Shown one piece after another: positions 1 through 64,000 of a stretch of 64,000 bases of DNA. The notes beneath the pieces were generated by a model that saw only the letters and a list, made by a program, of their open reading frames with translations, made no database searches and had not been told where the DNA came from. Both the position numbers and the translations under genes were made by a program. Numbering within the stretch: the stretch's first letter is position 1; each line of letters opens with the position of its first letter. The DNA comes from Dimorphilus gyrociliatus (taxonomy: Eukaryota; Animalia; Annelida). The stretch covers positions 609,498 through 673,497 of the forward strand of contig CAJFCJ010000004.1 in assembly GCA_904063045.1 (NCBI GenBank). Direction: 5' to 3'.

Positions 1-1465
1 TTGGTGAAATTAGACGCTGTCAAAGATTTATTAGAAAGACACTCTCCAGAGACTGTTCCTTTGCTCAGACCGCCTCCTCCACCGGTGGATCCTCGGCATA
101 TGAGATGTAGGTCCACACTATATACTGCTTTAGGACGTTTACTACTACTTGACTTAGCTGATGATGACGAAAAATTTGAATCTTTTATGACACCAGTAGG
201 TGTTGCTCTGGAAGCTGTTGAAAGAAGTATGTCATCCAACGAATCGCCGGAGATGACTAAGAGAACTTTAGTAGGCCTTATCAGAGATATAAAAGGAATA
301 GCTTTTGCGTTTAATACTAAGAGTTCGTTCATGCTGCTACTTGATTGGCTAATGCCTAGATTTACTCCTTTATTAAGAGCTGTTTTAGAAAAGTGGAGGG
401 ACGATCCAAATTTGAGTACACCGGTTCTTAAATTATACGCTGAGTTGGCACAAAATCGGAGTCAAAGATTACATTTTGACGTTTCTAGCCCTAATGGAAT
501 ACTATTGTTTCGAGAGATCAGTCAAGTAAGTACTATCCGTCAAAATATATACTCAAAACGAATTCCACTAATAATTTTCACTTTAGGTGATAGTACTCTA
601 TGGAAGAAAGGTCTTGGAAAGTGGATCAACAGATACCAGTGACATTTATGCTCATAAATTAAAGGGTGTTTCAATTTGTATGCAAATGCTTAAAGCAGCC
701 TTAGCAGGAAATTACGTAAATTTTGGTGTCTTTGCTCTTTACGGTGATCCGGCTCTTGAAGATTCCTTGCAAATGATAATCCAAATGGTAACATCATTCT
801 CCAGAGAATTGTTGTTGCAATACACAAAACTTGCTCATGCTTATTACGCTCTGATGGAATGTCTAGCTCAGGATCATGTAAACTTTATAAGCCGACTAGA
901 ACCTCAGATTATCGTGTATATATTGTCAACAGTCGCTGATGGACTTAGTTCATTGGACACTGTTGTCTCTACATCCTGCTGCGCTATATTGGATAATATC
1001 CTTTCCTATGTTCTCAAGAAAATATTTCGGCGGAGGTCGAATAATAATGATGATAACGATACCCGCCTAATGGCTGCTCTCGACTCCAATTCACAGATTC
1101 TACAACATATGCTCAGTACTGTTCTTCATATGGTTATGTACGAAGAATGTAGAAATCAATGGAGTATGAGCAGGCCACTTCTTGTATTAGTATTACTGCA
1201 GCCCGAATGTTGGACAAACTTGAGGACACAAATGGAGCAGCAACAACCTGAGAGTAAGAGAGTAAGTATGTCTAGGTGCTTCGATAATCTCATGGAGGGA
1301 ATCGAAAGAAACTTGCTTGTGAAGAATAGAGACCGATTCACCCAAAATCTAAGTGTCTTTAGAAGAGACGTAACGGAAGTTTTAAGAGGAGGAGCAAATA
1401 GACCTGCTGTTAGGGAGAATGAAGCTAACGGCGCACCCGGTGAAGCTTTAGATATGATGTCGTAA
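1..1465 (+). CDS. XPO7: Exportin-7 (RanBP16/17 family), 3' part; 5' end lies outside the window
   Basis: Exons <1..525 and 587..1465 with a phase-0 intron 526..586 (gtaagt...ctttag). Translation has family motifs AQNRSQRLHFDVSSPNGILLFRE, YVNFGVFALYGD, EECRNQWSMSRPLL, RDRFTQNLSVFRRDV, and ends DMMS as human XPO7 does. Confidence 0.95.
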
Positions 1466-2235
1466 ACTGAGTAAATTTTTGACGCCATTCTTTTTCTTAT
1501 CTTGTTATATTACCTGATCAGAATACATTTTTTTGCATGACAAAGAGAAACTATACTGAAAAGAAATGTATTTAAAAAAGAAAACTGAACAAAACAAACG
1601 CCTTTATAACTTATATATGAAGATTTAATTATATTAAATATATATTAAATCTTTTATTTGTTAAAATACTCGATTATTCAAATTCTAGAATAAATAACTC
1701 TGACAAATTTTCGTTAAAAGAACCGAATTAGAATAACCATGTAACATCTGGCAGTATTGAATCGCAATATCCTCTCTTTCCATCCACGCCTTTTCTCTAA
1801 TATGCTGGACTCTATAGTCGAAGCTAATCCGACTTTTATTAGTTTCGTAATGTAATAAACTGTGATTCTAGCACGTATGGAAAAATCTTGTAAAAACAAT
1901 ATTCGATCGGTTCATCTCTAAGAGCATGAGAAAAATAATAGGAAACTAGATGAAATGATTCCAGTTTTCTTGTTCTTTGGGAAAACACTTTTATTCTCAA
2001 TAAAGGGTAGCTTATAATAATTAATATGTATAAAGCTCTCGTTCTCATTAAAAAGATAGTTAGTAAAAATCTAGGTTAAAATATAAAGATCTAGGGTTTC
2101 TTTTACATTTCTTCGAATTTTAAAAAGCAAAGAAATAAGTTCTGTTTTTTGGATAGTTGACTAAAATGAATAAACAAACAAAGAAAGCAGACTACTCTTA
2201 CAAGCTTTTTACTTCTTTTACTTTTCTTGTTTGTT

Positions 2236-3039
2236 TTATTTTGAAGCGCTAACGCGTAACCATTCTCGATGATAAGAGTGAAGAGTTATCTCCATCGGTA
2301 TTTTTGAATCTCCTAAAATACATATTTTACAGTCGGCTAAAACCTTTTTCTTTTGTTCTGTTGCTCTTGAAGCAAAATCTGCACAAAAAGCAAAATGCAT
2401 CTCCTTCTCTATTGCTAAATCGTTTCCCTTTTCCAGTACCAACTTTATCTCATTATTTCCTGTTGGTCCGCAACTGTTAACTTTAAATTGCATTTTCAAG
2501 TAGTAACTGGAGTAATTAACAATTGATAAATTATCAGAATAGATCTCTTAATTATTGTTAAGATATTTGTTTGGTCAAATAATTTGTTAAAATAATAAAT
2601 TTGAATATCAACTTACATTTTAAGCTTTTCGCTTAGTGTTCTAACTTGATTTGTTACGACAGCACAATCTTCTTCTCTGCCAAATTGCCATTTTTTCCCC
2701 ATTTCATCAATGATAATTATTCTACACGTTCTGTAGATTTCACGATATTCCGGCGAAAGTTTCGCATAAAAGTACTTCAAAAATCTACCATGAGCTAGAA
2801 AGCTTAGATTCATATTTGGTCTAGTTGGAGGCTTACTCTTAACGACCATTTTAAAGATATTATCTTCAATAGCTTCGGATGAGTCAACCAAAAAGTTCAA
2901 TGCACTTTCATAAAACCTGGATATTAATTAGGACATTGAACATATCCAAGTAAATTTTAATTAATTCAAAAATAGCTTACACTTTTATATCTCTCGCAAT
3001 AGACTTAGAAAGTTCGGATACTTGAGGGGCAAGAGCCAT
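2236..3039 (-). CDS. Uncharacterised 209-aa protein, 3 exons
   Basis: Exons 3039..2981, 2916..2617, 2506..2236. Both introns are canonical (gtaagc..ccag 64 bp; gtaagt..ccag 110 bp) and phase 2, joining track ORFs 2613..2900 and 2236..2499 in frame (MALAPQVSELSKSIARDIKV|FYESALNFL...EKLKI|YYLKMQFKV...SASK*). No family recognised. Confidence 0.8.
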
Positions 3040-3370
3040 GCTTTTTTTTCGAATTGAAATGTCACTACGAATGACTTCCTAAAAATTTGGTCACTTATCA
3101 TTAGTACTCAGTTTTTTTTACCCGTTGTCCATAATTAAGGGTGGTGCTATTTTACCAATTTTTTAATAAAAAAATATGAAATATAAACTAAAAATAACAT
3201 ATATTTTAATTAAGTCAAGTCTTTATTATGTTATTCTAAAATTCAAAAAATAAGGTAGTTTAAGAAAATTTAACTATAACTTTTCATTAAATTAAAAAAG
3301 TTTAATCAGTAAAAAATTTTCTTTTTCATTTTTAATTATATTCTTTAAACTTGTTAAAGATATAGGTCTT

Positions 3371-3419
3371 TACTTCCGGTGTTTTTATAATTCTTAACAG
3401 ATTAAACGCCATCTGTAGG
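3371..3419. promoter_or_regulatory. Putative proximal promoter of the orphan gene: ETS-like ACTTCCGGT plus CGCCATCTGTAGG (CTCF/YY1-like)
   Basis: Motifs seen about 330-380 bp upstream of the ATG at 3039; function is inference. Confidence 0.35.
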
Positions 3420-4944
3420 TTGATTGAACAAACTAATTACCCACATGGGTTGGTTAAACTATCAAAGTTGAAGTATTTTTGAAGTTTTTACCAATTAATT
3501 TTTAATGATTCATTATAAATTATTCATAGTCCTATTCAATTTTTGGGAAAAGAGCGTTGAATACATGAGAAATTAACGTGAAAAAGGTATTTTAGTTGAA
3601 TTTCGACTCACTCTGATACCCTATTATTTGACTGTTATGAATATAATAATAGTTTAATTACTTTTAATTGGTGTATTTCAATAAAGTGTAATATTACAAA
3701 TATTCTGTTGAATTCATCTATTTGCTACTTACATAAAGCATAAAACTAGCTGAGAAAAAGAAATTGAACATTAACAAATAGTCATTATAAAGTTTATCAT
3801 TCGAGGCTCTTTTTTGTGTTTTTCTTATTAATAAAATCTAAAAATTCCTTAATCTTTTTACTTTGATGTTTTTCTGACACTTTCTTATTGAAGTAATAAT
3901 CTTTTTATCCTAAAAACATTATATGTTCAAACGTTAAAAATTGAAATTAGATATTCAACTGTAATTCAGCGACATCTATCGATAGATCTTTCAATAAACA
4001 CAAAAGTTCAAAGGGTCGGAGGGATTGAATGAAGAACGACGCGGAGCGCGTGGCAGCATATGGCGAAAAGGAGGCGTAGTACAATATAGACGTCTATTTG
4101 AAGGAAAACTGCGCCGAATTGTCGCAGCGGGTGACTTATAGATGCCGTCATTCGAGTAGGGGAGGTGTGGAACTTTGTCCAGGTTGATCGCCATCTGTTT
4201 ACCCTATTTCTTCATTGAATGAATTAAATGCTAATTGACTCACACTTAACATTTTCCTTAATGATTAGTAGAGAAAGAAAAAAGAAGAAAATTCAAACGA
4301 AACTGTACACCTGACCGTGTCTCATCAATAACTCACGTCCAATCATGACTCCTTTCTTATCTTTTTCCCTTTTCTTCCCATAGAGTCTTAATAACATTCC
4401 TTTTAAAGTACAGTATATGCCAAACTTTGATAATAGTAGTTGAAATTAGAGATACGTAGCTTTCCTTTCATCCTTATCTTTATTTATTTATTCATTTTCT
4501 TTCTCTTTTTCTCTTCCTATCTTGCTCTCTCTCTCTCGCTTTATCTATCTATCGTATTATTTCTCTTCTTATTCCCTTTCTCATTAAGAAAAAAGGAAGA
4601 AAAAAAAAGAAGACTAAAATGAATGGGACAAAAGAAAAGAGGAGTGAAGGGTGCTGTATGTAAAATGTTGAGCAATTGAAGGAAAGTTGTTAAAAAAGGC
4701 GACTTTTTTTGGCGTCAATTAAGACTGTCGAATAAGTTGTATATAGGACAAATTATACGTTCCTTTCATTAGGTTATAATTGCAATTGAAAAGTTGTTGA
4801 GTGTGTTTTTTGTTAGGTAGGTTTAATTTCGTATGGTTTGACAGATATATAAAAACAGAGTTCCGTTTGATAAATTGGGCGCTGATTACAGGGTGTTTTT
4901 TTTTGAAGAGTCTATCTTTAGAGAATGTCCTTTTTTCTTCATTT

Positions 4945-4958
4945 CTGTCTATCTCTCT

Positions 4959-5048
<90 letters not shown>
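4945..5048 (+). repeat. (CT)n microsatellite with a few TA interruptions
   Basis: About 100 bp of ctctct...; it produces the poly-SL ORFs in the track. Confidence 0.97.
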
Positions 5049-5051
<3 letters not shown>

Positions 5052-6676
5052 ATTTATCTATTTACCAACCCCTAATTCTTTCTAAACATTGTTTTTTTTT
5101 CTATCCTACGTCCCCTCTCTACTTTGAAGAGATTAAAGGAATTACTGAGAAAAAGATTTAACTAAATCACCCGTGGAGGTAATTTTGTCTACTTTACTTG
5201 TCCTTTATACTCAAATTGGCTAAATCGGCTTGAATTTAGTTCAAAATTAAAAAAAAAACCCCTTTAGCTTAAGATAAGTAGAAAAGGAAGGAGAATAGAA
5301 GGAAGTGTACAGTTTTTCAAAACTTACTTTACCGTTATAATTCTTTGAAAATCTCCACTACTTTTTGTTTGACAAATAGGGATAGGAACCAAACACTAGT
5401 GATGAAGGAGTAAAAGAGACAAAATGTCTATTGTTTAAAGTAATTGAATTAATATCATTACTAGCATTTTTATGATTATTCATCGTATACTTAAACGGAT
5501 AGAGAGAACAAAAAGAACTTTGTACATTTTTTTGAAGCTTTATCCACCATTGTAACAGAGTATAATAAGGTTATTACTTACGATTGATTGACCCTCAATT
5601 ACATTCTTTGTTTGAATTCTTCACGAAAAAAAAATGGTTAAAAAACAATTGATAAATAAGCTTATTTAACTTGTAATTGATAATGATAATAACAGTTATT
5701 TTATTACATTATTCTCACTTTCTTTGACAAACTTTTTCGATTATTAGGCCTACGTTTGTTATGTAAACACATTGTGTATGTTTAACAAAGTATACACGTA
5801 CATATAGTATATATATATATATATATATGTATATTTTGGCAGACATTCGATAATCGTTAAAAAACGTTAGGAAACAACTTTTTTTTTGTTCAAGGATTTT
5901 ATTTTGCAATTCATCAAAATAGAAAATACTTAATTTGCATATTTAAAGGGATTTAGGAGAAGAAATGAAACATTAAAAGATTATATTATCGCTATTATGC
6001 AAAACAAAGGGGGGGGGAGAAAGTTTAGTATTAAACTAGTATATATATGTATATATATATTTTCTTTTTGCACAAAGTACGAAAGATTCTTGTTTAATTA
6101 GCTTATAATTACTGTTTTTGTATTATTGAGAAAAGGTTATAATAACATTGAAAAAATAGTTTAAATATTAGTCTTAAGATTTTTCCAAGTATATCATTTG
6201 ACACTTTTATATGAAAGATATCATTCTTTCTCCTTTCTTCTCTCTTTAGTTTTTTCCCCCTATTTATAGATTAGAGTTCTTTTGTACATATCCATTTCCC
6301 TTTTCTTTTATTCTTGATTAGTCAATAGTCTAACTGTTACTTATTCATTCGTCATTAATTTCTTTTATTATGTTGTTTACGTTGCTAATTAGAAGAAAGA
6401 AAATGTCATGCCGAGCTAATAAAAGCAAATGCTTAAAGCTTATACATCCTCTTAGTTAAAATTTCTATTATCAATTAAGTGACGTGTGGACAATAAGGAG
6501 ACTGCATGATATTTCATAGGATAAAATTAAGATAACAATAAGAAACTAATTAGGAAACTTTCTAATCTATTTGGCCTATATATTTAACTTGAATTTTATT
6601 TGAGTGGCATTCCGCCCCTTTTCCCACCCCCTCCTAAGGATAATGCCTAGGCTTTCTATATTGCGCTTTCTTTCTT

Positions 6677-6707
<31 letters not shown>

Positions 6708-7770
6708 TACTTACTTTATATAAACAGTAAACAAAATAATTTACCTTTTTTTAAGAGCAAAGAGAGAGAGAGAAAAAGAAAAACGATTTTATCGTCTTTC
6801 GGTTTTATTTGCTTGAGTCTTTTTTTATTTTAAGCAATAAACTCCTCTTATTGTTGTACAAAAAAACAATTTGAAAAAAAATACCCTTTGTTTATATCAT
6901 AACATCAAAAGAAAATTGGAGAGGATTAGGAAGACGAATAAGATAAAGACATGCGAAAATTTCACTATGATCTATTAGATAAATATGAATTGATATTCTA
7001 GATTCGTTGGATATTTTTTACTCTTAATCCTTTAATTAATATTCCTTATTAATTAAACATTGTTACTTAATACTTTTTTTTCAAAGTTCTTTTTATGTTC
7101 GCCCATCATTTGGTACCGCCCTCCCTAACTATACATTGTGTAAAAGTTTTATGTGCTTTGGCTCTTGATAAACACTTCAGATGCTAATTAAGGTCAATGT
7201 CGTAATCCGAAAAAAGGTCAAAACACAATGAATAATCTCTTTGAGGATTTTAAATTTTCGTTGCATTATTTCTCATTCAACAATGCAAGTTAAGTTTCCG
7301 ACGATAATGGATATATTATATTGATGAAGAAAGGTGTAGAATTGCTAAGCAGGAGAGGGTTGTGTAGAGAACATCGATGTGTGTGAGCGAGTATTCAAGG
7401 GGTGGGGGGGATAGATAGAAAAAAGTAGACGGGGAGATTGTGGGAGGGATTTTGAATGGTTGACGAGGGTGAGGAGAGGAATGAGGCGTACAACCGCCCA
7501 CTTTTTTTCTTTCGATTTTCGATTTATCGACTTTAGTTTGTAAAAAAACTCGGACGGCAGTATGAAAAAAGCTGACAAAATCCATCAATCTTTCTAAACA
7601 ATGTCTCCTTTGTCGCATAACTACAAAAGAAAATAGAGCCGTTATACCGTTTTATAATCTTTCGAATGCGAATTTTATTCCCCGCAGAATAGTCCTATAA
7701 AACTCCCCTGGGGTTAAGAAACACTATAGGCCTCCGGAATGCTGAATGAAGGCTGAATTAGCTTCGTTCA

Positions 7771-7783
7771 AGGTCAAAGGTCA
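7771..7783 (+). promoter_or_regulatory. Perfect DR1 nuclear-receptor element AGGTCA-A-AGGTCA
   Basis: Exact consensus in sequence; extra AGGTCA half-sites at 7191 and 7215. Confidence 0.5.
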
Positions 7784-8774
7784 GGTTACATTAAATCGTG
7801 TATGTTGAATGAATAGTTGTTGGCGCTAATGTTCGGTCGTGACTCTATAGAAACGTGCATGAGAAACGGAAGAAGAGAAAGATTGGTAATATGCATAGAA
7901 ATAGCAGCGGTTTGTTTAAAGCTTATGCTTGTTGTATAAATATACCCTCAATTACATATTTTGGGTTAACTGTCTAGAATAAGGTAATGCTTTTTTCACA
8001 AATCTAAATAAACTGTTGGCCTTTAAACTAGCCTTATCGTTTATATTTCCTCTCTTAGCAATCCATCATTTTAAACTATAAAAATCTACAGGTTATCTGA
8101 CTATTGTTCTATCATACGATTCATTTAGATCTTTAACATTTCAATTTTGTTTATTCTTAAATATTAGTAATATTTAATGACATATTTAAAGAAAAAACAA
8201 TGTAAAAACGTATTCACATAAGTTACATATGTATATATTAGGTTTTTGTTTTTATCTATTTGTTTTCTTCTCTTTCCAATTGACCTCTCTCGTGAGGCGG
8301 ACTAACAAATCAGTCATTTACGCGGGAGGGACTATATATTTAAAACTCCCGCAGCAGCTATTCACTTATGTAATATAACGTAAATGTTAGTCAAATTACG
8401 CCCTTAATAGACTTATAATTAAACCCCGCTGCTATTTTTCATTCTCATAAAAAAAGTTTGCATTTTATTCGACGTCTACCTTTTTATCGATGAGATTATC
8501 TTGATAAGGAGGGGGGTTTTTTTTGATGCTTCAGGATGAAGAAATGTGGCTTTTACACACACATACACTCTCTCCCTCTTTCTTACCGACTCCCTACTAG
8601 TTTATTTCTTTTTGATAACATCACATTTGATAAAAAGGTAAATAGAAAGACGCCGAAAGAAATTTGTAAAAATGTCCATAACACAGATTGTAAAAAAAAT
8701 AATAATGTAACAAAACAACGAGGAAGGGAGGAATCGATTGGTTCCAGTTCTATCTCTCTTCCTCGATACGATTA

Positions 8775-9504
8775 TCATACTACGCTACACGCTTGTGAAT
8801 CGAGAAGCGTACTGTCTGTAATAGTATATTCTCCGGAAGTAGCTGACGACACGTCACTTGAATCATATTCAGATTTAGATACTGCTCTTGGACTATAACG
8901 ATTCGATCCTTCTATTGATAAATTCATATCTGTTATTGATCCGCGTCCACTGTCGGATTGTTTGTCTGAGTGCTGTTTATAAGTTTGTAGAAGCTGTTGT
9001 ACTCTCTCTTGGCCATCAGGAATTTTGTTTGATGGAGGCTGTTAGGAAAAAATAAAGAAAAATGCTCATGAATATTTAAATTTATTTAAGTATTATTTAT
9101 CCTTTAATTGGTTAGAATAATTCTAGAATGTCTCCTAATCGGTTTTAACCTGCTAAAAGGTTATTACGTCTACTTCCTAAATAAAGGAAAATAGAAAGGT
9201 GACGACGGACCAGAAGGGCGAAAGAGCGTCCATCCTATTACATAATAGCCTGGCATATTTATACTCGCGCGTCGTTTGCAGACGCCCTCTATTTACATTA
9301 CGAGCGTAAGAGTGTTGTGCTTGATATAGAATATTATTTGTATAAGCAGATACGGTTCACTATTAATTTGTCCTCACTAAAAATAATATTTTGTTTCAAG
9401 ACTATATAAGTAAAAGAACTATTTTGAAATACTGCACTTCCTAGCTCGTGTGATATTACCATATAGAAACTTAATCTATTCCAGCCACTCAATTTATTTC
9501 TTTA

Positions 9505-9539
<35 letters not shown>

Positions 9540-12500
9540 GCTCAGTTCCCTTTATACTCTTAAACAGAGGATATATTCTCATTGTATTATGAAATGTATT
9601 GTATATCGAAACCTCCCACTTTTTTTTCTTTCTAGATTAAACGATAAACTGTCGCCCGTACAATTAATAATTCAAACCTCATTCAAGCTTGAATAAGATT
9701 TTTTTTAACTTTTATTCTAGTCGTCCTACCCTCCTCATAGATCTACTTTTTCTCTCTATTAATCTATTTCCTTCTAGCTGCTCTTCTTCTCTCTATTCCC
9801 TTTCTTTGCCGAATAGGGGATGGTAATATTATTTGTCTGTTAATAAACTACTTTATTGCTTTAATATGCCGTTTTTAGCTGCTAAAGAATAAAGGATACA
9901 AAACACGCCATTTACGCATTAAAATCGCTTAAAATAACAGCGTGTCAACGCTCGAATTCATCCTCTCTTTACGCCTCTTCCTATTCTTTTAAAGGACAAC
10001 TGGCGAGAGGATATCTTGGTTTCTTTTTTACGGGGGTTGATTACTTTCACTCTTTATAAAATACCCGCATATTTTAGGAATAAAATTATCAATCTAAAAA
10101 TATTTACATGCGGGAGAACTTTTTTTCTTCTCTTTTTTATAAGAAAGGAAGAGACAGACGTTGAACGATAGAGGTCAAATATGGTTGAAAAAGAAAAAAA
10201 TTTACGATATTAATCTTACCTGAGGATATTCTATTGATTTTTCTTCGTCTTCCTTCTTTAATTTATTTATCTTTCGCTTTCTTCTCAACTGTACTAAAAT
10301 CGCTGCAATAAGTGCTATGGCTACAAACAATGTGCCACATATAATTGCGATTATTGCATAAAGTTTGCCGTCATTAGACGCCTTCGCAGTTTCCGGAGAC
10401 ACAGTAATGGCAACGCTACAAAAAGCCTCGTAATTTCCATCTTGAACCTTGACCCTTAGCGTTGTGATGTAATCGACGTAGCCTCCTAAATCCTCTTTTA
10501 CTACAATCCTTCCGGATGTCTCGTCCAGGCTGTAAATATCCGCTCCGCTTACGGATTCGATTGTATAAATAAGGCGGCTACCATCTAAATCGGACGCTTT
10601 TATTGCCCCGACAGATTCGCCAATTTTCGCATTAGAAGCCACTGTTATATTAGCGTCGTAGACTAGAGGAGGATTATCGTTGACGTCCAATACTTTGACT
10701 AGAACAGTTATTTTATCGCCTTCAGTATGATAATCTGGATTATAAGCTTTGACTATTAAAAGATAATCTTCTCTTTCTTCTCTGTCCAATTTCAAGTTGG
10801 TTTCAATTATACCCGTAGTTACGTTAATAGCAAAATTTCTATGACCACTGACAAACTTATAAAAGGTAATGTTATTGGGGTATAAATCTGGGTCTATAGC
10901 TGTAACTTTGCCAACACGTTCTCCTGGCTTTCTTTCTTCGATTACTTCCATTTCCAAGCGTTCTTTTGGGAATACAGGAGCATTATCATTCTTATCTAAT
11001 ACTATTACGTTTATGAAGCATGTAGAAAATAAACTAGGAGAGCCAGAATCTCTTGCTATTACGTGAAAAGAGAAAGTATCTAAATCCTCTCTATCTAATG
11101 ATTTCGCTGTTCGGACTATTCCAGAATTATCTACTTTTACAAGATCAATAGGCTCTTTAATTTCAAATGTTACTTCTCCGTTCAATCCAATATCTCCATC
11201 ATGAGCTTTTAATTCTACAATAATTGTTTCATCAAGATTCTCCTCAATGTATGCCGTATAATTTAAAATATTCAACTTTGGAGTATGATCGTTTTCGTCC
11301 GTTATTTCAACTTCAATAAGCTTTTTTGTAGTTCTTCTAGGAGAACCAGAATCTCGACAAACGATAAAGAATGAATAAGAATCTCTAAATTCCCTATTGA
11401 AAGTTTTCGTAGTTAGAATATTTCCAGGGTTTGATTCATAGAAATTTCCTTGAGTTTCTTCCAATGCACACGAAACTCTGATATTAGAACCATCTTTATC
11501 CCGTGCTCTGTAATAGGCCACAAAAGTATTTTTAGGACTGTTTTCTTTCACTTCCACTCTTCCGTTCTCGGTAAGAACTGTCAAGGTCACTTCGGGATCA
11601 AATTCGTTTACATCTTCCACATCGATGGTAATCTTAGCAAAATCTTCGAGAGGATTAGATGCCTTATCCCTGGCGTAAACTCTAAAAGAATATCTTTGGA
11701 CTGCTTCATAATCTAATTTGTTCTTTAATTGTAATCTTCCAGATGAGTCTATTTGAAATCTATCAGAGACTTCTTCGCTGACAGAATACATAATTTCCCC
11801 ATTTCTCCCAGCGTCGGAGTCAGTAGCGAAGACCGTTAAAATTGTTCGATTTAATCCGAAATCCTCAGGGATTTTTTTCGAATACGTTCGAGGATTAAAA
11901 ATTGGCCGATTATCGTTTGAATCGCTAACGATTACCTTTAGGGACATTTTGCCTGTTTTACCTCCACCATCTATTGCTTCTAGAACCAAATTATACTCTT
12001 TAAATATTTCCCTATCCAACTTTTTCTTCAGCTTTAAATAGACGTCACCGTCCTCCCCAACGACGTCGAATGTGCCATCATTTTTTGTAAGTTTGTAGTT
12101 TTGTATAGAAAAGACGCCGTTGTCCGCGTCTCTAGCCCTTGGTAAGGGTGAAATACTTTCTGTACTTGCATCTTCGCGGAACGTCACGTTCCACAGGTCA
12201 ACCGGAAAGGTTGGAGCGTTATCGTTAATATCGACAACTTCTATTATTGCTTTAATCATCGTCTTCTTCGAACTACCGACTAGAACAATGGAAAGAGTAA
12301 CATAGCATTTGGACACAGTCTCTTTACAGATCGTTTCTCGATCTAATTTGGCTGACGTTTTTATCAAACCATCCGCCGAAAGCGTGAAATTAGAATGGCC
12401 ATTTAATAAGCGAAACTCGTAAGACGTTTCTATTAATCTGCGAACAGAGTTAAAACTGTGCAGGTCGAGTACTAGTTTCCCGGCGTCTCCCTCTTCTAGA

Positions 12501-12568
12501 ACGCTTCCACTAACGTCTAATGACGTCACGGCGTGGATGATGTAAGCGAGTACGGCTGCACAAAGCAT
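8775..12568 (-). CDS. Protocadherin A: 7 cadherin repeats, TM, cytoplasmic tail (about 870 aa)
   Basis: Exon 12568..10220 encodes the signal peptide, EC1-7 and TM, with DRE and DxNDNxP motifs and EC1 DRETICKETVSKC. Phase-0 intron 10219..9039 (gtaaga..aacag). Exon 9038..8775 encodes PPSNK...DSGRGS...TSGEYTI...CSVV*. A strong acceptor (cccatacag) directly precedes the ATG, implying a 5'UTR intron. Confidence 0.92.
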
Positions 12569-15500
12569 CTGTATGGGGGGAAGGGTAAATTAAACGTTAC
12601 CACGCGTATGACGTAATTCATGAATAAATTAGATCGAATCAGTCGCACGAGCGCGCGCCCCTTTTTTTTTGTCAAACTGACTTCAAAAAGACCGTTAAAA
12701 CGTCGCGGTGCTTATATCTGTGATACAGTATACACATACACAAAAAAAGAAACGCCTTTACTTTATCACACCAAACAGTCTGAGATGTTAAGAAGATTAA
12801 CTTCTTTTTTTTTTCTTTCTTTTATAAGACACTGTTAAACGAATAACTTTTAAGACTAATTAATAAACAACGACTTCAAATAAAAGACTATTTAAACATG
12901 AATAGTCGTTAAATAACTATTCATTACCTAGTTTTCCATGTTTATATCAACATTAACAAAGTTGTAAAGGTGTCTAAATATACGTTATGTCATATTATTT
13001 TATATACAATCGATTTACGCCTTACCCTGGATTACTGACTAATTCAACTAATATTTTGTTATTAGAGTAATTTAAAGCCGGGTTGGCTTAGAATAAGAAG
13101 ACAAATCTGCAGAGTTGAAACACCTTCTTTAAGGCTTGTTCTTTAAGCGGCCGCTAAACTCTTTATGAAAGGTTAACGAGAAAGAAACGACAGGAAAATT
13201 ACTCACTTTATGCCCAGTTGCTAACTCGTTCAACCACTCGAAAGTAAGCAAGAATAAATTAGATTAAAACGTTAGAGATTACATTCCTTTTTGTTACTGA
13301 TTGGTGGCAAAAGGGTTCGTTAACCGAAAGGAACGTGCCAAGTTTGGGCGGAATAAAATAGATGAAAAAGAGGTTAGACGAAAGGTAGGAGGGAAAAGGG
13401 GGCGTTTAGCTTTTAGTCGTTACCGACTTACAGATGGAGCGTTTTATGAGAAAAGCTCGTAAGTAATCCTTATACTAAAATTTTCTGTCCAATATAACTT
13501 TCTGCCTTACTCCCCCTTTCTTGCTCACTCTCTCTCTCTCTCCCTCTGATAAACAAATTAGTATTAGAAATTCACAATTTCAATAATTCTTTATTCGATA
13601 ACACGCCCACTTTTCCTCTTTGAAAGACTATTATACAATTTTTTATATTTGTCAACCATAGCAATTAAAGTATTAAATTTATATAAATTAAACTGATTAA
13701 ATAAACAGTAGTAAATCCTCAAGCTAACGAAGGAAAAAAAATAAGAAAAGAAGAGAGAAAAAAGGGGATAAAACAAGAAAAGAACGATTAGTTAAGTGGT
13801 TCGGTATGTATTTTTTAAAATAGACCATTGATAGATTAAATACAACAATGGATTGAACAAGCCAATTATAAAATGGTCTTACGTAAAAAAAGAGAAAGAA
13901 TGAAAAAGAGTAGGAATGAATAAATCAAAATCCAATACTAAACTAATACTTCAAAGCCTATTCATATACCTAACACTAGTTTATTTGCGGATTAGGAAAC
14001 GAGTCAACAGAAGAGTTGTTAAAAAAAAGAGAGGCGAATAAGAGGCGGTAGGCGGGCTTTAAGAAGATAAAAAAAGAGAAGAATATGAATACATATTACA
14101 CACATATACACACGTATATTTATATATAAATATGCTTTTAAGACATATATTTATATATATAATATTTAATCACGTGATTAGTATGTTTTTTACAATCCAC
14201 CCACACCTAATACCCTTTTTCGTATTGTAAGCGTCAATTTCCACACACAAAGTTATATCAGTCTTTTGTTGATGTTATTAAAGTGAAAGAAACCTATAGG
14301 GAGTCCGTCGTGACTCGACCAAGCCGTTAAAAACATTGAATGAGAAAAACTCTCCGTCGATTTCCTGTTCGCGTGAGAACGCTCTATTACTTTTTTTTTA
14401 TACAAAAACCAAAAAAAAACCAACGAAAGGAACATCCTTCTAACCAACCAGGAGGTGGCGTATGTCAGAAGTTTACTACAATTTATATAACAAAGGGAAC
14501 GGAGAAGGAAATACCAAGTGTGGGAATAAAAGTCTAAAGAATTATTGATTTTACGCTTATCCGCTCATTATAAGCGGCGCTAAAGTTCTAATCGACGTCC
14601 GACGAGCATTGTTGGCAGGGTTGATTGGCAGCAATTCGGATGGCTGGTGATTAATAATCGAGTGGCGATTTTAACGACGAGTCGCTCGCGTGACACGATC
14701 GTTTCTTTTCGATTATTTCCCATTTTATTTTATATTTTCATTTTAATGTACATTAATTAAATGGTATTTAGGCGAATGGATGAGTTTAACATACTATTTT
14801 GCTAATCTAATAGGTTAAACAGCATCCTATTTCGTTATGCATCCACCCAAAACGAAATACCAATTTTAAGGGCGACTAACCATGCAAAACTGGAAACAAT
14901 AGGGAACAAGACCAACGCTCTATGCGGTCTATTTTTCATTCTTAGCCTTTAAAGGAAATAGTTACGATCATAATATAGCGTTTTTGATTAGAAGGAATAC
15001 CTAACATTTTTTCTTTCAACTAAAATTGTGGTCAAAACAGAAGAAATTCGATAGACTAGACGAAATGATAAATGAATTTTACACACATACATACACACAA
15101 ATACATACACAATCCTCGAGATACGAGTAATTAATCATAGTAAATTAGGAAAGCGTGCCATCTCTGTTCTCCCCCTCCTCCCTTTCTCCCTCCCTTTTCT
15201 TGTAACAATCATAATAATACCCTCTCTCTTGGGAATTTATTCCAAATGTAAATAAATTTAAATGTTTGTTTCTTAGATATTTAATTACGTAATAACAGAG
15301 AATATATTAGATCTCATAAAATAGTTCACTCGTTTCAGGCGAACCAACTTTTTGCTATGTATATAGTATACAAAAGATAAATGCTAGCTGGCCACCTGCT
15401 CTTTGGCTCCCCAGATGCAAATCTTAGTGGGGGTCAAAACAGTTAATCATGTAAAATCAGAAAGAATATGGAAGCATATTGTACGCGTGCACACCGTCAG

Positions 15501-17178
15501 AAATTCGTTGTCCGTTCTCATGACTTTAATTATCTCTAATATTTACTAATTTGCTACTTCCTTTTATCTGTTTACAATACAGTTCTCCTTCTTTACAGAG
15601 TGAATTACGAACATATGCATACATTTATGCATCTCAATATCCCGAATTAGATATAGGCTTAGAGTATGAAAGCTCTCACGTATCTCTCTTTCTCTCACTC
15701 ACTCACTCACTCTCTTTCTTTCTCTCTTACCCCAACCTCACGACCTTCCTCTTTGGAACGGTTTGCAAATAATGTTGCACTGTTAAACAAACATCTGATA
15801 TAACTCAGGAGATGACTATCAAGATTGAAATTGAAATTTCTATTGAAAATGCAAAGAAACACGTACACGCGCAAATAGTCAAACCTAATAATAAAAAATC
15901 GGGAAAAAGTGGTTTTTTCACTCTAATGAATGAAAATTATTGAATTAGCTTATAAGGGTAGGTTACCACCTCCTATTCATCAAAAATTTTATAGGGTAAA
16001 TGTACTCTTATGAGTACAATCCCTACTCTTTTCTCTCTTTTTCTTGTATATTTAACATATTGTATTTCTACTATATAGTAGAAAAAAAAAAGAACTATTT
16101 GGACAGGGGACACGTTTTGAAATGGACACCCAACGATTTTACGAATAAACAAATAAGAAAGATGGTTTGGAATAGATTCCAGAAAATGAAAGGGAAAACG
16201 AAACCAAGGCATTTTTTATTCCATGGAAAAAAATACCTCTCTTCTCTTCTCTCTCAAGTAAATTTACTTGCCCAAAACATTCGATAACGATAAGGCAACT
16301 CAATTATCACTAACGTAATCCGAAACGTTTATCTCCCCTTTGGCTTTTACCGTAGACCGATAAAAATCGATTTCGTTTACTAAAAGTCAATTATTTTCCT
16401 TATTCACTAACGAGTTCTTCTTTTGTATCAAGTCGGATAGAAAATATTATATCTTTTATAGTGTATTAACAAAGGGATATACGCTAATCTTTCTTTCATT
16501 TATAAAAACTATGGTTGATTAACCGTAAATGATAAATGACGTAGAGTAAGGAAAAATCTTGAAAGAATTAAACGGGTTCACTATTTATTATTTTGGTAAA
16601 ATGTCAGCGAACGCTAATGGTCGTAGGTTGGGGAATAGTAAGATATATAGTTTTTTTCTTCTCCTTTATTCGTCTTCTTTACAATTCTTGTAGCTTTTTT
16701 ATGCATCCAGCGAAATTCTTGTAACGAGATAGCGAAAAATTTTTTCAAAGCTATTCGAAGGTGAAGACCACAATTCTTTTATTCTTAATAAAAAAAATAT
16801 TCCCACCTGGCCACTTTCGAAGTGACCACTTCCTCTTTTTCCCGCGGCTAATTTTTAAAATATTCTCTATCAACTTTCTAATTGGGTATAACTTTACCTC
16901 TCGTTCATATCTTGCACTACATACAAAACTCTGATTTGATAGGCTTATTAAACCTTTAAAAACTTAAACAAACATGTCACGTGTCAAAGATTTTTATCGA
17001 AACATGCCTTATCGCACAAATATAGATAACGTAATGATAAACATAATTTAGTACCTTATTCTGTAATAGGCCTTAAGAGGTAGGAAGAAATTAGATAATA
17101 AAAAAAATAAACTCCTCGGTATCCGTGAGAAAGTCTCTTCCGTACGGTTTCGCGCCGCGATCTGAAAAGTATCAGCGA

Positions 17179-17209
17179 GTCACGTGACATGTTGTTAATC
17201 GCCTATTGG
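17179..17209 (-). promoter_or_regulatory. Putative PcdhA promoter: CCAAT box followed by GTCACGTGAC E-box (on - strand)
   Basis: ATTGG at 17205..17209 and GTCACGTGAC at 17179..17188; candidate 5'UTR exon ending at donor aag|gtacta (17055/17054). Confidence 0.5.
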
Positions 17210-17524
17210 CTGTCCGCTTTCTGTGTTTGGTTTACGTTTAGCGCCCTTTTATAAAAAAGTGACGTTTTCGAACTAAAGCGCTAACGAATTTCTTTGTCTT
17301 GAGAAAAATTAGTGAAAAAAGAGAAAAGTTCTTTCCAGGGGTTTCTCTTTGGCATAAAATTTTCTGTATTCGATAAAAGCTAGAGGTGTTATTTACATTC
17401 CAAAATATCAATGAGAACCATATTGCACTTTATATTTTTGCACGTGACGTCACAAAGTCTATAGTTTGTCATGGTTTGTTAGCGTCACCTGATTTATAAC
17501 ATACATTTATATGTATGTATGTTT

Positions 17525-17544
17525 GTGTGTGTGTGTGTGTGTGT
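17525..17544 (+). repeat. (GT)n microsatellite
   Basis: gtgtgt... run. Confidence 0.85.
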
Positions 17545-19747
17545 ATGTACGAATTCGTAAATAGGTATGATTGCGTTGCGTGTAAAGGAAACAGTTCATT
17601 CATCGGAAAGTTTGACATCGAGTGAGTAATGGTAAATTTCGATGTTTGTCAGTAATCTAACTAGGTTGTTAGAAAAAGTTCGTTAGAAAAACTTAGCTAT
17701 GACATCTTTTCAAATTTATCGCGTCAAGACACGTAGTATATACAAGTGGAGTCTTTTTTTAGGATTTTAGATGATTTAGTCCCATATAATAAATTTACTG
17801 TTACTATACTTTTCGAAATATTTATAGAGTCTTACCATCATAGACAAGCCTTCTTAACTCAAAAAAAACTACATAAATATTGTCTCGAGTCTACAGGTTA
17901 TTTATTTCTAATGACAACTGAGACAAAAATGGCGTCATAATAAAAAGAAATAAAAGTTAACTTTCTTTTTTAACATTTACCTGTTAATTGCGAATGAATA
18001 CAAACTATATATTGTTTGACTTAGACAAAATCCAATATACTCTAGATATTTAATATAAATTAAAATATATATAAATATGTTGAGTTTTTTAATGATAAAT
18101 ATCGAAAGTGTTCAAAGAGAGCAAAGGTAAGAGAGTAGGTTTCGATCAGCTATTAAATCTATATTTCTTTTATTTCTTAATAGTTTTCGAGTGGGGGCCA
18201 CTTAATAACTATAAACTCAGTAAGGGTTGTAGATTTACCTTGTTCCTAACAGTAATTACAATAAGAATAAGCGAAAATATGCATATTTTTCAAATAACAA
18301 TAAAAAAAATACTGACAAGTAGACTATATATGCATAGGATAATAAAGAAAAGGAAAGATCAACAATTCGTTTAAATCGCCGCAAAAGTTAACGGCCTTAG
18401 TTCAGTCAGTTGGCGGACTAATGATACGTTTGAATTCCGTCGAAAAACTTCACCCCGCGGTTTATTTGAGGCGGCTTACATCAAAAGCGAATGTAGGCCT
18501 AGCTGGGGCGGTGAGTCGGGCCCTTTTTCCACCTCCCCGAAGCCTTATATATACAAATAACAGAGAAATATATACCGACTCTTTGAATAATTAAGTTATT
18601 TAAACAATAACTTAACATCAATCAGGCTATCGTATTTATAGAGCTCTTTTATGTAAAAAATTTGCATTATTAATATCATCGAAGAAGATTTCTATAAATG
18701 AGCACGTAACTTCTTATTCGACATTTTTTTATTATTAATAATTTTAACGGTAATTTTTCATTATTATCATAAAAGTATACCTTTTAATACAACTGAAAAC
18801 AATAGGCATAAATAATATGACTTGAATAAAAACTACAGATACGACAATCATTTTCATTCTGTCTATCCCTCATTCTCTCTCTCTTTCTCTCTCTCTGCTC
18901 ATTTGAAAATATATGCTTTTAAAATGTCACGTGATCGTTTTTATTCGCTTTTCTTCTAAATTTTCTATTGAACAGTCATAAATGCAAAAGAGAAAAGGCA
19001 GAAAGAAGTACTTTTTGGAACGTTACCGCTTTTAAAAAAAAATACTGTATATATAAAGAGGAGAGGTTATTATTCATATTTAATTTGTTCCTTTTATAAA
19101 TATCTATAAGGTTTTATTTATATAAATATATGGGGAAGAAAAAAGGATGATAAAAGGATGGTGATGGGTTCATTTTTTATAAATACCCATTTTTGATTAA
19201 GTACCCTTTCCTCTCTGTTAAAGACTATTATACGATTCCTTTGAATTATTGTCTGTCTCTTTCAACAAGTCATTAATTTCCTTGTTTTTTTTATTATTAC
19301 TCGTCTTATGAGCGTTCATATTGGCTATATAGGGGAAGGTTACTACTCCCTCTCTATTCCTCTCTCTCTCTCTCTCTTTACCAAACAAAACTATAGTATT
19401 TAATCGTTCATTTTTTTTTTACAATTGTTCTCAAGCGTTTCTTTTCAAAGGAAGTCTTTTATAGGTTTTTTTCAAGTGGTGGTTCTTTTCTAAGCAGCCT
19501 CTTTAGTACCTCTAATATTTTTACGAGTAAAACAGTTTCTTTCTCTCACTTTTCCCCTCTCCTCTACACTCTTTGACTAAGAGATTTTGTTTATTTAAAA
19601 AATCATTTATTAAGTGAAAATATTTAAATATAAATACGCCATCTGGCGATATAAGTTAATTCTTTCTTAAGAGATCTACAGATGAAGATATTTCAACCCG
19701 GGCTATTACGCCCTGCCCGCATGTTATAAAAATTCGATTGTTGAGAC

Positions 19748-19757
19748 GTCACGTGAC
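19748..19757 (+). promoter_or_regulatory. GTCACGTGAC E-box overlapping a CRE half-site, 45 bp upstream of the PcdhB ATG
   Basis: gagacGTCACGTGACccg in sequence. Confidence 0.5.
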
Positions 19758-19802
19758 CCGTAAAGGAATTATGCGGGTCTCGCGAAAGCTTTCTTCATAA
19801 AA

Positions 19803-22353
19803 ATGTTACCCTTCCTCTTACTTTTTTCTCTCGGTTTTTCTGAAACTTTGCGACTTCACGTTAATGAAGAGACGCCAATTGGCTTTCGTCTACTGGAATT
19901 AGAGAAGAATAAATCCTACCGCTTACTGACTGATACGGATTTATTTAGATTATCTCAAGGTGTTGTTTACGTAAACAACAGGATAGACAGAGAAACACTG
20001 TGTAAGCCAGGCCCTGTATGTGCCACACAACTCGAATTTGCAGTATTACCAATTGAAAAATTGGAAATTTTACGGATAAATATAACTATAGATGATATTA
20101 ACGATAATCCACCTATCGTTAAACCGGAAATTGTAAGAATTAAAATTACGGAATCGACACCTTTAGACGCACTGTTTCCGATTGCTAGTGTTAAAGATGC
20201 CGACGGCGAAGATTACGGTATTAAAACAGTTCAACTGGAAGATAGTTATTTTGGAGTTGTGCACGAATCGGATGAATTACGTCTGATATTGAAGAGGATG
20301 ATCGATTACGAAAGACTGGATAATACGATTATGAATATGTCAATATCAATAAGTGACGGATATTACAATACTTCCTTGTCAATTATTGCCGAGATAATTG
20401 ATATAAACGACAACCCCCCAATATTCGAAAAAGAAGAATATATCATTGATATCTATGAGAATTTAACTATAAATACGCAGATATTGAACCTCAAGGCCGT
20501 CGATCTCGATTCAACAATCCAATTTCGATTAGTAAAGTATTCATTAAGTACTAACCAATATTTTGGTGTCGATGCGTATAATGGAACTTTAAAGTAATAA
20601 TGAACCGCTAAGCGATATTTAATAAAGCGTACTATATGTATATATGAACTGCATGCAGTATGTATATATACAATGTATACATATACATATTGTGTATATA
20701 TTTATATATATACACGGCGATAAGAGTATACATAACAGATATCTTTCTTCCCAACGTTTTAAAACACTTTTGACCCCTTTTTTTTTTTAAAAAAAAGAAG
20801 GCGTTAACAACTATTATCGGTTCATTAATACTTAAAGAACCCTTAAAAAGCTAAATTACGAAGCGAAGCGGCTGTTTCACCTAACTGCTACAGCTACTGA
20901 TGCTGGAGGTCTATATTCCAGGACGTCGATAATAATAAGGCTTTTGAATATTAATGAGAGATCGTTTCGAATCAAAGTCACGCCCATTACTGGCTACGAT
21001 AATGAATTATTGATCAAAGAAAATCTCTTGGCAAACAGTGTCGTAGCTCTCGTTAAAGTCGAATTGGACGAATGGGAGGAGTCGGTCAATAATGTCGAGT
21101 GCTTTTCGGACGAATCGGAAAAGTTCAAAGTGTCTAGATTAGATAATCAGCTAGTTTTATTGACTAATACGTCTTTCGACAGGGAGTTTGAGGAAAGATT
21201 TAGCTCAAGAGTAATTTGTGTTAATTTAGGCGTCTATAGAAATCAAAGTATAGACGTCCGAATTGTAGATGAGAATGATAATGCACCCGAGTTTGTTCAA
21301 TCCGAGTGGATTGTTGAGGTTGAAGAGAATATCCCTCCTGCAACGCTAATAGCAATTTCCGCTACAGATTCCGATAAAGGTATAAATAAGTATACTGCGT
21401 TTAATTAATTCGAATGAGTAAGAAATTACTTTTTTATAGGCCTAAACTCAGAATTAAGGTACGAAATTTACGGCGAAGATTGCTTCCAGATCCACCCAAT
21501 TTTCGGTACTTTATCATCAACGTGTGAATTCGATTTCGAAGTTAGGACCGTCTATAATTTAACTGTACACGTTTTTGATGGAGGGGAGCCAAGTTTGAAC
21601 AACTCGGTCGGGGTGAAGGTCATCGTTAAGAACCTCCTCGATACGCAACCCGAGTGTTTGGACAATGAATTTCGTGTTTTGGAGAATGAGGGTGGTGTTT
21701 ATCTGGGTCAAATCTCGTTTCGAAATCCCGAAAATTCTACCGTCTTCTTTAGTAAATATGACGAAAAGCGTTTTTCGATCTCGAACGAAAGTGTCTTCCT
21801 CAGAGAGCCCATCGATCGAGAACGTTTACAGACTGTCAACTTACGACCACTAATCTTGTATGACCTTGACCCAAGGGTTAATTCCACCTGCCAACTCGTA
21901 ATCAACATTGTCGATCTGAATGATAACGTTCCCGAAATCGTTTTCCCATCTAACGATTCTACCCTCCACCTACCCGAATCCTCTTTCAATCGCAACAGGA
22001 AGTTGTTAAGCATAGTAATCAGAGACGACGACGAAGGGTTGAACGGTGAAATAGACGTCTTCTTGAAACCGGAAATTTGCTTTCGATTGGACGGTTTAGA
22101 CGTCGTGTTCGATTGTTCAACTTCAAATATTGGTGACGTTTTCAATCTGGAATTATTTGCTAGCGATAAAGGAACACCGGCCTTAAATACCTCGGTAACC
22201 TTTAAGATTATCCGGATAGAAGATGCCGAGGAGAAGGAGAATTATTTGCCATTTATATTAACTGTAACATTATCCGCAATACTTCTTGGAAGTTTGATAA
22301 TAATTTTAGTCCGGACTATCAAGATTCAAAGGAAGAAGGTTATCATCAGCTGA
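19803..22353 (+). CDS. Protocadherin B: 7 cadherin repeats, TM, very short tail (about 748 aa)
   Basis: Exons 19803..20593, 20838..21379, 21440..22353. Introns 20594..20837 (phase 2, restores NGTLKTLKKLNYE) and 21380..21439 (phase 1, restores DSDKGLNSELRY). EC1 DRETLCKPGPVC (C-x5-C); TM LPFILTVTLSAILLGSLIIILV. The 3' end is uncertain. Confidence 0.88.
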
Positions 22354-25300
22354 TATAAAAACCTAGGCCTTTTTTTGTAATAGCTCTCCCGCAACATTGA
22401 CCTACGAGGTTAACCGAACCTGCAGACTTCTAATCTTAGCGATGCGAAAGATAAGTTTGAACAAAAAAAAGAAACGGTTTTTTTTTATTTGAATAACTTT
22501 ACCTCTGAGTTGAACAAAGGGGTGACGCCCCGACGCGGTTGATATTGCTTTGAACGACTGATAGATTGAACTTGAAAAAGAGTATATATTGTCATGATAA
22601 AAATAGAGACAAAATAAGAATAAGAATTATATATAAAAGAAAAAAAAATAAAATTGAAAACGAAATAAAGAAACTAAATTGATACTTTCGAAATTTTTTT
22701 ACTCTTTATAATGAAGAAAGACGAGAAGGGGGCTGGATGGCCTATTAGACGGAGGAGCGAAGCTAACTAAAATTGTTAAATTCCTTTCCTTCTTCTGGTA
22801 AATAGGCCTATAATAGGTATTACCTTCAACAACTACCGACCCACGTGTCATAGGAACTTGCTAATTCATATAATCAAAGTTGTTGATCTGAAAGATAAAA
22901 CGTTCCTGAAATAATTTTTCGGCTGAGCGCCTCTCCTAAGGAATTTTTTTTCCTTTCTTTTATTTTGCTTTTGACGAGATGTCCCTGAGGAACGCTGGTG
23001 TGGGGACTGGAAAAGATTAAATAGAGAATGATAGAGTAGGTGAAAGAACCGGGGACAGACTATCAAGGCCGATAGTAGGATATGAGAGAGAGAGAGAGAA
23101 AAGAGAAGTTTGATTTGTGAGATTTTCCCTTAGTTGCCCTTCTGTTTCTCTCATACTTATCTAGGCGCGCGATTACTCATGACCTATAGCCGAGCGGTCG
23201 AGGTCTGTTTATAGTTTATGATTAGAAATTATTCTAGGCTTAAAGTTGATTTGTTTTTCCTACCTATCTTTTCTTTTTATGGTATTTGTTGATGAGAAAA
23301 CCTTTCGAAATCGTTCGAATTCCGTTTAAACAAGAGATTTATCTGGGGATATTTTAACAGCAAATAATCTGGTGTGAGAGCAGCGTCGTCTCTCAAGCTA
23401 TAGGGGCGTGTTTGGGTAGAGGTAACCGCTTATCGTAGTTATTGAAAGAAAAGAAAAAGGATTAAGGAATCTATAGCTTGCAGCTACAAATTCCTCCTAA
23501 AAGGTGCTTATTTGAGAGAGGAAGGGGTTGTGGAAAATTGCTCTCCCACTGACCTAAAAGTAAGAAATAAAAGGAAGGAATAGAATGGTATGGGTTGCCG
23601 AGGTTGGGTGATAAAGGGTAAGGAGAGGAAATAGGTGAAAGAAGTAAAAAATAAGGAAGAATAAGGGAAGAAATGCGGGCTCCGTGTTCGTGCGTTAAAA
23701 ATATATCACTTAAAGAAAAGTAAACGACGTGCATTTTTTTTTATTGAAACGCTCTTCGCCGTATTAACGCGCGCACACTTTGCAAACAAACGAAAGTGAT
23801 GAGAAACGGACATTCGGACGCGTACTGTTTGATATTCCAATTCGGGCGGTCAATTAGGAAAACATACACTACTACTGTGTACGAAATATATTCCTATTCC
23901 CTAGGTGGTCGATTCAAGAATTTTTCCCTCCACTTCATACAGGCTTATATGGTCACTTAACACATTTTATTAATGGGGTTTTTTTGTTATTGCATCGTCT
24001 CTGTTACCTACTTTACTCTTTTATCGTATATTTTGATTTGTTACTATAAGTGTAAATTAGTAGTACTATAAGTTGAATTAGTAGTACTAGAAATTGTAGA
24101 TTCGAAAGCCGATATTGACGATCTCGAAACAAGACGGAAGCGGAAACTGCTTCTAGTTAACAAGTAGGTCACGTGCTCAGCTCTACCTGGCCAAGATATA
24201 TCTGTCGAAAAATTATCGACTTTCAAAAGAATACAGGCAAATCTATGAAGAAACTTCAAACAAGAATATATTTATATAATAACTGCATTAAAACGTAGTT
24301 TTTACGCTCGCAAAGTTAGAATATTCCAATCTATAATAATAAAATGAAGTAATAAACCCTTTCTTTAAAAAACATTAAAAATCTCGCGCCTCAGAAAACA
24401 GCGCCACCTAAGTACACTCTCAAGACTACAAGGACTGTTAGTTTTTTTATGGGATAAAAAAAATGTAGGGTCTATTTAGTTCAACGAACAACAAACAAAA
24501 TGAATGACAAAGAATAGGGAAGGGAAGGAAGATAAGCTAAGGGAACTTTTAGAAGAGACGTGAGAGAGAGAGAGAGAGAGAGAATGAAGGAATAGGGTTG
24601 GAAAAAAACTCAATGAACATTTTGAATATTTATTAATCCTCCTTACATATTCGATTATTCATACGTACGGCCCATTCCCTTCAATAATTATAATTTTATT
24701 GTGATTTTTTTGTCATCAATTTCTATATTGTCGTTAATCTTTGCAAAAATTATTTTAATAATAAAACTAAAAATCGTCCGGAAGTTAAAAAGAAGAAGAA
24801 AAAAAATGACAAATGGCGTAATTCTCTTTTAAAAATGTAGGGCGTCATACGGTAAAAATTCCATGGGTCAAGTAGCGTTTATGACGTCCTCTTCGCTTTT
24901 TAACGCCGAACGTCCGAAACACCTCAAAGCTTTTGAGACCAAATGTCATTAAATCGTCTTTACCGCGTAGAATATATGCATAGGTTTTTGTATATAAATA
25001 TAAAAAAAAACACGGATCCATATAGAGTATGGTATTCTAATAAAATATTCGTGATAATTGACCGCAAAAAAGGATATCAATTTTAGTTTAAAGTAAAATA
25101 TTTAAACAACAATGATAAACAGTTTTTTTTGGGCTATAAAAGGTCTTATAAAAGGTAGGGATTGATTTTGTCCCCCTCCCCCCTCCTCCTCAATATAGGC
25201 CTTTTCTAATATTATACCCCTGAATATATAACAATTATAATCGATTCGTTTTTACACTCAATTGAAGAATAGGGTCTATAAGTTAATCTCATTAAAAATA

Positions 25301-25902
25301 AATAATAAGTTATATAGTCTGTTGAAGGGAAAAATAGTAGCTTCAACAATTTTATTCAAGTGCAATATTACTGATAAGAGAGATTAAATCAAAGCTTCAG
25401 TATACTTAAACTAAGGCTTAAAATCTTGAAAATATCTCAATTCTTAGATCCGAATGTTTAAACTTTTTTAATCAATTTAATCGAATTAACTTTGATAGTA
25501 TGTTATAATTTTGTATCGTCTTTGCCTAATTAAAGAATTGAATGTGTTGAATGAAAGTGTATAAAACCCCTTTTGGGAAACTACAGGGGCTATTTGGAAA
25601 AAGTTCCCAAGGTGCTAGACCATTAAAATGATCTAGAATTCAACATGAGGTAAACATAACTCAAGTAAAGGAAAAGCAGCGACAAATTGCGAAAATGACA
25701 CAAAGTAAGTGTTTACGCAACTTGGACCTATGTTTTGACGTATTAGTACTATTATTTAATATTTTAAGAACCTCTTCCTTTTCTTCTTTAGACTACAAAT
25801 ACCAACTTGTTATATTTTCTTTGACGATAGTCTACTATAATCTATACAATATATCAAAGGCTTTATAAATGTGCATATATACTGTCGGTGGTAGGTATAT
25901 GT

Positions 25903-26126
25903 CCACTAGGTGGAGACATCTCTAGAACTGGTAAAAAAGTTGAGAATTTGTTAAATTTTTGCAAGTTGCTTGCTTGAAGAAAAAAATTATTCTTTTAGCT
26001 TCCATATGGTAACGCCACCTAGAGTATACCTGTCAAATACGCCACCTATAGAGTACTGAATTAGCTGTAATTAAAGCGTTCGCACGACGTTGACAGATTC
26101 AACGGGGTCATGACGTCATGACGTCA
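25903..26126. promoter_or_regulatory. Motif-dense element: three CTCF-like sites and a tandem CRE (TGACGTCATGACGTCA)
   Basis: CCACTAGGTGGAG at 25903, CGCCACCTAGAG at 26013, CGCCACCTATAG at 26040, TGACGTCA twice at 26111..26126. Confidence 0.45.
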
Positions 26127-27886
26127 TTAACGCCTTTCGAGTAGTTCTTCAAGTTGACAGGCGTCAAAACGCTTTTTAGTCTAAAGGCTTGGCATCGGAA
26201 TTTTTCTCAATTTTCAAATATTATTCATTTTCTTTTGAACAAGTCCCATCCCACCTTCTCATGCTTTATCATAGTTTTTCTATTTAAAAAACACAAATAG
26301 AAGAAAGGAATTAGACTCATTAAGAGCATGTCGTATGATGGACAGATGGTAAGAGAGGGACGAATAAAAGAGCGGCTGTAAGTCTATTATAAAGAATAAA
26401 GCCGCTATTCAACAGAGTAGCCTATACAACCGTGTAATATATTAGGAGATTTTACCGAGGATTTATTGTTGTAATAGTCTAAATATTTTTTCGATTAAAT
26501 AGTTTACGACGACTCGGTTTTCTTATGTCCTTTGTACTAAACGACTTGTTCACTATCCGTTAAAAATGAATAATATCTCTATAAAAGAAGAGAAAATTAA
26601 GTCTATGATAGAGAGATAAAGAGAATAGAGAATAAGAAAATAACTAGCCCCAACACGTTTTTTTCAGGTCTTTTTTTACTTTACTAAGGTAGTTTTGATA
26701 ATTACGAGGTACTTAATCCACTCGGGTAGTAGAAAGGTCATGTTTTAAACAACCTCAACTATTTTTCTTGCTTTTACATAAGCTCTCTTTTTTTCTTCGT
26801 CTCCTTTTTTGTTTTTCTTCTTTTAAGAAGGTGGAGGTGGGCGGGAGAGGGCGGACGGTGGAGGTGGCAGCTGTTTATATATTGAACTTTCTATATAACG
26901 ATATATTTGCATTAACAATTACATATACTGTTCGATGTGAGGATAATGAGCGCCGATATTTACAATGCGTGTTCATATTTTACTTCTCAATGTTTAATGA
27001 TAAGAAAATCAATCCTAGTTAGGTTTTTTATGGACTCGAAGAGTTCGTCTTTCTTTTTTCCGCCTCTTCTTCTTCAAAGTCTATTTGTCCAAGTTCAAAA
27101 ACGTCTTTTCCTATCTAAATAAAAGAGAATATATATTTTTAAATATACAGTTTACTATTATATATATTTATATATACTGTATATATGCATATATATATAT
27201 AACTTTTTTTCTTTTATTTTCTCTTCTTTTCTTCCTCTTCTACTCTTTTTTTTTAACTCATTTATATTTATTTTTCAACACCACCTAGGCCTAAATAAAA
27301 CCTTTTGAATAATAATTATAAAAGTAATAGAAAAAGGAAAAATACACCATTCTAAAAAAGGTATGAAATTATTCTTAAGAAAGTAAGTACTTAACATTTA
27401 TTAGCAATGGTAATAAAATGAGTACAACTTTAATAGTATCTTTTTTTGATAGGTTAATAAAGAAAAACACTGGTATTCCTGCTGTATAGGTTATTTTTAA
27501 CTAGTATTTACAAACTGTAATAAAAAGAATTAAATGTATCAATTGAAGTTGAAGAGAAATTTTATATACATATATACCCATAAACATTTGCATTCTTTGT
27601 TTATACACCTATATAAACAGTCCCTGTATATTTTGAGTTTTTTCATGTATAAATATACATCACTTTTAAAGTTCAAGAATAAAAGCTATTAATGATACAT
27701 TTATTCTAGGAAACGCTTACCATACCTACAATCAAAACAGTCCAATTACAAATTTTTCCATTAATCCTATAATGATGTATAGATAAGGGATACTAAAAAG
27801 CGGTAGAAAGCGCGCCGCTTTTTAACTTCTCTTGCTCTCCCCCCCCACCGCCTCGCCTCTCTCTTTTTTCTCTTTCTCTTCCCAAG

Positions 27887-27964
27887 TCTAATTATTCACT
27901 TGGCATATTACTGATGGTATTTTTACAACCCAATCTTGGTGAACATTCAAATGGTACTGGATGT
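27887..27964 (+). other. Candidate orphan 78-nt exon
   Basis: About 40-nt pyrimidine tract plus cccaag acceptor, perfect gtaagt donor, open in phase 0 only; host transcript unknown. Confidence 0.4.
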
Positions 27965-29389
27965 GTAAGTTGACTCGCAGCGTCTAATTATCTAGAATGA
28001 ATTGGAGTAGCTTTCCAATTAACTTCGGTATATGCACCGAAATAGGCTTAAACTTGAAAATTTCAAAGAAACAATCACCTCCTATTGTCGATGTGGGCTG
28101 AACTGTTACACATATAATCACTCCTATGAGAATAAGGTGGCATACTATTTTTAAACACTAATTGAACTGGCCGGAAGAAGAAGTCTCACATATATAGATT
28201 TCAGAAAACGTATACCTTCTCTAAATAAACAAACAAATAATAGTTTATGTGATTGGGTTCTCTAGTAGATTAGGCCTATAGAAAAGCGTGTAGAACATCT
28301 TATAGTTTTTGTTCTCTACATTTTTTTGTAGCATGTTTAGAAAAAAAATAAAATAGGAATAAGATGAGAAAAGGAATATATAGATAAAAGAGAAAAAGAG
28401 AGGTAATTTAGCGTGTTCCCACAATGTTAAATGGGATATTACATATATACGGTTTGTTATGTAAGAGAAGCAATAAATTTAAGTGTATCGTTTTAAGAAG
28501 AAGTCAATAGATAAAGGATATAAAGAGCAATTAACACGTATATTCCCTGCGAAAAAAAGACTCCAAACTCTTTGTTTTCCTACACGTAATCCTCGTTGTT
28601 ATTATAACGAACTAACCAAATCAAACGCAACCGTCGCTCACAGCATGAAATCTTCCATTTTAGATCGGATCTCAAACAAAGTTTTACGGAATTTATTACG
28701 CGTGAAGAACGTTCCTTTGTTAACAACCGATCCTAAAAAAGCGGCGGCTCCTATAATGATAACTTTATCAGTCAATACGCTTTTCTCGCCCCTAGGGGGG
28801 CGATTTTTGACGCATGGGCGGGCTGCCCATTCGTAAGAATATATAGAATCAAATAGATGTAGAAATAATGTTTATAAACTACATTTTGGTGTTATTAAGA
28901 GAAGAAAAGAGTGTGGATAGGTTCAAATTTCTATCGTTTTAACTGTTTCAATAGGGTTTCGAGTTCATAAATCCAATTGATATCCTAACGAGAAAAAGCT
29001 GCCCTTTTATACGCAATTTTCAAGGACTACAGAGAGTATAAATATACATATACACACGTATATATATAAGTATGGTATCCATTTCTCTGAACTTTTAAAC
29101 GTCAGCCGCCAAACGGAGGCACATTTTTCTCTTTTCCTTTCCCTTAACTTTTCAATTGCAATTTACATTTCTAAAGTTTAAGTTTGTATTCACAGCCTAA
29201 ATTAATCTACCTGGATTCCTAGGTAGGTTTTAATTCTTCAAATAAGATTAGAACAACACTAAAAATAACTTATTTATACACACTCTTTTATATATAGAAG
29301 AAGGAAATTATAGATTTTATAAATATATAATTATATATGTATATATTTATATAAGTGTACGGTAATATATATTTATATATAGAAGTATA

Positions 29390-29416
29390 TATAGTATATA
29401 TATATATATATATATA
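29390..29416 (+). repeat. (AT)n microsatellite
   Basis: atatat... run within an AT-repeat-rich stretch. Confidence 0.8.
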
Positions 29417-30192
29417 AATTTTAATATACATTGAAATAAAGAGCCAAAGAACCATATTATATCTATTGACAGAGCTAAACTTATGAAAATAATAACTCTT
29501 ATTATCGAATGTATTAAAAGAAATTGGATTTTTTATATTAATATGTCATTTATCTAAGAAGAAAGAAAACTGGTATTTTTTCGAGTTAAGGTATGAAATG
29601 GTGTACGTTATTTATATATATTTAATTGGGTAAACGTGTGAAATTTCTAAATAGACGAACGTGGCATAACGCTTTTTCTCGTTAAATTGACGCCTCGGTA
29701 AATAAAATTTTACCAGATTTGTTGAATATTCCTAATCTTGTTATCATCATTGCATAGTTTACGGATTTATATCCTAAAGTTTAGTTTTATTTACTTTAAC
29801 TAGACATTCTAGCTATAATAAACTAATAAACTAGTCGACAGACTTAGGGCAGCAGGATAATTATCGCCTTGCTCAACTCTTCGATTATGTAACGCGGAAC
29901 GCTTAAAAATATACGAGCATGTTACATAAGAAATTTTCCAACCTGCTCAATTTACAGAAATTCGGAAATTCGAACGACAGCTATTTCCGGTGAAGAAAAT
30001 CTGTAGGTTCTACTTAATAGTCATGTTCCACACGCGTCCGTGGAACAATAAACAAACACAGGGAAAACAAATAAACTGCCCTAGGCCCAAATATATGGGT
30101 TAGGCTTAATCAAAGCGTTAATTAGACGAGTGTAAACTAGACGAAAAACAGTGAAAAATATTCCTTTAATCAGACAGTGCCGCCAATTAACA

Positions 30193-30282
30193 CCGCCCTC
30201 CTAACCTTATTTGCATAAAGCACTATCCAATCAGCGACATCGAGAGTCACGTGACGTTTCGCGAGCTCGCTTTATTCAGTCT
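30193..30282 (+). promoter_or_regulatory. Putative PcdhC promoter: GC box, octamer ATTTGCAT, CCAAT box, GTCACGTGAC, TCAGT Inr-like
   Basis: CCGCCC at 30193, ATTTGCAT at 30209, CCAATCAG at 30227, GTCACGTGAC at 30246..30255, ttcagtc at about 30276; downstream donor gag|gtgaat at 30385 and acceptor ccctag| at 32565, 13 nt before the ATG. Confidence 0.55.
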
Positions 30283-32578
30283 GGTGTACATACATGTGGC
30301 GAGCAGATATTTAACCGTCTCCCCCTTTGAAGTTTTGACTGGAATAAAGAATTTTGCAGAGCCCCATTGAAGAGGATAAAGGAGGTGAATATTTCATAAA
30401 TTATTGTTGAAGAATGCTTTTTCAAGTGTTCTATAAAGCCGTATGGCTTTATTGAATTTTCTAGCTGTAAATTTATCAGTAATTGACGTTGATTATTAAT
30501 GAAGATTTTTTATTATGACTCTACCCTCATTGTTGATCTTTTTTGAATAATTCTTATCTTACGCTCCATCAATTTCATAAATATTTCCTAAAGGACTTTT
30601 TAAGCCTTTCAGACGCCTCTATTTAGTTCAATTTAAAAACTTTTTTATTCAATCGCTTCTTAAAGAGTGTACGTATATGGAAAGGGTAAAAGGATTGACA
30701 CTCCGATTTGTATATCGGGTCAATAAACAATTTAAACGACCTTTTATCTGTATATTGCGGTGGAGGGCTTTATTCTACTCTCTTAATTTTTTGTTTTTTA
30801 AATTGATCCCATTCTTAACGCTATATTTTTTTATATCTTTTATTTTTTATCAAAGAAGATCAACTGACAGCTTGACATAGGGTATGTTTGCCTGATGAAT
30901 AATTAATTTATCCGACGGGTACTTGATTCAAGCGTCATACGTGACATTGAGACGATCTTTCTCCAATCTTCTGTTATTTGCATTTTACTTGAAAAAATTT
31001 TCACGGATAGTTAACTAATCAATACCCCTTTATAATAAGTTATTATTAGTTTTAAAAAGAGCTATTTATAGATGGCGCAATTTACAAAGAAAAAAATCTA
31101 TGGCGGGAAATGTTTCATATTTATGTATTGTTTGGACATCTTTCATTCTTTGAGCTCAGATAACAAATATAAAAGTATAAAGGAACATCGCTTTCTCAGG
31201 GATTATACCAAGTACGAAAAGAACCTTTAATTATACTTTAATTGTAATTTGACCCAATATAAATGATCTAATATTTCTAAAGCTTGCTAGAACTCGCACG
31301 AGCGTTTCCTTTTCACGAGAAACATAGAATTATTAATATTAAAAAAGTATGAACTCCCACAACGACTACGAAAATCTCTTATGTTTAATTAATTTCCAAA
31401 TTAAAAACAGTAATATGAAACATAGAGCCTATATAAGATTACAAGCGTTACCAGAGCACGATTTTAGGATAGCTTTTTATTGAACAAAAAGTAAACATAA
31501 ACAAATATTAAGATTGATGTTTTGAAAGTGTCTGCTTTCTTTCTTTTAACACATTTTTTTATGTTTCTCTACGCTAATTACATACTATAAACAGCCGATA
31601 GGTTTTTAGATACGTAAGTTGATCTACCGATTTAGCCTTATCTTTATAGACTTGGAACGTTAAGCTTTAATGCCGGTAAAGTTCTCACTAAGATTACTTT
31701 ACATGAATCGGCAATTGCCCTTCGGATATTCTTGTTAGAAACTAGTTTTTTTTTTATAACAATAAAAGAAATAGGGCTGTATAGTTCAAAGAGAGTAAAA
31801 GATAAATGTCAAAATAAATAGGGTTTATTTACAATTTTCAAACAAATGTTCAAAAATATTTAACCTTGTTTTTATAAAAAGAAAAAAATTCATCCGAAAA
31901 CGGTAATTGGAAAAAATAATAGAAAAAATAACGCTCCGGGGTTAATTAGCACAATTCGTTAAAAGTACATAAGAGTAGTTGGAACTGTAAAGAAAACACT
32001 CGAGACTCCTCCCGACGAACAATTGAACGCTTTCAATCCATTAAACGCTCTTATATTGTTTTCAGAACAATAAAACACGGGTGGTCGTCTTTCGACACTC
32101 GGTAAAGTTCTTATTAGAACTGCTCCTCACTGTAGTTTAGCGTTCCGTCCAACCGTTTCCGATTGACAGCTAAGAATGAAAGATGTCACCCCGCCGGGCG
32201 TTACAAAATTTCCCAGTCGGATGTTCTCTCAGACAAACAAGCTCGTTTCGGTTACGTAATCAACTACGTTTACTCAATATTCCACCCTTCCAAAAAGCGC
32301 TTCAAAGACATTCGAGTATGTACGTACGACACTTCAATGTTTAGTTCGAACTTGAAAATTTCGAGTGCTCGATATACAACTCGAGATTTATAGCGTTGTG
32401 TGAAAAAAATCCTTTAAGAATATGAAATGACTAACTTGTAAAGGAACGCACGCCTTATCTTACTGTTGTTATAATCATTAGGACAACAACAGATAGGCTC
32501 GATAAAAAAGGTGTCAGCGCTTAGAGACTATGCTTTATACAGTGCTTTTTTTTATCTCACCCTAGGGTTATTTGAAGT

Positions 32579-35500
32579 ATGAAGACTCTTATAGCGTTTT
32601 GCTTTTTTACTTTATCTTCCTTATCGATTGGAGAAATTATCTATGAGGTAGATGATGACTTGGGAATAGGGAAAACATTAGGTAATCCGGCAAAGGAATC
32701 TGGATTAGAAAATTTATCAAAATTGACTTTTGTAATTGCCGATTCATTACTGGAAAAATATCTTGAGATCACCGATAACGGCGACCTAAAAACAATATCG
32801 ATATTAGATAGAGATGCAATTCCTGGATGCGAGGGTCATTTAATTTGCAAGAGAACGATGGAAATTTTAGTTGGACCGTCTCAGTATTTCAAAATTTTAG
32901 TAGTTTCAATTAAGATAAAGGATAGGAACGATAACAATCCGGAATTCCCACAAGATTCACACGAATGGCGTCTAGTCGAAAATAGTCCCATCAATACAAG
33001 GCATCTATTGCCATCGGCTGTTGATAAGGACGCTGGAGATTATGGAAGATTAAGGTACGAATTGACTGATAAATCCAACGAATTCAGATTAGAGATAAGC
33101 GGCAACGATTTAGAATTAGTGCTGATCACTTTATTAGATAGAGAAGAGAAAGATGAATATAGAATGACTATTAAAGCTACTGACGGAGGAGGGAAAACAG
33201 CTCTATTAAGAATTTTAGTAATTATTCTAGACTCGAATGATCATAAGCCACAATTTACGAAACAAACCTACATCAAAACCATCTCGGAAGATTTCGATCC
33301 AGATAGTTCAGTTCTTCGAGTAGTAGCCACGGATAAAGATCAAGGAGAAAATGGGCGAATCGGTTACAGATTCTCAAAGCAAACCGATGAAAATATATTA
33401 CAAACTTTTCGATTAGACGAGTCAACCGGAGTTATATGGACAAAAAAGAAATTGGATTATGAATCTATAAGCAACTATAAATTCAGCATTGAAGCGAAAG
33501 ACTATGGAGATAGTTCCATTGCGGCGTATGCTAAAGTTCAAATAGAGGTCACCGATGAAAATGATCATTCTCCAGAAATATTAGTCAACTCGTTAAGTAA
33601 GAAAGATGTGTTGGAAGTGTCGGAAAATTCGACGACAGATACATTCGTCGCTTACATAACCGTTACGGATAAAGATTCCGGGGAAAATGCGAAAATTAAT
33701 TGCGTTCTTAATTCAAATAACTTATTTAAACTAGTTCATTTGCATAGTACTGAAAAGAAAAGCGAATACGAGTTATCGACAAATGCTGTTTCCGGTTTTG
33801 ACAGGGAAGATAAAGATGAAGTTAGCGTTAGAATTATTTGTCAAGATTCAGGCAGACCACCACAGTCGTTGTCTAAAACAATTACAGTGAAACTTCGAGA
33901 TGTGAATGATAATCATCCAAACTTTTATCAAAAATACTATTCAAAACGTATTGAGGAGGATAATAGTATTGGAATTTTTATATTGACTGTTAAAGCGTCG
34001 GATAGAGATGTCGGCGTCAATGCTGAAATTTCCTACTCAATACCGGATATCAGCGCAAAGAGGTATGTGACAATAGACAATAAAACAGGAGACATTTTCG
34101 CGGCTGCGAAATTTGACAGAGAAAGGGAAGAAACTTTCAGCTTCCGGGTCATGGCCAGCGACAAGGGAAAACCGTCCTTATCTAATTACGCTTTGGTCAA
34201 TTTGCACTTAAAAGACGTAAATGATAATCCTCCAGTTTTCACTGAAGAAGAGTATACATTTTCAATTTATGAGAATGCAAAAACTCCTACATTAGTTGGC
34301 AAAGTAAAGGCAGTAGATGCAGACGCCCCACCTTTTGATACAGTCGATTATGTAATAGACGCCGACACCACTGCCAGCTTCCGGATCGATAGAACGGGTC
34401 GAATATACTCTGAACGATCGTTCGACAGAGAGCTACTGACCAGTCACGTGATAAAAGTACGAGCATTTAACGCCGATAAACCGGAAATGCGTGGCATTGC
34501 TCAAGTACGAATTGACGTGCGGGACGCCAACGATAATCACCCGATTATCGATTATCCGAATGATCAAAATAATTCGGTCGATTTGTCAAATTACTCAAAG
34601 ATTGGGAGGGCTGTTACGAGAATTAAAGCAACGGACAAAGACGATGGAAATAATGCTCAATTACAATATGCAATTCTTAATCAGAACGTTCCCGACGCCT
34701 TTTTCATAGAGCCAGAAACAGGTAATCTATTCATTCCTTTTGTAAATTATCAAAATTTTATTAATCAGTCGCATTTTACTGTAAAAATATGTAATTAAGT
34801 CAGTTATTTCAATAATTTAATTAGGCAAATAATTGAACGCAATAGAAACGTCCATTAAGGCAAGATAGAACAAAATGTGGAATAGATAAAAACTGATAAC
34901 GGATAGTATTTATTTAATTATTTCAAAATAGAGAAACAACAAACAAACAAAAGTTGGCTCGAAGCCAGTAAATTGTACACACTTAATGAAGAATTTCTTA
35001 AAAACGTTCTTTACTCTTTTTCTTTCTTTCTCTCTACCTAACCCTCTTTCCCTTCTGTCTCTTAGTCTCACTGTCTGCTGTCTGTCTATCTATTTCCAAT
35101 TCTCTCTCTCTCTCTGTCACTTTCTCACTCTGACCTTCTTTGCTCCTTCTTTGCAATCTTCTTCTTTTTATCTCAACAAAAGTTGATTTGGAACAATAGA
35201 CTGGAAATAAATTTTGCACAATTCGAACTATTGTTAAAAGCTGTTTCTGCTAGGCCTAGACTGTCTTTTGTTCATACTTGACGCTGGCTGTATTTAAAAC
35301 TTAAAGACTATTGCTCATAGAATTTTTGTTGAAGGCTACTTTTAGTATCCCTAAATGGAAGTTGAATAGGCGATTTTAATGCAGTTACATCAGAATTTTT
35401 TTTTCAGGTGTCTTAATTGTTAACAAAGACTTAAAAGGATTAGTCGGTGAAGAGATAGGAATCAAAATTCGGGTGTCCGACAGTGGAATTCCAACCCCTT

Positions 35501-36933
35501 TGTTCACTGATGTGAACATAACCGTACGATTATTTGAAGGTCTTCCATCTGAACAGATTTTACAAGCAGAAAGAAGGAATCTACTTCCGGCTGTTATTGT
35601 AATTGTTTGCATCGCGTCGGTTCTTGTCGTGGCTCTTATCTTTGTAATTATCCTAATAAGACGGAAGAAGATGGGCATGAAAAGAGAGGGAGATTACAAA
35701 TGTACAATTAGGCCTACAGATTGCAATACTCACGTAAGTAACTATTTCAAGTTTTATTCTATAGGATCTTTATAGTAAGTGTTAGCCATAAAAGAGTAGA
35801 GAGAAGGAGGAGGAGGAGGAGGAGGAGGAGGAGGAGGAGGAGGAGGAGGAGGGCATTTGATAAAAAAAACTAGTTAGAGGAATTAACAGTAATAACATAG
35901 AAAGGGGATTTTACTATTTACAAAATTATAGGACAGTATATCGGTAAAGTATATAGCCCTATAGATATCATATATATATTTATCCTGATGAGATTTTTTT
36001 GTGACAACAATAATCAAACGGAGATAAACACATGGTTGTATGTTCTGACAATGTTATTCTCGTTATTACAAGCTGCTCTATCATCCATTTTTTTATCCTA
36101 TTTGTTAGTTTTTTTTTTAAAAAAAAAAGAAAAAAGGTAGCGGCAACTGGCGTTTCTTTGTGCCTTTTATTGTTATCAAAGAAAGGTAACAAGCGCTTCT
36201 GAAAATGAGGTGCTAAAAGAATCGAATAACTTTGGGTAATTGCTATTTAAAATGGTATAGAATCTGAAATATTTTTACGTATCTCTTAAAGAATTGGACA
36301 AGAAAGAGAGGGGTAATAGAAACATAATATAGTCGATAGAATCGAACAAAAACAAATAATGGTAATATTATAACAAAGTGATCGATGTACTTTAGATATA
36401 TGTTTTGTTAAGAGAGTAGACTGGGTGGAGTTTTTGGTTTTATAGACAACAAAAGAAAATAGGAGATCTGGGTAAGATAGAAGAGAAGTGGGAAGGGGGG
36501 CGATCTAATTATAACTTAACGGCTAACAATAGGTAGAACGATCGTCGTTAGCGTTCTATTCAAATCTAATATCGATTCTCTTCAAATCTATCGCATACAG
36601 TCGCCAACGGAAGATATCGTTGAATACAAGTATCCGCCGTCTTTCTCCAATTCTCCTAAAAGGACAACCTTCGACCTGAATCCAACTGTCCTGCATCAGA
36701 ACAATAACAACGACAACCTATCGAATCCAGACAGCGGCAGGGGTTCAAGCGAAGTAGAAGAAACTGAAAGAGATAGGTGGCGAAGAGAGAGAAGAAGAAC
36801 GCCACCTACCGGCTACGAACCAAAAATTAGAGGATCGTGGCCCGATGACGATGTCTCAACAACTTCTGGTAGCTATACAATTAATGGCGGAACATTAGAC
36901 AGATACTCAACAGGACCATCGACATTTGTCTAA
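32579..36933 (+). CDS. Protocadherin C: 7 cadherin repeats, TM, cytoplasmic tail (about 933 aa), delta1-like
   Basis: Exons 32579..34721, 35408..35733, 36601..36933; introns phase 1 (gtaatc..ttcag) and phase 0 (gtaagt..atacag). EC1 DRDAIPGCEGHLIC, juxtamembrane YKC, tail DSGRGS...STTSGSYTI...STFV*. Confidence 0.93.
35806..35850 (+). repeat. (GGA)15 trinucleotide repeat in PcdhC intron 2
   Basis: Uninterrupted gga run. Confidence 0.95.
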
Positions 36934-37972
36934 TTAACTAACTATTTAATATCAAAAACACTTCTTTCATTATCGGAAACGTCCTTTTCTTGTTATCATT
37001 ATTATTAATAATGCTATTATCATTATTTTGAGATTATTTTACGACTTTTTGCAGCATTTTAGGACTGTAGATTGTTAAATTTCTTGTATATAATGAATTA
37101 TGAAAAATGCAACTTTTTAACAATGTAAATAGATAAAGTTTTTTATATGTCAAAATCTGTATATGTTCTTTTTTTTTGTTGATCTCGAAAATTTGATGGA
37201 ACTAGTTAAGAATGAGTGCTTAAATAAAACTTTTTATATTGAATAGTATATACAATAGATGGCGCTGTTTTAAAAAATATAAATATAAAAGTATTTATCC
37301 TACCCTACCGTTTAATATTTACATGACATTTAATGTCATATTAATTGTTTATTGAATATATAATTTGAGAAGTCTATTTATATACTTTAATATTTTAAAT
37401 TTATTGAATTTTATAACAAAAATGGCAAAAACTTCAGAAAGTCGGCTAAATCTTTTTGTTTTTAAAAAGAAAACAGCAATAAGGAAGAAGAAACGGTAAA
37501 ACTGAACATTTTCTTCTGATCATATTATATAGGAACATTTTGTTAAGCCACAAGCAAACAAACTAGAAAGAAAGATGAGCTCTAAAATATTTGCTTTTTG
37601 TTTTAGGCAAAAAAATATAACTTGGTGAATTGTTTGTTCCTGGTTCAAAGGGCTATCCCAACGGAAGTCCTTTCCTTGTTTTTGCTGAATTTGCGCTAAA
37701 AAAGAATATTCTATTCCTTGCCACGGTGAATCATTCAGTCACAATACAAAGGACTATTCCAACAGAAATCGTCACTTTTTTAAATTTACCTTATATAGTT
37801 ATTTCTTTCTACCTCTCTTCAATAGTGAAAGGATTACAGCAGGTGGCGTTGAATTGAATGAATCACTACCGTAAAATTTTTCTGTCATATTCTAGAATTC
37901 CCTATAGCGAGTTCATATTCAGTTCAACTGCCTAATCGTTCGCAAAGTTTGAAAAAAGTTCATCAAATAAAT

Positions 37973-39286
37973 ATGTCTATCAAAAATATTATTATAAACT
38001 TTATATGTATTGTTATGGCTTTGAACATACCCTTAATCTATGGTGACGCCGAAGGATTATCAGACTTTGTATCATTTACTAACAAAGGACCAAATGATGT
38101 GATTTTCATCATGGATAGATCAACGAGTGTTGAAAATACACTTTTTTATAGAAATAATAGAAGATTAACGGAAACGTTAATAAAAAATTTTATGCCGGTT
38201 GGTAATTTATCTAGAATAGCAGCTGTAACTTTTGGAAAAGATGCTACAAACGATTTTGACTATATATCGCCGGCGAATAATATTCAAAGGCCTACCAAAT
38301 GCGAATTGCAAGACGATTTTAACAAAATACTCTTCAAATCGGAAGATCATTTTGCCAAAGGTTTCAATATTTCTGGGGCATTAAGTCTGGCTTCAGACGC
38401 TTTGAAAGAAGGCCGACAGAACAGGTTTAACGTAACCCAGCTAATAGTACTCATGTCTGATGGCGATTATAATAAGGAACAAGATCCAAAAACAATTATT
38501 GAGCAGTTAGAAAATGATAATGTATATGTGTTCGTTGTTGGAATTGGTTGGTGGTTAGAAGTGGGCAATATGAGAACATTAGCTACTAAAGATGAGTATT
38601 ATGGCGATATTGACCAATGGATGGATTTTTCAGAATCGAATAACAGTTTTACGTATTTTAAAAGTAAGTGAATAATTGACATTTTAAACGATGCGTCATA
38701 TGTTTTCAATTGGTCACTTCTCATCTCTCTCTCTCTCTCTCTTTCTTTCTTTCATTTTCTCTACTTTTAGAGGTTACTCATTAAAAAAAGGAGTGAGGAT
38801 ATTAGAAAACAGAAAATAAGATCACCTTAATCTTACGTTTTTAGTTAATAATCAACAATCCCCTAAATACTGCTATTTCAATATAACTAATTAATAATAG
38901 AGCAGTTGATAGAACTTGATAGAAGAAAAAAAAAATCACTCAAACTCGATTTTTAAGTTAATAATCAATAATCCCTAAATATTACTATTTCTATATAATT
39001 AATCAATGAAAAAGTGTTTAGTAACTTAAGAGAAGAAAAAAAAATCAATATCGAACAAATTTTTAACATAAAAACGTTGTTTACGTTACAATTCCATTCA
39101 AAATATATGACTTTCCTACACTAAACTATTTCAAGCTTTCTATTTGTGATCTGGAATTTTAGTAAATAACTTAACAAAAAAAAACATTTTGATACAAGAT
39201 GACTAACAAACAAATAGTGTACTTTTTTTTTATTGTACTAGCTCTATTCACATTAATATCCTCTTCTCGTAAAAGAAAACCTATAT

Positions 39287-39333
<47 letters not shown>

Positions 39334-41165
39334 ATAAATACAGATTATATTAGATATCTAAACGATGTTTTAAACAAACATTCGAAACAAGAATATAAAA
39401 AAAATTAAATTCTATAGACAAAATTAACGCTTTAATATAATATTTATATTAATTGTACATATATATATAATGATAAGATATATATATATATTTATAAGTA
39501 AATCTCTAAATAGACTTTAAGTTTCTTCTAACCCGGCCCCGTCTCACCTCCTCTCCGATCTCTCTCTCTCTCTCTCTCACACACACACTCTCTTATGCTA
39601 TTCAACATGTTTCTTGCTCTATTTGTATTTTTATTGATATTCTCCATACTATAAAGATTTTGAAGATAAATATTAGAGCTTTGGGAAAAAAATTTTTGGA
39701 AAACAACTTCAGCATTTTTTCAAAATAATACAATCTATTAAATATTAATTTAACAAAATAGGCCTAAAGGGTGTGGAATGTCGATATATGACTAATTTTG
39801 TGGTCAATGATTACGTACCCTTACAAGGGGTATTAATAATCAATATTTATAGCCTATAGATATTTTTCTATCATTTTCTATAGTAAGATATGTCGCAATA
39901 TTTTGTATTTTCTCTTCATATTACAGATACTCCAACAATTTATCAACCTTTTATAACAAATTCTCAACTAGAATGCAATCTTTTGAAGTCGCAGACAGTA
40001 AATATATCAGAAAAAATTCAAAGTAAGTATGACCTAATTAATTTATTTATAATCACTCATATTATATATCTATATATATTTATATAATGTAAACAAAACA
40101 TATTTCTATGATACAGATGTACAACTGCAAAATTGTAGTCAATATTCGTGTAAAAATGGAGGAAAGTGTATGAAAACATATGATTCCGTTATTTGTGTTT
40201 GTCCATGGGGATTCGATGGTGTATTTTGTGAAACAGAGGTGAATGTCTGTCAATATGATACTTTATGCGAAAATGGAGGAATATGTTATATCCACGAAAA
40301 TGATAGAAGAAAAGGATTCCGTTGTGACTGTAAGACTGGTACTAGTGGCTACAAATGTTCAAATGTAAAAAAACCATCAACAACAAAGCAAACTGAGCCA
40401 ACAACTAAGCAAACTGAGCCAACAACATTAAAAACAACTGAAAGACGTTAGTATAGATAGTGTATACATATATAGCAGTTGAAATATCTTTTAAGGCGTT
40501 CAAATGACTTAAATTCGCAAGGTCAATAAAAGACGCCTGACTTTATAAATATGTTAAATATATATTGAATTTTTTATTATTATTTTCAGCATCTAATGGA
40601 CCAATTGTAACTGAGAAAACAACTGTTAAAGATTTTCCATACGGTCCAGTTATAGGATCTCTGTGCGGAGCGCTTTTATTGCTCTTAATTATTGGCTTAA
40701 TTGTAATCTTTATTGTCATTCGGCGCCGAAGGGTAAAGAGTGGTGATGATAAGCCTATAATTATTAAAAAAGAAATGATGACTGGAACTGACGCAATAGA
40801 AAATGGATTATATTCCAATAACAAAGTACCGGATAAAGAGTAAGTTCTCTCTAAAGCTTCCATTTTCTCCCTCTCCCTCTTTCGCTCACTCTTTTTCTCT
40901 TTAATTAGTATATTTATGAATATTTATATGATTTCATTAGGGATCCAACCGTTCCACCTATGAGACAGGATAGTAATTTAGATGAAAACGTCTACGAATC
41001 CTTGGAAACTGTGCATACAGTTTCAGAGGCAGTTTATGAGTACGATGTAAGTATATACGTTTATCTGTAATCATCTTCTGTATATTAAATCTCAACGTAA
41101 TATTTTCACAATAATACGGTTAGTTCAATAGAGATAAAAATGTTGAGATGGAATCAAAATCTTAG
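37973..41165 (+). CDS. Type-I membrane protein: signal peptide, VWA, 2 EGF, Thr-rich stalk, TM, Tyr-motif tail
   Basis: Exons 37973..38663, 39927..40022, 40117..40446, 40590..40839, 40941..41046, and a tentative last exon 41124..41165; phases 1,1,1,2,0 all join in frame. VWA DVIFIMDRSTS...LMSDG; two canonical EGF Cys patterns; TM VIGSLCGALLLLLIIGLIVIFIVI. The last exon is uncertain. Confidence 0.82.
39288..39330 (+). repeat. (AT)n microsatellite
   Basis: About 21 AT units in intron 1 of the VWA-EGF gene. Confidence 0.92.
40381..40422 (+). repeat. Coding 21-bp tandem repeat (TTKQTEP x2) in the mucin-like stalk
   Basis: caacaaagcaaactgagccaa / caactaagcaaactgagccaa, followed by a degenerate third unit. 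Confidence 0.85.
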
Positions 41166-41620
41166 GGGGGTCCGGGTAAAGGGTTAATGTAGGAATGGAA
41201 AAGATCCTTTGGTTTATTTTGGTACGCCTAAAAACAACTTGAAGCAAGTCTGTTTTTATTTGTAGATTTAGCCTGCTTTTTTTTTCTCTTTTACGCCTTT
41301 TGAACCTCAAAGAAAAAGAGCAACAAGAAGAAAAAATAGGGAGAAAGAGAAAAAAAGGGAAATTTAATCTTTTCCCACCATATTATACTGTATATATAAC
41401 TTCAAGATTTATATTCAGTGTAAATAAAAATTTATTATACGGAATAAAACATTTAATAGGAGAAACTACAGAATCTTTGGCAATTAATAATTTTAGTTGA
41501 AACAGATGTAGTTAATAGTCGATAGTAGGATAATTATTCTCTCTTTTATTCTGTTAACTTATGATAATGAATGTCGTTCATAACATATTTCTTTTTTTTA
41601 TAAAGGTAATGTACGCTTGC

Positions 41621-42001
41621 ATGAAGAATTGGCAAAGTTATATTGATAAACTAAGCGAACATGGAAAAATTAAGAAAGCAGCTCTAATTAAGAAAGATTT
41701 TACTAAGCAGGCAACATCAAAGAACTTTTTAATAAGCATCTCCGAAATTTATCAACTGATTGATTTAGTCGAAAATTCGTACGATGAAGAAGCAATTACA
41801 ATTCAGGGATGCGAATATAAATTAAATAAAGGGTTTAATAATTTTATTACGGGATTAGCTACTGATCAGCTAACTTCGTTTGCGATTGCTCAAACGAAAT
41901 TCTTCATTGTTATTGCTATCGCAAAATATCCTGATCAAGAAAAGAATGATCTTAAAGAGGTTGAATGGATTTACAATCATGTTCTAGAAGAAGGCTTCTA
42001 A
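41621..42001 (+). CDS. Divergent profilin-family protein (about 126 aa), intronless CDS
   Basis: N-terminal WQSYID, KAALI, ITIQGCEY, AQTKFFIVIA and C-terminal VEWIYNHVLEEGF match the profilin pattern and length. Start could be 41609 or 41621. Confidence 0.75.
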   Translation: MKNWQSYIDKLSEHGKIKKAALIKKDFTKQATSKNFLISISEIYQLIDLVENSYDEEAITIQGCEYKLNKGFNNFITGLATDQLTSFAIAQTKFFIVIAIAKYPDQEKNDLKEVEWIYNHVLEEGF

Positions 42002-43452
42002 AAGATAACTAATTGAGATTGACATAATTTGTATAACCATTCAATTATTTTTCTTAAAGCTATTAAATGGCACCGATAAATTTTTATATTGTAAGAAAAT
42101 GAAAGAAACGTGAATATTACAATATTCGACATTTTCTACTTAAAACATTAGATCACTCTGTCTAAATAAGATAAAGCTCAAAGCTGAATATATTTGATAT
42201 ACTTCTATTCCCAATAGCTGCCTTCCTATTTTTATTTATTTTTTTTATTTTCCCGTATACTTAAAGATAAAATTAAATGTTATCTATCATATTTATACAT
42301 TTTGAATATTCATTCTATTATTTTGTTATTTGTTGATTTTGTTTTCTTTCTATCAGGAGGTGCTGATTATTTTACCAAACCAAATAAAAATACACTTGTT
42401 ACTGTTTTGTATTCCTATTGTTTACATTATTGTTTTTTTTATAGCTTTTGTTGTTCTTATTCTAGAATACTATACTAAAATAAATAAACAGATAAAACAC
42501 GAAATATTAATTCGTTATTCCTTTTAAATATTCTATAGTACTGCAAGTTTACTAAAAAGTCTTTACTCTTGCCTTCTTTCTTTTAAATAGAATTTTGACT
42601 ATCGAAAATGACCCTTTGTAAATTATAAATAATCTATTGTTACCAACGTGACTTGATTATCAAACGAGACTTGGAAAGAAGAGTAGAGAGTGTGTAGTGT
42701 GTGTGAGAAAGAGAGAGAGAAAACAATTTAAAGACTAGTTGAATTTAAAAAAAATAAACAAACTTTCTAAATGAATGATATAATAAAAATATATTAAAAT
42801 AAATACTAAAAGGCTAAACAATGGACTAATTAAGTCTATACTTTATATTATCTCCATAGTCAGTTACTTAAAAAATCAGAAAGAAATCCTTGTTCTTTAT
42901 AGTGCATATAACTAGTAATTGGAGAGAGAGAGAGAGAGGGGGAGAGCGAAAGAAAGATATTAATAGTTATAAAAAGGATACTATCTAAATATCGAAATAC
43001 GCTTATTCTACTTCAATATTTACCACTGAAAAGGAATTATAGAAATGTATAAGAGCATGAAAATAAGCTTATATGTAGTTTGCAAAGTTTTGATACGATA
43101 CAGCAAAGAACACTTGTTGCAGACATATGCGTTATTTAAATACAAAAATAATTCTATAGTATAATAGAGCAAGAACAAATAAATTCAGCACCGACGCAGA
43201 ACTGCCTTTTTACCATAGGCGGCACTGCAATAAAGAAAAAGAAACGCTTCGTAGTCTCTCTCAGCCATGGACTGTTGGAGAGCAATGAAACATTGTAATT
43301 TTATTTTTTCTATATAATTTTATTTTCTCGAATAAACTTAAAGAAAACAGGAGCAACATTAATAGATAGAAAAAGAGGGAAAGACAGTGAATGAATGATA
43401 GAAACGGATAAAAAAGTAAATAAGTTAAGATAAAATAAGGAAAAGAGAGAAA

Positions 43453-45235
43453 ATGTCGGAATATGAAGATTACTATTCTATGGACAATTATTCTTATTAT
43501 GATATTTATATCGATAACTTCCCCGAACCTGAAGTTGATACTGAACAGTTGATAACTCTTTGGATATCAAATAATTTAACACCTATTTTATTCACTATTG
43601 GTATAATTGGTAATTTGGCAATTATATTTATAATGATGAAAGCCGAGGAAAGAACTACGAAAGTATGTAAATATCTTGTCATTCTAGGTAAGAAACAATT
43701 TTCTCTTTTTGCATCATATATTAATTAATTTATATCTCTTTTGCGTCTCCATTCCCCTATCCTCCTCCTCTTCTTCTGCATACTCTCCAGGTGTTCTTGA
43801 TATTATTGCTCTTATATTCCAATGTGTTTTTCCTTGGATTCATCATTATTGGGGCCTTCAAATAATAAACCTACTTAGCAGCAGATCGGATGCTTCTTGC
43901 AAAGTTTATATATTTATAAACGGATTAGTTCGTCATCTACCGTCGTTCTATACAGCCGCCTCAGTATCAGAGATACTATGGGTTGTACGTAAACCTGTAA
44001 GGAATATGAAACTAACATCGGAAAGAATTATGAACGTAGGCCTGTTTTTATTAACGGTTTGCTAAAGAATATTGAATTTTCTGTATTATTATCAATCGAA
44101 TATTAGAACGTAAACCAAGTAACGATAGGCTAATGGCACGTAAATTTACGTAAGATGACGTAATAGATAACTTAAATTAAAAAGTATACTACTACTCTAT
44201 ATGCTCTTCTTCTTTCAGCCCACAGACTATTTAACTTTATATAATACCTATTGAATTTAGAATTTTACTCTGAACATGCAAACTATTCCATTTTAGGTTT
44301 TTTTCTATATAATTGAATTTAAATTGGTTCAGTTGATAACCTATTAATAATTTATTGAAAAACTTACTCGACTTTGTTGTTTGATATTTAAATTACTTAG
44401 TCACAGCGGTTTTATTAAGAAATTCCTTAAGGGGACCTATCCTTTTTTTTTCACTTTACCCTTCCTCACCTCTTCCCTCTCTCCGTCAAACACAAGCACA
44501 AAGCATAACGCCATCTATAAGCTAAGTTGTTTTTTCATAAATTCGATATTCTTTAAAACTGATATGTATATTTGTGAACGGACATTGTTTTTGGACATTT
44601 GCCTTACATTCAACTCATATTAATGTTGGAGGGGAAGATAAGACGATTGTTTATTGTACCTTCACAGAAGTTGGAGGTAGAGATTTTCAAAGCGTTAGAA
44701 GACCTTTTCAAATTGTCATTTGGCCTCTTTTAAATCTAAGTGCAGAATCTGTTTTGTCGTACGTTATCCTTCTAGTAAGTGCTATAAAATACGCAAGAGC
44801 AAGTCCGGAGAGGAATAATGTCTCTAAATACGTAATAGATGCCAAAGCATTTTTAAGCTTGAATCGTTTAGCTATAAGCTTAGGTTTGTAAATTATCTTA
44901 AAACTATCGTTTCCTTTAATGTATTAATCTTTTTCTTTTTCCTCTCCTCAGCTATATTCCACGTGATCTTAAACATACCCCAAACTATTTATATTATATT
45001 CGATCTAATAAGGGAACGCTATTTGAAACTTTCATCAATTGAAATGAAATTGGCGTTAATTTCAACCATCTGTGATACTTTATTAAAGATTAGCAGAAGT
45101 TGTAAATTCCTTGTCTACTTTTTCAGCTGGTCCTATTTTAGATCAACTATAAAAAATATTGCTTTAACATTGTGTAGAAAGATAACATTTAAACGAAAGC
45201 GAAATTCAACAGTTTCATTTCTAAGAAGATCATAA
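43453..45235 (+). CDS. Rhodopsin-class peptide-receptor-like GPCR (about 368 aa), atypical
   Basis: Exons 43453..43687, 43791..44056, 44562..44883, 44952..45235. Seven hydrophobic segments; TM1 GIIGN, TM3 CKV, TM4 NGHCFWT, TM6 ILNIPQ, post-TM7 SWSYFR. The intron 2 acceptor is non-canonical (TG), so it could be a pseudogene or a sequence error. Confidence 0.75.
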
Positions 45236-45749
45236 GTAATGAAAGTTCATCAAAGAAAATTCAATTATTAAAGAAATGTTTAATTTATCATTTGTAATTG
45301 CTTTTGGGTAATATTTTCAAATCTTATTCAAGTGATGTTTTACCCATTGATATTTCATGTAATCGTTGAATATGATACTGTCTATTTTGTAATGTTTCGT
45401 AATGTTGGTGGAAAGAATTAAGAAGATTTATTATACTAAATATATTTATTCGATTAATTTATTTCTTACTTTTATCATAATTATTTGCTCTTGATATAAA
45501 GCTTCCATAAAACTGGAGAGATTATATAGTAGCTTCGTGTATAATTTTGCCTTTTGACAATTGATACAGATAACATCAATTTAAGACTAATGATATCATT
45601 TTGGCTATCTGCCAAAGATATCTTGTGGAAGTTTCTACAAAGTTTATTAAGATGAATTACATTCGTTTTAGTGTTGGAAGCTTCTTTTTGGGTTTTTTCA
45701 ACAATATTTTCGATTATATAATACTAAAAGCCGTAAGATTTCAACCGTT

Positions 45750-45821
45750 GGGGGTATAGCTCAGTGGCAGAGCATTCGACTGCAGATCGAGAGGTCCCCG
45801 GTTCAAATCCGGGTGCCCCCT
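45750..45821 (+). tRNA. trnC-GCA: tRNA-Cys (GCA)
   Basis: GGGGGTA acceptor stem pairs with TGCCCCC; D arm AGCTCAGTGGCAGAGC; anticodon loop CTGCAGA (GCA at 45782..45784); T loop GGTTCAAATCC; oligo-T Pol III terminator at about 45830..45838. Confidence 0.97.
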
Positions 45822-47177
45822 TGGATTATATTTTTTTTCAGTAGTTTAAGAAAAATAGCCAGTTAATGGCTTTTTCAATACCCCTGGGAGAACTTATTTT
45901 TCGTTAATAAGATAAGGAAATAGATAATATATTTTCAGTCTGTTAGTCATCGAACGACATTCTATTTAAGGCGGAAACGTTGTCTGTACTTATAGGCGTA
46001 CCTGAAATCTAAAATTAAACTATTATATTGTAGAATTTCTCTTTAATAAGTTGTTTGTTAAGATTCAAATAAAGATAGCTAGTTATTATAGTCAAAGCAA
46101 TACTTGACTACTTTTATAAGTATTAGTATTTCAACAAAATATTTCCCAATTTTTTCCTAGTCGACTCCAGATTACAGAACCAGATTTAGAAGATCGATAA
46201 TTACCGTATAGGGATTAATAAGTATCTGACGAATTCTCATATTTATCAAGTAAAATTTCTGCATACTATTAAGCTTAGGTTGGATTGTTAGAAGCAAGAG
46301 CTCCCTTTTTTTTAGATACTTTGGAGGTTTTTATGTAATACTGTTTGTTTAATGATCTATATATTGCGTTTCTAGGGTTATTGATTAATTAGAAAGTTAA
46401 TTCGGAAATTTTTTTCTATTTCTCTCTATTTTAAGAGAATGAGATTAAATATTCCTTTTATGCTGATTTCACTTCCTATTATCAATAATCAGTTAAAAAA
46501 AATATAACGTAATTTTGACTGAAGTGGTAAACTTTCTCTTTTTCTCTCTCTGGGTAGTAAATAATGTGACTAATAGACATATAAATATCCTTTATAGCAA
46601 ATATACTATAGAGGCCGAAAATTAGATAGCTTATTTTTGTACAACGTAGCATGAATCATAAAGATAAAATATAATTACACAATATTTGAAATTAATTGAA
46701 TAAGTTAGCGAAGAACTAACAAACCGTATTGTTTGTCAATTCCAATATTTTATCCTCTAGAAGATATTTACAAATAGCTAGCTCTATAAAAAAAACAGAA
46801 AATTATTAATAATATAATTGTTGTAGCAATGTTTCATTTGAATCTGCTATAAATTGATCCGATACAGACATATAGATCAAAAGTATAATTTAATAGTGTC
46901 TCCTTTTTTAGGAGTATAGAGGAAAGAAATGGGGATGATAAAAAATTAATAACCTCTAGTAGAATCTTGAGCAGGACGTGGATGAAAATTTATTCTAGCT
47001 TTTGTTTTTAAAATAATACACGGGAAACGAAGACGTGACATAAGTCATTAAAGCATAAGGTATCTACATTCAAATTTACATTCCACAAAGACAGATTAAG
47101 TCCCATATATTTATATATTTCTCAGGAAAATATTATATTTAAGCTATTTTTCCTGCTCTAAATTCTCATCGAAATAA

Positions 47178-47818
47178 TTACTTCTCTTCACACCATTCGT
47201 TCTCACGTCTAACTTGTTCCTCTTCGGCCGGTGTAAAGTCATTCTTGATGTTGAAAGTCTTCCTAATTTCCTCAGGACTCTTACCTTTTATCATGTTGGC
47301 AACTGTTTTGCAGGTCACATCAAGAAGACCCTTAATATCCAAATAATTCGCAGCCAATATTAACTCAAATAGAGTACCTGAATTTAAAAGCATATATAAA
47401 GGATCTATTAGAATAAAGCATATTGAAAAATAGGACACGCAGACTTAAATAATTAACAAAGAAGTGGAAAAACGTTCTACACTTCAATCGAATTTACGAA
47501 TAAGGAAAGCAACTGTTAGATTTACATACCTTGATCTACTTTCAAAAAGTCAGCATCCCAGCTTGAAATATCGTCGGTTCTTTTCTCTTTGTTTTCATCG
47601 TCTTCTGGCGGTGGAGGATCGTCTTTATGGAATGTGCACCATTGGATAACTCGTTTTAAGATGGCAGCGTTGACGTTTGGTAATGGAACAACTTCATCGT
47701 CTTCATCGTCCATGCCTAAATCCTCCAACATGGTCTTTATTGTATTAGACTGTTTTGCTATCTCTACGTCAACCTCAAATATTTCACCATCAGAGCTGCT
47801 TAATTTTATGTTAGGCAT
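47178..47818 (-). CDS. SKP1: S-phase kinase-associated protein 1 (162 aa)
   Basis: Exons 47818..47530 and 47377..47178 with a phase-1 intron (gtatgt..ttcag). [24 protein letters not shown]...FLKVDQG|[19 protein letters not shown]...ENEWCEEK* is near-identical to canonical SKP1. Confidence 0.98.
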
Positions 47819-49926
47819 ACTGGCTTTTTAGTATTTCAACAGAAAGACAAATAAAGAATATAAATTTCCTTGAATATCTTGTTAGGAGATTCAATTGAGC
47901 ACGATATCACACCAGTCAAGACCTATTTTAAAATTGAAATGTCGGGTTGGGTAGGACTAAATTTGCCATGGTTAGTGCTACCAGTACTGTTATGTTCTTC
48001 CCACACGAAAGAAAAATTATATTTAAGTAATAAAACCGCTCTTTTACACATTTTAGCTTTAAATTTAATCAAATTATTTAGTTTTGTCTTCGATATTTTA
48101 TTCAATTTTGCAGATAAAGTTAAAAATATATCCTACTGTTAACGACATTGACTAAAAATAAACAATTTCAAAAAATTAAAGATAACTATTATGCATAGAT
48201 TTAAAAAAGTAATGAAAATTTCTATCTTTAGCACTGCAGTAAACTGCATATTTTTGGTTGCAATTCATAGATGGAATTTAGAACTAACCGGATATGAGAG
48301 TTTCCTTAACAACTGTTGTTAAAAGAGACGAATTTCATAATAAAATAATAAAATTATGTAGCTTAAATGTATCATTTAATTACTAATAAAAAAACATTAT
48401 AATCCTGTGACTCAAATTAGAAAACTTCAAGTCTTCTAAAAAGTCACATTTTTCCAACTTTTTAATATATTCTAATATTTTATCTGGTTAAACAGTACAA
48501 TCTCTACTATTTCGAATGGCTCTTTACAATTCGTAGGTTTATATTGGGGAGAATAAAAGTTCCTAGATGCAATATTATTAAATTTTGATCTCAAAAAGAA
48601 ATTCGACACATTTTCTTTAACATAAATTTTACTGTTTTATTATAGATTTAATTAACAAACAAAATATAAATAAATATATGTAACAAATTTTAATTGGTAA
48701 ACAACACATCATAAATATTTTCGGACATGATTTGTAAACTCTTAGAGAGTAGTTGCTAAGATAATATTATGACCATATAAAAGTTTGGAACTATAAAACA
48801 AGAAGATTCTAAAAGTTACCAAAGACAATGGAACGTTTGTAGACTGGTATATTTAAGATACTTAAACTGACTTTAAACTTTTAATATAACAGATTTCTCA
48901 TCAAAAGTGTAAAACATAAGATGAGGTAAAGACAAAGTATGTTAAAGCTCCTAATATCTTAAAGAATAAGAGATCATAAATAAATTTGAAAATAACAGTA
49001 CTAATGAAAAAGAGAAGAGAAAGTAGGAGTATCAGCCATAAAAGGGATTCTAAAATATACACAAATGTACATTTTAAATTGTTATTACTCATATAGAAAA
49101 TAAATGAGAATATAATAGCAGCATTGATAATACTATCTTCTCCCCACTACAGTTTATAAATTTCTCTTTTTAAGAGCTATAGGAAATTTGAAACAAGATT
49201 TTGATATCATTTTCCCATAAAATGATAATTAATTTGTACTCGAACTATTTCAATTTAAGAATTTAGCTGGTTACTGAATTACAAAGTAATAAATTATGCC
49301 TTTTAGCTGGAATTAATGATCCAGGCTGTTGACTTTTAAGAGTACTTGAACTTGTACTTGAAAGATTTCAGCTTCATCTTAAAATCTGGACACTGACTAA
49401 ATAGTTTATTTGATAGCTTGAAAGTTTGATTAAGTGAGTCTTGCCACCAACTTCATCATGTTTATATAGTATCTATAATTTTGAGAATGCTCTTTAAATG
49501 TTATACTAAGCAAAGTACTAAAATATATAAAACAAGATTGAGGATGTGAAACTAATTTTATGCTTAAATTGGAAAAGTTTCCCATAATTATAATGTCTTT
49601 CTTAGCGCGGGACACTGATTATTTTAATTATCTAGTAATTCATCAATTTCCATCGTAACAAGTCACTTCTCTTTCCAAATTTATTCAAATTAAGAGCATT
49701 GAGAGCTGTTTATTACTCAAGATTATTCATGTAATTATAAAGCGTTATAAGGGGAATCTTTCTCTGTCTTATTATCTATCATTGCACAGGAGAACCAATA
49801 TACTTAAATACTCTAATATTTGAGTTTTAATATTTTTGGCCTACACTCTCGAGTCACGTGCAATGAGGAATCGAGCTCCGCTTTTAAATTACTGTATATA
49901 AATTTATGTGGAGCCGGATATCGACT

Positions 49927-49940
49927 TTTTCCATGACAAC
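49927..49940 (+). promoter_or_regulatory. X-box-like (RFX) motif 15 nt upstream of the EFCAB10 ATG
   Basis: ttttccatgacaac (right half matches RRNRAC, left half imperfect); similar tttccatcgtaac at about 49647. Confidence 0.3.
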
Positions 49941-49955
49941 ACATAAATCTTCAAG

Positions 49956-50507
49956 ATGTCCGTAGGAACATGTCCCAGAGAAGAACAGTCAAGAGGTTTC
50001 TTAGAAGAACATCGAATTCCCGAATTGTTCAATAACCTGACATCGCAACTGATCTTTCATAGACCAGATGATCCTCGTGATTTTATGATACAAACATTAG
50101 AGTCTCTCAAGCAAGCAAGAACCACTGGAATTGATCATCCTTGTCTGTTCGACGATTCGAATATTGAAAGTGTATTTGGGATGCTGGACCCAAATACTAC
50201 TGGCTACATTCGTCTAGCACAATATAAAGCAGGTACAAAGAGAACCAACTTTCATAAAATTTTCATGTAGAAAGAGAACTCTATAGATTTAATATCTTTG
50301 CAGGACTAATTACTTTGGGTATCAACAAATTCAATGAACATCCTCCAGGGAGTGAAATGGATCGGATATCTTTGGCAGCCTTTAAGAAAGAAGCGTGAGT
50401 TTAATTCTATTCCTGAAAGATATATACTAATAATTTTTAATTTCTCCCTCCAAAAATATAGGAAAATAGGCCTATCGAAATGCTCATCAACTTTTAAACA
50501 ATCATAA
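49956..50507 (+). CDS. EFCAB10: EF-hand calcium-binding domain protein 10-like (RIIa/DD-like domain plus EF hand), 137 aa
   Basis: Exons 49956..50232, 50304..50394, 50462..50507. FLEEHRIPELFNNLTSQLIFHRPDDPRDFMIQTLE (DD-like), FDDSNIESVFGMLDPNTTGYI, QYKAGLITLGI. Confidence 0.85.
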
Positions 50508-52185
50508 AAAAACTACTACATTGATTGAAAATTTTTATAGATAACTATATTATTGTATTTTCTAAAATAGAATACATTTTAAATAAACTTATACTAGTAC
50601 TTTAAAATAGAATAAAATGGTTAGTTTAATAATCGAAAGATGGCAGTACTATAGAGTTTTTTAGTAGTAGTACAAGGTTTACCTGGTGTACACTAGATAC
50701 AACGACATACGACAGATAAGAGAAAGATATAAGAAAGAGAGATTTACATACTAAATTTATTATTTTACAATATTTTTACCAAGGCGAATAAATATTTAAA
50801 AAGGAGAAAACTAGCAAGAGTCTGGTCAGTATAAACCTTTTAATTGTTATATTTCTCTCTCTCTCCTCTCCTCTTCTCTCTCTTCTATCGAAATTCATAT
50901 CTAGATCAGTAGTTAACAGAATCGTACGATACGTAAAAATAAGTATATTAGTATTAATATTGTCAGTATTTAACGAAAACCTTACAAAACTAAGAGAAAG
51001 TAGATAAATATGATTGAAAGGGTATTATCATTCTATTCGTCTCGTAGATATGTTTATTTTGACAATAAGGAAGAGTTGGTTAAAAAATATATATAACCTT
51101 CAAAATCTCCAGTATAATAACTGTTTTACTATAACCACAATAATATGAAAGTAGTCACGACTGTATATAATATATAAATGAATATCTATTATACTTTACG
51201 TGGATATTTACCTTGAAAGTTCGAAAATACCAGCCCTTTTGTAATTTTTACACGTCTTAGTCTCTTTTTTGGTATGTGTATACTATAATATGTCATTACA
51301 TCATTGTCGATAATTAAATTAAAAGAGACAATAGCACTTGTTCTGTCTTATTGTCTAAATTTTTGTTTTATTTTTCCTACCTCTATAAAAAAAAGGAAAG
51401 TAAAATGTCTATTTGTTCCTTGTTTTATCTGCATATATACTGTATATTATTTCCGTTCAAAACAATGTTAAAAGTACTTATCTTCTCGTAGGCCTATGCC
51501 AACGTAAAGTTTATTTACGCATTGAAGAAATATTTTACTAAAAATAGAACAAAAGTTTTCACCACAAGTATATAGTGTTTTATAATAACAACACAGAGGT
51601 TGTTTAGTGCAATAATTATTCATTCTTTTTACTCGAATACCACGATCTTCATGCAGGAAACAGATGAGATCAGGGCTAAGGTATGATTGTTGTATAAATT
51701 GAACAGAAATTACGTTAATTCTACTTGTTAATAGAAAAGTATTTATATAACAGATGAAAATTTGTTTATAGTGAAATAAATAGTTCATTGTGTAATTTAA
51801 GCTTTATTTGATTAATTTGACATTGGAGCTGAAAGAGCCTCGCTAACCTAATGTAACCAATGTTAGTTTTATTGTTTTTATCGAAATTATTTTACAAGGA
51901 CAATAGAAATTAGATGACGATTTTAAGTGGATTATTGTTATTTACTCACTGATCGGTATATGTTAGATCATTAGATATTTTCATCAGGATTTTTAACTAA
52001 TATCATATCAAATATTACCATAAACTTTCGTAGCTTTATTAGTTATATTTACCTAAAATTTAAATAATGATAAGGTTAAATTGATCCTCATTATTTTGAT
52101 CAAGTCAACATTTATTTATCTTATCTGTTTGTTTTACGCAGCAAACTTCTTGGCTTGACATAAGTACGGAATAAAACAAAGAAAA

Positions 52186-52575
52186 ATGATGGACAATGAT
52201 CATTCAGAATTGGAAGGATTGAATGAGAAAATCATGGAAACTTCGTCCGAATACGTTCCCTCAACATCGGATGGATCGGAATATTTAATGAGTACAAGGA
52301 ATAAAAATATAAGACGCCATATTGGTCGAAGGTTAGCTAGAAATGTTGATAACCTATCCGAAGACGAAAAGAGAAAATTGGCCCAAAGACGGGAGAGGAA
52401 TAAGCAAGCAGCAGCCAAATTCAGAGAAAAGATCAAGAGGACAATCCTGGAGTTAGAAGAGGAAAAATCTATTTGGGAAAGGAGAGTTTCGGAGAATTTG
52501 GCAAGAATCGATAGATTAAAAGCATCTGCAAATCATCTCAAAGAAATATGCAACTCGCATAAATGTGTTGCTTGA
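52186..52575 (+). CDS. Short Fos/ATF3-like bZIP protein (129 aa)
   Basis: Basic region RRERNKQAAAKFR, heptad zipper and terminal HKC as in Fos/ATF3. An in-frame stop at 52156 fixes the ATG; an acceptor at 52141 implies a 5'UTR intron. Confidence 0.85.
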   Translation: MMDNDHSELEGLNEKIMETSSEYVPSTSDGSEYLMSTRNKNIRRHIGRRLARNVDNLSEDEKRKLAQRRERNKQAAAKFREKIKRTILELEEEKSIWERRVSENLARIDRLKASANHLKEICNSHKCVA

Positions 52576-53119
52576 CGAAGAAATCTTTAAAAAGAAAATC
52601 ATTGCTTAATAAAAAGATTTTCAACTTTTATTATAATAATCAGGAAAAAAATGAAAACGAAAAGTCTTGGTTATCCAAAGAATATTTTTCAGTATTAATT
52701 TCTGTAATTCTTCAGCTGTGCTCTACTTTGTTTTTGTTCTTCTTTCTTGTATCACATTTCATTTTGTACAGCGCAGAGGTTATACTTTATTAAATGCTAT
52801 ATTATACAGCTTCCAAGAAATATGCTATATATATATATATATATATACATGTTCTTCTCTTTAGCTTTTTGTGTTCAAAAAACAATTTGGTTGTAGTAAA
52901 AATTAAATAAATTAAATTTCCATCCTAAAACATAACAGTTTAGTTCCAAAAGACTGAACAATATCGTTTTTTTATTTATTAACGAAAAGACATCAATTAA
53001 TAATTTAAAATTACTTTCATAGTCGGTTTTTTTGCGATAACTCTCAAATTAATCGTAAAAATTATTCCTTTCCTTATGAATGTACAAAGGTATTTTTTTT
53101 CTTATTTTTTTATAGAGTG

Positions 53120-54440
53120 TCAAAAAACTCTTTCAACGTGGTGATCTGGATTGACCGCTGGACCACCCCCAGCCGCCCCGGGTCGATGAGCTCCGTGTCG
53201 TTGATTCCTTCTGGGTTGAGAGTACATTTCAAACATACCTGTCGTATATTGTGCAAGTGTTTTAGATAAATCTGAGGGCATAGGATCGGTGTAAAAGAGA
53301 TCATGTTCCAAAGCTGTGTCAGTTGTTATCCTTTGAGCTGGGTCTAATGTTAAAAGTTTGTCTAATAAATCTAAAGCGTATGGGTCTTTTACATATGCCT
53401 TTAGTCTTTCTTTCACCCGTCGTTTTGCTTGTCCTAACTTAATTTTTGAAAATAGGTCTAACTGATCAACTCCTGGCCAGACATCAGTTGTTATAGTACC
53501 ACAAAGATTCATAATCAAGTTTATTTGCTCTTGTTCTGTTGCACCCTGCATTATCGGTGTTCTTGTCCACAATTCAGCCATTATACAGCCTGTACTCCAC
53601 ACGTCAATTTGAGGCCCATAATTTCTTGCTCCTAACAGCAATTCAGGAGCCCTGTACCATAAAGTAACAACCCTATTTGTATATCGATGTTGTCTCGTTT
53701 GTGATGTGGCTCTTGCAAGTCCGAAATCAGCTAGTTTAATTTGTCCCTGACGAGTCACAAGAACGTTAGCAGATTTCATATCTCTGTGGAGAACTTTGTT
53801 TCCATGTATATAATAGAGTCCGTTTAAAATCTATGGAAAAGAAGGGAAACAACGATAGATTGTTGTATGTAAATATCACTAAGTATTTCGTTTTCTCTCA
53901 ACATCTTTAAAACATTTTGAACCTCCAGAAAGACGCTAAAATTAAAGATAAATAACGTACCTGCTGCATAATTCTCTTGACGTCGCCAAGATGAAATTTT
54001 ACTGTAACATTATTTAGTAATCCGGCTAAATCATGATCACAAAATTCGAAGACTAGATAGAATGATGTCTTAAAGCGATTATACTGAGTTGCTTTTGTTC
54101 TACATATTTCTAATAGATGGATGACGTTATCGTGTTTAAGCTGTTGTAATATTTTGATTTCTCTGATAGCAGTAATAGGAAATCCTTCTTTCTCATTGTC
54201 CATGATAATCTTTTTTAAGGCCACAAATTTTCTCTCACCATTTTTCGGTCTTGCTTTAAACACCTCACTGAATAGTAGAAGCATGGTCTACTTTATGTAG
54301 GAAATATGAATAAGTACTTACCCAAATGTACCATGTCCTACTTTTTGAACTTTTTCATAGTGTGCAAAACAATCTCGACAATGAGGAAACTCATAAGAAG
54401 CTAAAGGGTGAGGATGTGATTGATTATTTGAATTCGCCAT
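53120..54440 (-). CDS. CDK9: Cyclin-dependent kinase 9 (378 aa)
   Basis: Exons 54440..54322, 54267..53961, 53830..53120. GHGTFGEV, EGFPITAIRE, HRDMKSAN, DFGLAR, RYTNRVVTLWYR, and the CDK9-type C-terminal DPMPSDL...MFE. Confidence 0.93.
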
Positions 54441-54788
54441 GATTCGTAATAAAAGAGCCTAACAAAAATGGAAGACACCAGTTTTCGCTTAAGCATTATT
54501 TTCGTAATAGTATGTTTTGCTCAACATCAATTTTGTCTTTCAAATGATATGAATTTATTTTTGAGATTCACTTTTGAAAAGATTACATTCACATTACAAA
54601 AGATACTACATAAAATCACTAAGTGTAGAAATATCATAAAAATACACGAATCTACGCAACTTTAACAAAGTATAAAGATAAGACATAGATTTAGATATGA
54701 AAAACGAATATTCAGATTTTTGTCAAGTAAAAACGCATTCAAGAGAAAACTGACAAAAATTCTAAATGAATATCTGAAAAGAGATTAA

Positions 54789-57700
54789 TTAGGCATCTGT
54801 GAATTTACTTAATTCATGAACAGGTTCCATTTTTTGTTGTCGCTCACTACGTCTAATTCGTGCCCTGACTTCCAGTGGATCGTCAGGTCGAACTAATGGT
54901 TTCTTGTCAGGGGCGCGCATTTTCCATGTCACTTGTAAGTTCTGTAAAAAGGAAATGGATTAAAAGCTAATAATAAAGAATAAATGTTTATCAAACAGGT
55001 CTTAAACCATGCTATAAAACTTCATAACTTCAATATTACAACTAGCAACATGCAACTTTGCAACATATAAACAGTATAAATTTATGCTTTTATAAATATA
55101 AACATATCTTTATATTAATATATATTATGTATATACAATCATTCTTTTTCTTGGTAAAACCGTATTGGTAGGGAAGATAGCGTTTGTCTTTCACGGGAAA
55201 ACAATACCAACAAAGTTTTCCTAAAATAAAAACTAACAAAATAAAAATCCATCACTCTATTCTTCTATTTATCCATTCAATATCTCTTTTTCTATATCAT
55301 TTGATCATTTCTCTACGCCTATGCGTCCGTATAGATGAACAAATAAACTAAATGAACCAGTTAACAACATGCAAAAAGTCTTCATTTGAAAGGATTATAA
55401 GCGCATGCCTTTTAATACACGATTACGAACTAAAACGATGTTTCCCCAATTATTTACAAACATTTTGGGCCTTTATTCGCAGAAGGCCTGCGTTTAATGG
55501 TACTAGTTTGTTGTATAACCGTATGAGCAATTCTTGGTCCAAGAGCTTGTACTTTTTCACCTAATTTTTTAGGTACAGTACTTCTAATTCGCCATTGTAC
55601 TACAGGTTGCTGGTTGATCATAAGTAATCATCATAAAAAGTTAAGTAATACGTGAAAGAAAAGCTATAGATTACGAATTGTAATAATATTCTTAAATAAG
55701 TGTAAAAAGTGGATATAATCGGTATTTAAAAGCTCTTTACATACCTTGGCACCAGATTTATATTTGGTTGAAGCAACATATGAAGCTTTAACAGCCAGAA
55801 CGACTGCATTCATTAAATTCTTAGCAGCTTGTATTAGCGAGGTTGCACTGTCCAACTACAATAAAATTTATTGAAATTCTCTATTTATAGCGTTACTAAT
55901 AGTGATAAAATTACCCCAGAAACGATTAACTCTCCGCTTATATTTTGCACATCGGCTTTTACTTTACTGGTAATATTAAGTTGATGGCAGTAGAGGGCAA
56001 TTCTTTGTAGATAGGCTAACAGGTCTTTTTTCGATGCTGATTCTGGACAATGTTGAACGATTTCCTTACACAATTTATCTAGATTGGAGCCGGCTTCTGA
56101 AATCTTTTTAGCAGCGTTAATAACGTCCATTGTATTTTTTAGAGGGCCTCTTCCTCTGTAAAGTACAAAATGAAATGTTTGGTTAATATCTTATTTTTTG
56201 TTGTCCAAAATAAAAATAACAAAAAAATACTAACCTTGTGAAATCCGTCATTTCCATCATAATCATACACATTTGCTTGGCAAGAACGATAATTTCATTT
56301 CCGCTATCGTCCCATTTAGCGACTTCTCTTTCAAATCTCTTTCTTTCAACGAAGAAATGGGCAACTTGCTGATCAAAGTGTGCTCTTTGCTCTTCAGGCA
56401 TTTGATCAATAACCATTCTCATTTTAGCCCTATCGCTGGAATCGTCGATATGCTCTTTCTGAACATCATCTTGAGCCATTATCATGCCGCCTATAGATGA
56501 GAATATAAACAAACGCTAAAATATTTGCAAATGATAAAAATGAAAGAACGGTGACGGAAAAAGCACAAAAGATAGATAAAAGTCGTTTTTATTTTCCTTT
56601 ATACTATTATCGTTTTTTATAATACAAAGATGACTAAAAGTAATAAAAACCGTTATCGCTTCTTCTATCCATACTTCCTGTACCATATTCGTAAGAATAG
56701 CTACTATATGGATTCATACCATCCATATCCGACATCGATTGATCATAATCTTCACTCTGGGGAAAAAAATAATTAGAATGAATGTTGATATAGTTAGAGA
56801 ATGATTTGCTATTACTCTATTTAATAAAACGGATTGTTTAATATCTTTAACGCCTTCGTATATCAATCCGGCAGAATTAATAAATGTATCTTTATCGTCA
56901 GTCGAAAACTGAATTGACGGATTGCTCTCCATCTTGTCCAACACGTAGCGAAGATTGTTTATAAAATTAGGAACAGCTGAAAAGAAAGGTTATTGATGGA
57001 TAGGTAACATTCTTAATAAATATCATTAAATTTTTAGCGGATTAATTACTTTTATCTCTGAGTAAAATGACACTTTGTAAAACTCTCTCCGTGTAGGGGC
57101 CGGGCTGATATTTCTCCATTTCAACACCAACAACGTCAGCTATTCTCTGTGACCTTCCTATTAATTTACGACCATTTTCATGAAGAGCATCTATATTTCC
57201 CTCATCTAATGCTTGGATGCAACCCTTAACATCTTCTAATATATGATTTTCTGTATAAAAAAGATAAAATTTATGTAATTAAAATGCAGTAAGTTTCACA
57301 TCAATAGCATACCAGAAACATTTAGAAAATCTTCAATAAGCATAATATCGTCGATGGCATCTGTAAGTAATCTGGTCTGTTTTAGCCAGCTATCCTTAAA
57401 TACGTCCATATTTTCCAGGGCAACCTTCGAATCGGGTCTTAGAGCTAAAATTCTAGCGGCATTGAGAACCTTTCAAGTGAAATTAAATAAGAAAATTTAT
57501 TAAAATTTAATTGAAAAAAGAGTAAAAGGCGTCATAATCTTACTTGAGGGTACAAATTTTCAATGTTTGCAGCTGCCAAACGAACGAATTTCACACCTTC
57601 TTCATGATTAGACATAGAACAAGCGAGATTGGCAACCTCTACCATTTTTGATGCGTGCTCAGTAAATCTACGTCCGTATTCGTTTTCCACATCCTCTACT

Positions 57701-60159
57701 TTACCAGCTTTAGCAGCGTCGATCAAATCGAATAACGGACCGGAAGTATCGAAAAAAGTGTCAGAAACGTGATCAACAACGGCTCGCCTAAGCTATTATA
57801 TATCAAAAGAATAATCGTTGTTAGTTTTCGATTAATTGTTGTTCTTTTTAAAGAAAATATGAACAATTTTATAATATATACAAAATGGTGCATAAAAGTA
57901 TAAAGATAAAAATTCACATACCTGCTTTCTTAAGTCAGTAGTTCTTGTACAGACTTGGTCAATAGCTCTAGTAATATTGTTTGTTCTTTCCGAATTGCCC
58001 ATCTGTTCATATTTTGATTTTAATTTAGAAAAAGCCATAGGTTTTCGCTTTGTTTTATAGACTATCTTCAATAACAAAAACGGTTGCGAATAAAAAAGGC
58101 GCTATAACTATTATCTTTTGTACTGATAACGCGAAAATGATCGATTTATTATTATGATTTAATAGATAAGCATAATAATGCTATCTTATACCTTAAAGAG
58201 CTTATTGATTATTTAATTAGAAAAATGCTAATGTAGAGAAGTTAACTAATTGAGTTATATAATTTTCATATTTATATGGTTTGGATTGATCTAACATAAG
58301 GCGTTGCATAGATTGAGAGAAAAATAACAGTAACTTACATTTTTCATTGATTCCGTTAGAAGGTCCTGCAATGCTTGTCTGACAGCATTACATTCTTCAA
58401 CTATTCTATCCCTTCTTTCATCTCTTGTACAACTACTGTCAGCCATCAGAGCAGCCCCACTTATTATACTTTCCAGCCTTTCTTCTAGACTAGGACCCTG
58501 TCTTCTTCCGCCTTTACCAGAATCAGGATCCATTATTCGAATCTAATAAGTATAAATTCGATTCATTTTATTAAAAATATAAACGAAAACTCTATTACAT
58601 CGAATTCATCAAGCGCATTAGCTAATTCTCCTGGCCCATCGAATGGATGGCCATCCATTCCCTTTGATTGGGCTACTCCGGAAATTTGATCCACAGCATC
58701 GCATACTTGTTTCAACACATAATCCCGATTTGCTCTTGCAGCAGCTAATTCCGGATGTCGAACGTAAACTTTGGAAGCCGTCAGTAAAGGGAGAGTATTC
58801 GTTTTCAACATGGCTCTAGCAGAGGCCATTCTTTCTCTGTTATAAGGGTCTTTCAAATCCAATTGTCGTCTTCCAGCCCTTTCGCTCAAAGCCATAACAC
58901 CGGTGCCAAAATCTTTAAACGCAGATCTGAGTTCTTTTTCACTGGAAGCATCTCTTACTCTATCGAGATCGCTTTGAACCTACGGTAGATTGGAGAAATG
59001 TTATCATTATCAAAGTATAACATGAAAAAAATTGACTAATATTCGCTATGTACATTTTAAAGAATTAGTTTAGATATACATTTTTTGATACAAAAGCGAG
59101 TAACTGTCTACTGTATAGAAAATTAATTATATATAGAGTAATTACTTACAGTTCTTAACGCTTTCAACAAATTATTCACATCTACCATATCAGCAAGAAT
59201 CAAAAGTCTTGTTACAGCACCCAACAAAGCTCTTGCTGCTCTTACCATAGTACCTCTTTTCATTGACGAACAAGGATCCCCGGCAAAATCATCACTTGCC
59301 AATTTCATTGCATCGCCTGCAGTTCAAAGCACATATTAATAATACAGTAAATAAAATAACCTTATGAATAATAATTGATATTTACGAAGCGCTAGAGAAA
59401 AATTTATTTTAACGAGAATATAATTTTCGTTTTTTTTGCGCTGAATTATTGGATAAATATTATCTTAATAATATTCAAATATTATACAAAAGGGATATAA
59501 GAGTTGTGAATAAATATCCAGTAATTATAGAGAATTTGTTTCGGAGATTTCGTTAGCTTATTTGTTATTAGGAAACCTCTTAAACCGGCCTTTGAATAAG
59601 AAAGAATAATACTGTTGATGAAATCAAGCAAAAAAATTGGTGTGTTTCATATATAAATTCTCCCGATACAATACAACAAAGGCTTATGATAAGCTAAGGA
59701 CCAGCAAACTACATAGAGAAAATCGCGAGAACAAGATTAAACACGCCTCTCTGAGCATTCCATCAAGCATAATAAGATTTTGTTTCTATTTTACAAACCG
59801 GTTTTTTTAACTTCTTCAACAGCAGTAAACATTTCATTACGAATTTCGACATTTTCTTCAGCGATTTTCTGGCCTTCGTTGATAAAATGATCAATTGCCC
59901 TGGCAACGGCTGTACTGAGAACTTTAGCTTTTTTTGATCGTCCCTTTTTACCTCTAGTTGGACCTTTCTGACTAACTAAAGTAGTCACCTGCAATATTAT
60001 TCAACGGTTTTAAACACATTAAAGCACCAGCTCTTTCATACACACCTGTGTTACAAGCGGCTCTAGAGTTTTTTCCACGGATTTTGTTTTAATTTCGAGA
60101 TTCTTAGGATCCCATTGAAAATGTAGTGTAGACATTGGTTGAGGAGTTACCACAGACAT
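54789..60159 (-). CDS. CTNNA: Alpha-catenin (about 923 aa, 15 coding exons plus an alternative last exon)
   Basis: Exons 60159..60046, 59988..59799, 59316..59150, 58979..58599, 58542..58339, 58002..57922, 57792..57544, 57469..57313, 57250..57050, 56976..56816, 56756..56651, 56490..56235, 56155..55915, 55855..55745, 54941..54789; all GT-AG and in frame. WDPKNLEIKTKSVEKTLEPLVTQVTTLV, TDFTRGRGPLKNT, SLIQAAKNLMNAVV, WKMRAPDKKPLV. Confidence 0.96.
55454..55609 (-). CDS. CTNNA: Alternative terminal exon of alpha-catenin (QPVVQWRIRSTVPKK...KGPKCL*)
   Basis: Acceptor caaccag|, phase 0, 52 codons open to TAA; starts with the PVVQW motif homologous to the canonical last exon. Confidence 0.7.
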   Translation of the reverse strand, partial: QPVVQWRIRSTVPKKLGEKVQALGPRIAHTVIQQTSTIKRRPSANKGPKCL

Positions 60160-60640
60160 CGTTAAAAATTTATTTAAGGGTTTAAAATAGTAAACCTGAC
60201 GAATGAATCACCAATTACTGCATATTAACCAGTTTAAGAGTATAAAGAAATGTATAAATACTTACAAAGTAAATGCAAAATCTCTCTTTTCATTTAAAAT
60301 ATATCACTAAATTGTTTGATTAAAATTCGGGAAAGTAAATTTCGATATAAATGAGTGAAAAAGGATTTTGTTATTGTTATTCGAAAATACTTCCGGAGAA
60401 TTGACAGGATCTTTGCAAAATGTTTTTATTGACCAAAAATCTTAATAGATTATTGATATTTTAAAGAAATTAATTAATTAAATTTTTTCATGATTTTTTT
60501 ATTATCAATTAGTCGAGATATATCTTGAAATAATTAATTGACCAATGATCTCTCGCCACGAGCAGTTGGCGCCATCTCTACGCAACCGGCTAAATAGATT
60601 GACATTTTTGACTAAGTTTTTAGCAAGACAACGAAACAAG
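60160..60640. promoter_or_regulatory. Probable bidirectional promoter (alpha-catenin / HRC-like)
   Basis: Head-to-head ATGs 481 bp apart; ETS-like ACTTCCGG at about 60389; GCGCCATCT at 60569. Confidence 0.55.
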
Positions 60641-61707
60641 ATGCAAAAATTCAACGCTTATTTACTCGCTACTCTATTTATAGGAATTTTGATCTTTTCC
60701 TTTGCTAGTAGTGCCGAAGATAAACCCGAATCAGAAGACAGCAGCGTTGAAGTAGATCAAGATAAGTTAGAATACACGAAGGGCTCGTTGTGCAACTATT
60801 GTAAATACTGCAAAGTATGGTATTATCGCTCTCAAATTTCTTTAATAATTATCCTTATTTCTTTTCAGTTTTGTAAATTGTGCGACAAAGACTGTCCTTG
60901 CGAAAAATCACCTCAAAAGCCCAACTGTCACATGTGTAAGGTATGTATTTATGATTACTAGAGACGATTACTATAAGAATATGTATTTACATATAATTAT
61001 ATAGGCATTTACTTGTAAAAACTGAAAAAAAGGCCCCAAGCCGTTATCAATAAGAAAGAAATTTTATTATCTTAGAAGGGTTACATTTTAAACCTCGCTA
61101 TTATATTTCTTAGAAAATCAATAACTTGACGTGAACTAGGGGGTAAAATTGAATCGTTCGCTATATTTAACAAAAGATTATAGACTATTAATAGAAGCCC
61201 ACTCCTTAACAAACTTTAATTATTTCAAAAGTACGACTAAATACGAAAATAAAAAATGTTTCGATACACCTATCTTTCAAGATAAGAAAATCACTAAAAG
61301 AGATGTTAAATATTACCTATTTAAATAAATGCTAAATAGACATATTTCAGTACCTCGAACAAAAAACAATTATTAATATATATATATATATATATATATA
61401 TTTAATTATACTTATCCGTATTTCTTAATAATCTTAAATTTCTATTCTTAAATTCTTTTGTGTTGTTTTACAGTACTGCAAATTTTGCACCTTATGCACA
61501 GTTTGTGATAAGGTTTGTCAACCGAACGGCTTCATCGATCGTATGTCAGCAAAGCTTATCAAGTAAGAGAACAGTTTATTTGTTTACAAAATAGACAATA
61601 ACTTTTTATTATTTTTCAAAAGTGCTTTCTCACCCTCCGATGCCAACGAAGATCAAGTAAAGAAAGATTTGAAAACTGTTGAAAAATGGGTCAAGGAAGA
61701 GTTATAA
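60641..61707 (+). CDS. Short Cys-rich ER-luminal protein related to the C-terminal domain of histidine-rich calcium-binding protein (HRC-like), 139 aa
   Basis: Exons 60641..60814, 60869..60940, 61474..61562, 61623..61707. Signal peptide; CNYCKYCKFCKLCDKDCPC...CHMCKYCKFCTLCTVCDKVCQP matches the HRC Cys pattern; C-terminal KEEL (KDEL-like). Confidence 0.82.
61376..61401 (+). repeat. (AT)n microsatellite
   Basis: atatat... run in an HRC-like intron. Confidence 0.85.
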
Positions 61708-62146
61708 GCTATAAAAGACAAAAGTAATCTTTTTAATAAGAAACTAAAGAAAAAGTGGAAAAAATCAACAAGATAATTTTGTTTTTTTATTTTATATATT
61801 CATATTTTAATGATTAAATATCATTCATAAATTAGCTTTGTTACGTGTGGCTTTTATAGAACATAAAATACATTTCTGAACAATCCTCGTTAATGATTTT
61901 AAAAGTCTGTTGATTTATATTTTATTTTTCTGGTATCTACAACAAGATTCGTTCTAAGGAAAGTCAAACAATAGTTTAAAGTAACTGAAAATCCAGTTTC
62001 CTAGGTGCAGGTAATTGAGAACAAATTATGTTTTTACTTTTTAGAGTAGTTGTAGAATATGTGTTTTCTTTTATAGTGAGTCTATTAATATAACAATTAA
62101 TCAAAGGTATCCTTTTATAAATGTACACCTATAATTACGGCTTATC

Positions 62147-62160
62147 GCGCCCTCTAGTGG
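62147..62160 (-). promoter_or_regulatory. CTCF-consensus core CCACTAGAGGGCGC upstream of NUP50
   Basis: GCGCCCTCTAGTGG on + matches the bilaterian CTCF core motif. Confidence 0.55.
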
Positions 62161-62397
62161 TTAGTACACCACGTGGAATATTTCGCCCTCGATTCGGTCG
62201 AACAGCGGAAAGTAAGGTTCTGATTAATATGATGAGAAAAAATTTCACATTTATTTAATTTTCAAAGATAGCTAAACAACTAGCCTTTTAAAAGTCTGAT
62301 AATCTTTTTACAATATTTTCTAGCAAGCAGAAAAGGGTTTTTTCCGATCATCCTCAAATTGAGCGATAATTAGTCTAATACTTGAATATCTTCCACA

Positions 62398-63990
62398 ATG
62401 GCCAAAAGAACTGCCGAAAAAGACCTGAACAGAGATAACTGGGATCAAGATGAAGAAAAAGTATGGAACATTTTTCATGTACTTGACTTATTTAACATAT
62501 ATTTTATAATTATAAATAGGAAGAAGCTGGAGTATTTAAAAGAGCTGCTGATAGTGAATTACAAAAGCGCGTTATAAAGCATGCTAAGAGATCTAATTTG
62601 GTTAGTATTTATAATCGGGTTGTAATCTAAAACATCTAAAGTAAGCTATTTCTTAGGGTGCTGAAAAACCAACAGGACTGTTTAAATCCGTCTCTCTTAT
62701 AAACTCAGATGACTCTAGCAAAGAAAAACTTTTCGAATTTGGAAAGAATACTAGCTCAGCCGCAAATTTTACATTTGCGTTTAATGACCCAAAGAAGAGC
62801 ACACCTGATGTTACGCCAACAACAACTGCACCGGATGTCACCAGCGATATCAGAAATCCTCCTGATGTCGCTAAGGAGAGCTTATCTATAAAGCAATTAC
62901 CTGATGTAGCAATGGAATCATCTGGTTCTTCTAACAATGAAACTGCAGAATTAAAGGCTGCTATTCGTGAGTTAAACTCATCCTTTAAGAAATGGATCGA
63001 ACAGCAGTTGAAAGAAGATGAACTTATCAACATTGCCCCTTCATGTCAAAGTTACATCGATCATATTGCGAAATTGAAATCCAAATATTCAGAATTTTCC
63101 AAAATATTTGTAGAAAACGGAGGAAGTCTACCAAATGGAGGAAAGAATTCATTTTCATTTAATAAACCAGAAAAAGAAAAGAGTAAGTAAAATCTTTGAA
63201 AATTAATGTTCAAAGAATAAAAGAACCTTGTTGTAAATGCAGAAGCAGCGGAAGGTCCAAAGCTGACCTTTCATATAAAGGACTGTGACACCAAAACACC
63301 ATTTAGTAATTTAAAGCGTAAGTTAAATAATATCTCTTATTCAGAATGAGTTATGATTGAATTGTGAAAATATTATCCTTTTTGCTTAAAGCTGTTGACA
63401 CGAGTACTTTTAAATTTGGACCTACTTCTTCCACAAGTAAGTAATAAACTAATATTAGGAATTCTTGTGAATTTACTTGCAATCGCTTTTTTTTCCAACT
63501 ATAGCTGATAAAACACCCCAGACAAGCAAAAATGATAACGAAGAGGACTACGTTCCGCCTGAACCTGAGAAAAAGGTCCTTGCGGAAGAGGGATCTAAAT
63601 TTTCCGTGAAGTTCGTTATATTTAACATTTCTAGACTTTATAAAATTGTTAATATTATCCACCTACAGAGTGAAAATGTACTTTATGATAGAAAAAACTT
63701 GGATGGATAGAGGTACTGGAATGGCATTTCTTAAACCTCTAGAGAATAGTGCACAGCTGATTGTTCGAGCAGAGAATACCTTAGGTACAATTATGCTCAA
63801 CAATGTATTAAAGAAGGAATTGAAAATGACCAAATCTGGAGATAAAGCTTTTAGCTTTGTAACTGTACCAAATCCTCCAGTAGAACCTAAGAATCCGGAA
63901 AAAGCATTTCCGATTTTGCTTCGTGTTAAAACTAAGGAATTACGAGATGAATTTTTGAAGAACATTGACGAAATGAAAAATACGGAATGA
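62398..63990 (+). CDS. NUP50: Nucleoporin Nup50 (about 405 aa)
   Basis: Exons 62398..62460, 62520..62600, 62657..63182, 63243..63317, 63392..63436, 63505..63610, 63669..63990. N-terminal MAKRTAEKDLNRDNWDQDEEKEEAGVFKRA...KRVIKHAKR, FG/FxF motifs, central helical segment, C-terminal RanBD (WMDRGTG...QLIVRAENTLGTIMLN). Confidence 0.92.
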
Positions 63991-64000
63991 TCAAATGAAA

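What the first reader, a model, noticed from the sequence alone, without database searches (positions are those of the whole stretch)
12569..32578. All three protocadherins share the same palindromic promoter element GTCACGTGAC
Seen in sequence: the exact 10-mer occurs at 17179 (upstream of PcdhA on -), 19748 (45 bp before the PcdhB ATG) and 30246 (upstream of PcdhC). I noticed no other exact copy. Near-variants (GTCACGTG at 16976, 18907, 24168; CACGTGACGTCAC at 17441) concentrate in the same interval. A rough estimate assuming about 30% GC gives only about 0.01 chance copies per 64 kb. Established: vertebrate clustered Pcdh promoters share a conserved CTCF-bound element (CSE), and GTCACGTGAC is the USF/MiT-TFE (CLEAR-type) bHLH-ZIP site. 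Inference: this invertebrate mini-cluster may be co-regulated, or compete for a factor, through a convergent shared promoter code of its own.
Basis: partly seen in the sequence, partly recalled or inferred. Interest (0 to 1): 0.75.

Follow-up and report, generated by a model that had tools for sequence, protein, structure and literature searches.

The report
Conserved E-box shared by protocadherin promoters
Three neighbouring cell-adhesion (protocadherin) genes of the tiny marine worm Dimorphilus gyrociliatus each carry the same 10-letter docking site for a common class of gene switches at or near their start, and a sister species keeps every copy, so the site is very probably functional, but it is an ordinary kind of switch site rather than a new protocadherin-specific code.

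Summary
GTCACGTGAC occurs exactly three times in the 64-kb window (17179, 19748, 30246), against none in 100 shuffles. One quoted near-variant is misplaced: 18907 should be 18926.

RNA contigs tie two sites to promoters. The 5'UTR exon of PcdhA (17126-17055, minus strand) begins 53 nt downstream of the first site and splices straight onto the ATG at 12568. The second site lies 45 nt upstream of the ATG of PcdhB, which is spliced and expressed. For PcdhC the promoter role is inferred only.

In a close relative (about 82% nucleotide identity) all three 10-mers are unchanged. So are all 10 CACGTG cores in the aligned 26 kb, four of them as conserved islands in diverged flanks. The flanks of the three sites are unrelated and the proteins are old paralogues (27-34% identity), so this is not duplication residue.

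The best reading is a USF- or MiT/TFE-type bHLH-ZIP site, with a CCAAT box upstream in two of three promoters, that co-regulates the genes.

The analogy to the vertebrate CSE/CTCF promoter-choice system is not supported. Whether the site is specific to protocadherins genome-wide could not be tested. Other unchecked notes of this scan report CCAAT+CACGTG modules at Hox genes and elsewhere in this genome.

The parts
17179..17188 (.). Palindromic E-box GTCACGTGAC in the PcdhA proximal promoter
   Evidence: Exact match. It lies 53-62 nt upstream of the 5'-most base of the PcdhA transcript contig. It is identical in the relative, inside a block of 96% identity.
19748..19757 (.). Palindromic E-box GTCACGTGAC in the PcdhB proximal promoter
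   Evidence: Exact match. It ends 45 nt before the ATG at 19803. The spliced RNA contig starts at 19822. It is identical in the relative, with flanks 97% identical.
30246..30255 (.). Palindromic E-box GTCACGTGAC, candidate PcdhC promoter (inferred)
   Evidence: Exact match. It sits in a conserved non-coding block of about 1 kb (29600-30600, 92-95% identity) and is identical in the relative. No RNA evidence was obtained. The ATG is 2323 nt downstream.
17055..17126 (-). PcdhA exon 1 (5'UTR; at least this much)
   Evidence: The X6 transcript contig (3222 nt) ends at 17126. Its loose end at 17055 is the reverse complement of the PcdhA start, ATGCTTTGTGCAGCC....
12569..17054 (-). PcdhA intron 1 (GT..AG), holding conserved E-boxes at 14170 and 16976
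   Evidence: The junction 17055|12568 comes from the contig's loose end. The donor GT at 17054-17053 and the acceptor cag|ATG are read from the sequence.
10202..12568 (-). PcdhA large ectodomain exon (788-aa ORF)
   Evidence: Pfam Cadherin E=2e-78, plus Cadherin_2.
19803..22353 (+). PcdhB coding region: exons 19803-20593, 20838-21377, 21438-22353
   Evidence: The RNA contig shows GT..AG joints 20593>20838 and 21377>21438. Cadherin domains. The frame is open across the joints (local script only).
32579..34798 (+). PcdhC ectodomain exon (DgyrCDS2804/2805)
   Evidence: 100% identity to NCBI DgyrCDS2804. Pfam Cadherin E=7e-88.
17205..17209 (-). CCAAT box, 18 nt upstream of the PcdhA E-box core in gene orientation
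   Evidence: Read from the sequence. Conserved in the relative.
30227..30231 (+). CCAAT box, 16 nt upstream of the PcdhC-side E-box core; a second CCAAT is at 30183
   Evidence: Read from the sequence. Both are conserved in the relative.
17441..17453 (.). E-box overlapping a full CRE (CACGTGACGTCAC), about 260 nt upstream of the PcdhA promoter
   Evidence: It is 100% conserved within a conserved block. It shares the 11-mer GACGTCACGTG, in reverse orientation, with the PcdhB promoter site.
18926..18935 (.). Accessory E-box GTCACGTGAT in the A-B intergenic region
   Evidence: TCACGTG is conserved as an island in flanks of 70% identity.
14170..14177 (.). Accessory E-box TCACGTGA in PcdhA intron 1
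   Evidence: The 8-mer is conserved while its flanks differ.
16976..16985 (.). Accessory E-box GTCACGTGTC, about 70 nt into PcdhA intron 1
   Evidence: The 10-mer is conserved.
24168..24175 (.). Accessory E-box GTCACGTG downstream of PcdhB
   Evidence: Conserved in flanks of 75% identity.
19637..19644 (-). AGATGGCG (CTCF/YY1-like) motif about 105 nt upstream of the PcdhB E-box
   Evidence: Conserved in the relative. It is one of 7 copies spread over the whole window.

Best explanation
GTCACGTGAC is a functional class-B E-box with T/A flanks. That is the preferred site of USF and of MiT/TFE (TFEB/TFE3/MITF-type) bHLH-ZIP dimers. It sits in the proximal promoters of PcdhA and PcdhB and in a probable promoter or alternative first-exon region of PcdhC.

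A dimer of one such factor binds each promoter just upstream of the start site. My guess for the factor is USF about 60%, MiT/TFE about 25%, other CACGTG binders about 15%. In two of three cases it would act next to NF-Y on a CCAAT box 16-18 nt upstream.

Further conserved TCACGTG sites lie in the first intron of PcdhA and in the A-B intergenic region, one of them fused to a CRE. These would add a homotypic cluster of sites. The three old paralogues would then be driven as one co-regulated unit.

Shown: the motif exists, is non-random and is evolutionarily constrained, and it is promoter-proximal for A and B. Inferred: the identity of the binding factor, activation and co-expression, and the promoter role of the third site.
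For: Statistics:
- 3 exact copies against 0 in 100 shuffles.
- TCACGTGA 6 against 0.5 expected, all in the cluster.

Promoter position:
- The PcdhA transcript contig's 5' end at 17126 is 53 nt from the site, and exon 1 is spliced to the ATG.
- The PcdhB site ends 45 nt before the ATG, and the gene is expressed and spliced.

Constraint:
- A relative at about 82% identity keeps all three 10-mers and all 10 CACGTG.
- 9 of 9 non-coding CACGTG are conserved against a 6-mer background of 0.454, p about 8e-4.
- Four are islands in flanks of 70-79% identity.
- CACGTGA and CACGTGAC are the top-ranked conserved 7-mer and 8-mer in the non-coding alignment.

Not residual homology:
- The flanks do not align.
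- The proteins are 27-34% identical, and C is closer to foreign proteins than to A.

Local specificity:
- No other gene of the window (VWA/EGF, profilin, GPCR-like, Skp1, EFCAB10-like, kinase, alpha-catenin) has the 10-mer or even TCACGTGA. That is 3 of 3 against 0 of 7, Fisher p about 0.008, counting C as a promoter.
- The generic AGATGGCG motif, by contrast, is spread over the whole window.

Factor class:
- The 10-mer equals the CLEAR element bound by TFEB (PMC8175148).
- NF-Y and USF are known promoter partners (PMC4889920).
Against: - No binding, accessibility or CAGE data were available here, so the factor and the exact TSSs are unknown.
- The PcdhC link is inferred. A second, 96%-conserved block right before its ATG (31950-32530) could be the real promoter.
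- CCAAT-to-E-box spacing (16 and 18 nt) is not the 10-12 bp reported for human NF-Y/USF, and PcdhB has no CCAAT.
- Conservation was tested in only one relative, and several sites lie in blocks that are conserved as a whole.
- The k-mer ranking does not survive correction for about 1600 tests.
- The genome-wide frequency of the motif at promoters is unknown.
- Unchecked notes of this scan report CCAAT+CACGTG modules at Hox and other genes, and GTCACGTG stands before an unrelated ORF at 49956. The site may therefore mark a broad class of promoters rather than a protocadherin regulon.
Confidence: 0.6

Rival explanations
1. Generic promoter element. The USF-type E-box, often with a CCAAT box, is a common proximal element of many D. 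gyrociliatus promoters. Its presence at three neighbouring genes would then say nothing particular about protocadherins.
For: - CACGTG/USF with NF-Y is a widespread promoter module in human (PMC4889920).
- GTCACGTG with a CCAAT 55 nt upstream lies about 100 nt before the EFCAB10-like ORF.
- Other first-stage notes in this genome report ATTGG-N11-CACGTG modules at Hox genes and elsewhere (unchecked).
- Most regulatory information in this genome is promoter-proximal (PMC7854359).
Against: - None of the 7 or more other genes in the window has the exact 10-mer or the 8-mer core.
- With 0 of 7, a frequency above about 30% is unlikely, and even at 30% three of three would occur in under 3% of cases.
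- Six further conserved E-boxes (four of them TCACGTG-type) concentrate in the cluster's introns and intergenic DNA, not only at promoters.
Confidence: 0.25
2. Protocadherin-specific promoter code analogous to the vertebrate CSE. The shared palindrome would let the three promoters compete for one factor or enhancer, giving alternative or stochastic choice.
For: - The identical 10-mer is at all three genes and conserved.
- Large conserved non-coding blocks in the cluster could hold shared enhancers.
- Vertebrate clustered Pcdh promoters do share one element (PMC7811963).
Against: - There are only three genes, and they are old, divergent paralogues. PcdhA and PcdhB face away from each other, and both are present in the one transcript run laid.
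- The distance to the ATG is not fixed.
- The motif is a generic bHLH-ZIP site, not a CTCF site. The CTCF/YY1-like motif is present at one promoter only.
- No 10-mer lies upstream of two distant homologues.
- There is no evidence of choice or competition.
Confidence: 0.05
3. The sites are bound by a different CACGTG reader. Candidates are a bHLH-PAS clock pair (CLOCK/BMAL-type), a Hes/Hey-type repressor, or Myc/Max/Mondo-Mlx. The shared control would then be rhythmic, neurogenic-repressive or metabolic.
For: - All these factors recognise CACGTG (my own knowledge).
- The PcdhB site has the CACGTGACCC flank that, from memory, is preferred by CLOCK:BMAL1.
- Two sites overlap CRE-like sequence.
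Against: - 11 of 13 CACGTG in the window carry a T flank (TCACGTG) on at least one side. From my own knowledge that is the USF and MiT/TFE preference, not the Myc/Max (CCACGTGG) or Hey (GGCACGTGCC) preference.
- The full 10-mer equals the CLEAR consensus (PMC8175148).
Confidence: 0.09
4. Chance, or residue of duplicated sequence.
For: The motif is short and palindromic. The genes are paralogues in one cluster.
Against: - 0 of 100 shuffles give one copy.
- The flanks are unrelated.
- The paralogues are ancient.
- All copies are conserved in the relative.
Confidence: 0.01

Closest known systems
USF-type E-box with NF-Y CCAAT box in proximal promoters (human NF-Y/USF module, PMC4889920)
   Same: - A CACGTG core with T/A flanks lies within about 60 nt of the transcript 5' end.
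- A CCAAT box lies just upstream in two of three promoters, in gene orientation.
- All of these elements are conserved.
   Different: - Spacing is 16 and 18 nt rather than the 10-12 bp reported for human.
- PcdhB has no CCAAT.
- Binding by USF or NF-Y was not tested.
CLEAR element (GTCACGTGAC) of the TFEB/TFE3 lysosomal-autophagy network (Sardiello 2009, as summarised in PMC8175148)
   Same: The 10-bp palindrome is identical and lies close to transcription start sites.
   Different: - The targets here are cell-adhesion genes, not lysosomal or autophagy genes.
- There is no evidence that the worm's MiT/TFE factor binds.
Conserved sequence element (CSE)/CTCF site of vertebrate clustered protocadherin promoters (PMC7811963)
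   Same: One short element is shared by the promoters of neighbouring protocadherin genes.
   Different: - The sequence and presumed factor differ (bHLH-ZIP rather than CTCF).
- There is no fixed distance to the ATG.
- There are three old paralogues, two of them in divergent orientation, not a tandem array of variable exons.
- No promoter choice has been shown.
E-box/CRE composite of activity-regulated neuronal promoters (USF plus CREB at BDNF promoter IV; from my own knowledge, not checked in a paper here)
   Same: CACGTG overlaps TGACGTCA at 17441, and a CRE-like half overlaps the E-box at the PcdhB promoter. Both are fully conserved.
   Different: This is a resemblance of sequence only. The arrangement differs in detail, and no activity dependence is known.

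Membership tests
Class-B E-box of USF / MiT-TFE type | CACGTG core with a 5' T and 3' A flank (TCACGTGA); full palindrome GTCACGTGAC | tested here: met
   All three sites match exactly. 11 of 13 CACGTG in the window have at least one T-flanked half.
Class-B E-box of USF / MiT-TFE type | Evolutionary constraint on the site | tested here: met
   All three 10-mers and 10 of 10 CACGTG are conserved in a relative at about 82% identity. For the 9 non-coding sites p is about 8e-4.
Class-B E-box of USF / MiT-TFE type | Bound by a bHLH-ZIP dimer in vivo or in vitro | not testable with these tools
   No ChIP, DAP-seq or footprint data are reachable here.
Proximal promoter element | Lies within about 100 nt upstream of a mapped transcription start | tested here: inconclusive
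   PcdhA: the contig's 5' end is 53 nt downstream of the site. PcdhB: the ATG is 45 nt downstream and the contig starts at 19822. Contig ends are not capped 5' ends. PcdhC: no RNA evidence (searches were blank).
NF-Y/USF stereo-specific module | CCAAT and CACGTG 10-12 bp apart (PMC4889920) | tested here: not met
   The spacing is 18 nt at PcdhA and 16 nt at PcdhC. There is no CCAAT at PcdhB.
CLEAR network (TFEB targets) | GTCACGTGAC near the TSS | tested here: met
   The consensus is as given in PMC8175148.
CLEAR network (TFEB targets) | Target genes are lysosomal or autophagy genes | tested here: not met
   The targets are cadherin-repeat adhesion proteins.
Vertebrate clustered-Pcdh CSE/CTCF promoter-choice system | [quoted passage not shown] | tested here: not met
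   The genomic distances are 45 nt, 4.6 kb and 2.3 kb.
Vertebrate clustered-Pcdh CSE/CTCF promoter-choice system | The element is a CTCF-binding site | tested here: not met
   The 10-mer is an E-box. The AGATGGCG (CTCF/YY1-like) motif is at the PcdhB promoter and in the region between the 30246 site and the PcdhC ATG, but not at all three promoters.
Vertebrate clustered-Pcdh CSE/CTCF promoter-choice system | Tandem variable exons spliced to shared constant exons; stochastic choice of one promoter | not tested
   PcdhA and PcdhB are divergent and each is a spliced gene of its own. Shared tail exons are the subject of other notes. Promoter choice needs single-cell data.

The most novel reading that the evidence does not exclude
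The three old protocadherin paralogues have been held together as a cluster because they form one regulatory unit. That unit would be read through a homotypic set of conserved USF/TFE-type E-boxes: three promoter palindromes plus at least five accessory sites, one of them fused to a CRE. This would be an invertebrate counterpart, with a different factor, of the shared-element logic of vertebrate clustered protocadherins, possibly coupling adhesion-code expression to neuronal activity.
Probability: 0.1. Interest if true: 0.7.

Novelty: new member of a known kind. Interest (0 to 1): 0.35.

Why it matters
If the site is a real, shared input, it gives a simple, testable handle on how a small invertebrate protocadherin cluster is co-regulated. 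The genome is compact and nearly all its regulation sits at promoters. CAGE and ATAC-seq data already exist for this species (PMC7854359), so the claim can be checked at once. It would also offer a contrast to the CTCF-based vertebrate system. As it stands, it is a well-supported example of an ordinary conserved transcription-factor site, not a new mechanism.

Tried and rejected
- Repeat or transposon origin: rejected, the flanks do not align.
- Small RNA genes near the sites: Rfam and ARAGORN find only tRNA-Cys at 45750.
- PcdhB as a pseudogene in three ORF pieces: rejected, the RNA contig shows two GT..AG introns.
- RNA evidence for the PcdhC 5' end. Exact look-ups of the 716-aa model, the 739-aa ORF and the PcdhA ORF were not on record. 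The 933-aa isoform gave only the NCBI genome locus.
- Published motif lists. The D. gyrociliatus genome paper and its held supplements contain no mention of E-box, USF, bHLH, NFY or protocadherin. Two further annelid papers were also blank.
- Papers on E-box/USF control of protocadherin promoters: none relevant found.
- Deep conservation: no 10-mer within 10 kb upstream of a Capitella homologue or of an unnamed ENA homologue. This is inconclusive, because their promoters may lie further away.
- Species of the relative (SRR23372228/29/16): not identifiable from the paper library.
- Genome-wide motif count: not possible. No tool here holds the rest of this genome.
- Spliced PcdhB model. It was searched by exon 1 only. 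The three exons were joined only inside local scripts to check the frame and pairwise identity. The search with the joined protein was left out.
Full report
**1. Observation**

GTCACGTGAC occurs exactly three times in the window, at 17179, 19748 and 30246. None of 100 dinucleotide-preserving shuffles produced a single copy. CpG is not depleted here (observed/expected 1.08, GC 32%), so the shuffle is a fair null.

With one mismatch there are three more sites: 16976, 18926 and 34443.

| Motif | Found | Expected | Where |
|---|---|---|---|
| CACGTG | 13 | 3.2 | 10 of 13 lie in 14.1-34.5 kb |
| TCACGTGA | 6 | 0.5 | all inside the cadherin cluster |

The 200-nt flanks of the sites do not align. The copies are therefore not part of a repeat.

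**2. Genes and organism**

- The ORFs at 10202-12568 (minus strand), 19803-22353 (plus) and 32579-34798 (plus) carry cadherin and protocadherin-type domains.
- The third equals DgyrCDS2804/2805 of *Dimorphilus gyrociliatus*, on contig CAJFCJ010000004.1.
- The three proteins are 27-34% identical to each other.
- PcdhC is closer to proteins of other species (37-40%) than to PcdhA (34%).
- They are therefore old paralogues. A shared 10-mer cannot be left over from a recent duplication.

**3. Are the sites at promoters?**

One run (X6) holds spliced transcript contigs.

*PcdhA.* A 3222-nt contig ends at 17126 and covers 17126-17055. Its loose end at 17055 is the reverse complement of ATGCTTTGTGCAGCCGTACTCGCTTACATC, the first 30 bases of the PcdhA ORF. 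PcdhA therefore has a non-coding exon 1 of at least 72 nt. It is joined across a 4.5-kb GT..AG intron directly to the ATG at 12568. The E-box lies 53-62 nt upstream of the 5'-most transcribed base detected.

*PcdhB.* A 2539-nt contig begins at 19822 and shows two GT..AG introns (20594-20837 and 21378-21437). PcdhB is an expressed, spliced gene and not a pseudogene. The ATG at 19803 opens a signal-peptide-like sequence and lies 45 nt after the E-box. The TSS must therefore be within, or just beside, this short interval.

Contig ends are not capped ends, so exact TSSs remain open.

*PcdhC.* I could get no RNA evidence (searches were blank). Four things favour the 30246 site as its promoter:
- The layout matches PcdhA in gene orientation: CCAAT-N16-CACGTG against CCAAT-N18-CACGTG.
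- A conserved pyrimidine tract plus AG ends 14 nt before the ATG, followed by diverged 5'UTR-like sequence.
- No annotated gene lies in the 10 kb upstream.
- The site sits in a conserved block of about 1 kb.

Against it, a second block at 31950-32530 is 96% conserved and could be the true or an alternative promoter.

**4. Constraint**

Logan assemblies of three runs (SRR23372228, 29 and 16) hold collinear orthologous contigs of an unnamed close relative. Overall nucleotide identity is about 82%. The ectodomain-exon ORFs compared (PcdhC and PcdhB exon 1) are 80% identical at protein level.

- All three 10-mers are unchanged in the relative.
- All 10 CACGTG of the aligned 26 kb are unchanged.
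- For the 9 non-coding ones, a 6-mer background conservation of 0.454 gives p of about 8e-4.
- Four sites (14171, 18928, 22842, 24170) are conserved islands in flanks of only 70-79% identity.
- In an unbiased ranking of non-coding k-mers by conservation, CACGTGA and CACGTGAC are the top 7-mer and 8-mer. This ranking would not survive multiple-test correction on its own.
- The CCAAT boxes next to the A and C sites are conserved too.
- The TCGCGA that follows the B and C sites is conserved only at B.

**5. Specificity within the window**

At least seven other protein genes have their 5' ends in the window: VWA/EGF, profilin, a GPCR-like gene, Skp1, an EFCAB10-like gene, a kinase and alpha-catenin. 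None has the 10-mer or even TCACGTGA anywhere near. That is 3 of 3 against 0 of 7, Fisher p of about 0.008, if PcdhC is counted.

By contrast, AGATGGCG occurs 7 times against 0.6 expected and is spread over the whole window. One copy stands 105 nt upstream of the PcdhB E-box. This motif is CTCF/YY1-like, and the genome paper reports the CTCF motif as the commonest in open promoters (PMC7854359).

The E-box is not exclusive to the cluster. GTCACGTG with a CCAAT 55 nt upstream stands about 100 nt before the EFCAB10-like ORF. Other unchecked first-stage notes on this genome describe ATTGG-N11-CACGTG modules at Hox genes and elsewhere. A genome-wide count could not be made with the tools at hand.

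**6. What it most likely is**

The 10-mer equals the CLEAR element bound by TFEB (PMC8175148). From my own knowledge it also equals the USF optimum. NF-Y and USF are documented promoter partners in human, with a preferred 10-12 bp spacing (PMC4889920). Here the spacing is 16-18 nt.

I therefore read the sites as binding sites of one bHLH-ZIP factor, with USF the more likely. They act as proximal activator sites at three promoters. Accessory sites in the first intron of PcdhA and in the A-B intergenic region back them up, including an E-box fused to a full CRE at 17441. Binding and effect are inferred, not shown.

**7. Comparison with the vertebrate CSE**

The CSE lies at a similar distance from each start codon and binds CTCF (PMC7811963). 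Here the distances are 45 nt, 4.6 kb and 2.3 kb. The motif is not a CTCF motif. PcdhA and PcdhB are divergent genes, and both are present in the one transcript run laid (X6).

Two distant homologues (Capitella and an unnamed ENA assembly) have no such 10-mer within 10 kb upstream. That result is inconclusive.

The promoter-choice analogy is therefore not supported. Co-regulation is plausible.

**8. Verdict**

This is a real, conserved, promoter-associated transcription-factor site shared by three clustered protocadherin genes. It is an ordinary kind of element in a new place. Its specificity, and the role of the third copy, remain to be tested against the public CAGE and ATAC data.

- The spliced PcdhB model was searched by exon 1 only. 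The search with the joined protein was left out.

Noticed in passing
window 3407, 4189, 19637, 31070, 37257, 44509, 60570: AGATGGCG (CTCF/YY1-like core) occurs 7 times against 0.6 expected and is spread over the whole window. The two copies that lie in the aligned part are conserved in the relative. This fits the report that a CTCF-like motif is the commonest in open promoters of this genome.
   Followed up: partly
window 31950-32530: A non-coding block of about 580 nt, 96% identical to the relative, lies directly upstream of the PcdhC ATG. It is more conserved than the coding exon (about 83%). It could be an alternative promoter, an intronic enhancer or an unannotated RNA. There is no Rfam hit.
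   Followed up: partly
window 29600-30600; also 14500-14700, 18300-18700, 23700-23900, 28500-29100: Many conserved non-coding blocks (92-96% against an 82% average) lie in the introns and intergenic DNA of the cadherin cluster. The most conserved non-coding 6-mers are homeodomain-type (CAATTA, AATTAA, TAATTA, GGATTA), and GACGTCA (CRE) also ranks high.
   Followed up: partly
window 19803-22353: PcdhB looks broken into three ORFs but is a normal spliced gene with introns of 244 and 60 nt. It ends in a transmembrane segment and a very short tail (...RTIKIQRKKVIIS).
   Followed up: yes
window 49853-49860: GTCACGTG (8 of the 10 letters), with a CCAAT 55 nt upstream, lies about 100 nt before the ATG of an EFCAB10-like ORF (49956-50270). 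It is a similar E-box at an unrelated gene.
   Followed up: no
window 16277-17656 and 19821-21999: Coral metatranscriptome runs and one further run hold contigs 92-93% identical to this locus, one of them collinear with non-transcribed DNA. Dimorphilus-like worms of another lineage seem to be present in those samples. They could serve for finer footprinting.
   Followed up: no
window 17497-17556: A (TG)n/(TATG)n microsatellite just upstream of the PcdhA promoter block is largely absent in the relative.
   Followed up: no
window 41561-42001 (L007 15395-19423): The NCBI model joins the VWA/EGF gene and a complete profilin ORF into one 622-residue product. This looks like a merged gene model.
   Followed up: no
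window 45750-45821: tRNA-Cys (GCA) gene between the GPCR-like gene and Skp1.
   Followed up: yes

What the first reader, a model, noticed from the sequence alone, without database searches (positions are those of the whole stretch)
54789..55744. Alpha-catenin has two tandem-duplicated, mutually exclusive last exons
Seen: after the exon ending ...KSGAK (phase 0, 55745) there are two acceptor-led, phase-0, stop-terminated exons of almost equal length: 55609..55454 (QPVVQWRIRSTVPKKLGEKVQALGPRIAHTVIQQTSTIKRRPSANKGPKCL*) and 54941..54789 (NLQVTWKMRAPDKKPLVRPDDPLEVRARIRRSERQQKMEPVHELSKFTDA*). Both begin with the homologous V-x-W-[KR]-x-R motif; the distal one is canonical. Established: the C-terminal extension of the alpha-catenin actin-binding domain contributes to F-actin binding, and vertebrates diversify alpha-catenin via paralogues and an alphaN insert. 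Inference: a single gene here makes two actin-binding-domain variants by alternative last-exon choice. I do not recall this being described.
Basis: partly seen in the sequence, partly recalled or inferred. Interest (0 to 1): 0.75.

Follow-up and report, generated by a model that had tools for sequence, protein, structure and literature searches.

The report
Alpha-catenin gene with two alternative tails
This small marine worm's single alpha-catenin gene (the protein that ties cell-cell junctions to actin) carries a second, evolutionarily conserved end-piece, so it very probably makes two proteins that keep the same anchoring tryptophan but differ in the tail that in mammals touches actin and senses force.

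Summary
After the exon ending ...KSGAK (55745, minus strand) there are two AG-led, phase-0, stop-terminated exons: 55609-55454 (51 codons) and 54941-54789 (50 codons, the canonical alpha-catenin tail).

The proximal exon is a real coding exon. In a sister species (L001-L003) the flanking introns cannot be aligned, yet the exon keeps:
- its AG acceptor, reading frame and stop position;
- 86 % amino-acid identity;
- mostly third-position changes (4/4/13), with dN/dS 0.15.

It has no Met there, and an in-frame TAG overlaps the acceptor. It can therefore only be read by splicing from the upstream exon.

An RNA assembly (X3) covers 54914-55611 without a break and stops 2 nt past the proposed acceptor. 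The 55612-55744 part of the intron is uncovered. No contig showing the 55745>55609 junction was listed, so use of that junction is inferred.

The RNA suggests an alternative 3' splice site 668 nt upstream, with the distal exon left as untranslated trailer. A separate poly(A) site is not excluded.

The two tails resemble each other only over the first 9-16 residues (the tryptophan-latch motif), so a duplication origin is plausible but unproven. The exon was not found in Lingula, in insects or in JGI metagenomes. I rate it a new variant of a known kind, of moderate interest.

The parts
55915..58002 (-). Upstream constitutive alpha-catenin exons seen as spliced RNA (57922-58002, 57542-57792, 57313-57467, 57050-57250, 56816-56976, 56650-56756, 56235-56489, 55915-56155). 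Some boundaries are ambiguous by 1-2 nt. The gene continues upstream of 58002.
   Evidence: Joints in RNA contigs of runs X1 and X3. Continuous reading frame after joining. 55-58 % identity to insect alpha-catenins.
55745..55855 (-). Last constitutive exon (LDSATSLIQAAKNLMNAVVLAVKASYVASTKYKSGAK), the end of helix H5 of the actin-binding domain. Donor AAG|gtatgt at 55745/55744.
   Evidence: Pfam Vinculin PF01044, E 1.8e-12. Joints 55855/55915 and 54941/55745 in three runs. 100 % amino-acid identity in the sister species.
55610..55744 (-). 135-nt intron that would be removed when the proximal acceptor is used. It is within the normal intron size of this gene (59-160 nt).
   Evidence: No RNA contig lies on 55612-55744 in X3, while both sides are covered. 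Not conserved in the sister species (about 63 % identity after gap-optimised alignment, the same as the other introns).
55454..55609 (-). Proximal alternative terminal coding exon: 51 codons plus TAA, phase 0, QPVVQWRIRSTVPKKLGEKVQALGPRIAHTVIQQTSTIKRRPSANKGPKCL*.
   Evidence: Conserved island between unalignable introns in L001:4585-4740. Nucleotide and amino-acid identity both 0.863, differences by codon position 4/4/13, dN/dS 0.15. Excess of synonymous changes, p 2e-4. Only this frame is open in both species. Covered by X3 contig 7.
55434..55453 (-). Short conserved stretch just after the proximal stop (TAAATAA....GAAACATCGTT). It could be a poly(A) signal (AATAAT here, AATAAA in the sister species), or a GTAAAT donor that begins 1 nt before the stop codon.
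   Evidence: Alignment A1 columns about 727-752. Motif scan. Function not tested.
54942..55433 (-). Non-conserved spacer. It is intron for the canonical isoform and apparently untranslated trailer for the proximal isoform.
   Evidence: Skipped by the 54941/55745 joint in X1, X2 and X3, but covered without a break by X3 contig 7 (54914-55611). About 60 % identity to L001, which is noise level.
54789..54941 (-). Distal canonical last coding exon: 50 codons plus TAA, NLQVTWKMRAPDKKPLVRPDDPLEVRARIRRSERQQKMEPVHELSKFTDA*. It corresponds to human alphaE-catenin residues about 854-903.
   Evidence: PDB alignments to CTNNA1/CTNNA2/HMP-1 tails. Spliced to 55745 in three runs. dN/dS 0.076 against the sister species.
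54565..54788 (-). 3' untranslated region of the canonical transcript. AATAAA lies just beyond it at 54559-54554.
   Evidence: X3 contig 6 covers 54565-54943. Signal scan.

Best explanation
The alpha-catenin gene on the minus strand has two alternative 3' splice acceptors after its last constitutive exon, which ends at 55745. The strong distal acceptor (54941) gives the canonical C-terminal extension. The weaker proximal acceptor (55609) removes only a 135-nt intron, and translation then runs through 51 different codons to a stop at 55454. The result is two alpha-catenins with identical helical bundles but different C-terminal extensions. Both keep the V-x-W-[KR]-[IM]-R 'tryptophan latch' (human W859/M861) and a leucine at the L869 position. 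The proximal tail lacks the equivalents of E865, K866 and V870. It also replaces the 35-residue distal 'force-detector' segment with another strongly conserved basic sequence that contains KRRPS. Shown here: both exons exist, the proximal one is under coding selection in two species, and it is present in RNA. Inferred: the exact junction, the shape of the transcript (run-on into the distal exon or its own poly(A) site), and any change in actin binding or force sensing.
For: Anatomy and frame. Conservation: P0287 led to genomic contigs of a sister species. In alignment A1 the introns are unalignable, but the proximal exon, its AG and its stop are kept. NG86 counts give 12.8 synonymous against 8.2 non-synonymous changes, dN/dS 0.15, with dS of neighbouring exons saturated at 0.8-3. 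Binomial p is 2e-4. All other frames, sense and antisense, carry stops. In the sister species an in-frame TAG overlaps the acceptor and the 51 codons hold no Met, so translation must enter by splicing. Expression: X3 contig 7 lies on 54914-55611 and ends at acceptor+2. That is the same '+2 shared AG' signature as contig 6 at the distal acceptor (54943). 55612-55744 has no cover. Residue mapping comes from the PDB alignment together with Mei et al. 2020 (PMC7588232) and Xu et al. 2020 (PMC7588230).
Against: No contig with the 55745>55609 joint was listed. The two low-depth metatranscriptomes (X1, X2) show only the canonical joint. Only two species could be compared. No protein or locus with this tail was found elsewhere. 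Exact look-ups of the peptide in public assemblies were blank. The proximal acceptor has a poor pyrimidine tract. The functional consequences are untested.
Confidence: 0.8

Rival explanations
1. The proximal exon is a cassette exon. It is spliced in at 55609 and out again at the conserved TT|GTAAAT (55458/55457) onto the distal exon. The frame then ends after three more codons (...GPKCLTYK*; ...GLKCSIYK* in the sister species). The protein is almost the same as in the best explanation, but the transcript differs.
For: GTAAAT overlapping the stop codon is conserved in both species and resembles this gene's donors. The joined frame stops within 12 nt in both species (my reading of the sequences).
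Against: No 55457>54941 joint was listed, and X3 contig 7 covers the spacer 54942-55453 without a break. The conserved letters are equally well explained by the stop codon plus a poly(A) signal.
Confidence: 0.12
2. Use of the proximal acceptor is unproductive or noisy splicing, or partial intron retention in a genome tuned to short introns. The open frame is not translated into a working protein.
For: The 803-nt intron is very long for this genome, whose median intron is 66 bp and where long introns are retained more often (PMC7854359). The junction itself was not seen. No homologue was found outside two close species.
Against: Noise or a purely RNA-level element does not predict an open frame kept in only one of six frames, changes concentrated at third positions, or dN/dS of 0.15 while the surrounding intron is scrambled. 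It also does not explain retention of the tryptophan-latch motif in register.
Confidence: 0.06
3. The conserved block is something other than an alpha-catenin exon: a separate small gene, an antisense gene or a regulatory element inside the intron.
For: A 70-codon ORF lies on the opposite strand in the window (55352-55564). RNA contigs carry no strand information.
Against: All antisense frames carry stops in one or both species. The sense frame has no Met in the sister species and starts exactly at a conserved AG. The substitution pattern fits the sense frame.
Confidence: 0.02

Closest known systems
alphaN-catenin isoform II (vertebrate CTNNA2, 48-residue insertion in the C-terminal region; Uchida et al. 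1994, as cited in PMC5505122)
   Same: Alternative splicing changes the actin-binding domain of an alpha-catenin without touching the rest of the protein.
   Different: It is an in-frame cassette insertion one intron further upstream, at the ...IVSG|LDSATS... boundary, as seen in the vertebrate-like protein P0018. The canonical tail is kept. Here the whole C-terminal extension is exchanged.
Metavinculin (68-residue insert in the vinculin tail; PMC7827843; PMC7588232)
   Same: A splice isoform of a vinculin-family actin-binding domain that alters how the domain engages actin.
   Different: It is an insert near the start of the tail bundle in a paralogous protein. It is a cassette, not a terminal-exon swap.
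The mammalian alpha-catenin C-terminal extension: tryptophan latch (W859), actin contacts 865-871, 'force detector' 872-906 (Mei et al. 2020, PMC7588232; Xu et al. 2020, PMC7588230)
   Same: The distal exon here encodes exactly this element. The proximal exon keeps the latch tryptophan, the hydrophobic residue at position 861 and a leucine at position 869.
   Different: The proximal tail has no counterpart of E865, K866 or V870, nor of residues 872-906. Mammals are not known to swap this segment; they use three paralogues with highly similar tails.
Tandem alternative exons in the actin-binding domain of Lingula anatina alpha-catenin (seen here, L004)
   Same: A spiralian alpha-catenin that diversifies its actin-binding domain by tandemly repeated alternative exons.
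   Different: A different exon is affected (the helix segment CP.S.SK.DL.AYL...HQLNITSKVKADV), there are three clearly homologous copies, and it is internal. Lingula has a single tail exon.

Membership tests
alpha-catenin (vinculin family, PF01044) | Vinculin-family helical-bundle sequence in the exons upstream | tested here: met
   PF01044 on exon 55745-55855, E 1.8e-12. PF01044 on most ORF fragments of the orthologous locus L001. 55-58 % identity to insect alpha-catenins over 570 residues.
alpha-catenin (vinculin family, PF01044) | Canonical C-terminal extension with the W859 latch and K866/K867/L869/V870 actin contacts | tested here: met
   The distal exon aligns to CTNNA1/CTNNA2 residues 857-900. 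The proximal exon keeps only the equivalents of W859, residue 861 and L869.
tandem-duplicated mutually exclusive exon pair | Same phase and nearly the same length | tested here: met
   Both are phase 0, with 51 and 50 codons.
tandem-duplicated mutually exclusive exon pair | Recognisable sequence homology between the copies | tested here: inconclusive
   Only residues 1-16 are similar. In-register shuffle p is 0.0036. A profile of 66 canonical tails aligns residues 1-9 only, at 4.5 bits, a score reached by 1.3 % of shuffles. BLASTP finds nothing.
tandem-duplicated mutually exclusive exon pair | Each mature RNA holds one copy, never both | tested here: not met
   X3 contig 7 runs unbroken from the proximal exon into the first 28 nt of the distal exon. 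At the protein level the two are exclusive, because the proximal stop comes first. Contigs cannot exclude a second RNA form that ends after the proximal exon.
alternative last exon with its own poly(A) site | Poly(A) signal and RNA 3' ends shortly after the proximal stop | tested here: inconclusive
   AATAAT/ATTAAA in the window and AATAAA in the sister species overlap or follow the stop, and about 25 nt are conserved. RNA 3' ends cannot be read from contigs.
alternative 3' splice site | Junction from the common donor (55745) to each acceptor | tested here: inconclusive
   55745>54941 is seen in three runs. 55745>55609 is not listed. The contig end at 55611 (acceptor+2) and the uncovered stretch 55612-55744 are indirect support.

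The most novel reading that the evidence does not exclude
An animal with a single alpha-catenin gene tunes junctional mechanosensing by splicing. One isoform carries the canonical actin-contact and 'force-detector' tail. The other keeps the tryptophan latch but swaps that tail for a different conserved, basic segment that may be phosphorylated (KRRPS). This would give an alpha-catenin with different, perhaps force-independent, actin binding or a new binding partner. It would be a natural counterpart of the tail truncation and swap experiments of Mei et al. 2020.
Probability: 0.3. Interest if true: 0.7.

Novelty: new variant of a known kind. Interest (0 to 1): 0.55.

Why it matters
In mammalian alpha-catenin the last 50 or so residues matter for function. 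W859 holds the domain together. Residues 865-870 touch actin. Removing residues 872-906 made actin binding independent of force in one study (PMC7588232) and slightly weaker in another (PMC7588230). A natural isoform that keeps the first element and replaces the other two is a ready-made experiment on what this tail does. It comes from an animal with one alpha-catenin gene and a very small genome. It also shows a route to alpha-catenin diversity other than the gene duplication used by vertebrates. I found no paper describing an exchange of the alpha-catenin tail. That library is incomplete, and the existing genome annotation could not be consulted.

Tried and rejected
**Searches with the proximal peptide that returned nothing**
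- Solved structures, Pfam and the ESM Atlas (best score 0.79, which is noise).
- The word-indexed protein search, which sees only proteins of 28-89 residues.
- Exact look-ups of the 51- and 55-residue products in public assemblies.
- A scan of JGI metagenomes with a two-species alignment of the peptide: 265 pattern matches, none confirmed. I ran no further search on the junction sequence, because this result already shows the exon is absent from that collection.

**Searches that were less useful than hoped**
The best full-length hit was an ant protein, and the follow-up search returned only insects, all with canonical tails.
- Naming further representatives gave rotifers, a horseshoe crab, a copepod, flatworms and an acanthocephalan, but no annelid or mollusc.
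- The Lingula locus has one tail exon only.
- Locus P0050 could not be read because the file was too large.

**Steps not attempted**
- A structure prediction of the domain with the alternative tail, and look-ups of full-length spliced products. Both would have needed a long spliced sequence typed by hand.

**Ideas rejected**
- Recursive splicing: there is no GT after the acceptor.
- An antisense gene: stops in all antisense frames.
- An independent small ORF: no Met in the sister species.

**Other remarks**
- The depth figures (174 against 820) are per-contig means, so they are not used to estimate isoform share.

Full report
**1. What is in the sequence**

The minus strand of 54565-58002 holds the 3' half of an alpha-catenin gene, which continues further upstream.
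- RNA contigs from three public runs give the exon chain 57922-58002, 57542-57792, 57313-57467, 57050-57250, 56816-56976, 56650-56756, 56235-56489, 55915-56155, 55745-55855 and 54941-54789.
- Joined, these read as one open frame, 55-58 % identical to insect alpha-catenins.
- The exon 55855-55745 ends ...ASTKYKSGAK and is followed by gtatgt.
One is 55609-55454 (ccag|CAACCT, 51 codons, TAA). The other is 54941-54789 (ttacag|AACTTA, 50 codons, TAA). Both are in phase 0 with the upstream exon.
- The distal peptide aligns with residues 857-900 of solved alphaE/alphaN-catenin and with C. elegans HMP-1.
- The proximal peptide has no match in PDB, Pfam or the ESM Atlas.

**2. Is the proximal frame more than chance?**

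Taken alone it would not be convincing. The window is AT-rich, and open frames of 50-70 codons occur in its introns on both strands.

The decisive evidence comes from a relative.
- A search with the neighbouring exon found P0287. It is 100 % identical over the exon but reads through into a different intron.
- It lies on genomic contigs from three runs, L001-L003.
- In the alignment of these loci with the window (A1) every intron and the 3' UTR are at noise level, 60-69 % after gap-optimised alignment of AT-rich DNA.
- The constitutive exons have saturated synonymous divergence (dS 0.8-3) and no amino-acid change.

Within the long last intron there is one conserved island, and it coincides with the proximal exon.
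- The AG is kept (TTAG|AAACC against CCAG|CAACC).
- The frame stays open for the same 51 codons, and the TAA is at the same place.
- Nucleotide identity and amino-acid identity are both 0.863.
- The 21 differences fall 4/4/13 over the codon positions.
- Nei-Gojobori counts are 12.8 synonymous on 36 sites against 8.2 non-synonymous on 117 sites, giving dN/dS 0.15. The canonical tail exon has 0.076.
- The excess of synonymous changes has a binomial p of 2e-4.
- The two other sense frames and all three antisense frames carry stops in one or both species.
- In the sister species the codon just before the exon is TAG, formed with the acceptor's AG, and the 51 codons contain no methionine.

This frame therefore cannot be an independent small gene. 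It can only be translated if it is spliced to an upstream exon in phase 0, which is what the exon ending at 55745 offers.

**3. RNA evidence**

Only assembled contigs were available.
- All three runs join 55745 to 54941.
- Run X3, the same organism, has spliced contigs and is therefore RNA. It also has a 698-nt contig lying unbroken on 54914-55611.
- Nothing in X3 lies on 55612-55744.
- The contig end at 55611 is the proposed acceptor plus the two letters (AG) that the upstream exon end (..CCAAG) and the intron end (..ACCAG) share.
- The same '+2' end is seen at the distal acceptor, where contig 6 stops at 54943 and the graph demonstrably branches between the spliced and unspliced paths.

I read this as a graph branch at 55609, meaning spliced and unspliced molecules both occur. 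This is an inference.
- No contig carrying the junction was listed.
- The assembler's pruning of short, lower-coverage links may or may not explain that absence.
- The two metatranscriptomes (X1, X2) are too shallow to show a minor form.
- The tool warns that contig depths cannot rank parts of a gene, so I give no isoform proportion.

**4. Transcript anatomy**

Contig 7 continues from the proximal stop through the non-conserved spacer into the distal exon. The simplest model is therefore an alternative 3' splice site 668 nt upstream of the canonical one.
- Only a 135-nt intron is removed, a normal size for this gene's 59-160-nt introns. The genome's median intron is 66 bp (PMC7854359).
- The rest, including the distal exon, becomes 3' UTR.

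Two other forms cannot be excluded.
- Own poly(A) site: the stop is overlapped by AATAAT (AATAAA in the sister species), and about 25 nt after it are conserved.
- Cassette exon: the same conserved letters form a GTAAAT donor. Using it would join the distal exon out of frame and stop after three more codons.

All three forms give essentially the same alternative protein tail.

**5. Relation between the two tails**

- The similarity is confined to the start: QPVVQWRIRSTVPKKL against NLQVTWKMRAPDKKPL.
- In register it scores 26. That is reached by 0.36 % of shuffles and by 7 of 43,753 windows in the whole 64 kb, two of which are the tails themselves.
- A profile built from 66 canonical tails aligns only residues 1-9 (sPiVvWkMK), at a score reached by 1.3 % of shuffles.
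- BLASTP sees nothing.
- The proximal exon actually fits the pan-animal consensus P-[IV]-V-x-W better than this species' own distal exon does.

An origin by duplication of the tail exon, followed by replacement of everything after the latch, is the most economical reading. I put it at about two in three. It is not demonstrated.

**6. What the swap would do (inference from published structures)**

The register comes from the PDB alignment.
- W6 of both tails corresponds to human W859, and residue 8 (M or I) to M861.
- Residues 12-17 correspond to E865, K866, K867, P868, L869 and V870.

What is known for the mammalian protein:
- W859 sits in a 'tryptophan latch', and the W859A mutation weakens actin binding about ten-fold.
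- Residues 865-871 contact actin directly.
- Constructs ending at 864 or 868 lose detectable binding.
- Residues 872-906 are invisible on actin.
- Mei et al. found that removing residues 872-906 makes binding strong regardless of load (the 'force detector'). Xu et al. saw a slight loss of affinity (PMC7588232; PMC7588230).

What the proximal tail does:
- It keeps W, I and R at positions 859-862, and a leucine at position 869, in both species.
- It has V/I, P, K/T, K and G where the canonical tail has D, K, K, P and V.
- It replaces the last 33 residues by KVQA[LI]GPRIAHTVIQQTSTIKRRPSANKG.KC., which is 30/33 identical between the two species. The corresponding part of the canonical tail is 26/32 identical.
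- It contains R-R-x-S, the textbook consensus of basophilic kinases (my knowledge, not tested).

My prediction is that the bundle stays folded, that the minor actin interface is altered, and that the force-dependent regulation is lost or replaced. None of this has been tested.

**7. Distribution and novelty**

The very short introns fit the genome paper.

The proximal tail was not found in any of the following:
- fragments of 28-89 residues in the large protein collection;
- 150 representative relatives of the domain;
- about 120 insect alpha-catenins;
- JGI metagenomes;
- the Lingula anatina gene, which has a single tail exon.

No other annelid could be reached with the searches left, so the age of the exon is unknown beyond 'shared by two species whose silent sites are saturated'.

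Four literature searches found splice variants of the domain (the alphaN-catenin II insert and metavinculin) but no exchange of the alpha-catenin tail.

I therefore class it as a new variant of a known kind: alternative splicing of a vinculin-family actin-binding domain.

**8. Verdict**

The junction is still to be seen directly. 'Mutually exclusive last exons' should probably be re-described as alternative acceptors of the terminal exon. The duplication origin remains open.
- Interest is moderate (0.55). The case is clean and testable and touches a debated element of junction mechanics, but so far it is confined to one small lineage and has no functional data.

Noticed in passing
L004:8086-9044 (Lingula anatina, LFEI02000551.1): The Lingula alpha-catenin gene has three tandem homologous exons for the actin-binding-domain segment CP.S.SK.DL.AYL..IAL..HQLNITSKVKADV...GE.L.SG, at 8086-8229, 8607-8753 and 8901-9044. 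Each has a cag/tag acceptor and a gta donor. Only the first is in the annotated protein XP_013419772.1. This looks like a mutually exclusive exon cluster.
   Followed up: partly
window 55454-55609 against L001:4585-4737: Synonymous divergence in the proximal exon (pS 0.35) is lower than in the constitutive exons next to it (0.50-0.74). This would be expected if splicing-regulatory sequence overlaps the coding sequence of an alternative exon.
   Followed up: no
window 54322-54565: The next gene on the same strand is a CDK-type kinase starting MANSNNQ... at 54440. Its RNA contig begins at 54527, only about 30-40 nt after the alpha-catenin AATAAA (54559-54554). The intergenic gap is extremely short.
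   Followed up: no
window 54829 (run X2): The 98 %-identical relative in a marine metatranscriptome has one extra base in the A-run of the distal tail exon. If real, it would shift the last 13 or so codons. At depth 4.6 in a homopolymer it may be an assembly error.
   Followed up: no
proteins P0225, P0207, P0171, P0018: Some insect alpha-catenin isoforms carry extra residues between ...STKYPRQ... and SPIVVWKMK, which is the same intron position as the one studied here. One example is a 31-residue insert in the damselfly protein P0225. The vertebrate-like P0018 shows an insert one intron upstream, where the alphaN insert is expected.
   Followed up: no
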